In this document: positions 1 to 64,000 of the stretch, one piece after another
Layout of the letters: each line of letters opens with the position of its first letter
Position numbering within the stretch: position 1 is the stretch's first letter
Origin: Lepidodermella squamata
Taxonomy: Eukaryota > Animalia > Gastrotricha
Direction: 5' to 3'
Assembly (NCBI GenBank): GCA_047495785.1
Contig: JBLDXI010000013.1
Location: forward strand, 1,612,001 to 1,676,000
Length of the DNA: 64,000 bases
Translations under genes and position numbers: made by a program
The notes under the pieces: model-generated
Seen by the model: only the letters and a program-made list of their open reading frames with translations
Told to the model about the DNA's origin: nothing
Database searches by the model: none

Positions 1-1170
1 CCTCTGTTACGAACATGAAATTAACATCGACCGATTTATATGAGATTTTGGATCATCTTACGAGATAACATTTTCCCAATTGATTTTGAGGCTAAAGACA
101 AAAAGATGCAAGGCTCTTTATAGTGAAATGAAATTCTTCCTAGCTTACTATGAGTCACGATCTGGTCGCTGATGCTCGTGGTTCCTTTGAAAAAAATTAG
201 ACTTTATGATTTCAAGACATAAAACTCTGATTGTTACAGAGCAAGGGCATGACCAATCTCGTGGGCTGGCGTTCCAGGCTAAAATTTATATACTGATTAG
301 ATGGTTCAAGCATTCTAATTAAAACTTGCTGTGTTGGTACATCCGGATCCCAATGATAGCTGTTGGCCATTTTGGAAGGCAATGCCTTGATAGGACCAAC
401 ATCTGATGTTTTGACAAAGATCTTTAGTGATCGATTAGTGACTTTGAAGTTAATAATACCCGTCGCCCTTGATGATTTTTAGGTGAGGAGAGGCGCCGAT
501 TGAAGATGCACTCGAGTATTCCGTAAAGGTGGCGCAAGTGTTGTCAGTCCACCATTTAATTCCATCCCGAATTATTCCCTTTTCGTTCTCGGCTTTATTT
601 CATGAAGAAACATTTCAGACCTAGAAATATTGCCTACATTTACTTACTATGGGTGCTTTCGAATACGTATTTGATTGGAAACGTCCATTTGCTGTAGTAT
701 GGATAGATTCCGTAATTTCTGAAAACGAGAGAAAATCCGAGTTTGCAATGACCAGCTGCCAGTATTAAATTTACGTTGGTCGCTCAACAGGGAGGCCATA
801 TCTTTGCTTGACTTCGGTTAGCCATGCCCTGGCTTGATCCGGGGTGTAACGAATATCGTCGTAGAAAAGACGAGTTCGAGCTTCGGATTCTTCGTCAAAA
901 TTAACTCGCTTTGAAAAATGACAAGCGAAATGATTATTCATTTGTCAAAACCGGGAATTTACCCTGTTGATTCGCGTCAAATTTCGGCGAAGTCTGATTA
1001 TTTCGTTGATTTGCTCGAGGATTGCCGTAACTTCTGGATCTCGTCCGTCATTTTTCGGAAAAGGCTGGAAAAATTGTCTTTATCACTGAATTATGTCCAT
1101 CAGGATAACATACCAGAGCGAAAGTCTGAACAACAAAAGCGGAAACCAAAATTACTGCGGATAAAATCAT
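1..1170 (-). CDS. Astacin-family (M12A) zinc metalloprotease, 5' part; continues beyond window start; many short exons
   Basis: Not in ORF track. Manual splicing from ATG 1170 gives signal peptide MILSAVILVSAFVVQTFA, pro-region LFYDDIRYTPDQA, then YSKWTFPIKYVF, IKWWTDNTCATF, GCWSYQG...QLSLGSGC, zinc motif HEIGHALALNHEHQRPDRDS and YLKINWENV. All are astacin hallmarks in the right order. Confidence 0.92.
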
Positions 1171-1508
1171 CACTGTTTGAACTTATTTCCCTGCCAGGGA
1201 ATTTCAGAGGAATGGTGTGTCAAAAATGCGACGGCCTGCTCTCGAGCCTTATCTCGCGTCTTTTTTATTGCCGCTTATTACGTACACTCAGGTTCATTAA
1301 AACGGCGATAAAGGTCGCAGGTTATAACTCGGAGGATAATCCTAAGTAGGACTATCTCGGGACATCGTAAGGGGCGGAATTAATTCTGCTATCTGCTATA
1401 TCTCGGGAAAATTAGCTTCAACATTTTATTTGACCCTTGCGAAAATCATCGCCCTACATGTCGATTGAAACTTCGACATTTTGAGAGGCTTAATGTATCT
1501 CGTAAACG

Positions 1509-3454
1509 GTGTGTAAAATGAATAAAAAAACCAAGAGCTTATTGATATTCATACTATTCATAATAACTTCAAAGAATCAACCCATGCTATCTGAGAAAGG
1601 GATTGAAAGAACGGTATCCATTCGTCAAAAAGCTCGCTCTTCTCGCAGTTCTCAAGTTGACTGCACTCAAGGAAATATTTCAGAAACTAATATGACCAAG
1701 CAAGACTTATTTAGCAGCATCGCCAGGCGATTTCCCCACATCCTTCAGCAAATTCTTCTCCTGATCGAGCCGGAGCAAGTTTTCCTCCGGTGCACCTGCG
1801 TTTGCAAGGCTTGGAACTCCGCAATTCGAAGCAGTGGTTTATTTGATTCTCTTTTAGAGAAACAAGCAGGCTTGAGAACTCTTCAGCGAATTTCTACCTC
1901 TCCCCTTTATCCTGACATTCGCTCGGCAATACTCAATGATCCGATATTTCGAAAAGAATTCATAATTAACGCCACTGATAATTTGGTCGATTTGGACCCT
2001 GTAATTCAGGGCGAGTTTTATGTATCAGTACCTCATTTTGTCTCAGAAATCTCTCGAAATCGACACCTGATAACCGATCGTCCATTTAGCGCCGTGAAAT
2101 CAACATCGAACGACCATAACTATTTCTGGCTCATAGACCTACAGCGACATGCGGAATTTCTGAAAATCTTAAAAATGACTCTTAGAATCTCAGCAGATGA
2201 CGTGAAAGAAATCCACGGGCAAAGCTGTGGCCAGCCAGTCATTGTATTGGACGACGATTTTCAGCCCGTTTACGAAACACGGCATCCTCATTGCTTAACA
2301 CATCAGTGGAACGAAGAAGCGAGGCCGTGGACATTTCTTGCAAACGTTTCCGACAATGCACGCTATGTTGCATTGTTGGGCACTCAACAACTTGAAATCC
2401 GAATAATATTCAATACAATTTATGACCGGTGTAAAAACGTGAGAAACAGAGAACCAGCAAACCTATTTGGAATTAAAGCTTTTTGTTGCTTCTAGTTTGC
2501 GACCCTACTAACAGCTTGTCGACTTGGGGATTATGAAATGGCGAAACAGGTCCTGGAAAAAGGAATCAATTCTAAAGACCTAGCCAACACTTCATGCCAT
2601 CATACTAGACAAATGCCTATTCTCGAGGCGATTTTATGGGGCGATCGGAAAATCGACGTGATAAATTTATTGCTGGAGCATGGCGCCAAAATACCACCGT
2701 CGAATATGAAAATCGATCGAGGCGAACTCTTGTCTAGCATGATCATCCAAGCTGCAGTACATGGCAGGTCCATGGGAACAATCCGGATTTTAATCGAGCA
2801 AGACGCTCTACAGGATCAGCTTATTTCACGCGATAAATCTATTCTATCAAAAGCTCTTGCCCAAATTTCTTTCATTATTAGCTCTAGTAGTCAAGATATT
2901 GCTGATTTTCTCATAGGTAAAAAATTTGGCAATTTTAGATTGGATTTAATTTGCTTGATTTAGAACACGGTGCTGATATCAACTTCGTTTCCAAATTTTT
3001 TCAAGACGAAGATGACACTGCGACCATATTAATGAATGCATTTTTCTGGCCCAGCCCTAGGACTGAAACTTTCCGTTTCCTAATCGAACGCGGGATAGAC
3101 GTGAATTTCGTGTCACCCAAGCTCGGAAAATGCGCACTGACATTGGCAATCGATTGCAACTACCTCAACATAGCTCACATGCTCATCAGCATCGGCCGGG
3201 CCGATGTTAACACCAGAACTGGACCGCGGCGAGATTCGACGCCGTTGATAGAGGCTACATTAGCTCGGCGGCCGAAAATGGTCCAGCTGCTGCTGAGTCA
3301 TGGTGCCGATATTTCTTTGACAGATAGAAACGGCCTATCTGCGAAACAGCATGCTAAACTGATCGGAAATCAGGCGTTGATTCAAGCCTTTCGGACGGAC
3401 GATATGCCTTGCTGCTGTAGTACTAACAGGCTAAGTGGACAGCTACATATATGA
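1509..3454 (+). CDS. F-box (N-terminal) + ankyrin-repeat protein, 3 exons (introns 2439-2495, 2917-2963); true ATG uncertain
   Basis: F-box-like segment FPHILQQILLLIEPEQVFLRCTCVCKAWNSAI. Ankyrin repeats LLTACRLGDYEMAKQVLEKG, LLLEHGA, TPLIEATLARRPKMVQLLLSHGADISLTDRNG. GT-AG introns join the three ORFs in frame. Confidence 0.8.
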
Positions 3455-3525
3455 AATATTAAATAAATTCGAGTTTTATTATCATTAAATGTGGTTTTAT
3501 AGGTATAATGAAAGTTCCATCCCAA

Positions 3526-5857
3526 TTACGATGCGTTCCTATCGTTCCTAGAAAAGACGTATACTCAGATAAATGTTCGATTTCTTTATAGATGAACTAG
3601 CAACTTACCCGTAAACATCTTCGTCATAGGGCCCTGGCGCTGGTTCTGTCCGATCATCTTCCAGCGGGGGCATTTCTGGTATTTCTGGAGGGTTTTTCTG
3701 AGCCGTCAAACCATCGGTCCGACCCTTTAACTCTTTCATCAATGTAGCAACACTGGCTCGATCAGGCTTTTGCATTGTCGGAGGGCCTTTCATATTGCCG
3801 GTTTTTGAACCTTCATCTATGTCCCTGTAGGAAAACCAATTAAATTTACGATAATTTTCATAAATGTCTTAGCAACTTACCCGTAAACATCTTCGTCATA
3901 GGGCCCTGGCGCTGGTTCTGTCCGATCATCTTCCAGCGGGGGCATTTCTGGTATTTCTGGAGGGTTTTTCTGAGCCGTCGAACCATCGGTCCGACCCTTT
4001 AACTCTTTCATCAATGTAGCAACACTCGCTCGGTCGGGCTTTTGCATTGTCGGCGGACCTTTCATGGTGCCAGTTTTTGAACCTTCACCCGCCAGCTTTA
4101 CAGGTTTTTCGATGTAAACATTTGGCAATTTCCGTTCTGATTGCGCCATCGAAGCCTCGCTCGCCGCTGGCGGATCGATATTAGCATAGCTTGATGCGCC
4201 TGAAGCCTGATTAACATTACTGGTGATTTCCGACCTCGATGATAATCCATCGTCATAGACTTTGATTGTGGCTGAAGGTGAAAGGTAGCTATCGCTTGGA
4301 TGAGTACCCAATTCATTTACATCCAAGTAAATTTCATCTGGGGGTAGAGCACCATTCGCTATCTCTGACGTTTCAACTTGAGACCCATCGACTACTGGGC
4401 TGAGATTCTTCTTATCGCGGATCAAGTGGTAAATAAATACGAAAGCGAATGGTAGTAGAACGATCGCAATGCCAATTGCGACGGCAACAATTAATCCCAC
4501 ATCAACATTATTTTCAAACTCTCCAGCTAGTTGTACTATTAAGGAATGTCAACATACAAAACCATGCATAAATCCAAAAATATCGGGAAAAGCCGTTTAC
4601 CTAAATTGTCGAAATGATCCAACTGCCATTCTCTCCTTTCTGTCCATACGTTGTTTTCAGCTGTGCACAATGCGTATCCTGAACGACTTCTGACAAGTTT
4701 TGTAAGCACCTTGCATAAATCCTGGTCGCCTTCGATGACGACTTGTCCCGACCAGTCATCCGTCCAAGCAATTGTTTCGTCCGCAATAATAAAATTGCGG
4801 TCATCGAAAATTTGCAGCATCAGCCGCAAGTTTTCACTAGGACAAGCCGCGTCCATGCTACACGTAATAGTGCACGAGTCGGTAGTTCCAGCAACTTGAA
4901 ATTAGTTAAGGTATTAATATTTAAGCGAAATTTTCAAAATTGAAACTCATACATGCCATTGTCATTTCTCGAAACTTGTGCGAGAGATCCACAATTATTT
5001 CAGCTTCAGCTGATAGTTGGAGGCCTGGGAGTTCAATACTCGCGGTAATGTTTGCTTGGCAACCATAGCTCGAGGAATTGCGCATTATTGGATAATAACT
5101 GTAAGTCCCACCATTAGGATTATAAGGTTCGTATATGTCTGGCGAGAAGTCCACGCTTGAGAACTCCAAAGTATGTGTTGAGTCTGCAATTTTGCATGTC
5201 CCAGGCAACCCATTCCCATCGTCTCCATGGCCAACTTGAACACGTAACTGTAGGTCTTGATAGCTATCGGAAAACTCAGCAAGATATTTTTGCGTCAGCT
5301 TTCCTTTGATTATTCGTTCCCATTGCAGTGTTCCACCTTTCAGCTCAATTTTAAAAAATTTTGGGAGTACTTTATGACAAAGTTGGAATGAAATATTGGA
5401 ATGAAGTATTGAAGCATAACATACCAGGTATTGCCACTTTAATAGGAGACGGGAAATATATTGTCGTTGGCCGGCAGTAAGCGTAATATTTTGCTGAATT
5501 CGAGTGGTCAACGCTTAGAATTTCGATCTCGGAGTTGCTTTTCCTCCGCACTCGTTGATAGAAATGAGGCGGGGAGGTCCTGAAGGTTCAATTCTAAAAG
5601 TTTTCTCAAGCCCTGAACCTGAAATCTTACCAATAAATGCGACTGAAATCATCGCCGTTTTTGTCTGTTGAGAAAAATGTAAGATCGCTGGTGACACAAT
5701 CGTGATCAATGAAGCGGAACAATATGAAGTCAAGGGTTGAGCCAAAATATTCTAAATACTTTGGCTCTGAAAGCTCATAAGTTATTCGCTGGGCAATGCT
5801 GAAGTCAAGCTTCAACGTAGCGAAAACCATAAGGAACAAGCTTACGAGGTACCTCAT
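3526..5857 (-). CDS. Type-I membrane Ig-like receptor, paralog A (7 exons; cytoplasmic exon tandemly duplicated)
   Basis: Signal peptide MRYLVSLFLMVFATLKLDFSIA; family motifs LFRFIDHDC, SAKYYAYC, VQVGHG, PNGGTYSY, CTITCSMDAACP, ALCTAENN; TM VGLIVAVAIGIAIVLLPFAFVFIY; spliced C-terminus ...DVYGNDRNAS* (stop 3526). Confidence 0.82.
3598..4087 (-). repeat. Direct tandem duplication (~218 bp, offset 272 bp) of a cytoplasmic-tail exon segment plus its splice donor
   Basis: 3598-3815 and 3870-4087 are near-identical and both end in the donor GG|gtaagttgcta. Confidence 0.95.
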
Positions 5858-6075
5858 CTTACGGAATATGAATAACAAAATAATGACACCGGCAGCAAAT
5901 TTTGGCGAGAGGCGTGGCGATTGAAGATACCAGTTCAGCGATAAAAAAATTCTTAGAACTGTGAGATAACACATTCAATGAATTGAGCATTTTCCTGGAA
6001 ATCTTTTATTCTTATTTCATTTTCTGATAAAAATAGGGAAAACATGGACAGAAAAAATCTAAAATCGTGAAATAA

Positions 6076-7924
6076 TCAGAAATAGGCTGCCTTAATTTCG
6101 GGATCATTCTCCCTGGTAGAAGAATTAGCTCGCGATAGAGGTTTTGGACTTTCGATAGAAACTTCGAATACTTGATCATTGACAGGCTTCGTATGAACTT
6201 CAGGCCCCTCTGGCTGTGGCTCTGGTCGGCGATTTACCTTTGTATAAACAACAGCTTCCTCGCCTATCGTTGGCGCCGTAGGGGCTATCAACGGTTGATC
6301 CGGCACCCTAGCGTAAAGTTCGTTCATTCGAATTTCTGTACCATCACTATGGCTTTCTTCGTCAATTGTCGACGGAATCTTTGATCTGCGATCATCGCGC
6401 GGCTGATAATCCGCATCTGGGAAACTTGACGAGGAAGTATCATCAGCATCATCAGCTTGGCCACCATTCTCAGCAGATTCGCTGTCTTGCTTTTTTTCAG
6501 GCAATTTTTGATCTTTCAAAATAGTCATCCGAACGATTATCATTATGACTACAGCGATCAATAATAGCCCTCCGATGACTATCAGAAGAATGACCCACCA
6601 TTCCAACGGCTCGCCTGCTTTCGTCTCAGGATCTGTGGCAGCTGTAGTCGTATCGTCAACCGCTGTCGTATCAGACTCGGAAGAGGTTGTAGTTTCAATT
6701 GTAACTAAAAATCCTAGATTAATAAACTTTAATTTGGCTCGAAATCATTACCTTCTAAAATGTTGACCTCCGAGAATTTTTGAGTCACTTTTGTGCCTCC
6801 AGCATCGTTATCAAGAGAGCAAGTGATGGTTGATAACTGATCGGCTTGTAGTGTAGAGAAATAGTCACAGCGTTGCTTATCAAATTGTTTCTCTGATTCG
6901 TCAGATTTAGCCCACTGAAACGAGTAGGTCCATGAGGTTTTCGCGTCATTAATTTCCATTTTTCTTGATGAAACCGCAGGGCAGCTGGATATGGCTAGAC
7001 AATTAATTGAGCAAGCACCGGTGCTGAATTTAGTGAATAACGCCGAAACTTGTTGAGGTGGATAGACAACTTCCAAATTTACAGTCACATTGTCAGTCGT
7101 ATCAGCCGTTGAGCTTGGCATGAAAGCTGCCGACCAAAATTGAATGTCGCATGTATTCGGATAGTTGGCAATGATGTCCGATAACGACAGACGGAAATCG
7201 TATGAGGTACCATCTGGGAAATTTGCGAATTTGAACGAGGTCGTAGAAGGGTCTCTGGCACTAATTTTACTAATCGTCTCATCGTCGTACGTAAAATGCG
7301 CAGTCTCGCCCTCAAGAAAATATCCATCGCCAACGTGAAATTTTAGGAGCCGAAGTGAATTGACGCTTTGAAAAACAACGCGAAGCTTCAAATTCGATTC
7401 ACTTGCAATATCTTTAGGGTCAAAACTGGTATCATTTTTCGAGGCTGTGTCGGTAATTTCAGCTTTTAAAATTTTCGGCAGTACTTTAATGAGGATTGAC
7501 ACTTCGTTGTCGTAGTTTGTAACCGATTTGCAAATCGCCTGATAAGTTCCAGATTCGGAAAAATTCGCATTCGGAATGAAATATTCGTTCGTATCCGAAT
7601 CAAATTGAAGAACACCATCACTTACATACCTAATAACATTTTCAATATATTCAAAAATTTCAGTCCCACTTATTGTTAAGCTCACCAGTCTTTAAATAAA
7701 ACATTTGAGTAGTCGGGTAGAGGTTTCTGAGTCAGGGCCATTGCCTCGGGTATGGTGCAGTTTGGATCAAATGTGAACCTCAACTCAGTTTCCGAGGCAC
7801 TCGAGTCGTCATTTCGCCGATATTCTATTGTATCATCCGGCCAGAGTTTGGCTGAGAATGTTTTTCCTTGAGCGAATTCGACAAAAGAGCCGAGAAATAT
7901 TGAAAAATACAAAAATTTTGCCAT
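6076..7924 (-). CDS. Type-I membrane Ig-like receptor, paralog B (3 exons)
   Basis: Signal peptide; LRFTFDPNC, NFSESGTYQAIC, LKFHVGDG, FPDGTSYDF, CSINCLAISSCP, ITCSLDNDAG; S/T-rich stalk; TM WWVILLIVIGGLLLIAVVIMIIV; tail with LYARV and VVYTKV. Confidence 0.88.
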
Positions 7925-8161
7925 CTTCGCCCTAGATATCAGTGTAGTGCGTGTTGCTATAAATTATTTACGCCTTCCTAATAGTCCTATGTCATGAGCT
8001 TCGTGTTCCTTATCTCGATTTAAACTTGCTTTTAGGTACGTTGCGATATTAACGTGAGCATTGACCAAATAATTAATCATATTACGAGAAAAGCTCCGCC
8101 CTTTTTTTCTGAATCAACCAAAAAATAATCATTTTATTTTTCGAAAAAATCACAAAAAACA

Positions 8162-9721
8162 TTAAACAAGAACTTCTGTCCATTTTGTTGATCTTCTGGC
8201 TGCATAATATTGGTTCGTCTCGCCGCCATTAGGACTAGTAGTTTGCTGTAAGTTCGGTTCGGCGATCATGAACGGCTGAAACTGACTAAAGCGCTGCGTA
8301 GAAGCATCGAAAGAGGGCTGAAAAACTTCTGGTTCAGGGGCTTCGTTCTTGCTACTGTCTTCTCCCTTACTATTGCCCCTGTGAGTAAGGATGTAAATCG
8401 ATGTACCAATCGTTGCGATGAAGAAGACACCAGCTACGACAATAGTAGCTATTTGCCATTCTGGAAAACCGCTATCAGTCTCAGTTTTACTGGTTTTAGG
8501 CTTGTATTCACCCACAATTTCCAACTCATCAGCCGTCAGTTTCACGGTACTTTTCCCGACTGAGTTACTCATTTCACATTGAAAAGTTGAAACTCGTGTC
8601 GCTCCAGGTTTCGGCTTTATGTTCATCTGTAAGCACATGTTTTCAGACAAGAGACGGTCTTGTCCAGAAAATAAGACGATAGTATCCCTACGAGCGTCAT
8701 AGATGCGATAAGTCGCGTTATTGAAATCATTTTCTGCGTAAGGACAACTTGAGGCGGCTAAACAGCTGATTGAGCAAGTGCTGTTTTCAAAGTTCACGAC
8801 CCGTATCGTAAGAGATTGAGGCCGATATTTAGTTACCAGGTTGACTGTAACGCTATCTTTTGTGTTGAGCTGGTCGCTCGGTATCCAAGTCTCTCCCCGA
8901 AGATCGAACTCACACTTGTTCGGATTCGACTTGACCAGCTCCGATAGCGAAAAATGAAATGAGTAAAAGGTGCCATCTGGAAAATTCGCAATATTGAGTC
9001 GTGAGGAAGTTTTGGGAGTTGGAGTTGAGCCGGAGTTTGTGAGTTGGAAAACCCCGATTTCGCCCTCCTTGTTGTAGTAGCCCAGTCCAACATAAAAATT
9101 GAGCGCAATAGTGGTTGTTTTGGCTTGTTCGAAATTTGCCGTCAACTCGTATTTCGACTGTGTTGTTCCAGGTAGGATAAACGAATTGGGTAGCACTTTC
9201 AACGTAGGATCCAGGTTCACTTGTAAAATCTGAGGTCTGACTATAACCAATAATTAAAATAGGTAAAAAATGGTTGCAAATGGTTAATATTATTGCAACC
9301 TTGAATGAGGATTTCTTGAGGTTGATAAGCATCTAAGAGACACAGAGCGGTGTAATTGCCAGATTCAGAGAAGTTTGCTTGATTTATGTAATACTGCTGA
9401 CTCGGAGAATCGTAATATAAATTGCCGCGACTAACTGACCTGAGACAAAACTTTCGAATCATAATAAAAATCATAAAAATCCTACCTTTCCACAACTTCC
9501 TTTGAAGTAAATGAAGATTGGCGAATTAACAAGTTGTTCGAGTCCGGGCAAGTCGGAGTGAATAAAAATCGCAGTTGTGGATACTGCTCGGTTTTCGGGA
9601 TATACCATATCGATTTCGCTTCAACGCCTTGATCCCACAATTTGACAGAAAACGTTGACTGGGCATCGATGAATTCAAAGCAAGCCGATATTAAAATGGT
9701 AGATACGAGATTTAATTTCAT
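8162..9721 (-). CDS. Type-I membrane Ig-like receptor, paralog C (3 exons)
   Basis: Signal peptide; LRFLFTPTC, NFSESGNYTALC, LNFYVGLG, FPDGTFYSF, CSISCLAASSCP, FQCEMSNSVG; TM WQIATIVVAGVFFIATIGTSIYIL; C-terminus TEVLV*. Confidence 0.88.
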
Positions 9722-9978
9722 TTACCGAAATGTTTAATAAATAATAATTATCTGCTACTTTGTGTTATGTATTTTCGATATACATCGCCTACTTGAATAC
9801 GCTGGTTCGCGATAGCATTACGCGATAAGCATGTCGACTTTTTCTTATCAATATCACGCCCTTATAGTATAAATCACTGTGTTACTAGGAATCGCCCACA
9901 ATTATACACGAAAATTGAACAACTGTTTTATTCGAAACATAAGTATTGTGTTAGCTTAGCATCGATATGGCAATGAAA

Positions 9979-11996
9979 TCAAACTCTAGCCTCGATAAAT
10001 GAAGTAGGTGATGGTGGGACGAAGCCCCCGTTGTTGTAGCTGGGTGGCCGGAATGAAGGTTCGACCGAGGCCGAGCGCGGTGTAACCGGTATAGCCCTTA
10101 ATAACGGCACGGGGTCTGTCGGCAATGGGGGTGGCGCCGATGACCGTTTTTCCAACAGAGAATCGTGATGCTTTCTCACGTTGTAGACATGTCCATCATC
10201 TGCAGAAATCTCCTTATTGAAGCTACTATTCCAGGTATTGTCCTTACTATTAGCCGGTTTGATGGGAATGAATAAATTGTTAGGCTGAGCATAAGAATGA
10301 TGGTCGTTATGTAGTGAAAAATTGGTCGCAGTAGCTACAGTCCTTGGACTGCCATCTTCCGACATGTTATCTGGCTTGGGTCGACGGAAAAAAATGTACC
10401 AAATCAGGATACCGACGAGAAGCAAGAAAAGTATGATTCCGAAAGCAAGTATGCCGCCAGTTTTCCAGTCTAACTTTTGCTCGCTAGTTAGTCCACCAGA
10501 GATGCTCACCTTAGCGTCATTATCATTTTGATTCGTGGAATCTTTCACCGCCCGCCATGACTTATGGTTCCAAACACACGCCAATTTTCTCTCGTCTTTC
10601 GCCAGGTCGTTAAGCAATGGGCACATGGTTGAATCGAAATTTTTATAAGCTTGCCGAACTTCCTCTCGCTGGTCCATTTCCAACGTGATCGACTGATATT
10701 GGAATTCGGAACGGCGCATGATTAGAGTGGCCGATTCGGGTCGTTCAGGGCAACTTATTGAGTACCCGCATTTGAAAGAGCAAGATCCATCTGGTTTGTT
10801 GATTATTAATCTCGAAACGTGTTGAGGCCTGTAATTCAATTTCAAGGCGAACTTATTCTCCAGTAATGTTCCCTTTCGATCAATGGGATGATACATCATG
10901 GTTTTGAACTCAATTGAGCAGTTCAAAGGCAGCTTTTGAACAATTGTATCCAGTGAGATGGCGTACGAATATGTCGTGCCATTCACCATGTTTCTCATCT
11001 TGAATGTTTCGATTTTGGTCGGTTTATACTTCGGCTCCCCGTCCATCACTGGTTTTACCGACTCCGCCATAAGTTTAGACAAAACATTCTGATCCACCTC
11101 AAATTTTGCACCTTCGCCAGCTGCGTTGTAGAATCCATTTCCGACATGGAATCTTAACAGCTGAACTCTGGAGTTTAATTGGTCAAAATTCAGATAAATA
11201 TTTGAAACCGTCGAATGACTCATTGGCTTCATCAGATTAAGGCTAAGGGCAAGAGAGCTTCGTAAATTGTCGAAATTAACGAAGCGTTTCTTGAAAGCTT
11301 CAATAATATTCTCCAGCTTTTCTGTTGAATTTGCCGTCAATAAAGACTGGGTCAGGTGACGAACGTCGAAAGTTTCGGTATCCTCGACAAGATCTCGTGG
11401 GCTCAGCCTCGGAAACCTCTTAACGGGTTCGGAAGCTACGTCGACCATTAAGATTGCGGGGTTAACTATTGGCACAGAAATTCGGTGTTTTCGAAGGTTT
11501 AATTGAAAAAAAGTCATGCCTTTGATGTAAACAGGATACGGTTTTCCTTCGCGGTAAGCTGGCATAGCCGGTGTTCTTATGCACTGAGCTGTGTAGTTAC
11601 CGGCGTGGGCGAAACTGGCTATCAAAAAAACGAATTGCCCTGTTCCTTCTTCGAACTTTAACTCGTCATCTTTCATCGACCTGAAAGGTTCAGAAAAATG
11701 AATTTGACATAAATAAAGTAAATAAAGTACCATTCCTTTGACTTTCCACCGATGAATGGAGTTTGAATTAGACGAAGCTGGTGAGGATCGCATTGGGGCT
11801 TGAACGTAAAGCGAAGTTGATTTGGCGCAGAGTCACCATAGCTGATGGAATTTGTGGTGAAGTTTGCCTCAAAATAAGGCTCTTTGTTAGCGCAAGACGG
11901 ATCTTCAGAATTAGCATCATGGGCGAATAAGTTAGCCGTGACCAGCAGAAACGTGACCAGCAATATTGGCGAGTTGGTCCTCATCACAGGCTGCAT
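9979..11996 (-). CDS. Type-I membrane Ig-like receptor, paralog D (2-3 exons; insertion in domain 2)
   Basis: Signal peptide; LRFTFKPQC, SFAHAGNYTAQC, LRFHVGNG, VNGTTYSY, CSFKCGYSISCP, LACVWN; TM GILAFGIILFLLLVGILIWYIFF; tail with PPPLP, PPSY and terminal IEARV*. Confidence 0.86.
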
Positions 11997-12422
11997 AGCA
12001 TTTACATTACTTATTCTTTAAGCCCAGCCTTGTCGTTGGAATATGATAAAGCCAGGTGTTCAAATTCTTTCAATTTGAGCATCTGCTGCAGTTTTATGGC
12101 TCAATAAATCTCGTCGGAAATGTAAGCGCTCCCAGACATGATTAGAGCCTTATAAGCGAGTTGGAATTGGAATTCCATTTCAATGAAATCTAGCATAAAA
12201 AATATGCGTAAAAAAGACTTCAAAACGTCTGAGTTTTATTTCACCTGGCATATGATCGAATGATGCACAACGTAAAATTATAGCACTAAATTATTGCCGT
12301 CAAAGAATAAAATTGAAAAAACGCTGCTCACGAAAAATGACGTCGTAATAAATTCATAATAATAATATTTACAAATTTCGAACAAAAACATCAGCAGGTA
12401 GAAGAATTTTTCATGAGTTTTA

Positions 12423-14264
12423 CTAGACGATTGCCTCGGCTCTGAACGATCGCTGTTGAGCCGGAGTGCGCGAAAACGCTTGGTTGTCGTAGAATCCTGA
12501 ATCGACGGGTGCGGCGCCGGCAGCTATCGGTTGCCGAGACCGCGGCGTGTTGTCAAAAGTTACTGTTCGATACTCGGACTAAAAATGAAAAAATATTCAT
12601 TTTTCAGGAAAAATTGTCTATTTTAGCACTTACAGCGAGTGGCTGATTAGTTGGATAAGTTGTATCATGGTCGCCAATGTATCCGCGGCCCGGGTCGTAA
12701 TAGCTGGAACCCGCCTGCGACATAGGTCGCTGCTGATAAGTTTCAACCATGCGCTGATCTTGCCGAGGAATATAATCTTGCTCAGCGCCTTGCTGGGCCG
12801 GTAAAACTTGCGGAAAAGACGACGCTGCGTAAGGCCCGTTGTCGCCATACACACCGTTTTTCGGCGGCGGGGCGTAGTTGACCTGTCTCACCGTTTCCAA
12901 TTCCTGAGTTGATGGTTTTTGATCCTCTTTATCCTCTCGCTTTTTCCTCGTTGCGACAATTACAATCACTCCGATAACAATGATAAGGAAGAAAACGCTC
13001 GCCAAAACGATGAGTAAAATCTGCCACCAGTCAAGCCAAAGCACGCCGCTGGTAACAGTGAGACCAGCTAGATCAACAACTTGGTCCATAGAAAAATACT
13101 GAATCTTAGTCCCGACCGAATTCGTAACTTCGCAAACCGCGAGTCCAGCCTTATTCTTCGCCATTGTAATCATCAATTGGCAAGTTTCGTAGGTGATCCC
13201 ACTAACAGTTACACTATTCTTGCGGGATGTCGTTAAAGTCTCTTCGCCCAGTGATTTGTTCTGGGCGTCCAGCAGGGTTAGCTTCAACACAACATCTCGA
13301 TAAGGACACGCTGAGTTGACCTCGCACGTGACGGCGCACTTTCCAGCTGAACTAGACGCTGTAACTTTCAACTCTTGGGCTTTATAGTTCAAGTCCAACA
13401 AAACATTCGCCTCTTGCCATAAATCTGTCGCTCCTTCAATCGCCGCTCGTGCTGTTAAATTTGCGACGCATTTAGGTTCAGTTGCCTGGCTCCACTTGGC
13501 CGCGTCCAAATTATAAGCGTAGACAAGTCCGTTCGGATAGGTTGGCTCGCGCGTAATCACGACTCTCGCCGAAATCGTGTCGAGTGTAACAAAACTAGTA
13601 TCGCCTCGTAGGGTTAAATCGCCGGTTTTACCTGCCGCACTTTTTCCGAGACCGACATCGAACAATAGGTTGGTAATGCTAGAATCGTCGAAGAAGGCGT
13701 CGAACTGGTAAAAGCTATGGTAGCCATCGGATGAATTCGAAGAAGCTTTCAACGTCGAACCTTTAACCCGCACGTTTAAAATCTGTGCCGCGACTTGAAA
13801 AAAGTAAAATTTTAATGTTCAAATATGTTGCTATTTGAATAAAAATTACCAGGTACTGCAAGCTTGTATTCCTCGTAAACATAGTTCGGTGACGCGAGGC
13901 AATTAACGACGAATCCACCAGCCGCTGAGTAATCAATTGCATCAATTTTTATAGCTGATGCATTGGGCCGGGTGTAATACAACGCCTGGTTAGCACTTGT
14001 GCTTTGCCTGTGATGAAATTTTATAACGGTGATTTTTGACTCACTCGAAAATGTTTACCAAAACTTTTGTCCACTGCTGCTTGTTGAGAACATGACTAGA
14101 TCATTAGATAGAGAGCATGGAGGGTCGAGTGTGAAAACGAGTTCCGATTTGGCATCGTATCGCAAAAATGTTGGCGTTAAGGTGGCTACTAACCGCTGAC
14201 AGGTGACACAAGGGATAGTCCCTAGAATGAAGATGACGATAGCCACCAACTGCCCGCGGACCAT
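12423..14264 (-). CDS. Type-I membrane Ig-like receptor, paralog E (4 exons)
   Basis: Signal peptide MVRGQLVAIVIFILGTIPCVTC; LVFTLDPPC, DYSAAGGFVVNC, LLFDVGLG, YPNGLVYAY, CAVTCEVNSACP, AVCEVTNSVG; TM WWQILLIVLASVFFLIIVIGVIVIV. The last exon (12423-12578, not in ORF track) encodes SEYRTV...GFYDNQAF...RAEAIV*. Confidence 0.86.
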
Positions 14265-14996
14265 TTTTTCCTGGTGCCACACTTTCTAATGCAAAGCTAC
14301 GGCTATGAAAATCGCCCCGTTACTGTGAAAGAGTTATGCGGGGCGGGAATTTCGGAGTTTCAGATGCTAATAATTGATGAATTAATCAGTGTTGTTGAAA
14401 CCGTATAGCTAGGTATTTGATACGGCCTGGTTCTAGCGTGCTATTATTTGTTTTATAGTGAACAATTCGCTAAGAAAATGCGGGGACAAGAGCGGCGGAC
14501 CGCGCCTTATCGCAGGCAAGCCAAGGCGTTGGTTCTCTTGTAATTACGGTGGGCGTCTCTGTTTCGCGTGTTACCATGTGTGCGCGAGCATTTGTTTACA
14601 AAAAAGATAACAAAACGACTCTAACGCGATTTGTTTTCAATGAAATGTCTCGCCATATATAACCCACGATAAATAATAACAAAATACATTACGGTCATTT
14701 CTATTCAAAAAACTTTCGCAACTTTTCAGCCACACGTTTTATTCGTGGTCGATAAATAGCGATAATACTGGTCTTTCTTTTCTCAACAAATCGTGAAAAA
14801 TTGTGCAAATAAAATTGCATTATCAATTATGAGGTAAAACAATTCGATTTTAAATAATAAAGCGATAATATCACAATATTACGAGACTCGTAATAAAAAC
14901 GGCACAACTGAGCAGGCACATCACAGTGATACAATATGAAATAGTAAAAATTATTGTTTTCTGCCAAAATGTTACTCAAAAAGAGACTTTGAGCTT

Positions 14997-16150
14997 TTAC
15001 GAGTCACATTCCCCAGTGAAGCAGTGCATTCCATGAACTGTAATCGACATCAGTTTCTCCAAACCCCTCGTACATTCTAGAAAAAATCAATTAAATCACG
15101 ATTTTTAGGATGGATTAATCAACTCACCGATCCAGTTATTTCGCAAACTGCACCTGCATTTATCCGGGTTCGTTTCCCACCACTCGGTCACACATGGGCA
15201 TAAAGAAGGCAACTTGAGCAATTGGCGCCCAACTTCAGGCGAAATATTGACCAGCCCAAATGGATGCTCAGGGTCATAAGGAACCGCCATGACAGCAGAA
15301 CTTGGAATGCCAACGGCTCGAATTAACCTGGTCGCTATCAATCGTTTCAATTCAGTAGCATATCTGTGGATTATATTCATGAAAAAAATCGATGAAATTG
15401 CTTAAAAAGTCATCAACATACATTCGAGATTCCTTTTCTAAGATTTCGTGTTCCACTTGTTTGAAATGAGCGGCTCTTTCGCGTTCAATCATAGTTTTTT
15501 CCTCCAATTCAGCTATTTCTTCCTGCCGACGCCTGATTTCGTCAAGCCGCTGCTTTCTTTCGGTCTCCTCGCGCCAAAGACGGGCTTGAACGCGACTGTG
15601 ATGCGCAGACGAGGCTCGAATTTCCTTCAATCGCTCGGCTTGTTTTTCTTCCTCACTCAACGGCTTGAAAGGATCTCGCGGTAATCGAGGGATTGTGCAA
15701 GTTGGCGTAACAGAATGAGCAGGAGGCAATCTGTCCAAAAACGCCAGCTCAGGAGATAGCGATCGAGACCTGGTTGACTGTAACCGGCTTTCAGTCGCAC
15801 GCTAAATCAAATTTGAGTAATGCGTGATTTGAATTTTTGATAGAATATCAAATTACCGAAAAAACAGATGGAGCAGGTTGCGAGGGTGGTTCGGCCAGGT
15901 CGCAATCACGAATTCGCTCTCCCTTCATTTTGCGAATTCTATCAACGACTTGAGCATGGAATTCGTTAACTTTCCTGAGTTTCTCGCGGCATGCTCTTCG
16001 ATTTTCTTCTTCGATTCGCCGACATCTGTCCGGGTCGTTAACAACCGGGTACATTGGGCTAGGCTGTTCCATCCACGCTTTAGCCGGGTACGGCGAACGA
16101 CTGCGTCTCATCAAATTGCAACGCGGACCCAGATTTTCCGTCAAATTCAT
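14997..16150 (-). CDS. CCDC15: Coiled-coil protein, CCDC15-like (centriolar); 4 exons
   Basis: The spliced product has AKAWMEQPSP...IEEENRRACREKLRKVNEFHAQVVDRI, an E/R-rich coiled coil, and YATELKRLI...LPSLCPCVTEWWETNPDKC. These match, from memory, the N-terminal AWVEP/IEEE..F..QV..RV block and the C-terminal LPPLC.CG..FWD..PDTC block of CCDC15. Confidence 0.6.
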
Positions 16151-16424
16151 GTTGTGCGGCAGAAGAATCAAAATAAAGAAGAATCAACTAAAATTATATA
16201 GAAAAAGATAGTTTCAATTATACGTTCTTTCACTCAAAAATTGCATGAGCAGTTGGCGCAGCCGTTCGAAAAAAAACAAACATGATCAATTGGTTTTTCG
16301 TGTACATATATTTATATAGATATATATAGCAGATATCAGTGGGGTGAACACAGTAAGAGACGATCATCATGGCTTTTGTGCTAATTGTTCAGACGAGGCT
16401 ATAATCTCTTGGCAAGTTTTGCGG

Positions 16425-16909
16425 CTAATCAACGGCGAGGAGGCCAGGCCCAGACGCGCGATCACCGCCTTTCGTCTTCTTCTCGTCGCCAGATTTCTCA
16501 CCACCGGCAGACTCATTACCAGTCATGATTTTCACGCCATGCTTTTGGCGATATTCCAGTAGCTGCGTACCAACCTCTTTCACTTGATTTTCAAGGTTCG
16601 CTGTGAGTTTTGTCAGCTAAATCACAAAACTTGAAATGATGAATCCAATAACGAGTGAAGACTTACTTGCTCGATGTTGTGCTCGAGAGATGGAATGACT
16701 TCTCCAGCCTTCTTTTCGAACAAAACGCCACCAATCATCTGGAACGCACGTCGCTCCTTATCGACGCCTTTCAAAGTTTCAAGAATCAGTTCGTATTCAC
16801 GCCGCTCAACTTCGAGCTCTGACATCTTGTTGGCGATAGCCTGCTGCTTCTGACGCAATTCATTGAAACCTGCAACAATCTGCTCTTGTGTCTTCTTAGC
16901 CGATGCCAT
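16425..16909 (-). CDS. PFDN2: Prefoldin subunit 2 (2 exons)
   Basis: EQIVAGFNELRQKQQAIANKMSELEVERREYELILETLKGVDKERRAFQMIGGVLFEK...EVIPSL; exon 2 LTKLTANLENQ...EYRQKHGVKIM...GLLAVD*. Confidence 0.93.
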
Positions 16910-17121
16910 GATGAACAACGGGTTTAATGGACTAGATACAACACTAAAACACAATGTTGAATAGCAAAATATTTTAACTTTGTTGATCAGCTCAAAAAAA
17001 TCGTCCATTTTTATCAGTGAGATAAACAGCACTATCAAGGGGAAATATTACTCTTCGTAATAAAAATAAGAGGTGTTCAACAAAGCAAGACGATTTGAAA
17101 TAAAATAGTTATTCGATTTCG

Positions 17122-18333
17122 TTATGAGGGTATAGATTTGCTGCTTTGTTTACCAGCGTCACGGGTAGCTAGGACATGTTGAAGGAAGTATTCACCGGCA
17201 CGGTATGAAGAACGAACGAGAGGGCCGCTAGCGGTGTAGAGGAAGCCCAGTTGCTTGCCAATTGTTTCCCAATAGGCGAATTTTTCGGGAGTGACGTATT
17301 CTTTAACTTTCAAATGACGCTTCGTTGGTTGCATGTATTGACCGAGAGTGACGCAGTCCACACCAATTTTTCGTAGGTCTTTCATCGCTTGTAAAATTTC
17401 ATCGTCCGTTTCACCAAGACCAAGCATCAAGCTAGATTTTGTAATCAGTGATGACTTGATTTCTTTGGCACGATTAAGTATGGAGAGAGATTGCAAATAT
17501 CCAGCTCTATGATCTCGGACTTCACCTTGAAGTCTCTCGACAGTTTCAAGATTGTGAGCAAATACATCCAGACCACTAAGAATAACCTTGTCAGCAAGAG
17601 AGAAATCTCCCCTGAAATCACCCGTCAGACATTCAACAAAGATAGATGGCTTTTTCTGTTTAATCAGCTTCACCGTTTCTGCGAAGTGAGCTGAGCCGAA
17701 ATCTGCAAGATCATCTCGGTCTACGCAGGTAATAACAATATAACCAACACCCCAAGATGCGATCGCGTCAGCTGTATGTTCCGGTTCCTTTGGGTCTGGA
17801 GGTGGAGGAGACTTCGACGTCTTGACTGAACAGAATTTGCATCCTCTTGTACAAGTATCACCTGTAAGACAGATTTTATTACCAAAACATGAATGTTAAG
17901 TTATTTTACCAAGAATCATAATAGTAGCTGTTGATAGATGGTCATCTCCACCGTTCCAACAAGTGTCAATGTTAGGACACTTCGCTTCCTCGCAAACAGT
18001 CGACAATTTTAACCCACGAAGCTGACTCTTTAATTTCGAAAAATTCTTGCCAACTGGTATTTCAGTTTTCAGCCAAGGTGGAAGCCTTAATCGCTTTGCA
18101 CCCGTTGATGTTGTTAAAAGTGTGTTGGCAGCCTCTTCCGCCTCAGTATCACGCGGCTCAAACGTTCCTTTGACAAAATCTTTGAAGTCCGGGCCATTTT
18201 TCAACTTTTCTCGCAATGATGAGAGTGAAGCATGATCTTCCCTGACACCACGCAATAGAATGCCCGAGCGATGCAAAGAATAACGGGTGAGAAATTTCGT
18301 AGCTGGATATGATAAAGATAACGGCAATGTCAT
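17122..18333 (-). CDS. LIAS: Lipoyl synthase, mitochondrial (radical SAM); one intron ~17862-17913
   Basis: LRLPPWLKT, auxiliary-cluster motif [13 protein letters not shown], radical SAM motif [38 protein letters not shown]. Confidence 0.97.
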
Positions 18334-18531
18334 TATGCAACACGAAAATCAAAATCTATATGAGAATAGAGACACTTTAGATTACACAGAAAAAACTACT
18401 TACTTTTGACATGGGATAAATGAATAGCCTCCCTTGAATGTTAGGTATAAGTGGATGCTATAAATGGTGGTTATCGGAGTGTGATAAACAAGGGTCAGGA
18501 ATACTAGGGAGTTGATAGGGTAGGGTACTGA

Positions 18532-18660
18532 CAGCCAGGCGCCGCCACGAGTCAACGACATGGCCATACGTTCAGCGTAGTGGTTAGCCCGACAAGCATC
18601 CGAGAGCACTGTACTGGCTGCACAGCCCTTTTGCTGAACGTCCCTAACAGGGCCTGTCTG
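18532..18660 (-). other. Multi-stem structured element upstream of LIAS (candidate cis-regulatory RNA or ncRNA)
   Basis: Nested inverted repeats: CAGCCAGGC(18532)/GCCTGTCTG(18652-18660), ACGTTCAGC(18568-18576)/GCTGAACGT(18633-18641), CCCT-AAC-AGGG, GCCACG/CATGGC. No family recognised. Confidence 0.3.
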
Positions 18661-19478
18661 AGAATGACGAAAAACGATTTATAAGTTTGTTCCTCTGAGC
18701 ATTCCGACCATCTGAGTATGGCCACCCACGTCTACGTCCTTTGATCTACTCTGACTCAAAAGCGGCAATTTACCGATAAATGCATGGTATCAAGGTCAAC
18801 ATACTACTTCCTTGCACTATAAACCTACGAAACTAGAGTTTAGTTCTAGCAATACACGACGAAACAGATCAGTAACCCACCAAGATAGTACTGATGTCAG
18901 TGCAGTTTTTAGATCAAATACGCATGATAAAAGGGGATATCTCCATGGTCCTAAGTTAAACAGCAGTCTTAATGCGCATTTTTGTACCGACAGCGGGTTT
19001 CAGCTTCGACGAAATTACGACAAGCCATTCCAAAAGTGGTTCAAAATCCGAGAAAACCGGCTTTCGACGCTCTCTCTCTCATCCAAAACCCTTAAAAAAT
19101 TAGTGCGCGCGCATAAATAGAACGTTTTTCACATATTAATTGTTTTTATAAATTATTACATTTTTTATTATAATAAATACTGAATTCCAATATTTACTAA
19201 ATGTAACGATGAATCACGTGACCTTCTGTCACGTTGCCAATAAAGTGGATCTGCCAACCCTCCGATCCGTATTATGCCATCGTTTCCAGAATCGATGCGT
19301 TTCGCTGTTTCGTCATAGCGTTGTGTTACTGATCTGCCAGTTGCCATCATCGCATTTTAAATGCGTTCTGAAATAACTAATTGTCTCTGTTTGGTGTTGC
19401 TTTTAAGGACAGCTTTTCGATTCTAGTCTTCGCCATTTAATTGTTTATTTGTGTTGTCAATTCTATCGTCGAAAATAA

Positions 19479-20573
19479 ATGGCTGGAGTGCTTTTCGAAG
19501 ACATTTTTGATATTAAGGACATTGATCCAGATGGCAAGAAGTTTGAGCGAGGTTTGCGGAGGAAATTTACGCTTAATTTAGCTTCATTTGATTTTAAATT
19601 TATTTCTCAGTTTCGAGGTTGTTCTGTGACAGTGAATCCTTCAAGATGGACCTGATTCTGGACATCAACACTCAAATTTACCCGGTGAAGCTCAGTAAGT
19701 TCATTTCAAAGCTATGAATTATTTCTATACTTGATTGCGTACTTCAACTTAGCTATTTTCTTTCTAATAATCGTGTATAGGGGATCCCTCTTATCTGGTT
19801 CAATTTTTTGGGTCATTTTTCAATTCAAGAATTCCTAGAGCCCGAAACTTAATACGCTGTAATAATTTTACTTCTAAACTGAGGCTTATTAGGTGTTGAC
19901 GCACATTTCTCGTCAGTCTGTGTGTTTTATTATCACTATCAGCTGTTGATTGCTTCATTGAACAGTCGACATGGTTGCTGCTGATGATTAATGCCGGTGT
20001 CTATTCATGTTATTTTATTCATCTTTAGGTGACAAGTTCCGCATAATGCTATGCACAACCTTGTACGAAGATGGAACGATCGACGAAGGTGACTACCAAC
20101 CACTTTCGAATAGGCCTTCGCGTGCAGATAACTTCGATTACGTCATGTACGGCAAAATTTACCGAATCGATACCGATGACAGCTCAGCTGATCACCATCG
20201 CTTGTATGCAGTAACAGCTTCGAATTTCACTGATTATTCTTTTTCTCACTGTCGATTGTCACAATTTTATTTCAGCCAAGTTCAGATATTAGTGGTGGCA
20301 GTGTGGTTAGCTGGTTGTGTGCACCCCTTAATTGCGCATCCACAACCTTTAATCGCACAGCCGGAACTAATTCTGATTTCGACGGGAGTACTTCTCTAAT
20401 ATTGCGCATGGCTAAATTTTGTTTTTAATCATAATCACCACCGTTTGCATTTCAGGTCCGTTTACGCTTCCTACGGCGGTTTGCTCATGCGTCTTCAAGG
20501 CGATGCCAAGTCTTTGAACCAATTCGAACTTGATATGCGAGTCTATTTGCTCATGAAAAAGCTCAGATTTTGA
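19479..20573 (+). CDS. POLR2H: RNA polymerases I/II/III shared subunit RPB8 (RPABC3); exons 19479-19551, 19611-19694, 20029-20203, 20456-20573
   Basis: [49 protein letters not shown]...[17 protein letters not shown]...[17 protein letters not shown]...[10 protein letters not shown]. Confidence 0.97.
20282..20376 (+). ncRNA. mir-34: microRNA precursor mir-34 in RPB8 intron 3 (mature 5p 20296-20319)
   Basis: TGGCAGTGTGGTTAGCTGGTTGTG equals the protostome miR-34-5p sequence. The complementary 3' arm is CACAACC-TT-TAATCGCAC-AGCC and the basal stem is TCAGATATTAGT/ACTAATTCTGA. Confidence 0.95.
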
Positions 20574-22583
20574 TTTTTTTCTTTTTTTTGACCGATTTTC
20601 CTCGGTGAGGCAATGAGGGAAGGTTTTACGCTGATGTTTCACAATAAAAAGACATGTTTTGCGTCATTTCTTGATTATTTTATGAGGCGACGTGCAAGTC
20701 TGGCTTGAGTTGGAGCGCGTCGACAACAGCAGCTACCAGGTGTTGATTCTCGAACGTGCGCAGAAGGGGAAGCGTTCCCAACGACACTTGTTTACAATGT
20801 TATCATTATTTTGCGCGCAGTACCTGCATTATTATTACCTCAGCTAACGTTTTTTTCGGTTAATAATAATGATATTCGACGACTGTATTTTAGCGATGTT
20901 TTGGCTCACCCACGCAGGCACGACGAAGCAGCTGCAGTATAGCAGAGAACAGCCCTGCCTGCTTATTTTGCCTGCGCACCAATGCACTCGGTTGAACCCG
21001 AGCGACCGAGGATATGCGATGTGTGTGCACTCTACGCACCCATCTGTGTGCGCGCAGGCGCGTTCTCGGCGAATTATTAGAAGTGCGCATAATGTTATAT
21101 ATTGAACCCGACAGAGTGTACAGAATCGTCGTCGAATCGATGATTCACCTCGCGCCCGGGGCACGCACAAGGATGTTTATGAACGTTGCCATCATCACAT
21201 ACACAGCATTCGAGAGGGAATAAAAAACGCGCGAACTATTGATCGACTGCCAGGGGAAACGCAGTTTTTTTCGTTGTGTACACATTCGTTTTTTATGCGC
21301 GCGATTGCTAGTTTTTTCTACTTTTTAATATTAGTTTGCCTGCGCGTTTTTTGCGCATCGATCGATAGTCGCGCGGCAGTTTATCACATGAGTGCGAACA
21401 CTCCGTTTTTTGAACCGTGTTGCCGCTGTTGTTGTCGATCGTCTGCTAGCGATATTGATCACATTAATAATGCGCTCTCCTAGCCGGTGCTCAAGCTGGC
21501 AGTATTCGATATTTTCGTGATAAAAAAAGACTGCTTATAATATGTCGCCAGGCAGATATAAGCGTTATTCTCGAAGCAAGTAGGCGTCTACTGAGTGATT
21601 TAATCCATGCTTCGATGAGTAACTTGCTGCAAAGAAATGGCGCAAAATATAAGAAACGACTGTAAAAAGTTCTGTTTTTATTCAGCTCTGTTAACGAGAA
21701 AACTTCTTCATGATATGATACATTTCAAACATCGTAGAAAGGAGAGAGACAGAGAAAAGCAGATTTCCGAACTCTTTGTTCACCTATTACTTTGTACAAC
21801 TTTACAAATAAAACACGCATTAGGAACTCGAGAAAAATTACACAAAAAGGCGGCTTTACACGGATTCATCTTTTCAAGACGAAAATTTTCACACAACCAG
21901 AAAGAGGAATAGTCTTCAGGAATTTAAGTGCGTCTGTACAACCAACCAAACATGAGTTAAAATGTGCTAAAATGGAGGGTCGTACGGTAGAAATCTTTTA
22001 GTCCGATCAAATCAGGAGCGATCATTATTGTTTTTTAAACGGAAGAGCATTTACCGAATCAATCAAATGCGTATTTGTTCCACGAGCAAGAAGGTTAAAA
22101 ATAAATTGAAATATTACATCAGATATATTTATAAATTATATAGATAAATATATTTATAGAGATTCATTTTTATAAATAATAGCATTCTTATCTTCACTTA
22201 TGAAGCCGATTGTTCATAGTCTTGTTGGTCGCACCAAGCTATCATAATCTCCAATTCAAAATGATCGGGACATTTGTTTTCAACAGCGAGCAATCTGTAA
22301 CTCGAATCAATAATCACAGTCAATATAATATTATATAATAGTTTCAATGTGCATGTCTCACAATAATTCGAATAAGCCGAAATCCAAGACGAAATTCAGT
22401 AAATGCACAGATTTTGGCAAGATAACTTCTACCGCCGCGATTTTGGCTTGAATAATAGTCATCATGATCAAATTTGATTTATAATGTTATACATTAATCT
22501 TTAAAAGTGAAAAATGGCCTGGAAATACCGATGGGATAAAATTTCATCATCACTTCAATTTTAGTCATTTATGTTTGAATTTT

Positions 22584-25500
22584 TTACAGGTCATTGTTGT
22601 TCAAAGTGACGTAGGCGCCAGGTCGGGCCGCTTCTGACTGGTTGGTCTCTAGAGACCGTGATGATCCCAAATGAGCGAAAGACGAGCTCAGCGAGGTTGC
22701 TCTGCCGCTATCGAGAGCGCCTGGCGTTGATGAGCCGTCACCGTCGTGGATGGGATTCGAGAAACCGAAACCGTCGTCGGCTGAGATGATGTTTTTCATC
22801 TGAACAATAGGGCCGCGCGCGTCGCCGGCAGGCTCCTCTTGGAGGGGGTGCATCTGGAAGTCACCGTGAACGCCTCGCCGAGACCGCCACCGCCATACGA
22901 AAAATCCAAGTCCGAGGAGTAGGAGGACGCCAAATATGCACGATATTACGATAACAGCGATGACGAGAGACTGGGATTGAAAGCCGAGCGAGGTTTGCAC
23001 TAACGTGTCACCTGGCTTTACCAGGGCCTGGGTGTCACCGCTCGACTCGTTGCAGAAAGGACCAGAGAAACCAGGCAGGCACTTGCAGACGTACATCTCC
23101 GGGTCGAAACTGTACTCGCAGATGCCGCGACCAGGCGGGCAGGATCTCGCGCACGAGATAGGGTGAGCGGGCGCGGGGATGACGGGCGCACCGCAAGTTG
23201 TTGTCGATCCGTCAGCGAAGTCTGACAGATCCGGGCAAGCGCACTGAGGAGCCCCGCGCTCGCCCAAGATACACAAGTGCGAACAGCCCATTTTCGGACA
23301 GACCAGTGGCCAGGTTGACTGAAGACCAGCCTTCATCGGGTGGTAGACACGTAGCGATTTAGCGGCGAATAGAGTCGCCGTCTGATTAACAGCGACCAAT
23401 CGACCGAATTTGTCCACCTTGAAAAGTTGTCCAATCGTCGCTTCATGGTACAGCGATTGAGTGAAAACACCATAGACGTGCGTTTCAAAAACGTCAAAAG
23501 CCCGGCTGACTCGAGCGTAGAGGCCACCAGGGAACGGTGATCGAGACGGCGAAACTGTAATCGTCGTGACGCCAGTACCATCAAAGTTCGACAAATAAAT
23601 TTGGCGATTGTCCGAGAAATACAAGCGACCAGCAGCTAGATAGTCAACCACGATAGTGTTGATTGGGCTCTGAAAAAGACAAAAACCATTATAACGAAAA
23701 ACTTCTGCGCAGAATAATAACTCACGTTGTTGATTCCGGTGAAGATGGACTGATTTTTCTTGCCATCCATGTTCGCCATAATAAGGTGGACTTCAGTGCT
23801 CCATGGCGATCGGGCGAATTGAACAGAGTAGTAGAGCTTGCCATTCAACGGATTAACCGCCATAGCCGTGATTTTACCGGTGCTGTTGCGAATCAACGTC
23901 TTCTGGTACCGGCCATCATCTCGGGCGACGATAATTCGCGAAACCGCAGCTTGACCGTCAACATTCGTATCGGCAATGTACAAATTACTGCCGATGAAAT
24001 CGATTGACAGGTCAACAACATCAGCCAGGCCTTTAACTGGCATTGATAGAGACCCGGGCGATAAAATGCCTTGTTGCGGCATGGCGGTTCGCCTCAATCG
24101 ACGAGACACACCCTCGGCATAGATAATGGTTCCATCTCTGAAATCCACCTCAACAGCCGCAAAACTTTCATCAGCCTGAGCCTGCGCGACTGACGTGTAC
24201 ACAGTCTTAGCAGTTCGTTTGCCCCACAGACGGATGGAATCAGCTGAGATAAAGATCAAGGTAGTGTCTGATGTGTCGTTAGCTCGGCAGATTGTCATCG
24301 AAGGATTTGAAGAAGTCGAAGGCAATTGCTCGCGAATGAAGCCGTCCGCGCATGGGCAGCGGTAAGTGCCCTTGTCATTATCGCAGGTCTGAGAGCAGTT
24401 ATTCGCAAGGGGTGACAAACATTCGTTGACATCAACACAGAAACGAAGATCGCTCTTTGAAACGACAAAGCCTGGATTACAGCCGCAGTAATAGCCACCC
24501 ACAACTGGCCGGCCGTTGGAAATCGAGGTGACGTTGATGCATTTCTGTTGGCAACCGCCGTTTCCAACAGCGCAACTCGATCCGTCTCGGAAACACCCGA
24601 TTTCATCGGAAATTTCGCACTGGCCGACATGTGTCGCATTCCTGAGCTGGCCGAAAGTTGGCGTCCAAATACCCTCAGGGCAACAGTCAGGCACGCCGTC
24701 GCACAGCTTCGTTTCAGGTACGCATCTGAAGTTTGATCGGCACTTGATTGCGTTGGTAGGGCACGCGCCTTGTTCAAGTTGCAGCGTCATCGCAAGCTGA
24801 CAAGCGGCCGGTGACTCGTCCGAAGTGTCGTTGATACTCACCGGGCCCTGAATGCTACACTGCGAGCGTTGATCGCACAAATCGACGGCTCGAATGCATT
24901 TCTTGGAGGTCTCGCACCGCCAGTAGCCCTGGGTGATGTTACACGGGCGCCTGTTGCACGCGTCCGCAACTTCATCAGAACTGTCGCGGCAATCGTTATC
25001 GCCATCGCAGACGTAGGCGAGAGGGATGCATCGTTTGTTCGCGCATTGGAACTGCGTGGGCGAGCAAGGTACTTCAGGGCAGTTCATTTCGTCCGAGTTG
25101 TCCGGGCAATCAGGAGTACGATCGCACCGGCGGTAGTTGGGAATGCATTTTTCTGAAAAAAATTCCGATAAAATCATCAATAAATTTTGCATTTGAAAAA
25201 TTACCTGTCGAGTTGCAGTGGAATCGAAGAGGTCCACAGGTGATGCCATTGACGCAACTTTGTTCGTCACTGTTATCACCGCAGTCATCGTCACCATCGC
25301 ATCGCCAAACATTCGAAATGCAGCGGCCCGAAGTCTTGCACCTGAATTCGTCTTCAGTACACGGCCTCGCCTGTTTCGCGCAGTACGTCCTGTTTTCATC
25401 GGATCCATCGCCGCAATCATCGACCGTATCGCAGGTCTGATACTGCTGGATGCATCGGCCGTTGCCGCAGCTAAACTCGCCGACACTGCACGCCTGGGTT

Positions 25501-28500
25501 CTGCAGACCGCGGGGCTTTCATCCGACCGATCACGGCAGTCGTCGATACCGTCGCAAATAGCAAATCGTTGAATGCATCGGTAGTTGGACGCGCATTTGA
25601 ACATGAGCGGCGAGCACTTTTGCGTAGCAGCGCACGTCGCAGGTTCGTCAGAGTTGTCCTTGCAGTCGTCATCAAAGTCGCAGACCCAAGATTGCGGGAT
25701 GCAGTTGCCGTTGCCGCACTTGAAATACTCGGCCGGGCAAGTCCGGTTCAAGCACTGGGCATTTAGCGGGAACTCATCACTGCCGTCTCGGCAATCACGA
25801 TTGACGTTGCATTGCTGCCACATCGGGATACATTGGCCGGATCGACAGCGGTACTCACGAGATCCGCAAATAGTCGCATTGCAATTAACCTCATCACTGC
25901 CGTCTCGGCATTCGGGGACACCGTTGCAAAGTTGGCTCGGATAGACGCAAGTTCCGTCGTTGTTAACACACTGGAACAGACCTCGAGCGCAGGTGCGTCG
26001 CGGGCATGTCGGCGGTTCGTCACTTCCATCACGGCAATCGCGCTCCCCATCGCAGAACCAAGTTCGCGGAATGCACCTCTCATCAGACGAGCCACACTTG
26101 AATTGGGTGTTTGTACACCTAGCGATACATTTCTTGCCGTTACCTTCGAGTTGGAAGTCGACCGGGCACGCGCATTGAGCTTGACCACTCGGCGTTTGAA
26201 GGCACAAATGAGAGCATCCACCGTTATTAACATGGCATGGGTGCGCCTTGAAGCGTTGCGCGGCAGGGTGGACAACCACCATTGAATAAGGTGGATGCAC
26301 TGTTTCGTTGACGATCGACATCCGGTCAGTTGCGTTGAACTGCTCGGCTACCTCGATAGTGCGTCTCGTGAAGTCGGTCCAATACAGGTTTCCATCGAAA
26401 ACAGCCATCGATCTGACGTAGGTAACTTCGCGAAGCGGTAGGACTGTTTTGATGAATTTACCGTCTAGGTCCGTCATTTTCACCCAACCGTAGTAGTTGT
26501 CCGACCAGTAAAGCCAGCCACCGTAAGAATCAATGGCTAACGATCCCGGTTCATCCATTTCACCACGGTCTTTCGAGACAATGACGCGCCAGTCCGAACC
26601 GTCCATTCCCACTTTCGCGAGGAAAACAGGATGGCTCAGTTCGATGTAGTAGACATAGCCGCGCCACGAGTCGCAAACAATGAAAGACGGCGCGCGCTCA
26701 CGTCGCACGCCGTTATCATGAACTATCGATTCGTAAGATCCGTTCAGTTCCGAAACGAAAACGTCAATATTCGTGTAATACAGCTTGCGGCCGATCCAGT
26801 CGACACAGAAGTGCGAATCGGCTGAAAAGTGGGTGATCTTCGCAACTGTATTACGATTCTGACCAGATTTTAAGTCCATCGTCAACAAACCGGCACCTTC
26901 CTGAATGTAGTACAGCTTATTCTCACGATAATCGTAGTCAAGCGCGCGAATAACTCCGATATTTCTCGCCAGCATCGTGTAATTCTCGAGGTTCAAAGTC
27001 ATCATTCGAATGTAGAAAACATTGGCGAAAAGAAGGTAAGGCTGGGTATCGAGTGGTCGCTTGCACTTGCTAGGGTCTGATGGTACAGCAGTGTAAGGTG
27101 CGTCACAGGAGCATTTGTAGGTGCTTCCCGGTAGACTGGTACAGACTTGCTGGCAAACACCAGGTGATTCAAGACACTGATTGACCGGAACGCATTTTGT
27201 TGGCACTTGCCCAGCTGTAACGTTAGTGTCCAAGCGGAAACCGGCACGGCAAGAGCAGGCGTAACCAAGTTTAAGCTCGGTGCAAAGCTGCTCACACGGG
27301 CGGCTGTCACAATCTGTAAAGTTGCACTTCATCTGCCGGCCACTCGTGATATCTTGGTAGCCTTCATCAGATCCATCGGCGCAATCGGGTTTGTGATCGC
27401 ACACCTAAAAAATTGGGAACAAAAATTAGAACAAAATTTAAAAAAGTCCGCCTTAATACAATTTTTTTTAGCAAAACTCGAAAAAACTAACCTGGGCTAA
27501 CGAGACGCAAACAGAGTCGTTACGGCACATGAATTGTGAAGAGGTGCACGTTGGCTTGACTATGACAGTAACATTGGAAATGACCGGCGCACAATTTGCC
27601 TCGTCGGACCAATCACCACAGTCATCACGTCCATTGCAAGTCAGAGTTTTAGCAACACATTTAGCATTGAAACAACGGAACTTGGTTGGATCCCGGGCAC
27701 AGCCGCAGTTTGCATCATTTTCATCGTCACCCTGTGGGCAGTCGTGATCACCGTCGCAGACGAATGAAGATGGGATGCATTCGGTGCTGCTGTTGCATTG
27801 GAACATGCCGACAGCGCATGATCGCCGCGCAGCGCCTGCAGTACAATTCGCCTCGTCTTCGCATTTCGTGCAATCGCAATCGCCGTCGCAGGTGTAAGTG
27901 GCCGGGATGCAAGGTCCGCGGGCAATACCAGGCGCACGGTTAGAAACACAGTCGAATTCGGTGGTTCGGTTGCAAGACAAGCCAGAGCACATGGTAGAAT
28001 CTTCATCAGACCTATCACCGCAATCAGGATCGCCGTCGCATAGCCACCGCCTAGTAATGCAGCGACCGTCACTTCGGCACTGAAATTGCTCTGTCGTACA
28101 GCGTTGCGTGGTATTTCTGCCGAAGCATGACGGCTGAGTTTCATCGTCACCATCCGGGCAATCGGCCTCGCCGTCGCAAACCCAATGTGGCGGCACGCAA
28201 CGGCCGCTAGAGCAGCGGAACATGCCGAACGCGCATTGAGTGTTCGAACAAGCCTGGCGGGTTTCGTCAGAGCCGTCGTGGCAGTCGTCCTCGCCGTCGC
28301 ACACCCAGCGTTGATCGATGCAAATATTCGTGGTCGCGCATTTGAATTCATCGCTTCGGCATTGTCGATCAGGGCAGCCCTTTTCGTCAGTCGCATTGCC
28401 ATCACGGCAATCGTCTCGGCCGTCACATCGCAGCGATGCAGCAATACAGCGCCCGTTCAAACAGGCGATAGTTGCATTCGGGCACGACTCGTAGATACAA

Positions 28501-31500
28501 CCGATTTCATCGGAATTATCGCGGCAGTCGTTATCGTGATCGCAGCGGTAAGACGGAGAAATGCAACGACCGTTGTTGCATTTGAAACGATCGGCATCGC
28601 ACTGTTTGTTTTTACAGAAGATCGGGTCTTCGTCCGTGCCATCCGGGCAGTCGTTGTCGCCATCGCAAGCCCATTTAAGGAGGATGCAATTACCATTACC
28701 GCACGTGAAATGATCAGCCTCGTTGCAAGTCGCGTTAACTTTAACGCAAGAGCGACGACCGTTCGCAGCGAAAAGACCAGCCGGGCATGAACAGAACGCT
28801 TTGTTGCCGATAGTTTTCGTGCAATTGAAGGGGCAACCGCCGTTATTGACCCGGCATGGATCGGCTTCACATTGCCGGGAGATATAACTCTGAGACTTGA
28901 CCGCCAGCGAAATGTAAATTGGAGGGTCCAGCTGACCAGGCAGCACGTTTTCCATGCCACTCAAGGTATCAAGGCTGATGCGATAGACACCTCGCAGCTG
29001 GTAATCAGACCAGTACAGGAAGTTGTCGTAAAGAGCGAGTGAGTAGGGCATGGCGGCTGAACCGACTGCGACCGCGGTTTTCGACCCATCGAGGGTAGCA
29101 CTCCAGATCTTGCCAGAACCAACGTCAGCCCAATAAACCACGTCATTGACATCATCGACAACGATACCAAGAGGCAACGTGGTCGAACCTTCAGGCGAAA
29201 TGAGTTGACGATCTGCGCCCGTTCTCAAGACCCGGTAAACCCCGATAACACCCGGGCCGCCCCACTGGGTCCAATACAAAACTCCGTAGCAGGAATGGAC
29301 TGCAATGTGCTTCGGATTCACAGCGGATGTCAACTCGGTAATAGCCCATGTCGAGGTGTCGCTTGATGACAAATTGACGTAAGCCAACATATTTCGATTA
29401 GATAATGTTAGATAGAGAATGTGGTTGTTCCAATCGTAGGCCATTCCGCCGATTTGGACACGCCCAGTTCCGAGATTTCGAAGTGGAACCTCACCAGCTG
29501 AAGAACCAGAAATGTAACCGCGGGTATATTTCAAACCAGTCGAATCGCCGTAGAAAATACGGTCCCCAGATGGGTCCATCCAAACTGCAGAGATGTCGGT
29601 CATGTTGACCAACGATGCGATCGGACGTTCGTTCCATTGAGTTGGTGGTAAACTGGCCGAGTTAATAGCGGTTTTCGACGCCCAGACCATGAATGGCTGC
29701 GCCGGCAAAGTGCATTGGTTCGGATTAGAGGGGTTAACAGTGCCATAAGCGCAAGCGCATCGGAACTGGTTGTCTGGCAAATTGAAGCACAGCTGCTCAC
29801 AGGAGGCCGTGGCACAAGGATTTCCGCTCGAAATTTTCATACTAGAAACAAAAAATGGTTGGATAAGAAGATATTCTTCAATAAAATTAGTACCTCGAGT
29901 CGTAATAGTAAAGATCGCCCGGTCCCTCAGGGTAATAATTAAGAACCAAGACACGGGCATTGCTGTCGCGACTGTAAATGGTGTTATCATGAGTGTCCGA
30001 AAAATAAATCATGTTGTTATAGTAGGCGATGCCAGCAACTCCCTCAACGCTATCTTGAAGAATCTGCGAAGAAGTGTGCGAGCCGTTAGACGGATTCAAC
30101 GGCAGTTTTGTAATGATTCCCAGGTCAGCATCGGTAATATACAGGTCGCCAGTGGTTGGATCAACGGTTAACGAAGTCGGTTGTCGGAACAAATCTTTTG
30201 AGCCAGGGACTTCAATCGCATTCTGGCCGTCGAGATCGGACACCATAATAGTTGGCTGCTGACCATTCAACGCGAAAAACAGTCGTTTTCGCATAAGATC
30301 AACCGCGATCGAATACGGCGAGCTGTCCGTGCTTTTGTAGATGACTTTTCGGTAGGTCGTTCCGAGTTTGAATGCTTCAATTACCGATGCTTCGAACTGC
30401 TCTTGGCCGACATACAACATGCCGGTATCAGATTCAAAGGCAAGGGATAGCACAGTACCGAGACCGGAGTCGGTAACGATTTTGTGAGTCCCAACACCGA
30501 AACCGACACTCTTGATGATGTTGTGGGTTGAGCCTTCCTTTTCGGCCCAGTAAAACACGCGGTTGACCGGGTCGAAAGTCATCGCGACAATAGTGTTCGA
30601 ACCGACAGTAATCGGTGCGCTCGAGACAACAGGGCCGCCGGTCGAGGTTGACTGAGTTCCCAGGGTGAAAATCGAGTTTCCGATAACGCCGATGAGATAC
30701 GAGCCAAAAGGTGAGCAAGTCGATTGATCCGCGTTCAGGCGGTAACCCATTGCACAGGCGCATTGACGGGTGTTTCCAGTCTTCGGCAAGCAAATTTGTT
30801 CGCAGCCGTCGTATAATCCAGCCTAAAAACCATTTTTTCAAGTTTTTTCATCATTCATTTTAGTTTTAATATTTACCATGCAGCCGGTGACGAGTCCTCT
30901 GTTATCATTAGGCGAGTCGATAAAAACATCGAGGGCCTTCGGCACGACGTCCTCGGAGGTAATGTTGTACGCAAAAGTAGCTGAGGCGCCATCGCTCATC
31001 AAGGCGACAATGCGACGGGCCGTATTGTTGTACGCGTAGATAATAGACGGCGAAAATGGATCCAAGGTCAACGGGAAGACGCGGACGTCGTACTCTCGAA
31101 CTGAGGCCATAACCGTGCTGACCGGCGTAGTCACACGAACGAGCTTTTCACGGCCGGGAGCAGTGAACCACAGCTGCTGGAGAGTTGAAGACGAAAAATC
31201 GCAACTGAACGACGAATACATCATCTAAAAGATATTTTAAAAAAAAATTATTTGACCTATAAGAAACTGGTATTTTCAACCTTTAACGTGACAACAATCG
31301 CAGCATTTTCGCCAGCCATTGAAGATCGAACGATCTTATTGACAAAATAAGCACCGCCGTGATCAATCCAAAACAGATGGAAATTCGGCAAGTCCAGGCA
31401 CATTCCAACAGGTTTGTATGGACTGGCGTCATCCGATGGTTTATGGCTCAATAACGTGGTCGACATGGATGGCACCGTGTTATTTTTCGGGGCGATGCGG

Positions 31501-34500
31501 AAAACGCGAATTGCTCGGAACATGGAGTCTCCAACGTAAAGATTTCTAGACACCCAATCGTAGGCCAGGGCGGTTGGAGTGCCGTAGACGTCGAATTTCG
31601 GCTGGGTCGCATTCGATGAGATTGACTGGTTGGTCAACGACCACGTCTGAATAGTAGCGGCCTGGGTGGTGCCATTTGTCACAACCATGAACAAATCGCC
31701 AGTTTTCGGGTCGACGTCCATCGAAGACACAGTGCCTGTGATGGACAGGGGCGCAAAGGGTACCGAGGCGTTGTTAACCGTTTCGATATCGCGTTGCGAT
31801 GTTCCGAGCCACATTCCCTTCAGTTGATTTTCCGTCGCCACAACCAGAACTTTGCTTCCAACCTGCCGCTGGCATCTCACCAGGGTCGAGTCCAAAATCA
31901 TACCGAACGGGCATGAGCAACTAGTGCGGCCAGGTGCGGAAAGAAGACACAAATGGCTGCATTGCGAATTCTGGCACGGATTAGTTTCGTTCGGTTTGTA
32001 ATTTTCGTGATACGCGACAATTGTGTATGGGTTGTTATCAAACGGTAGTAAGACACCCTGCTCCAAACCAGTGTCCTTGTTAGCATAGGCTACTCTCAAC
32101 GCTTGACGATCAGTCCAGTAGACTCGGTCTTCCAGAACCAACAGGCCATGCGGGTGACGTAAGAAATGATCGTTGGCTAAAACTCGTTTTCGATTTCGGC
32201 CATTGTAGTCAACATAGTCGATGAATTTGTAGTTGGCATCAGCGAAATAAACACGATTATTCGGATAGTCGACAGAAATATCATTCGGCCAGTATAAATC
32301 ACTGTTGACGATGACACTTCTTTCCGTACCATCCGGTCTCATACGTTCGATTCTCGGCCGGACGCCCCAGTCTGAGAAGAAAATCCAACGCTGTTGCGCT
32401 CGAGGATCGATAGCAAGGCCACGCGGCTTTTTCAAATTAAATTTCGTGACTAGTGAAATCAAGTTGGTTTGAGACATAGAAGCGACCAACATCCAATCGT
32501 AGCCAGAGTCAACCCAATACACGTTACGGCCGATCCAATCGACAACTAGATTTTCGACGACTGAAACCGAGTTTTGAACAAACGGTCGCATGTTTTGCCC
32601 GGTAATATCGGCTTGTAAAATGGTAGTGCCGCGCAATGGAGCGAAGTAGATTTTCTTTAGGACAGGGTCAACGTCGGTTCCGACGAAATTTGTCTCCCCT
32701 GGAACATCGATTTGTGTAGCAGTGCCGCCTAAGGTGCTTACGTAACCGAAAAATCCGCGGCCAGCAACGAAGAGTCGAGGCGCGTCCTGCCCGGCCAACT
32801 GGCAACGAGTGCGGTTTTTCAGCACGTAACCAGGCTCACAGGAGCAAGAGAACGACCCTTTCGTATTGTTGCATCGCTGGGAGCAGGCGCCACCTTGAGC
32901 TGAACATTCGTCGAGATCGACGCAGAGCGTTGAGTTCGGGGCGAACTGGAATCCGCGGCGACACATGCATTTAGCGCCCATCGGCGTGTCAATGCACAGG
33001 TCGGAACAGCCACCGTTATCCAGCAAGCACTGCCGGTCATTGCAAGCGTAGCCTTCATCGTCACCGCCTGGGCAGTCGACGCGGCCGTTGCAGACCCGGT
33101 CAAGGGTCAAACAGGTGCGTTTGTCTGAGCACAAGAAGTTACCATCCCGCGTGCACGTGATAGTAGGCGGGCAGCCGAGTTCGTCGTTACCGTTCGGGCA
33201 GTCGCGAGAGCCGGAGCAGCGTTTTTCATTCGGAATACACAAATTATCAATACCACAAGACCAGTAACCTGTCGGGCAGGGTTTAGCCGTGCAATTCGCT
33301 TCGTCGGAACCATCCCCACAATCAACGATTCCATCGCAAATATCACCGGAGCTGAGACAAATTCCTGGGATGAAACTGGTTCCGTTGACGAAAAACGGTG
33401 CCGGGGTAGTTGATGTTGTAGCAGGTGTAACGGCTTGAGTGAATAAATTGAAGAAAAACGGGAAGCGGCCACTTGTTCCACCTGGGATGAAAGGCGGTCG
33501 CGGAGACCAAGCGCCGTTCGGATTGAAATCATCGGCCGAACCGCTTGGCGGTGTGATCGGCGGGGCAGCGCACCAGAAGTTTCCATTCGCGCTGCATTTC
33601 TTCGCAATATCTGACCACGAAACTTCAGTGCCACTGCAGGCAGATAGTCCAGTTGCGGATGCTTTACAGTACGACGCTGTTGGGAGAGTCCCCGAGCCAA
33701 GGCATGCATCGATTTGGCAGGTCTCCTCATCACGAGCGGCGCAACCTGCTTCATCACTACGATCCGGGCAGTCGTAAACACCATTACAACGGGCTAAAAC
33801 TGGAACGCAGAGGTCGGATGACGTACAGGCCATGAGACCAGGGGACGGGCAGGCGCCACCCGCTAACCGGGTACAGCCTTTCTCGTCAGTTCCATCTGGG
33901 CAATCAGCTTGGCCATTGCATACCAGGGTTTGATTAATGCAAGAACCGATGATAGAACAACGAAATTGGCCGAGTTTACACGTTTGAGCAATGGTGTTAC
34001 ACCCCTCCTCGTCACTACGATCAGCACAATCGAAGTTTGCGTCGCAGCGAAGTGAGCCAGGGATGCAAAGGCCTGATTTGCAACGGAACTTTTCCGGCAG
34101 GTTGCAAGTTGCAGTTTGGCAATTTGCGGTCTCGTCAGAACCATCAGCGCAATCTTTTTCGCCATCGCAAACGAACGACGCTTGAATGCATTGCTGTTTG
34201 TTAGCGCATGAGAAGTAATTGCTGGCCGGTTTCGGGCAAAGTGCAACCGTTTGAGCTGAATTCGGGTCTTGCCGGCATTTGCTGTTGCTGGTCTCGTTGA
34301 ACACCCAACCATCCGGGCATCGGCAGGTTCGGACCGTCGGCCGGCTGATGACATCAATGAGCATGCCCAGCCATGGCGGATTCGGATTGCCGTTATTCTG
34401 ACGAGCCGGGACGTCTTGAGATGACATAATCGTAATATCGTTGCGTTTAATGAAAGCGAAGCAGAAATGAGAACAATCGCCGCGTTTCGGCCCGCACAAA

Positions 34501-37500
34501 TCGGCGACTCGAGACGCGACAGTGTCGTTGAACAACCGCAGCTTTTCCACGCCATTGACTTCTTTTCGGATCAAATCGAGGCGAGTGTCGGCTGCGCTTT
34601 TTCGCAGACGGTAAATTCCGCTGCTTCGGACGTCGTAAATGTAGTAATTGAACTCGGAAATAGCAATCGTCTTCGGCACAATGAATTGGCTTAGCAAGAT
34701 CGTTCGCACGTCTTTGCCATCCAAATCAGAGTGTTGAATTCTAAATAGAAAAAAGACTTCATTATGCAAGCAGTCTAAAAACCACAAGGTAAAAATAAAC
34801 GTTAAAAACAACAAAAATACTGACAACAATCAGTACCTCCTACGAATTTTAGAAGAATCAGTCTAAAAAATGAAAAATTTCCTAAAAAAATAATGAAAAA
34901 ATAATATCGAATGAGCTTGGATAAAAGCTTAAAATGAGGATTTGTTTGTAAATACCTTGCGTAGTATTCATCAACCCAAAATAGCCGATCGAGATAGAAA
35001 TCGACATTGACGTCGGAAATGTATCCCAATCCGCCTTGAGCAATTGTCGTAACGTCAACACTGCTGACATTGATGCGTCGAATTGTGAATTTCAGACCGC
35101 CGTTGACGTTAACCTGTTCGCTCCAGTAAGCGTAACCATAAGCTGGGTGAAGAGCCAAGTGTTTCGGACGTTGTAAATTACGAGCCAGGGTGACAACTTG
35201 GTTGCGAGTAGCCCGACTCGGATCGTCGCTAACGTCAATAACTTTCAAAGTTCCGGCCGATGATAAAAAGTAAAGGTAGCCAGATAGCCAATTCAAAGCC
35301 AAGCCGGAAATTTGACCAGGTCCAGACAGATTGTAAACAGGGACAGCGTAATCCATGCTTGCGCCTAAATTATAGAAAAAATTGAAAAATTAAACATCAT
35401 TTTTACGTTTATAAAAGCGGACCATTTGACATTGAAACCATAGATGGAAGTACTCGCTCACCGGCTAAAAATGATTTGTAGACGATCGACTGCGACACGA
35501 CATCCACAAAGAAAATTTTGTTTTTCGCGCCGTACATCGCAAACTGACTGTAGCGATTCGCCAGTCGTTTATCATCGGCGCCTAACGTTGCTGCTTTCGG
35601 CGGCCGGCGAAGAAAAATCGGTCCCATGGCATCAATCGACAACGGATCAGTCAGTACTGGTATGTCTTCCGTGTAATTGATAGGCATAGCTCGGATTCCC
35701 TGAGTCATTTGGCTGATAACCAAGTAATTTTTCACCGCAGAGCAGGTCTGACCATCGCTCGACAGGGTGTTTTGGAAATCGCAGAAGCATTTGTACCCTG
35801 GATTTTCGGACGGATGTGCTGGTAGGCAGTTGAATTTACACGGGTTATTAGCACAAGGATCGGGTAAATTCGCCGGCCGGTATAACGGGTGAATAACGCG
35901 GAAGTGGGTCAACGAAGCCGAGCCGTCAATTGCAGTCAAATTCCACAATAATTGCCCGGTCATTCGATCCAGGCCAAGTCTTTGATGCCGATCAGCCAAA
36001 AATATCTCCTCGTTAAACACGGCTATGCTCGTAAATAGGCCAGCCGATTGCAAAAACGACGGTGATAGCGAATAGCTAAAAAATTCAAAAATAATGAAAC
36101 GCAGAAGCAGCCTTTAGAAATTACCATTGAAGTCCCTCGTAATTACAAGAAGAAATCGCTCGTTTCTTGCTATCAAACCAGTAGAAACGGCGGTTAACCG
36201 TGTCAATCGTGAAAGCGGAAACGCCAAAACTGTCCGAGCCACCTTGAACAAGAATTCGACGATAATCTCCAGTCAGACTGGCTCGCTCGATTTTCGTCGG
36301 GATTTTGCCGTCGTCTGAACCAGTGTCAACGACGAAAATATAACCGGCAACCGGGTCGATTTCGATATAACGTGGCGTTGTAAAATTATCGACCATGATC
36401 GTGTGTTGGTAAACGCTTGAGGTGAACTCAGCTTGACGACTCATCGGCAGTAGAACGGAAACACGCCCTAACTGATCGTCGGTGATGTAAATATTTTTCG
36501 ACCGCCAATCATACGCCATATCGGTGATCGACTTGGCATAGCGCGGTGAGATGTAAATCATCGAAGCTGGGTCGAAAAGAAAAATATTCGTCCCGTTCGT
36601 GACAAACAAGCTGTTTGAGCTCGAGTCTTTCGGTTCCATAGCTTGAATTTTGCCGGCGAAATCACCGAACCGGGCGAGGCGAACCGAATTGAACGAGCTC
36701 GATGTATAACCAGCTTTAACATTGCCGAACTTGTTGTTCCCTAAATCGTCTTGGAAAATTTCGAAACCAACAGGCCGCGATGAATCTTGACAGGAAAACA
36801 ATTAGAATAAAATCCGCATAAATCAGAATTAATTTATTTACCGGCTAAATTGCAACGACTAGGGTTGTTCGGTGTCGTCACGAATCCGGGATTGCAAGAG
36901 CAAGTAAAACCGCCGACCGTATTTAAGCACTTTTGACTGCAAGTATTGCTCGCGAACGCACATTCATCAAAATCTGGGCAAAATATAATTAAATAATGCA
37001 AATTTATCGTTTTAATTTGCAAACCTTGACAATCCAACGGATTCAGGTCAGAAAAGGACCGCCCGGTGGTGTAAAAAGCCGGACATGAGCACATCAAGCT
37101 GACAATGCCGTTGACGTTAGTTGAACGTTGTGGGGCTCTTTGACACCGATCAGCGGTCTGACATCGAGATGCCACGATAACACTGTCGATTTTATTGCAT
37201 TCTTGCCCGCAGGACCGCTCATCAACCCCGCCTGGACAGTCCTCCTTGCCGTCGCAGAGCTGCGATAGGGCTATGCATGGCGCGGGCGATAGAGGGTAAC
37301 TCGCGTAGACCATATCGCTGGAATTCATATACGCGCATGATATTGTATTCCGCGTCAACCGGCACGAGTCGGAATTTAACGATTTATCCGTCCGGCCGTA
37401 GCACCACAATTCGTCGCTGGCATCTAAGCATTCTGCGATTCCGTTACACCGGGCGGAAAAGTCTAAGCACTTGTTCGTTTCATTGGCGGACAAGCACTGG

Positions 37501-37649
37501 AACTGGGTTGGCAGGCAAATATTGCCACCCGAGTCGGACGAAACCCCGCTTAAACTGATTGCGAGGAGGAGTAAAACGAGGTTGCGAGAGTAAGTAATAA
37601 AAAGAGACAGCTGTGACCGCCTTAACAGTAGAAAACTTTCATCGTGCAT
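22584..37649 (-). CDS. Giant LDL-receptor-related protein, megalin/LRP2-like (roughly 4,700 aa, about a dozen short introns)
   Basis: Signal peptide; several clusters of LDLa repeats (CDGxxDCxDGSDE); EGF/cbEGF modules; YWTD-type beta-propellers (LYWSD, VYWTD, IFFSDWG); single TM LVIAVIVISCIFGVLLLLGLGFFVW; tail with FSNPIH. LRP2 versus LRP1 orthology not resolved. Confidence 0.93.
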
Positions 37650-40469
37650 AATGTTGTGATAAAACTAACAAAGTTCTAGATCGAAAAAAAACAGAAAATG
37701 TTAATTAAAATGATTTGACGCAGCAACTTGATATGCCACCAGACCGCGAAAGATAGAGGTACCTATACATAATTTTAAAGCGAGATGTCAACGCAAAGTT
37801 CACATCTAACAGTTTCGCTAAAACGTCCTTTGTTATTGGGTTGTTGGAGATTAGGTAGGCACTAACAATTCAGAAGAATGGCACCGATCCAATTGTGCGA
37901 AGTTGTGGGCTATTTATATTAACAGTATCATAAAACATGCATGACGAGGCCGTAAGCGCGCAGCAATAGGGAACGGCACACGCGGTGCCGTTGTTTGGGC
38001 TCTTGCGATGGCTCTTGTTAGAACAGGCCTGTTTACATTAACAATGAATATCCGTATCCCATACATTACTTGTCGTCCTCATCATCAACAGCGTTATCTG
38101 AGGATACCCAGAAGCTTCCTTAACAGCCGAGCAAACAGGCCGCAGCTATGTATACAGCGCAGGTCTAAGGCCTTGTTGCCGCCGCCGCCGCCGCCTAGAG
38201 ACAATGCCGGCAGTATAGGCAGGCTTCGGCTAATTTGCTCAGAAGAATGACGGCCAATGAAGAAATTTCAAGCGACAGTAAACAGGAAAGACACGAGGGA
38301 AAGATCATGCGTGAAAGTACTGGAAATGCACAGCAGCAATAAAACACGGAGCACCGATGACCGCTATTCGTATTCACCTTAACTATGCTTGACGTGGTCC
38401 GCGAGGGGTCAAGTTCGCGGTGACAATAATATTAGTCATTACAATAATAATAACAGCAATAACAAAACGCCGAAATTTGGAGGTTGCGACGACACATCTA
38501 TATCAATAGTAGCACATGAATTCGGCTACTATCTCCGCGATGGGATATATGGGCTATTTCTAGGTACAGCTCGACTAATAATACTACCGGCAGCACGATG
38601 TTTAACAAGAAGTGGAAAGCAGAAATGAGCGGCAGTATGTGTACGTCACGCTGAAGCAACGCGACGTACAATGATAATACGCATAGAAGAGACACAAAAG
38701 ACGGGTTGCGAATGTAATGATGTTTCTGCTCTTCGTCGTTCCAGCGAGTAGCAAAGCACAGAAATAATAATAACACGCGATAATACAATAAAGTCTCAAT
38801 ATTTTCAACAATATTAATATGCTGAAGCGTGAATGAACGGATATTGTCGCGCGCGTACACATGACCACCACTACCGCCACCTTCACAGCAGCGCTAAACG
38901 TTATACCTTCACATGCACAAATACAGACATTTACAATCAACAGCAGAGAAGCGTAGCCTTGCAATATAATGTTCGTACTAATAATAACAAAACATCTCCT
39001 AAATTGTAAGCATAAGCCAAAATACACACAAGTTTACACATAGCTAAACACACATTCAAGAATTATTCTTTGAACGCTGGCTCATGTAACCCTATGCAAC
39101 CATCACACACACAAAAATGCTTCGAGAAAGCGAGGAATAGAAGAAAACACTCATAGCAGCAACAGTGACGCTTTTAATCACATTTCTCACTGGAGCCAAG
39201 CGGGTAAAAACTACACACGAAACTTCGATGAAACAGCCAGAAAAACACACGGGGCGCAGTTTATTGTTTTACTCACACGTATATCAGATAGCGGCGAGCT
39301 AAGCTATAAAGTTGAAGGCTAAAGACCTGGCCGGCTGAAAAGTTCAAGATAGGCCATCAAGTTGAACTAAAAAACCATCGGATCATTATTTCCATGAATA
39401 CAGCAACTAACATATCTAGCGCACTAATTGCCAATTAGGCAATGGTAGAAATTTTGGGGCAACAGATGGTTGCGCACTACAGAACTGAGTATTTTCTGTG
39501 GTGGGGTTCAAAACGGAAATAAATGCCAACTGTTGTAAGTCTAATGACAGTTATTCATACGCAGTAAAAATTGTACTTTTTCATCCAGACATAAACATAC
39601 AAAGCACGTAATTTGTTACCTGTTATCATGGCTTAAATTTACTACCTTTTAAAATCCAGCACAATATTACAGCAATATGATCATTTTTCAAGAAGGATAT
39701 ATACTTACTACACGAGTGTAGAATCTGACCTCCCGGCAGCAAGGCTGAAATTCACCGTAGTCCTATTAGATATAAATTTCACCAAATTATACTAGAAATC
39801 AGCCGCGAAGCGAGCTTTAGCTGACGGCTTGTTACCATTTTCGTTTTGGGAAACAGTCTAAAAATGCCTTAAATTCCCGGCTGACCCTAAATTTCCCGGC
39901 AGCATCGCCAGATCTGCAGATTATACTGACTAATTTCCAACATACGTCCAATATGGCTAGTATTTGTGAAATACAAATGCTGATGGGGAAGTTTGCATGC
40001 ATCAGGCAGGTCACTATTATCGTCGAAAAGTGATGCCCAGAAAATCCAAGCCTTCAGCACTATCATTCATTTACGCAATTACATTTTACTTGATCATCTT
40101 GGAACCAATCATGGAGGCAATGAGCAATGTGTTCAAAGATCTGCAAGTATTTATCCGCAATATTTATGATAATTGAATTTTTTCATGTCAAGGTCCAGCG
40201 AGGTGAAATCGCTGCAAGAGGTGACGTCAAAAAGGTTAAGTTTGTCAAACCTAACCTTGGACATGATCCGCTAGGAGGATCGTCTCCGCAAGCTAGTTAC
40301 AAAGTTGGAGCCGAACCAAAATGCTAACCACTCAAAGTGGGATGACTATATGATGATGATGATTGGGGCAATTAGTTTCCCGATTTCATGACACTATTTT
40401 AAATAATTGTAAATTGCCATTTTGATTGTATTTATTGTAAATAAATTGCAAATATTAATTGTGACTTAT

Positions 40470-40700
40470 TTTCCCCAGAACGGAGGGTTAAAACTTTCAA
40501 ACTTCCCCACCAGACAGGGGCGCTTTTTCCCATCTTAGACATTGCGGGGTAATTCAAATGTTTAAACTTACCCCCACCAGACACGGCGGGGCATCTTTCC
40601 TCCACCAGACATTGGTGGGGCGATTCAAATGTTTAAACTACCCCATCAGACATCACGGGGCATCTTTTCCCCTCCAGACATTCTGAGGGCAATTCAAATT
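40470..40700. repeat. Degenerate minisatellite: ~3 x ~70 bp units, each with two CCCC-ACCAGACA-n-GGGG sub-units
   Basis: The (C)CAGACA core recurs six times (one copy degenerate) between C and G runs, and ATTCAAAT(GTTTAAACT) recurs three times. Confidence 0.75.
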
Positions 40701-41929
40701 TCCCCATAACGGTCTTTGGTCACCTGACCACTCCCCCCTCTCAACTACTACCGAGGTCAAGTCAAGTCATATAAAAATATTAACTGAAAAAACAACAGCA
40801 CAAATTGGCGCAAAAACAGCTGGAAATCCTCATCAGATGTGCTACGCGAAAATTCGCTGTTATGTCGCAGTTTTCGCTTTTTGATGTTATGGCTGTCTGC
40901 CCATAACTTAAATATTTATTAGATCACAACACTCAACATTTGAAACTAAAATTACCCAATCCATTAATAATGGCCTTCACTCTATTCCAAGAGTAACGTC
41001 CTCTGAGCTCTTATAGTAGCTTCTCTCCCAGCAAAACTGCTTTACTATTAGAGGAGCTGCTTAAGACAACATACCTACAGTAGCCTCCTCTACGAGTAGC
41101 TTCAAAATCAGGAAATAAGAATCGATATAAAGGCACCTTGAAAAAGCTCGTGTGAACTGTGACCTTGCCGAAATTGATCATCAAAAGGGAACAGCCTTTA
41201 GCAGTATAACTGGTGTTTTTTACAGCTGCAGCTATTAAATTACTCTTATTGATGACTCGTGGCTGCCCGGCTCGATTAACTTTGTCGACGTCATGATCCC
41301 ATTACCCATTACACATTAAAGGAAGTGAAAAAGGCTGCTAGAATAAAAGAAGACGGTGAACGTTCACGGTTCCGAGCTCCTCTAGCAAGCATCATTTTCT
41401 ACGAGCACTTCGGTGAAAGTTGCATGTCCACCATCTGATAATTTTGCAAACTTCTTTGTAATTAGTTATTAGCCCAGGGCCCAGGAATAAGATTTGACAA
41501 GATACACGATACAAATAAACCGATTCGGAGATCGGAGAAAAGCTATCACAACAGAGATGTTCAACGTTCAACGCGCACATTTGAACTAGAAAGATGAGAC
41601 ACGAGACACTATACTTAACAAACATTTTCGCAGTCTGTAGACACCGTTAAAGACTTCTCTCGAGTCACTTGGAGGCAGCTTGAGACACCTTGGCACGCGT
41701 TCTCGGCGTTTTCCTGGCGCCAAATTGAAATATTGACCGTGACGAAGTAAAATATTTAATAAAAAATTTATTAACAAAATATTTATTCTATCAAGATTTT
41801 AATTGAAAAATTGTAAAATGATTATTTTGTTAGCCGCATAAATATCCGAAAGAAAACATGTTTCGGTTTGCGCCTCGCGCAATCACACCGCAGGTTTTGT
41901 AGATCAGTGAACGACGTGCGCTCTCGATC

Positions 41930-42050
41930 TGCTAGATTACGTATATATTCTTGCATGTAATGATAGACAATACACTTCAATTAAGGGAAAATTGAGGTCG
42001 ACACCGGCCGACGAGCAGCATTGATTTCCGCGGTATCAATCGTTCACAGC
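41930..42050 (-). mobile_element. Possible decayed Mutator/MULE-type transposase fragment
   Basis: One frame reads DTAEINAA...IFP*LKCIVYHYMQEYIRNL, resembling the MULE D..A..NA...FP...C.FH..Q pattern. It is interrupted by stops and no TIRs were identified. Confidence 0.25.
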
Positions 42051-43222
42051 TTTTTTTCGCGAGTTTCGCTTTTTACGTTAGCGATTATAATCTAGCACAT
42101 ACATACCATTTGATAACAAAATCATCGGGTGTTCAAAGGTCAGTAATGATTTGATAAATTTTGTGAACGATTTTATGATGTCTCCTTGAAAACGGCTGTT
42201 TTTAAATAATATGCTGTTCAGACATTTCAGGCAAGAAGAGGACGCCCTCGGAATATTAGACATTTTTCGGAATTCATCTTTTCGTGAAACGGATCTCTCA
42301 AATTGTAAATTCTGCCTACGTATAAAAGTGTTTCAATGTGATGTCAATGGGGTTTATCTGATAGCTTGCGGCTCGCCTATAATGAAAGCCGGTTTTTCAC
42401 TTACCAAGTGAATCTTAGGCAACAATGCCTGCGGTAATCAGCTACCGCAACCTCAGCACCAATAATAATTATTCCATGGCCATCAGCAACAGCCGAGAAG
42501 GCTTAAATTACTAAGTGTCTGAGTTAAGTTACGGACGAACGAAACGAAAAGCTATTTATTCTGTCCTTTCTTCAAAATAGCTAACTACGACTAATGAAAA
42601 TATTCAGGTTGTAAGGGGGAGAAAAGCTTGGGCACGGTACGAAAAGGCGCTTGCCTGTGACAATGCGCTTATCATAAGCAGGTGTTAGCAGCGGCGGGGT
42701 TTTTTCATTCGCTCGCCAAAATGATTCCAAATTTCGACTGGGGTTCTAGCACTGCTACTTTGAGAGTGTGCCTAACCACATTAAATTTCAACCCACCAAA
42801 CCAGTTAGATTGCCATTGCAAGTTTTCTAGCAAGTATGGCTTTTCTTACAAATATTCCATTGCGACGTGAATTTTGCTGTTGCGCGGTATTGGCTCAAAA
42901 AACGATATCCATCATTGTGTACTGCACGCCGTGGGAGCATTAATAAGAAGTGACGAGGCGACAGCTAGCGATTTTAATCTTTTATGAAACGGCCTCGACG
43001 AATGTAAGAAAGGTTACTTGGTAAAAGATAAATATTGCGGAAATCAAAACAAATATTGCAGTGCATTACCCAACATTACCATGAAGTCGCCTATACACAT
43101 GTGAGCTGAAATTGTTCTTCTTTTAACAGCACCGCGTTGTATTTATTGAAAGCTGACCTGAAGTTAACCGAATTTGTACACTACTACGACTGCGACCGCG
43201 ATTTAAAGCGCTCGCCCGAGTA

Positions 43223-43731
43223 ATGGCAAATACAGCCACGAAAATCATACTAAATGCTGGCTTCATCGTTTTTATCGTTTTGTCGTTCGTACCGGAATCA
43301 GTTTACGGTATAAATTTAATAACGAAATATTAACTAAAATTTGTTGTAATGCCGTCTCATTCAGGAGAATATCGATACTGCTGGGTTTGCGATGAGAAGC
43401 CATGTTTTGTCAACGACACCAAAGACGTCGGATCAAAGCAACTTTGCCCTAGCGGTTACGACTTTTGCGCGGTATGAATTAATGCTAATATTTCCAGCCC
43501 AGCCGCTATGAATTTTGTTATCGATTTTAGAAATGGACGGTTTTCAATTTAGTTTATCGGAGCTGCGCCATTGACTGCAAAATAGGATCTGTAGGCATTG
43601 GCGACAATCAGATTAACTTTTGGTGTTGCATTTCTGACCTTTGCAACTCCGCTTCTCACACGGACATCTCTGCCGTTTTTACTGTAATCGCTTTATTATT
43701 TACATATTTGTTCTTCTCGATGAGATCCTGA
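43223..43731 (+). CDS. GPI-anchored Ly6/uPAR (three-finger) protein, 3 exons
   Basis: Not in ORF track. Spliced: signal peptide | EYRYCWVCDEKPC...LCPSGYDFCA | KWTV...RSCAIDC...WCCISDLCNSA, then a hydrophobic tail AVFTVIALLFTYLFF. Ten Cys and the CCxxDLCN signature. Confidence 0.9.
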
Positions 43732-44119
43732 TTCTTTGTTACGATTGCTGCCTCAGTTTTTTCATAAAATCTGCACTTTTCTATTCACTTCGATTGCGCA
43801 TTTTTCAAAACAGTAAAAATGATCTAGTCAAGTGATTGGTAACTAAAACCTATTTGTAAAGGAGAAAAGTTGATACTGATGGGTATCTAATGTTTCAGCT
43901 ATGGAAAAATGTTCGGTATAATACGAATTTTTTCAAGCATCTGAATCAACCGGAGGCTGACTGCTCGTGCGGTGCTGCTGCAATATTTTACCGCATCTCC
44001 ATTATAACTGCAAAAATAATGGGAAAATTCGTCCACAGCCACTTGATAATAATACAGAGAAGAGAAAGCCATTTCTTTCCCGTTGTCAACACGTCGTCTG
44101 CTTATACGAGGAATAGCCA

Positions 44120-44310
44120 CATCGCAAGGGATGTCGCGTATCCCATATACTTAAATGAGTCGAGTGTTGCCTATACAGAAATAACCAATTACATAGGGTG
44201 GACAAGACATCGTTCCGTGCTGCTTGGGCAAGTGTTTATTTACCGACGCCGTGTTTTACAAGTTTCTCATGCCGACACGCCACAAATATAGCAGCTAACT
44301 TGGGTTTGGC
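44120..44310 (-). pseudogene. Probable decayed Ly6-like paralog
   Basis: Minus frame reads QVSCYICGVSA*ETCKTRRR*INTCPSSTERCL, the CxxC..C..C..C pattern of exon 2 of the flanking Ly6 genes with two stops. After an AG it continues ATLDSFKYMGYAT. Confidence 0.4.
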
Positions 44311-45047
44311 CGGGCGCCCAAATGCGCGGATCGGCGGTATATTTTTCAGCTATTATCATAAGAACGGAACATTAATACAATATGCAGTGTACAGCGGAAA
44401 AACCGAATTGGTGGGAATACGAAAGACTCGCAGGTTGTTATGGCTACACATCATGTCATCAGTAATAGAGGCGTGGCGGCTCGTACTCAAAAGCGTCGCG
44501 ACCTGTGCGCAGCCGCCTATCGATTTATAATGCAAAACTAAGTTGTTACCGGCGTATCAACGTATGTTTCACAGACACCTGTAAGTGCGTTCATGTTGGT
44601 TATATAGTGTAACACGAGGCAAAAACGGCGATGCACGCATAAAGGCAGATTATCATTTTGTTATTGATATTTACCCCGACGTTGTTTTGGTATTCTAGCG
44701 AGAACCTAGGAAAGCGTCTGACCCTGAGAAGTTACGCGATGATTTCTGAGGTCAAACGCTACCGATGAAGCGCGGCATTATCGCCGCATTGTATCGTTTT
44801 CTTGCGGCAAAATGCATCAACCCACGGCTATAGACGGACGTGTCAAATTAGCTGAACTGTACCTTTTTTTATCATTTCACATTGGCCTAATTTGCGACAT
44901 GGGCCTACGCATCGGGAATTGGAATCCAAATCCTAACTAGTTAATTTACGAAAATATGTATAGAGACTTGTATTTTTCTTCATTCCTTTCAATTTAGACG
45001 CGTGTTAATGAAATAGATAGATACATTGACAATTATTAATAACGCAT

Positions 45048-45577
45048 ATGATGATACCTAATTTTCGGCTAGCGGTGCCGATGCCGTCGTTATCTCTACC
45101 AGCAATAAAAATTTGCTTCGCCATTCTAACTCTAATCACCATCAGTATTCCATCTGCGTCTTCGCGTGAGTATCAAGTATTTATAGTCTTTTCTCGTTTT
45201 TATACCTGAATATTTCAGTTGTTTGCTTTTACTGCTCTGAACATTACCTGACATGCGAAGTCTACCAGCGGTATCAAAATTGTCAAGCGAACGAAGACCG
45301 GTGCTACGTAAGTACAAATGATCAGCGACCGTGTCCCTCTTGGTATCACGATTGCGTTTTTTTATAGGTTTTCCGATCGTCGGACCAGGTCATGCAAGGT
45401 TGCGGCCAATCTTTTCTTTCATACTGCAACCAGCCTGGCGTATGCCACAGCGGTGATTTGAGCAACTGTTTCGGCAGGCAATGTCCCGTGCTTGCTGGAG
45501 GAAGCACTGTAAGGTCCGTCTTCCAATCTACTGTTCTACCAGCAATAACTTACTTGCTGTCGCGCTGCTTTGGTTAA
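45048..45577 (+). CDS. Divergent Ly6/three-finger-like secreted or GPI-anchored protein, 3 exons
   Basis: Signal peptide ...ICFAILTLITISIPSASS | LVCFYCSEHYLTC...QNCQANEDRCY | VFRSSDQVMQGCGQSFLSYC...VCHSGDLSNC. Same intron phases (1, 0) as the 43223 gene; 3' end uncertain. Confidence 0.72.
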
Positions 45578-47229
45578 CATTTTACAGGCTCTGTACGGGC
45601 CTCATAATATGTCTTCCGGATAAAAATTCGAAAAAGCCCATCGAAAATAGAGTAATTTTTTACGCATGTAAAATATTGAAAAATCATCATTTTGTGCCAA
45701 TAAATTCTTGGTCTTTTCTTTTCCCTAAATATAAAAAAGCAATCATACTGCCTAAAGCTGGTCAACCTATGATTACATTTTCTTGAACATTCCTTCAATC
45801 TTAATATTTCGCCTACTAGTAACGATTTTCTCTATTGTATTGAACAATGTTTTATTGTGTAAAAAAATGCCTGGTTTACGACGGAAATCCGAGAATGAGT
45901 GAATAAAAGTTTTTCTGAATGCCTTTTTATAACCAATTTTATCATTCAATCATTGCCTGATAATTTGTATCAACAGTGCTATTTTTTTCGAAGATATCAT
46001 GTTTGCTGAAATGTTTACAACAAATACGATACCTGGAAAACGTATAGTTTTGATATTAGGAAATACTGCTGTATAATGGAATAGGTTATATAGGAGAAGT
46101 GCGGTTATATCGCTATTTTGCGATTACAACAAAACACATTGTAAAAATCTGCTGTTCGTTTCCTGTTCTTTCGTCGGGACCAAAAAAATCCGCGGTGAAC
46201 CTTATTTGCACTCGGAACGAACTTCAGCGGTTGGTAGTGTGTAGCCGGTTTGTTCAGCTTTCTGATGATAACGCAGTAATAAAGTATATAAAAAACCAAA
46301 TATCATTTTACTGACATCAATGCCGATTTAATGATAGTCTCTCTGTTTTCATCCTTCAGCCTGTATAGCTCGGCTGAAATCGAGGAAAAAGTTATTCTCG
46401 TCAGCTTTTCAAGTTTTACATCTCAGGTTTCGCTGCAGTAAATGAAAAATTGATGGGCGCGAGACCGCTGGATTTTTCGTCATCGATGCGTAGGATTTTT
46501 AACGCAATGATATGTTGCTATGCGATAAGCACAGAGGACGCATTTTTTATTTTGCATCTATAAAACATTCAGTTTTTCCATCCAACACGTCATTAGAGTT
46601 GGTTTACAAAAAAATAAGACAAGCATCTTTTCAGGTAGCCCGTAATATGAATGTATTTTCTGATCCCACAGCTAGACCGACCTATCAAGTATTTTCGCCG
46701 CATTGGCAAAAAAGTTTTTTCATTTCATTATTTCAGCGGAAAATTTTGCGTCAGAATTTGCGTTTGAGCCCACTTGCCTGTCACTCACTTATTTCAGCTG
46801 TGCGATCACGCTGTGTATATGCTTTAAACAAAAAAACCTATCATCGCTGCACGCGGCGGTAAAAATTATACACGTGGGCACTTCGTCTCAAAATCGAGCG
46901 CGCACGCCCAGAGCCCTTCCCGGCGACTAACCAAAAGATGGCGGCTGATTTTTTGTGCGCGCGTTAACAAGAGGAGATTGATTTTTTTACCGGCTGGTGC
47001 GTGTGCTTTCCCTTTCATTTTTTTGCGCTCAATGTGTATGAGACGTGTCGTCATGGAGGGAGAGGGAGAGAGAGCGGCGAAAATTTAGAAAAAAACGAAG
47101 ACGAGGGGGCAGAGGGCGCGGCAGCGGAAAGCCGGCGTCTTATTTCGCTGCGTTTTTTTGCGCGCTATCGACCGGCTCGCGCAAAAACGATGAAGACTTA
47201 ACCCGCTTTCGCAGTATCTGATGGCTGTG

Positions 47230-47505
47230 ATGAATGATGATGATGATGATGTTGATGATGATGGCTTCACTAATGTTGAGAGAGCGCACGACAATTTTTT
47301 TATTTTTAATAGCAATAATAATAATGATAATGCTGTGCTTAGCGAGCAAGAGAAAAATCAGACATCGTGCGCCGTTCGGCTCTTCAAATGGCATTATATT
47401 AATGTGAATTATTACACGTTGCACAGCGCGGCGCGCGTCAAAGCTCTTCCCTTCTACAACATTAATAATATAAGACCGCGCACAGCCAGTCATTCGTTTT
47501 CGCCG

Positions 47506-47540
<35 letters not shown>

Positions 47541-48018
47541 TTTTTTATGTTCGCTCGTTTCATTTTTTCCGACACACACATGCACACGGAAAACCTACTA
47601 ATATATGTCATGTTGAAAAAAATAATACACATCAGCCTTATATTAGTAGCGGCGCGGCGGCTAAAAAAACCGGTGAATTCACATGAAAGTACATACAGCC
47701 GCCTGTAATAATATTATACAACCCGCGCGCGAGCGAGCGGCACGCATTAATATTGAGCCGTCTAGAAAAAAACGCCGGTGTATAAGCGCATATTATATGA
47801 TGTGATATAACTGAACGTTTTTTTCGCAAAAAACTCGTTCCTTCTGCTTCTCGCATATTACAATATTTTTTTATGTGCGCTTTTCGTATAATATACTGCC
47901 GTTTTTCTTGAAGGAAAAAACGCGATAAGAAGAAAGAAGAAGAAAAGCCGGAGATATCGCGCTAGCTTTCAGTTATTCTTGTATTTTTTCGCCTCGTTGC
48001 TGCTGCTGCTGCTGCTGC
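47230..48018. repeat. Microsatellites (GAT)n ~47230-47262, (CT)n ~47507-47536, (CTG)n ~47998-48018 in a non-coding block
   Basis: Directly visible simple repeats. Confidence 0.85.
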
Positions 48019-49090
48019 TATGGCCTCGCTTTGATCTACGTATTGTAGCCATTCGCGTTTTTATTATGTTATTATTGTTATTCCAGATTATTTTGGTTTT
48101 TATCTTTATTAATATATCGACGCCTGAGCAAGAACCCTTAACTAATACGTGTATTTTGTGCCCAGTGTTTTTTGTTCTCTCGTCGTGCTCGCCCTGCGGT
48201 GACTAATATTCCCTTATATAATGACAGAAAGGAAAAGTAGGCGGGGTTTGAGCTCTAATAACAAATTTTTTAGCTGCTTTATCTCCGTAACTGGCGGGGC
48301 AGTCCTACGTCGCCGGCTTTTCCTTATCTAACGCTAGACTTGATCCTTGCCCTGTACCTAATTTTTTCCGAAAAAAACCCGAAGTACTACCTACTCAATT
48401 TCGCAGCGAGGCGAGAAACTAACGGTTTGCTTACTCTGTTGTATTTATTTTGCAAGTCACTGTCACGTAGCTGTGTTGTAAATTTTTCATCAATCATCTG
48501 CCCGAGTAATAAACTCGACTCAGCCACACGCCTGACTTAGCGCTGATTGGATCATGCAAATCACCAACAGCTATCATAATTTTGCATCTGTGCGAGACGT
48601 GTGCCGTGTTGGTTGCATATTTTTCGTGTGTACCGGATAAAAACCGCCCAGTTGTTCGTGTCATAACGCCGTCTAGACGCGTGCGCCTGCCTGCTGCCTC
48701 AAAAAAGCAGCCGAGCCATAGCTGCTCGTAAACCAAGCGCGCCGATGAAGGCCCACGGGCCAGCCTCTGCTAGCACCGCAAATTCACCAGACGCGCGCGC
48801 AGTCTGCAGCGGAGATTAATTAGTATTGCTGCATTTTAAAAAAACAATAATCCAGTCTCGCAGGCCACTAGAAAAGGGCCCCGAATTCGCTGCTAAAACA
48901 AGCAGTTATTAGCAATGCAAAGAATTATTTCCACGCCTATTTCGCTTACTCTCAATCTCGCCTGCATAATTGCTACATGCAGATTGTGGTGATTGATAGG
49001 CAATGCTCTGGTGTGGGCAGTTTTTTCGCAGAAATAATTAGCTTACAATTTTCACGCGACGGAGAAGTGTCTATATAAATTTGCAGCGTT

Positions 49091-49199
49091 CGCTGTTTAC
49101 CCGTAAGACCGAACTTGTGTCTTAGCACCCTACCTAGTAGCGTTTTCAAATTCGCCGCGAATTAATCAGACACAAGTTTGCCTTAACGGGTTGTCGGCG
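49091..49199 (+). ncRNA. mir-100: miR-100/99/51-family microRNA precursor (mature 5p ~49098-49119), unusually long loop
   Basis: TACCCGTAAGACCGAACTTGTG versus canonical AACCCGTAGATCCGAACTTGTG (same seed ACCCGTA, same 3' half). Star arm CACAAGTTTGCCTTAACGGGT at 49171-49191; basal stem CGCTG/CGGCG. Confidence 0.85.
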
Positions 49200-49710
49200 C
49201 TCTGTATTACACACGAACAACTACGGTGCTTTTTTTTGTTTCAGTTTTATCATTTCATTTTTTTTGCTTTTAATTATCTGCATGACTGCTTCCTGCCTCT
49301 GCTTTTTCTATTTGCAACTAATAACCTACCGGCTTTTAATTCAATTTTGCGAATCTTGTTGCTTCGATTTTTGAGTTTCCTCATTTTTCTTATTATAATC
49401 ACAGCGTAGATTCGCGGGTCCTTTCGAACAGCAATTTTTCTTTCGTGTGTGGTGTTTTTGTGGCGGGCGTCTATAATAATGCGTGTGGCTGCAAGTCGCC
49501 GGTGTCCGCTAATTTCAACCGACTGGGGTCATGCACGGCTCGGCTCGAGGCGTAATAAAAAAAAACGCCCGGCTAGTTTTTCTAATGCCAAGCTCGTGTT
49601 CTTCATCACATCGCAACAAATTGCTTCAAACATGCCGGTTATTTGTCTAGTATTGCTTCTTATTTTGATTTCTTTTTCAGGAGTAAACGGCTTGAGAGCT
49701 TGGAAAAACC

Positions 49711-49778
49711 GGTTGTCTGAGGTAGATGTATCGATTAGCTGTTACTGGATTAGTTCTCGTCGTTGTTACCTCACAGCC
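49711..49778 (+). ncRNA. let-7-family microRNA precursor with diverged 3' half (mature 5p ~49718-49739)
   Basis: TGAGGTAGATGTATCGATTAGC carries the let-7 5' end and seed. It pairs with TTACCTCA (49766-49773), closed by GGTTG/CAGCC, and lies ~600 nt downstream of mir-100 on the same strand, the ancestral cluster order. Confidence 0.68.
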
Positions 49779-50061
49779 TTACCTCACATCTAGTTTCTTT
49801 TGTGAGAGGCCCACTCGATTTTTGAGTCGGCCTTATCATTCAGGCGATGAACGAAACGGAGCTGAGCGATGATCTACCTCTGACAGCCCACAATTCCTGC
49901 TCTCGCCTCTGCACTTTTTATATAATTGAATTTTACAGCAATTTTTATTTCCTTCCTCAGAACAGCGATAACGGTTTAATAAAAAAATTGCTTCAATCAA
50001 AATCAAGGCATCATGTTTATTAATTTTTGCATCCGACCTTTGCTTATCAGTTTTATTGTTT

Positions 50062-51905
50062 TCAGCTGTCAGAATTGTCGATACTGTAGGGTGAAGCTGT
50101 CGAAACTGAGCTGGAAGACGTTGATGATACTGAATCGACTTTTGTTTTTCGTAGAACTGCCTCCGGGTCTTTGGTTAGTAAAGAAGCGGCTGGATCGTCA
50201 CTCGACCTTAGCCGCTCCTCTTCTTGCTGCCACTCAAAGAATCGAGTCTTCCGCACTCGGAAAAACTCGCGACCAGTAGCGGCCACAAAGGCAGCTGTAC
50301 CCGCGAAACATACAGCCCCGAAGAGGTACGACCAGACAGAGTCGAGCGTGTCCAAGAAAGCTGAGTAAAATGATTTTAGAAAATTCCTCAAATTATAAAT
50401 GGGGTTTACTTGGCAAGGCATAGCCGAATACTTGAATTGCTCCTTGCACGGCCAGAAACCAACCGAAGCAGGAAGAGCTGTTCTTTTCACCGTAAAGATC
50501 GGTAACCAGCACAGACCGCATCGTAATCAGAGGTGCTGAAAAACAGATCAGTCAATTATAGTCAGATTTGATTTGTTCAAATTTTATAACACCCCATCAC
50601 CCAATTTCAATCACTAATTGGGAAGGTTCAGTAAATGGTCGTGACCACATTCACAGAAATGAACTCAGAATCATCCCAAATTAAGGCTTTCCCCCCATTA
50701 CCTTCAAGCACATGGGTTTAAAAAGAACGACCGTGCTTTACCTATGAAGAAGCCATAAACACAGACAAAACTGACGAAAGCAGCATCACCATACGTCATG
50801 ACGTGAGGAAAAACAAGAAGGGCGACTACGAAATGAAACGAAAATTAAATAATTCGAAAAAAATGTTCTTAAAAATTACGAGAGGATACGACGTGTCCAA
50901 TTATGTAGATCCAGAAAGATGTAAAGGCTTTGAGGTTTTGGTGATTGCGGCCGTAGTCACCAAGCCGCCCGGAAACCAACCGCCCCAAAAGGTTAGCACA
51001 ACCCTTTAAGAAATTTCACAGTAAATCGGAAATAAGTATCAAAATGTTCGAACCCAGATCAAGATAATTTTCGATTGAACGCTAGGGCTGACGCCGTATT
51101 GAGGGAGTGTCGATTGCGAAGGAATCAGAATAACTGGAACGTAATAGCCAGCCATCGAAAGGGCAGCTGCGCCAAGCACGCAAAGGAAAGAACATTGCCC
51201 GAAATGCGAGACGTCGAAGTAGCGCGCGAAGAATGATTCACTTTTAGCGTCGTTTTTCTCCGATTGCGGCGGCCTTGGAATCAATTTTTCCCGAACGAAG
51301 TCTAATTCGCTCTTTGAAGGGAAGCTGAGGGCTGCCAGAACGCCATTTAGTGAAAAAATTGCGAAGGCCAGCAGAGTTCCTCGCCATCCGATATTTTCGA
51401 TCAGGAAATGAATGATGAAGCCGAAAAATATAGCGCCGGCCGCCGAGCCGCAAGTTGTAATGCCAATAGCTAGCGATTTAGTTTTGTGATCGAAATAAGT
51501 TGGAATCGTGTTGATAGATGGGCCATAAAGCATCGCGAAAGCGACTCCCTCCAAAACGCCTATAGTGGCGAAATCGAACCAAAATCCGGCGTGGAAGAAC
51601 GTTTCATTCATCCAGCATAAAAGAAATCCGAGCGATGACACAAGCGAAGCTGCTATTGTAACGCTGCGGCTGCCGAAATGTTCAACCAAGGCGATGCCGA
51701 TTGGCGCTAGGCCGTTGTATAGCGCCGGAACAATGCCGCCGACTAGAGATATCACGCTTGGATGTACCAAGGGATAGCTCAGCTGAATCTGGATGCTGAG
51801 AATGCCGAAAATGAAGCAGAACCCATCGACGACTAGGTTAAGGTAGAATGTCGAAGCTAATATAACCCATCGCCTGGTAGGATAAAACTGGCTGATTGCT
51901 GACAT
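50062..51905 (-). CDS. MFS transporter, monocarboxylate transporter (SLC16)-like, 5 exons
   Basis: RWVILASTFYLNLVVDG...FGI, LVEHFGSRSV, YGPS..IPTYF...LAIGITTCGSAAG, LIENIGWRGTL, GRLVSGRLGD, VLVTDLYG; multiple TM helices. Confidence 0.9.
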
Positions 51906-53569
51906 TATCTGATTTTTTTAAATAAAATTTGGCGATCTAAATAGACAAGTGAATTTTCGCTATATAGTGGACTTTGAAACTGATTCATGAACACGATTAT
52001 ATAGTGGAAGCAGCGTCCATTTATTCGCGAAACCACGTGCATACGCGAAGAGTTAACACGTGTTTTCAGTAGTAGCACATCCGACTGACCAATGGATTTA
52101 CCAGAACGAGTACCGACCAGAAAAGTTATATGAGATATTTCAGTTCAATGGCAGATTTCGCACTTGGCTGCATACGGGGGCGGACAGCGCATATAATTTT
52201 AGTGATAGCGTCATACCAGCAAGATAATGTGCTATCTACCAAAATAGAAATCACCGCAGATAAACAACAAATAACAAATCATATAACATGGCTGCAAAAC
52301 TTGCGCGACTTCTAAAAAACCATTTTTAAATTTCCAGCTTTGAAGCTGATATATTACTATGTTTTGAAGGGCACAAGACGATAACTGAAAAACGGTTAAC
52401 GAGCATACATTTTGGCTTGTTAGAGCGAAAAATCCAAAACTAAGTTTTGAGTGTTGAGGAAGGAAGGGCACGCACTTAACGGATATCACGGCGGTTTTTT
52501 CACATCTAATTCGTCAAAAGCTAATGTCCCAAGAGCGACTCAGGGTGCTATACCTAAGTCCTAAGACCTGATTATTGCATGAGACGTAGCTATTGTTGGA
52601 TTATTGTACATTCGCAGCCACTGTTTTTGAACACAGTTTAAAAAATATGGTCATGGCACATCGAGTTCGAAGTCGAATTTCGAAAAAAGCATAGTGACGC
52701 CGAAATTGCGTCGCAAATAAAATCTAACAATAGAGCAGCCTGCAGGAATAGGTCTTACAAGCTGATTTTTTTTATTCGAGATTGGTTTGGTAAATGAGGA
52801 CAGTATGCGAAAAAGGAGCCGGTTTCGCTGGAGAAACGACAAGTTCTGATTTTCAGATGTTTCTTGTAACGCAACTTCGGCGTCACTATGAGAGATCGAA
52901 TTGCACACATAGAACCACCCGAATAAATGAATATGATAAACCGAAGAAGTCACTTTGGAAAAATGATGTCTATTGCACGTTTACACGTTATTGCACTGGC
53001 CATTAATCTCCGTTTCTTCGTATCGTTTTAAACTCGAGCGATTTGATTAATGTCAAGCAGCGAGTTGACTCCAACCTGAAAAAAATTCCCCTCGTCAGAA
53101 TTAAAAGCTGCAAGTTTTACAATTTTCAATCCTTTTTACTGCATAAAGCTTTTCAACAAAATTTGAAGCAATTTTCTTGACAAGGCGGCGATAAAGTTTG
53201 CATTGCTTTTAAAAACAATCAGGAATATATGAGGATGTCACATTTATATAATATAATTTAATAATGGCACAAGTTTTGATATTTCTACGATATATATATA
53301 ATTTTCTAAGCTTGGAATGCCTGTAAATACGCGACTTTTTACGACATTTCCTCATACAGTTTGAGCAAGAGACCAGCTGAAGTTCACTATTCATCCTCTC
53401 ATCATCCATCTTGCGTATCATCTTTGGAAGTTGTTCGCGCTTGTTTTACAAATGAAACGCTAACACGGAACAAAAAATCACAAATAAATTACATTCATAG
53501 AAAAATTTGCAAGATGAGATTTTTCACAAAAGAAAGATAAAAGCTTGGAAATAATTTCATCTCCTCCTA

Positions 53570-56500
53570 CTAAAATGGCCGTGATTTGTGTTCCCAAAAC
53601 GACACGTCGTAGTTGTATAGCTCGGGATTAGGACATGGCGTTGCCTTCAGTACACATTTCTTCTCGTTTTGAACATAAACAAATCCCTTGCAATTCTCTT
53701 CTCGATGACACCGCGTCGCACATGTCGCTGGCATAACGTCGTAGTGCTCACTGATAATTTCACCGCCCTTGCAGTTGCCGTTCAGTTTCCGGAAAAGCCG
53801 CATTCCATCGGCCTTCTTGTAGATTACCTCGCCGTTTTGCAGGCAACTCAAAGAGCTGATTAGTTTGCAAATGCCTTCCGAGAAAGAATAGGCCATGCAT
53901 TCGGATCTGCGCCGTAGACAATGGCCCTCGCATGTTGTCCTACCCCGAACCGACATTTCCTCAATGACCTTGATGCAGGCAGTTGGTTCAGCACCGAACG
54001 CTTCAATATCAGAATCACCACCAAAGTCGTAATTATCGGTCAGAGGATCGGCTGTGAGAATCTGTTCGAACAAGCTATCGGGGCCAGCGTCTTCGATTCC
54101 GCCTGGCAGTGATACATGAACATTGTGCGTCGGACCGTAGCCAACTTTTTTGGCACTGGTGTCTACCAGGACTGTAAAAAAATAGCATAGATATTCAGTT
54201 TAGTTCTGCCTTCAAACAAAAATCTTACATTTTTTGTAAAAAGTCCATTCCGAAAAGCCGTCGATAACTTCGCACTGCTTGCCCTTAAGCATGCATTTAA
54301 ACGGCTTCTGATTGTCTGGATTTCCCCTTTCGTTCAAGGCTGTGAACCCGTTACACCTGTGGCCCATTCCCAAGCACTGCCTGGCGCATTCTTGAATGTC
54401 GTGGTACTCGCCGTTTTCAATCGCATCACCTCGGCAGTTACGACCAATGTCTTCGAACGAATCGAGCACACTTCCCGGCTTTTCTGGTCCTGAAATTACA
54501 TAAAAGCGATTAGGTTAATTTTAGCGAAAATAGAAGATAGATAACAAGTTAGGTCCCTATTTATAGTTCTAAAATTATTAAGGAAATTCCCACAACGGTT
54601 TCGACGGACTATAGTTGCCCACCAGAGAAAACTTCGATTTCAGCGATTTCTTGCGCGCCATCCGGTAGAATGTTCTCGGTATTTTCGACGAGTCTATGCA
54701 ACGTTGCCTCTTCTTCCATAGTTGACGGGGCGTTGTTCATCGCCGATTTCGCAACAGGTGGGGCAAAGTTTGATTTATTGACGCTTTGGAAAACCGGAGG
54801 CAATGTTGAAGTGACCGCATCAGGCTCATCATTTCGCTGATTCATCTGCTTCTGAGCCAACTCGCCAATCTCGCTAAGGGGTAAGTTTATTGCCAACACG
54901 CAAGGAACGACAAACACCGTCTCTGATGACGGCTGGTCCTCTTCACTTTTGCGGAAACGCGCCAAATCAGTCATGCAAACTGTGGAAACCTTGAAGTTTG
55001 ATTGCGGCTTTTGTTGACTGCCTGGTAATCCGATGATGTCTCGCTGTTCGCGAAACGTCTGGCTATACTTCACAGCTTATTTAAAAATAGAAACCGTCAA
55101 CTTTGATCTCATACTTCCTCATTTCGGGCATACAAAATATTAAACAATAGATTATTAAAATTTAATTACCGAGTTCGTTGGTGTCAAGCTCGTTGACTTC
55201 AGCGATAGTTGCTGGGTTGATACCGCCGGGCAGCGTCTGCGGGGGTGGGGCAGCGCCGTCTTTGGTGCAGGTTGGCAACGCTTCCCAAGTCCCATCTTCA
55301 AGGCATTTGACAATAAATTTGCCAGTCATACGATAGCCTTGATTGCATTCATATGTCACCCAATCACCAGGCCGGCGAGATAGGAAACTTGATGCAAGGT
55401 AGACGAAACCATTCGGAATTTTCGGAACGTCAAGACAAGCTACTAAAGGTGTTGTCGTCGTAGGAATTGCAGTCGTCGTAGTGGTGGACAACTTCGGGTC
55501 AGTAGTAGTTATGTTCAGGGGTGGCAAAATCGATGCGTTGGCGAACAACGATTGCTTAAACGAGGCAATCGTTGGGAAGGGCATGGTGAAGTTGTGCCGA
55601 ATATTTTGAATGGTGACTAAAATACACGATTGAATTAGCAAATTATTATTTAGCAGACTCGTACTTACTCTTCTTGTAAAAGTTGTGAGATCTCTCAGGA
55701 GATGTTGCTGGAACGAACCCGGCGGAGCATCTCCTCCTGGGTACGCAATCTGTACCTTCAACTTGCCCGTTGATAGTTCGTAATACACTGACAGTATAGC
55801 CGTCGCATTGCGCTATCCGAAGGCAATACTCCTCGCAAGCTGATCTTTCGAGGAATGGAGTTGTCAACGTATCAGCGCTCGAGCATTGAAGATTAGTTAT
55901 CACGAATCGAGGATGCCGGCTGTCGACAAGCGATGATATCATAGGTAGTCTAATAGTCTCTGTTGTAGTTGTTGGTAGAGGGGTTGTTGTTGTGGTGGTT
56001 GTAGTCGTAGTTGTTGTAGTCGACGTTGTTGAAGTACTCGTCGTAGTCGGGGTGGTTAAATCCGAATTTTTAATACATTCCGGCGGATATTCCCAACTGC
56101 CGTCGGGTAAACAACTGATCAAAAAGCTGCCGGACAACGTGTAACCATTTACGCAGTTATAGGACACCCAATCACCCGGCCTCCGCTGCGCCCACGTGCT
56201 GGCGAGGTAAATTATTCCGCCTTCAATCTCCGGGGCTGACGAGCATTTCGGACCATCCGGGGTATTTGTCGTCGGTAACTGGGTTGTCGTAGTAGTAGTA
56301 GTGGTTGTTGTAGGCGTGGTCGTTGATGATAATCTGGCAGTTGCTGTTGTAGTCGGCTCAGTAACGGTGATCACCAAAGTTGCGGGCGCCATGGTAGCCT
56401 TCTTAATATTTCCAACTGACGTGCTTTTGATGAATGTTGCCCTAGTTGGCATTCGACTAACCATGCCGCAGGTCACAGTTTTGAGAATACAACTGCCATT

Positions 56501-57393
56501 TTTAATGTCTACGATGAACCCGTGGCATGTGACATCACCTTCACAAGCTGTCTCGCAAGTTTGCCTGTCCCGAATCCACCCAGTTAAATCGCCACCTTCG
56601 CAGTCGGAATCTGGGTATTCTACGAAATTCGACGAGGCCATCTGCGCCGCTTTTTCAGCAGTTTTGTTCCCGTTGAACGCTGGTGGAGAGCAAACTGGCG
56701 CCGCGTTGTCCCACTGCCCTGTTCCTAGGCACGTTAATTTGTTGATACCGGTCATTTCGAAGCCAGGCAGGCAGGAAAACATGACAACATCGCCCGGTTT
56801 GTTTTCGTGGTAAGATTTGCTAGAACCCGTTACGAACGCGTTCTCGACAACTGGAACAGCACCGCAAGCTGCTTGAACCATATTGACGATTGTTGCCGCT
56901 GAAGGTTGCTGCGAGTCAATTTTGCTGCCCTCAACAGAACCGGATTCGCTCTTCTCATAGAAAACTGACTGCGCATCACTGGCCAACTGGCAGTCGTAGC
57001 CTTTCAGGGTACACCTGATACCGTCTAGGGTCATCACATAACCGCGGCACTGTGGCAATTCCGAGCAGCGGATGTAGCACGATAGCACGTCACCGAATAA
57101 ATCTCCGTCTGGTTCCAAACTGAAACCTGTACAATTTTCACCCAACCGCTCCACATATTGAACACCTATTCGAAATTATTAGATGCATTTTTAATCGATG
57201 TTATGAACTTTGAAAGCGAACCTGGCATTCCGGCGAGAGGATCGAAGTGAATTTTCATCGGTTGAAAGGGCGTTGTTTCATCGTGGTAGAACTCATGGTG
57301 AGGGGTTGGATATGAATGGACGAACCGATCAAGAATGATGACTGATGATAAAGTGGTTATTAGTAAAACAAATCTCGGCCGATGATTCGACAT
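53570..57393 (-). CDS. Secreted mosaic protein: PAN/apple-like domains + 3 Sushi (CCP) domains + Thr-rich mucin stalks, 6 exons
   Basis: Signal peptide; PAN-like C-x-G...C..C.....C.GF...C.LK..C units; Sushi units (GDVVMFSCLPGFEMTG..LTCLGTGQWD..PVC); poly-Thr tracts. GT-AG introns join all six ORF pieces in frame; no TM seen. Confidence 0.85.
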
Positions 57394-60300
57394 TGCTAGT
57401 CGAAGCGTGACTTTGAAACAATCTTTCGTTCACGCCTCGCAATCTCAGTGCTATGTAACTGTGGCAAAAATTCTAGAAAATACAGGTTCCAGTAGTAGGG
57501 CAGATGCTATACTAGGCACTCGCGGCAAACAATATGTCCCTGGCTTCGTTAGGTTTTTGATAAACAAGACAAATTACGGCTAAAAACTGTCAATAGAAAT
57601 GCGCATGTTCCTGTTTGTTGCGTCGGGTTCGAAACGGCACGTTTTAGGCGTAGAATTGGTGTAGCTAAATTAAAGTTTAAAGCGCCGCGCGGTGCAAAAA
57701 CAACACAACTTGTAACGATTTGCCGTTTGTGTTTATAACAAACATGATACCTTTGAGCACTCACCCCGGCTGATCATTAGCTATTTTAGCTTCTGAGACG
57801 CGCGCTGTATCAATGTCAAGCGATGCAGGCACATAAGCGGGCCATTATCAGGGTGCGAGTAAACAGCAGCGAAACCTGCTGTAACAAAACCGGGCGGCGC
57901 ATTGTAGTCGCGATGAAAAAATATTTGCGCACGTTTTCAGTGGGAGAGATGCGCGCGCGCTTGTACATGTAGCCGAAATTTACAGCCACTAATACTAACA
58001 CTACTAAGCCTAGCCGTATCATGCGGCAACTGTCGCAACTGGCGTCCATGTGACTCACTCATTTTTAGTACGATATACTTCCTTTCGACGCAATGTTATT
58101 ATCCTTTTTGGCGTAAAAGCTTCGCTCAAACACAAGCGGCGCGTTTTGTAGCGTGTCACAGCGACGATTCCAGCCCGGGGTCTAGAATAAACCATCGCCC
58201 CATCGTTGCCATCATCATTACTTGTGGGTACTTCGCCGAGTCAAGCGGCAGGTTTTTAAAAAGATTTTCGTTTATATTCTGGAACATCTGTACTCAACTA
58301 GGCCTCCGAACCCCGATCCGCTTGGGGTAAGCTAGGAAGACTGGAACTAACCGCACGTTTTCCTTCGTTTATTCGTTTCAATTTTTGATTGCTTTCATTC
58401 ACCTTAACCATTGAACTGAAGCTCCAATTTCTAAACAGGCAATCTTCTGTTGCTATAAATTAACTGATGTGTCACACGGGAAGTTGAAAATAAAGATATT
58501 GCCAACCAGGTCTATTCGACAATAATCGGAATAAATTAATATATGTGCGTGATTTTAACGATATCAATGGCTAAAACGGTATCAAAGCGCTGAACTTTAA
58601 TTTGCTGGAATTATTGCTACCTTTGGGCCATTGCAAGACTCCCTTTTGAGCAGCCTTTCTCAGGCCAAAGGAGGCAATGGATCCAATGTTGCTCCAAATA
58701 ATTGACTGATTGAAAGCCGTGCTTGATGTCAAGTTTGTAGTATTTATATCGAAACGGTAAAATTAAAGCTGATCAAATTAAAGCTTATGCTTTCCAACTG
58801 ATCAAATCAATTAAGGAATCAAGATTATACCTAGATTATCGAAATGTTTCTCGCAAGGAGAAGTCCGTGAAACTGCTTATACGGGCTCAGCAATATATGA
58901 TAAGACAACCAATAGCTGTTCCATTAAACATTTAAATTCGATCAGGATGAGGCCTTTCGTGAACATTTGTTCTCGCAAGAAACTATTCAAGTTGGTGATC
59001 GCATCGGTAAAATATAATCCAACATCGCGAGGAATTGAGTATATCAAAAAATCGTATTCAAAAAATCCATGGTATCTCAACTGGGGTGTTTATTTATTCT
59101 TATTCATTTTCAAAAAAGCATTTGACTGAAACTAAATTCGATATACTAGTGATCAAGGTTTGAATTTCTGGAGCTCCGCGAAGTGCCGGTTTCTTGATTC
59201 AGGTAGTATGAGGATCGACGGTTGACAGTAAAGAATATATATCCAAGAAGATGGTACATCCATCGTCCCGGCAGATGGCTAATCCAGTGTTCCATATGGC
59301 GATGGGAAATGTCTGAACTGTGGGATGATGACTGAATCGTTACGGTAAGGAGTTGTCTTCTAGCAATGCGATGGCGATTTGAGCAGACTGAAAGCTGAAA
59401 CTGAAAACAAGTTGAAAAACGGACAATAATGAAAGTCTTTTGCCGGCCGTCAACCATCAGTGGACAACTGCTGATAGTGTTTTGTGCAATAGCAGCCAAA
59501 ATGAAGTCGCAAGCCCGAGACATTCTAAACGTTAGAATGATTCATCGGGTAGCGACAGCCACTTGGCCTGTATGCTATCGCTTAGATGACTAACAGCACA
59601 TTGGTCACTGACGATCGACTTATGAATAGCATCAGCTCGGCAGTAGGCATGAAAGCTGAAAATCAAGGCTGTAAAAGTCAGAAATTCAACAAAAACAAAA
59701 TGATAAAAATGCGGATTAGCTCGGCCGCGAAAGAGACGACGATGAGGCAAGGCGAAGAAAATTAGCGCTGGCCAGCCGCCTCGCCTAGTGACAGCGCGCG
59801 CGCGCATCGGCAGCTTCGATGATCCCACACGTCTAGAGTGTCACACTATTTTCATAATAATATGTGGTGAAATATTAAACAGCCCGAAGGTCCAAAGCGC
59901 ATGCAGCGGCTAAATGTTTTTGGCGGTACGGCTTTGAGCGAGCGCGCATCAAACCAACTAACTAACTCTCGAGTAATTAATTTCGCTCAACACGCCGAGT
60001 TGACGCTTCCTTGTGTTTTGACGTACGCAGTGGTGTCTGCTCGCGCCTCGGCTCGCCTTAAATCGTCGGCTTTGTCAAACTTGGCGCACATGCAGTCCGA
60101 GCGCGACACTGAATTGCATTAAAATGTACGCTTGCGTTTTATTATTGTCATTATTACAAGCCCATCCATCGCGAGCTAGGATTATTACAGCGCCGAAGCA
60201 ATATACATAGCAGCGCGGCGGAGATTCCCCTGATGCGTGTATATTGCCTCGGCGATGTTGTTAAGATTTACAGTGGCGCAGCCGCCGGCCGTCCGCCGTC

Positions 60301-62617
60301 AAAGTCAAATGCATCGCGAGATTTTGAGGAGTGCGCAAAGACGCAAGCGCGTCGCCATTTTCTAAAATCGATAGCGACTCGTCAAAGACCAAGAGACGCG
60401 CGCGCGCGCGCATCAATATCCGCAATAAAACCATCATTATCACATGAGGCTAGCTAGCGACAGCAGCGGGCAGGCAGGTCCTCGGTGATTTCGCTCCTGC
60501 CGCTGAAGAAAGTTACAACACGCAAAATATTTTGTCGTTGTAATCAAATGAAAATCGAGCGAAATGTCTTTACGCGGCAATTTCACCCAGACGAGAATGC
60601 GAATCAAAATGAGAATGGCGCGGCGCTATCGCGGGCGGATATTGGGTCGGCGCATAGACGCGTGCGAGTTGCGCGCGAAACAAAAGACACGCTTTGAAAA
60701 TGAAAATAGCTTGTTATTGTTTTATTATTGACGTTATTGAAGAGAGGCAGCGAGAAAGACGGTGCACGACGAGAGAAAGACTTTTCAAAACAACAATAAC
60801 ATGCGAATCGAATTGACTTCCGAAAATAACAACGCCAAGTGCGGCGGACAGGGCAGCGGCGGCCGCGGCCACAACCTTGTGGGCAGCGCGGCCGAAAATC
60901 GCAAATGCAACTGGCGACGAAAATAGGCAGATTGAATTGGGAGAATCGAAAACGAGGGATATAAGTATATGAATTGAATATGCGCGAAAGTGCGCAGATG
61001 TTTCCTGTGCGCGCGCACTCCCTCTGGTTATAGCAGCAGCAGCAGCCTGGCGTATATAACACAATATGACGGTGACCTCTCGGCCGGGCCTCTGTCTCTG
61101 AGATTTGATGATGGGCCCGGAATCATAATTGGTGTGGCGATGTGGTATAACGCGCTGTATATATACAATTATAGGCGCACATCATGATGCGCGACAGAGT
61201 GACGGTGACATATGCGCACGCGCTTACTTATGGCTACATTATACATTATATAAAATTATTGGTAAAGCAAGGCGCGACGGCTGCCGGCAGTTGGCGGCCG
61301 CTTGCTGTCCCGCTGATCTGGATGGGCCCTGCGAACGAGCCCGGCATCTTGTGCCTTCAAACTAACTAATGCATATGCCCAGCGTGTTGTCATCGCAATC
61401 GAAGTGTGCGAACGCGCGCGACAGATGTGTTCGTTTGAGGGCCGGGCTTCGAAACAGCGCGCGCTTCAAATCGAATCGAGCGTTACGCAACCGGCGCACG
61501 CTCGCAACTCCCGCACCAGCCGCGCAGTTGGCGCCGGCGCTGGCTGGCGCAGGTTGCATGTCCCGCCAAATGTCTTCCGTGCGAATTATCATTAGCATCG
61601 CCACCAATCATCAATTGACAACAATAACAACCGATGCTAATGATAGCTATGAAACAACTGTTATTGTTTGCGCGCAAATCACCATCGCGAAATCGGCAGC
61701 TGACGCGCGGGCATATGCGGCAAAAACGCAAAAACTCAAAAGTCTTTGCCCTGACAAAATTCTCCCAAGAAAATAATAGTGCGTCGTGTCATGAGCAAGA
61801 AGCGAAAAACGGCAAATGAGAAAGCCGAGGCAACGGGACGGGGCTATTATAAGAGCCGGGCGCGTTCGTTCCGCATATGTATATAAGCCCCCATCTTTCG
61901 CGTTGATTATTATATGATTGAGATGCGCGAGCGCGCGGACGAATATCCTGATCGATTTTTTGCTGCTTTAAAATAAAATGTACACAGGCCGCGTCGCATT
62001 CGGCTCGGCGTTGACGAGGCGTTGCGCGTAGCCCCGCCATCGCCGCGCGCTAGGCGGACGGGCAGCCGGGGACGTAAGCGATCAATTTTTGCCAATTTAA
62101 TTCCCTTTACCCGTCGCCGTGCACGACGCTGAGTATATTCTCAAGCAAATACGCAAATATGGCAGGCCCGGGACTTGGAACACTGAAATATCCCCGAAAT
62201 ATATAACAATAATAATAGTAAATATAGTTAGCGGCACATCGATGGCGCCGGTCTTTCTGCTATGATTACTATTATTTCGTTTTCATTTCGTTTTCATTTT
62301 GCTTGCCTGAGCTGCTCATCTTCGTACAATAATAATAATAATAATAATAATGTATATTACATTGTAATTGCGTTTATTATATATTGCACATGCGACCGCA
62401 TCTCGGCCTCAGAGCCCAAGATGTCGGCTGTGGTAAATCTATAAATTACAAGCGCGCCCGCTTTTCGCTCCACTTCTTTCGACGCGAGCGCGCGACCCAG
62501 AGGCGGATGCGAAAAGTATTGCGTTAGGTACCACAAGGAACTCGCGAATATTTCATTATATTTTGCTCCCTTCATAAGATGTCAAGTCTAGCACTGAATA
62601 TAATTGTAAAATAATAA

Positions 62618-62717
62618 TAATAATACTAATAATAGTAATAATCAGACGGAGGGCGGATGTCGTTGACATTTCATCGCACCCAACCCTCCGCAGAACATTA
62701 CGTTATTAGTATTATTA
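62618..62717. repeat. ~100 bp imperfect inverted repeat (AT-rich outer stem, GC-rich inner stem)
   Basis: TAATAATACTAATAATAGTAAT (62618-62639) pairs with ATTACGTTATTAGTATTATTA (62697-62717). CGGAGGG (62647-62653) pairs with CCCTCCG (62684-62690). Confidence 0.75.
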
Positions 62718-64000
62718 CTCATTATTATTACACAATATAAATTATAATATTGAACTCAACAATCATGGGCATATACGCACTCGAAGCTCTAGAAATCTAT
62801 CTTCGATTCGAGGTAACTTCACGACAATGTAGCAACGTAAATACGAACAACATATTTCACAAGAGTGTGAAAAGGAAATGTGCTGGAAATTGCGAAACCA
62901 TAGGGCCATAACGTGCCGCCTGAAGTTTCGAAGTGCGGTTCCCACACTCATATCGAATGAAAACGGATGTCAACTGTCGGTAGAATAGGGAGGGCATAAA
63001 CAACGCACGTCGAACGGAAATAAATTAGTCACAACAAGCGCGCAGATTTGTTTACGCAACATCACAGGGCAATTAAAATTTGAACTTGGCATGCAAGAAA
63101 AAAAGCCTTGGCTTCTGTGCACCGAGCATCATCACGTTATTTACCAGGTTGAAAACTTTGCGAGTGAAAATGGTCAAAGGCAAATACAATTTAATTTAAT
63201 AAAATGCAGCAAAATATACCGGGCAAATGACGAAAAATGAGCAGAAATCGCTATGTTGGCGAGCATTTTATACTAGCCGCTGAAACGGTAAATAAAGCTA
63301 AATTGCTGCGGCCGTATGAGCGTTCCTGGTGAATTTTATGAAGCTAATGGTAGTTAAGACTCGAAAATGTATGATTTAAAGCTTATTTATACCGCCACTT
63401 TTCAAATATTAAATTGATAAAATGGAATGCCGCTTCGCATAAATGGCTATCATCAAGGCAATCTCAAGCGATTGCATCAAATTGATGCGTCCAGTTGATG
63501 GCTAATAGCTAATGGCTTCTGATTGCGATATGATGACGATGACGGCGATATTATTCACATAATATGCAAATTGATTTTCGGCTCTCGCCGAGAATGCTTG
63601 TCTGTTTACGTACACAAATAACGCGCACATTTGCGGCTATCTTCGGTCTTTTATATTTTGATTGTCAACAGATTCGCGAACTCAATGTTTACGGCGACAG
63701 GAAAGCATCTTCATCTTCACAAAAGGCCACTAGAGCCGTATTTGATGGGTTTCATGAAGAAAGCATCAACATTTACTTCGCATTTCCGTTCATTCGGCGC
63801 ACAAAATTGAAGGATGAAAAGGTAATCAGCGACATTGATATATGCATATTATCACAACAGTGATTATACGGCGTCTTCCCCCGCTTTGCTAATGCACGCC
63901 TCCTGAACCGGCTGGAGTCGATATATCCGCAATTATGCTACAGTGATTTGTCAACTGGAAACTCAGCAGAAGGATGCCAGCGATAGCAACATAATAATTA

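Follow-up and report, generated by a model that had tools for sequence, protein, structure and literature searches.

What kind of molecules are encoded by five neighbouring, strongly diverged genes that belong to no named family, and does their tandem arrangement speak for immune or self-recognition, or for adhesion between cells? The genes lie in a 64 kb stretch of DNA (the window), where they occupy positions 3526-14264 of the minus strand as five paralogues of 484-661 aa each, arranged head-to-tail. An earlier note had described five head-to-tail minus-strand genes here, and the models presented below fall exactly within that interval. The rest of the window contains no additional copies of the family; an MFS gene neighbours the array.

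The introns of all five genes are short, at most 65 nt. The first gene, g1 (14264-12423, minus strand), encodes 559 aa in four exons (14264-14059, 14007-13850, 13793-12634 and 12578-12423), with a transmembrane (TM) segment at 13020-12958 and the C-terminus EAIV at 12437-12426. Its splicing was read from the sequence, and its last exon is identical in kind to that of its orthologue (DYRTVAFDNTPRSRQP...SEAYV); compared with the note's description, g1 has one further intron (12633-12579) and this last exon, which ends at 12423. Gene g2 (11996-9979, minus strand, 637 aa; exons 11996-11731, 11680-11520 and 11465-9979) has its TM segment at 10452-10390, its C-terminus EARV at 9993-9982 and an insertion of about 90 aa where the second ectodomain starts. 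The 5'UTR of g2 reaches at least position 12035 in cDNA contigs, and its putative second intron (11519-11466, 54 nt, GC..AG, in frame) is placed only by its position in the paralogues. A loose cDNA end at 11931, considered as a spliced leader or alternative exon, proved to be inverted g2 5'UTR, an artefact of cDNA or assembly.

Gene g3 (9721-8162, minus strand, 484 aa; exons 9721-9486, 9439-9300 and 9240-8162) has its TM segment at 8452-8390 and its C-terminus EVLV at 8176-8165, and both of its predicted introns (46 and 59 nt, GT..AG on the minus strand) are skipped exactly in X1 cDNA contigs. The same contigs skip both introns of g4 (56 and 47 nt) exactly, and one of them carries the SMART cDNA oligo, which sets the 5' end of the g4 mRNA near 7949. 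This gene (7924-6076, minus strand, 581 aa; exons 7924-7686, 7629-6752 and 6704-6076; TM segment at 6594-6532, C-terminus AAYF) has no intron between its first and second ectodomains. Gene g5 (5857-3526, minus strand, 661 aa) has seven exons (5857-5631, 5579-5425, 5369-4953, 4894-4601, 4535-3881, 3824-3609 and 3547-3526), a TM segment at 4494-4432 and a tail with 10 Tyr, the protein ending in NDRNAS at 3526; its splice sites are predicted, and its transcription is indicated by the presence of 61% of the sampled words of its stretch in cDNA run X1. The g5 tail also contains a tandem duplication of part of an exon and an intron donor (3585-4087, minus strand), with two direct 231-nt copies that are 94% identical at a spacing of 272 nt and encode two copies of a module of ~72 aa (GSKTG-x-MKGPPTMQKPDRASVATLMKELKGRTDG...PGPYDEDVYG). 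This duplication is recent.

All five proteins share the layout that the note had proposed for each gene: a hydrophobic N-terminal signal core, three beta-rich ectodomains (D1 to D3), a single strong TM segment and, on the cytoplasmic side, a tail of 75-262 aa. The eight Cys that it had reported as conserved despite high divergence do not vary among the five genes or in four relatives, which come from two other species; because the ectodomains of the paralogues share only 17-33% identity, this framework is far beyond chance. D1 holds a Cys pair with 49-57 residues between its members and an F strand of the form [ND]-[FY]-S-x-[SA]-G-x-Y-x-x-C; D2 is ~130 aa long, with one Cys and no disulfide of its own; D3 has five Cys, including a Cys pair, and a C-x-x-x-N-x-x-G F-G motif. 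With one conserved Cys in D2 and five in D3, the two domains have six between them, and we infer a disulfide that links one domain to the other. The motifs listed in the note (L-x-F-x-F-x-P-x-C; [ND]-[FY]-S-x-[SA]-G-x-Y-x-A-x-C; V-G-x-G; P-[ND]-G-x-x-Y; C-x3-C-x5-CP; C-x3-N) are all present. Its description of D1 as having no canonical C-strand Trp needs a correction: in all genes but one, D1 has a Trp where exons 1 and 2 meet, although probably off the canonical C-strand position.

Sequence comparison places these proteins in no known family. No Pfam family was matched by any of the exons or by 22 family pieces, the strongest scores being Ig_2 (E 0.063) and I-set (E 0.16), for one member each and far below the cut-offs. 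An exhaustive profile search of 1.84 billion proteins recovered only four relatives, unnamed and metagenomic. A homology search with the g3 ectodomain and with the family alignment returned nothing and missed even P0001, an orthologue of g1, the word prefilter apparently being limiting. The PDB profile search returned no nectin, its best match being the F-G strands of CD22 d3 at a non-significant E of 0.085, and the feature search of the ESM Atlas produced no more than weak Ig leads (scores 0.80-0.85). At the sequence level, Pfam, the PDB profile search and the search of 1.84 billion proteins revealed no homology to nectins or Pfam Ig models, and the claim of a lineage-specific family that cannot be given a name is upheld: this is an undescribed, lineage-restricted protein family missed by Pfam.

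The AF2 model of g3 D2-D3 (pLDDT 69.7) is all-beta, and that of the full ectodomain of the relative P0002 (pLDDT 79.2, pTM 0.71) consists of three Ig-like sandwiches. The beta-sandwich, the B-F type Cys pair and the D-x-G-x-Y-x-C-type F strand of the Ig superfamily fold are all found on the predicted models, whose matches are almost all Ig/FN3 proteins, in agreement with the fold proposed in the note. The top Foldseek matches in the PDB were Necl-4, NEGR1, nectin-1, SIRPa, RAGE and nectin-3 (E 4e-10 to 2e-9), and re-ranking put four nectin-1 entries first (Z 9.1-9.8), followed by nectin-3 and Necl-5. Nectin-1 (3alp) also came first (Z 9.5) when 48,161 chains were searched independently with VIA-align, with nectin-3 and MAG at 8.9 and PVR at 8.7, and the ESM Atlas structural matches included nectin-2, VCAM-1, Kirre, lachesin and CADM1 (TM 0.45-0.52). 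Generic three-Ig proteins follow nectins closely (Z 7.5-8.5 vs 9.8), and the rmsd is large, at about 7 A; on these models the whole ectodomain is closest in shape to nectins by a small margin. Taken by itself, D2 fits nectin D2 less well than it fits complement MG domains, RbmA and transglutaminase barrels (Z about 9, rmsd 2.7 A), and it is modelled as a non-canonical, larger Ig-like/E-set sandwich.

The orthologue of g1 (P0001/P0006, loci L001-L003) shares 33-38% identity with it and has the same last exon, and both orthologue pairs, g1/P0001 and g4/P0002, have kept their synteny beside an LRP-like gene. The syntenic locus of the relative has two genes vs five here, one orthologue for each ancient clade. 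Clade A contains the slowly evolving g1 and the most divergent copy, g5, on a very long branch; clade B contains the slowly evolving g4; and the branches of g2, g3 and g5 are very long (2.1-3.8 substitutions per site). The paralogues are old, and the two clades predate the split from the syntenic relative. Many framework residues, as well as all eight Cys, are kept in three species.

The tails, described as unrelated in the note, have more in common than that description allows, since g1 (EAIV), g2 (EARV) and g3 (EVLV) share a C-terminal E-[AV]-x-V, an end that is absent from g4 (AAYF) and g5 (RNAS). No extra exon encoding E-x-x-V was found downstream of g4, g5 or the L004 gene. The afadin-binding consensus of nectins is E/A-x-Y-V, and the end of the relative's g1 orthologue, EAYV, fits its E-x-Y-V form. 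By their sequence, the ends of g1, g2 and g3 resemble the class II PDZ ligands of afadin/Canoe, a class to which Echinoid (EIIV) and nectin-1 (EWYV) belong (PMC2712996); three of the four motifs have Ala at position -2, a weak residue in ligands of this class. Further tail motifs are conserved within orthologue pairs, namely RP-x-SQAGSSYY-[DE]-P and [DE]-YRTV-x-FDNTPRSRQP in g1/P0001 and H-x-[RK]-P-V-[DN]-D-Q-V-F in g4/P0002.

Three Ig-like domains, a TM segment and an E-x-x-V tail constitute the layout of nectins and Echinoid, and from this analogy we infer a role in adhesion or recognition at the cell surface and binding to PDZ domains. The explanation that we favour, with about an even chance of being correct, is that the five old tandem paralogues form a lineage-restricted, nectin-like family of type I membrane glycoproteins of the adhesion/recognition kind. 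The ectodomain would be a rod of three beta-sandwiches, with an Ig-like D1 closed by a B-F type disulfide, an Ig-like/E-set D2 and an I-set-like D3. D1, the domain farthest from the membrane, would be the one to bind a partner carried by another cell; inside, PDZ scaffolds of the afadin/Canoe or Par-3 type would receive the tail, to which the conserved Tyr motifs specific to each paralogue would add further docking sites.

The note had put its emphasis on immune or self-recognition and named homophilic adhesion as an alternative; the alternative fits better, given an overall form nearest to that of nectins and, in g1, g2 and g3, an E-x-x-V end resembling a class II PDZ ligand. That the array is instead a fast-diversifying set of tandem IgSF receptors for immunity, allorecognition or paired-receptor signalling through Tyr motifs is quite unlikely in our judgement, although copy number is unequal between species (5 vs 2), the branches of g2, g3 and g5 are long, and PVR, a relative of nectins, carries an ITIM and acts as an immune ligand (PMC7286890). 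The tails of g1 and g5 are Tyr-rich, and g1, g4 and g5 each have a single ITIM-like match; these strings are not kept in the orthologues, however (SEYRTV vs NDYRTV; VVYTKV vs HIYSVP), neither ITAM nor ITSM occurs in the five tails, and the predicted TM segments showed no Lys or Arg of the kind used for adaptor pairing. The duplications are ancient, with orthologues kept in synteny, and the eight Cys and many framework residues have persisted in three species. The coding differences considered, 38 against a strain that is ~96% identical, form a small and non-random sample with none in D1; of those listed for the ectodomains, 11 are synonymous and 2 non-synonymous (g3 7:0, g4 4:2). The age of the paralogues, the conserved tail motifs, the missing ITAM and, within that small sample, the mostly synonymous ectodomain differences thus do not bear out the note's emphasis.

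Two other readings concern descent and ligand. The proteins might be true, extremely diverged orthologues of nectins or Necls, so that the common layout reflects homology and not convergence; we regard this as unlikely. The number and order of domains, the TM segment and the tail are equal, nectins lead the whole-ectodomain matches in two independent searches, and the relative's EAYV agrees with the nectin afadin-binding consensus. Against these stand the lack of detectable sequence similarity, a D2 that is without the canonical Ig disulfide and more MG/E-set-like, three extra Cys in D3 that are not known from nectins, and the fact that hydrophobic PDZ-ligand ends are common among unrelated IgSF adhesion molecules. 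Very unlikely, in our estimation, is a cytokine-receptor-like molecule whose D2-D3 would form a two-sandwich module for a soluble ligand, signalling through the tail tyrosines. Its D2-D3 does align with IL-23R, the IL-27/gp130 complex and G-CSFR (Z 7.9-8.8) and the tail Tyr motifs are conserved, but those Z values tie with generic tandem sandwiches, inspection by eye revealed neither a WSxWS-like motif in D3 nor a proline-rich Box1 beside the membrane, and an Ig-like D1 with a PDZ-type end better suits an adhesion molecule.

The nectin-like adhesion family that we favour would matter in that hardly any adhesion molecules are known from small invertebrates, which are poorly sampled, and nectin-type molecules count as essentially vertebrate. 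It would add a conserved and expressed set of lineage-specific cell-contact molecules, with three Ig domains, eight Cys in a new framework and ends that resemble PDZ ligands, and would offer a handle on the recruitment of afadin-type scaffolds outside vertebrates and flies. Its importance is moderate because the family does not attest a new system of immunity or allorecognition. A bolder proposal, which we consider improbable, is that the family is the protostome counterpart of the nectin-afadin module in a microscopic spiralian-type animal—three-Ig receptors with an E-x-[YIL]-V PDZ ligand for afadin/Canoe—either as a very diverged true nectin homologue or as a module invented anew and independently, whose novel Cys framework would include a disulfide between D2 and D3. 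If it were a true homologue, the origin of nectins would move back to the bilaterian ancestor.

Among known systems, Alr of Hydractinia is likewise a tandem array of single-pass proteins with non-canonical Ig-like domains; unlike Alr, the family described here has orthologues conserved across species and gave no sign of hyper-polymorphism among the 38 coding differences to the strain, none of them in D1, and the exhaustive search of 1.84 billion proteins recovered no Alr-type homologue. The three-Ig rod is shared with IgLON/NEGR1, the N-terminal parts of MAG/CD22, RAGE and SIRPa (Foldseek E 1e-9 to 1e-8, Z about 8-9), which differ in being GPI-anchored or longer or in having other tails, with sequence similarity limited to the generic F-strand motif. 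Drosophila Echinoid is, like the proteins here, an IgSF adhesion molecule of a protostome, and its EIIV end falls in the motif class of EAIV and EVLV (PMC2712996), whereas its ectodomain has seven Ig domains and FN3 (PMC7286890) and it was absent from the results of every search made here. Nectins are defined as IgV-IgC-IgC-TM with a PDZ motif and are regarded as prevalent in vertebrates (PMC7286890). The present family departs from them in having no sequence homology and no Pfam V-set/C2-set match, in its short D1, its MG/E-set-like D2 without an internal disulfide and its five-Cys D3, and in that two of the five paralogues have no E-x-x-V end. With nectins, Necls, CADMs and PVR it nevertheless shares the signal peptide, three predicted Ig-like domains, the TM segment and, in g1, g2, g3 and the relative's g1 orthologue, last four residues that resemble a hydrophobic PDZ ligand, and nectins and Necls provide the best whole-ectodomain structural matches of the predicted models.

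The locus at 3526-14264 is a real, expressed and previously undescribed gene family. Introns are very short in this window of animal DNA. The five minus-strand genes were modelled from an ORF listing and three-frame minus-strand translation, which revealed long ORFs in five clusters from 14.3 to 3.5 kb; these were joined via GT..AG introns of 46-65 nt. The models are g1 (14264-14059, 14007-13850, 13793-12634, 12578-12423; 559 aa; predicted junctions), g2 (11996-11731, 11680-11520, 11465-9979; 637 aa; intron 2 predicted), g3 (9721-9486, 9439-9300, 9240-8162; 484 aa; both introns seen in cDNA), g4 (7924-7686, 7629-6752, 6704-6076; 581 aa; both introns seen in cDNA) and g5 (5857-5631, 5579-5425, 5369-4953, 4894-4601, 4535-3881, 3824-3609, 3547-3526; 661 aa; predicted junctions), and their outer ends are identical to the array limits proposed in the earlier note. 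A plus-strand ankyrin-repeat ORF (2951-3454) converges with the 3' end of g5, and tblastn detected no sixth copy in the remaining 53 kb of the window. Intron 2 of g2 (11519-11466, minus strand) is a 54-nt GC..AG candidate, in frame and stop-free, which we infer because its position is exactly that of the intron between D1, the membrane-distal ectodomain domain, and D2 in g1, g3 and g5; its retention would add merely 18 residues.

Two public sequencing runs hold the locus, and the contigs of both were compared with positions 6050-12000. In X1, assembled from cDNA, a SMART template-switch oligo forms the end of one contig at ~7949, which is 25 nt 5' of the g4 ATG. The X1 contigs lack precisely the introns of g4 (7685-7630 and 6751-6705, the latter 47 nt) and g3 (9485-9440 and 9299-9241), all GT..AG on the minus strand; the 5'UTR of g2 is present, and 61% of sampled g5 words are found. 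X2 is a DNA assembly from a strain or sibling species ~96% identical to the window. Across the compared interval X1 also contains many joints between opposite strands, ~100 nt apart and within g2 and g4, that resemble hairpin or strand-switch artefacts from library or assembly rather than biology; an apparent loose end at 11931 proved to be 12035-12006 inverted and was set aside as one of the many strand-switch artefacts in this run.

All five proteins begin with a hydrophobic signal core at the N-terminus and have an ectodomain with 2-5 N-x-S/T sites, a strongly hydrophobic transmembrane segment (TM) of 21 residues (mean Kyte-Doolittle 2.2-3.5) and a cytoplasmic tail of 75-262 residues. The eight conserved Cys and the motifs first read from the sequence align in all five genes despite a paralogue ectodomain identity of only 17-33%. 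D1 has a Cys pair spaced 49-57 residues and an F-strand-like [ND]-[FY]-S-x-[SA]-G-x-Y-x-x-C; conserved Cys number one in D2 and five in D3, the latter in the motif C-x3-C...C-P...C...C-x-x-x-N-x-x-G, the final part of which is a classic I-set F-G signature. Since D2 and D3 together hold six Cys, the sequences suggest one interdomain disulfide.

No Pfam family is matched by g1-g5, and nothing matched in a word-indexed screen of 5.8 billion proteins. Exhaustive profile searching with HMMER across 1.84 billion representative proteins gave four true matches, P0001 (E 2e-37), P0002 (3e-22), P0003 (6e-16) and P0005 (6e-5), all from metagenome or Logan contigs and without a protein name; a bacterial Ig-repeat protein in the output was dismissed as noise. 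Membership in any named family is unsupported; the earlier note likewise could not assign the genes to one. All four relatives share the architecture of g1-g5 and keep all eight Cys. In relative A, the g1 orthologue (P0001/P0006) is followed immediately by a g4-type gene (P0002), and the pair is preceded by genes for an LDL-receptor-related protein, lipoyl synthase and prefoldin; an LRP-like gene also stands upstream of g1 in the window, so synteny is conserved. The window copy is a giant LRP1/LRP2 (megalin)-like gene (22584-37649, minus strand), a run of long ORFs with many LDL-receptor class A/B repeats and EGF modules, and its GC content (~50%) is above that of its surroundings. Farther along, also on the minus strand, are an MFS transporter (51039-51905), whose sole close relative in the databases, at 52% identity, is a metagenomic protein without a name, and a Sushi-repeat protein with a weak hormone-receptor-domain match (55646-57154), which may be the N-terminal part of a secretin-type GPCR. 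The position behind P0002 is taken by Temptin-like genes in relative A and by three further family paralogues in the window; the former number four, carry Temptin_C (PF24784) and occupy both strands (L003 7301-10937). Relative A has a third member at a separate locus (L004), and species B has one on a short contig (L006).

An IQ-TREE analysis of 360 ectodomain columns recovered a clade of g1, g5 and the g1-like gene of relative A (support 100/99) and another of g2, g3, g4 and P0002 (95/94), with the L004 and L006 genes outside both; terminal branches are short for g1 (0.56) and g4 (0.87) and very long for g2, g3 and g5 (2.1-3.8). Clades and branch lengths together point to an ancestral locus of at least two genes, from which the window lineage may have gained three quickly diverging copies or, alternatively, the relative may have lost copies. 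P0002 (L003 4541-6010) is intronless across D1-D3, whereas g4 has kept a D1-internal intron and lost the D1/D2 intron; intron loss therefore differs among lineages within the family.

The Ig-like ectodomain proposed from the sequence is well supported as a predicted fold. AlphaFold2 modelled g3 D2-D3, from an alignment of only six sequences, as two all-beta domains (pLDDT 69.7), and P0002, a single ORF spanning D1-D3, from a 22-row alignment of family pieces, as three sandwiches (approximately residues 22-101, 105-233 and 236-324; pLDDT 79.2, pTM 0.71). Against the PDB, Foldseek matched the P0002 model to Necl-4 (E 3.9e-10), NEGR1, nectin-1, SIRPa, RAGE, IgLON5 and nectin-3; the Foldseek-independent VIA-align (48,161 chains) placed nectin-1 3alp first (Z 9.5, 264 aligned), then nectin-3 (8.9), MAG (8.9), PVR (8.7), and SYG-2 and Necl-4 (8.4); and the ESM Atlas gave nectin-2, VCAM-1, Kirre, lachesin and CADM1 (TM 0.45-0.52). 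When the Foldseek top 1000 were re-ranked, four nectin-1 entries (Z 9.1-9.8) preceded nectin-3, MAG, IL-23R and Necl-5. The nectins have a real but small lead, generic three-Ig proteins reaching Z 7.5-8.5. Whole-ectodomain matches have an rmsd of ~7 A, as expected of a multi-domain rod. D2 of the g3 model, searched alone, aligned with MG domains of complement C3/C4/C5, with RbmA, and with integrin thigh domains and transglutaminase barrels (Z 8.4-9.1; rmsd 2.7-2.8 A across ~101 residues), and is therefore modelled as a generic E-set sandwich rather than a C2 Ig domain of canonical type. D3 resembles both FN3 and Ig domains; the sequence motifs of D1, D2 and D3 are consistent with these results, and a PDB sequence search gave a sole, non-significant match, CD22 d3, covering the I-set F-G part of D3.

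The tails, at first considered unrelated, are mostly unalignable, but orthologues share tail motifs and g1, g2 and g3 share an E-[AV]-x-V end. In g1, a 55-nt intron carries the reading frame past an apparent stop into a last exon ending ...FRAEAIV (EYRTVTFDNTPRSRQP...RAEAIV versus DYRTVAFDNTPRSRQP...RSEAYV in the relative-A orthologue), and both tails contain RP-[MV]-SQAGSSYY-[DE]-P; g2 ends in IEARV and g3 in TEVLV. The end thus occurs in three paralogues drawn from both clades and in one orthologue, the chance of one given C-terminus having it being ~0.4% at Glu and Val frequencies of roughly 6-7% apiece. Common to the g4 and P0002 tails are E-[VI]-H-x-[RK]-P-V-[DN]-D-Q-V-F and a C-terminal Phe (AAYF and, after a predicted last intron, ETNF). 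A recent tandem duplication in the g5 tail (3585-4087, minus strand; 272-nt period; two 231-nt copies, 94% identical) doubles a 72-aa module ending PGPYDEDVYG and takes in an exon end and splice donor, creating an extra tail exon.

Receptors for immunity or allorecognition, as first proposed, have little support and are quite unlikely. ITIM-like strings occur once each in g1 (SEYRTV), g4 (VVYTKV) and g5 (SSYANI) and are not retained in orthologues (NDYRTV for g1, HIYSVP for g4); the g1-g5 tails hold no ITAM or ITSM. Coding differences between X2 and the window, classified among 40 of 226 in a small tool-chosen sample with none from D1, were synonymous/non-synonymous 8/2 in g3 (7/0 in its ectodomain portion), 4/2 in g4 D3, 4/1 in g4 stalk and TM, and 6/8 in the g4 tail, which makes strong diversifying selection less likely for D2-D3, the part to which the sample speaks. 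A cytokine-receptor-like role is a weak possibility, which we consider very improbable. True nectin homology cannot be demonstrated and is unlikely. Full-text literature searching on IgSF adhesion molecules of rotifers yielded no relevant paper.

Nectin- or Echinoid-like working is the best mechanistic hypothesis, by analogy, and we give it an even chance: the ectodomain would bind in trans, and the E-x-x-V end and conserved Tyr motifs would provide anchoring to PDZ scaffolds. Canoe/afadin binds class II PDZ ligands in Echinoid (EIIV) and nectin-1 (EWYV) (PMC2712996). What defines a nectin is the arrangement IgV-IgC-IgC-TM together with a PDZ motif; Necls possess a band-4.1 motif in addition, and PVR has an ITIM instead (PMC7286890). 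The layout and C-terminal motif of the family are most like those of the nectins or Echinoid.
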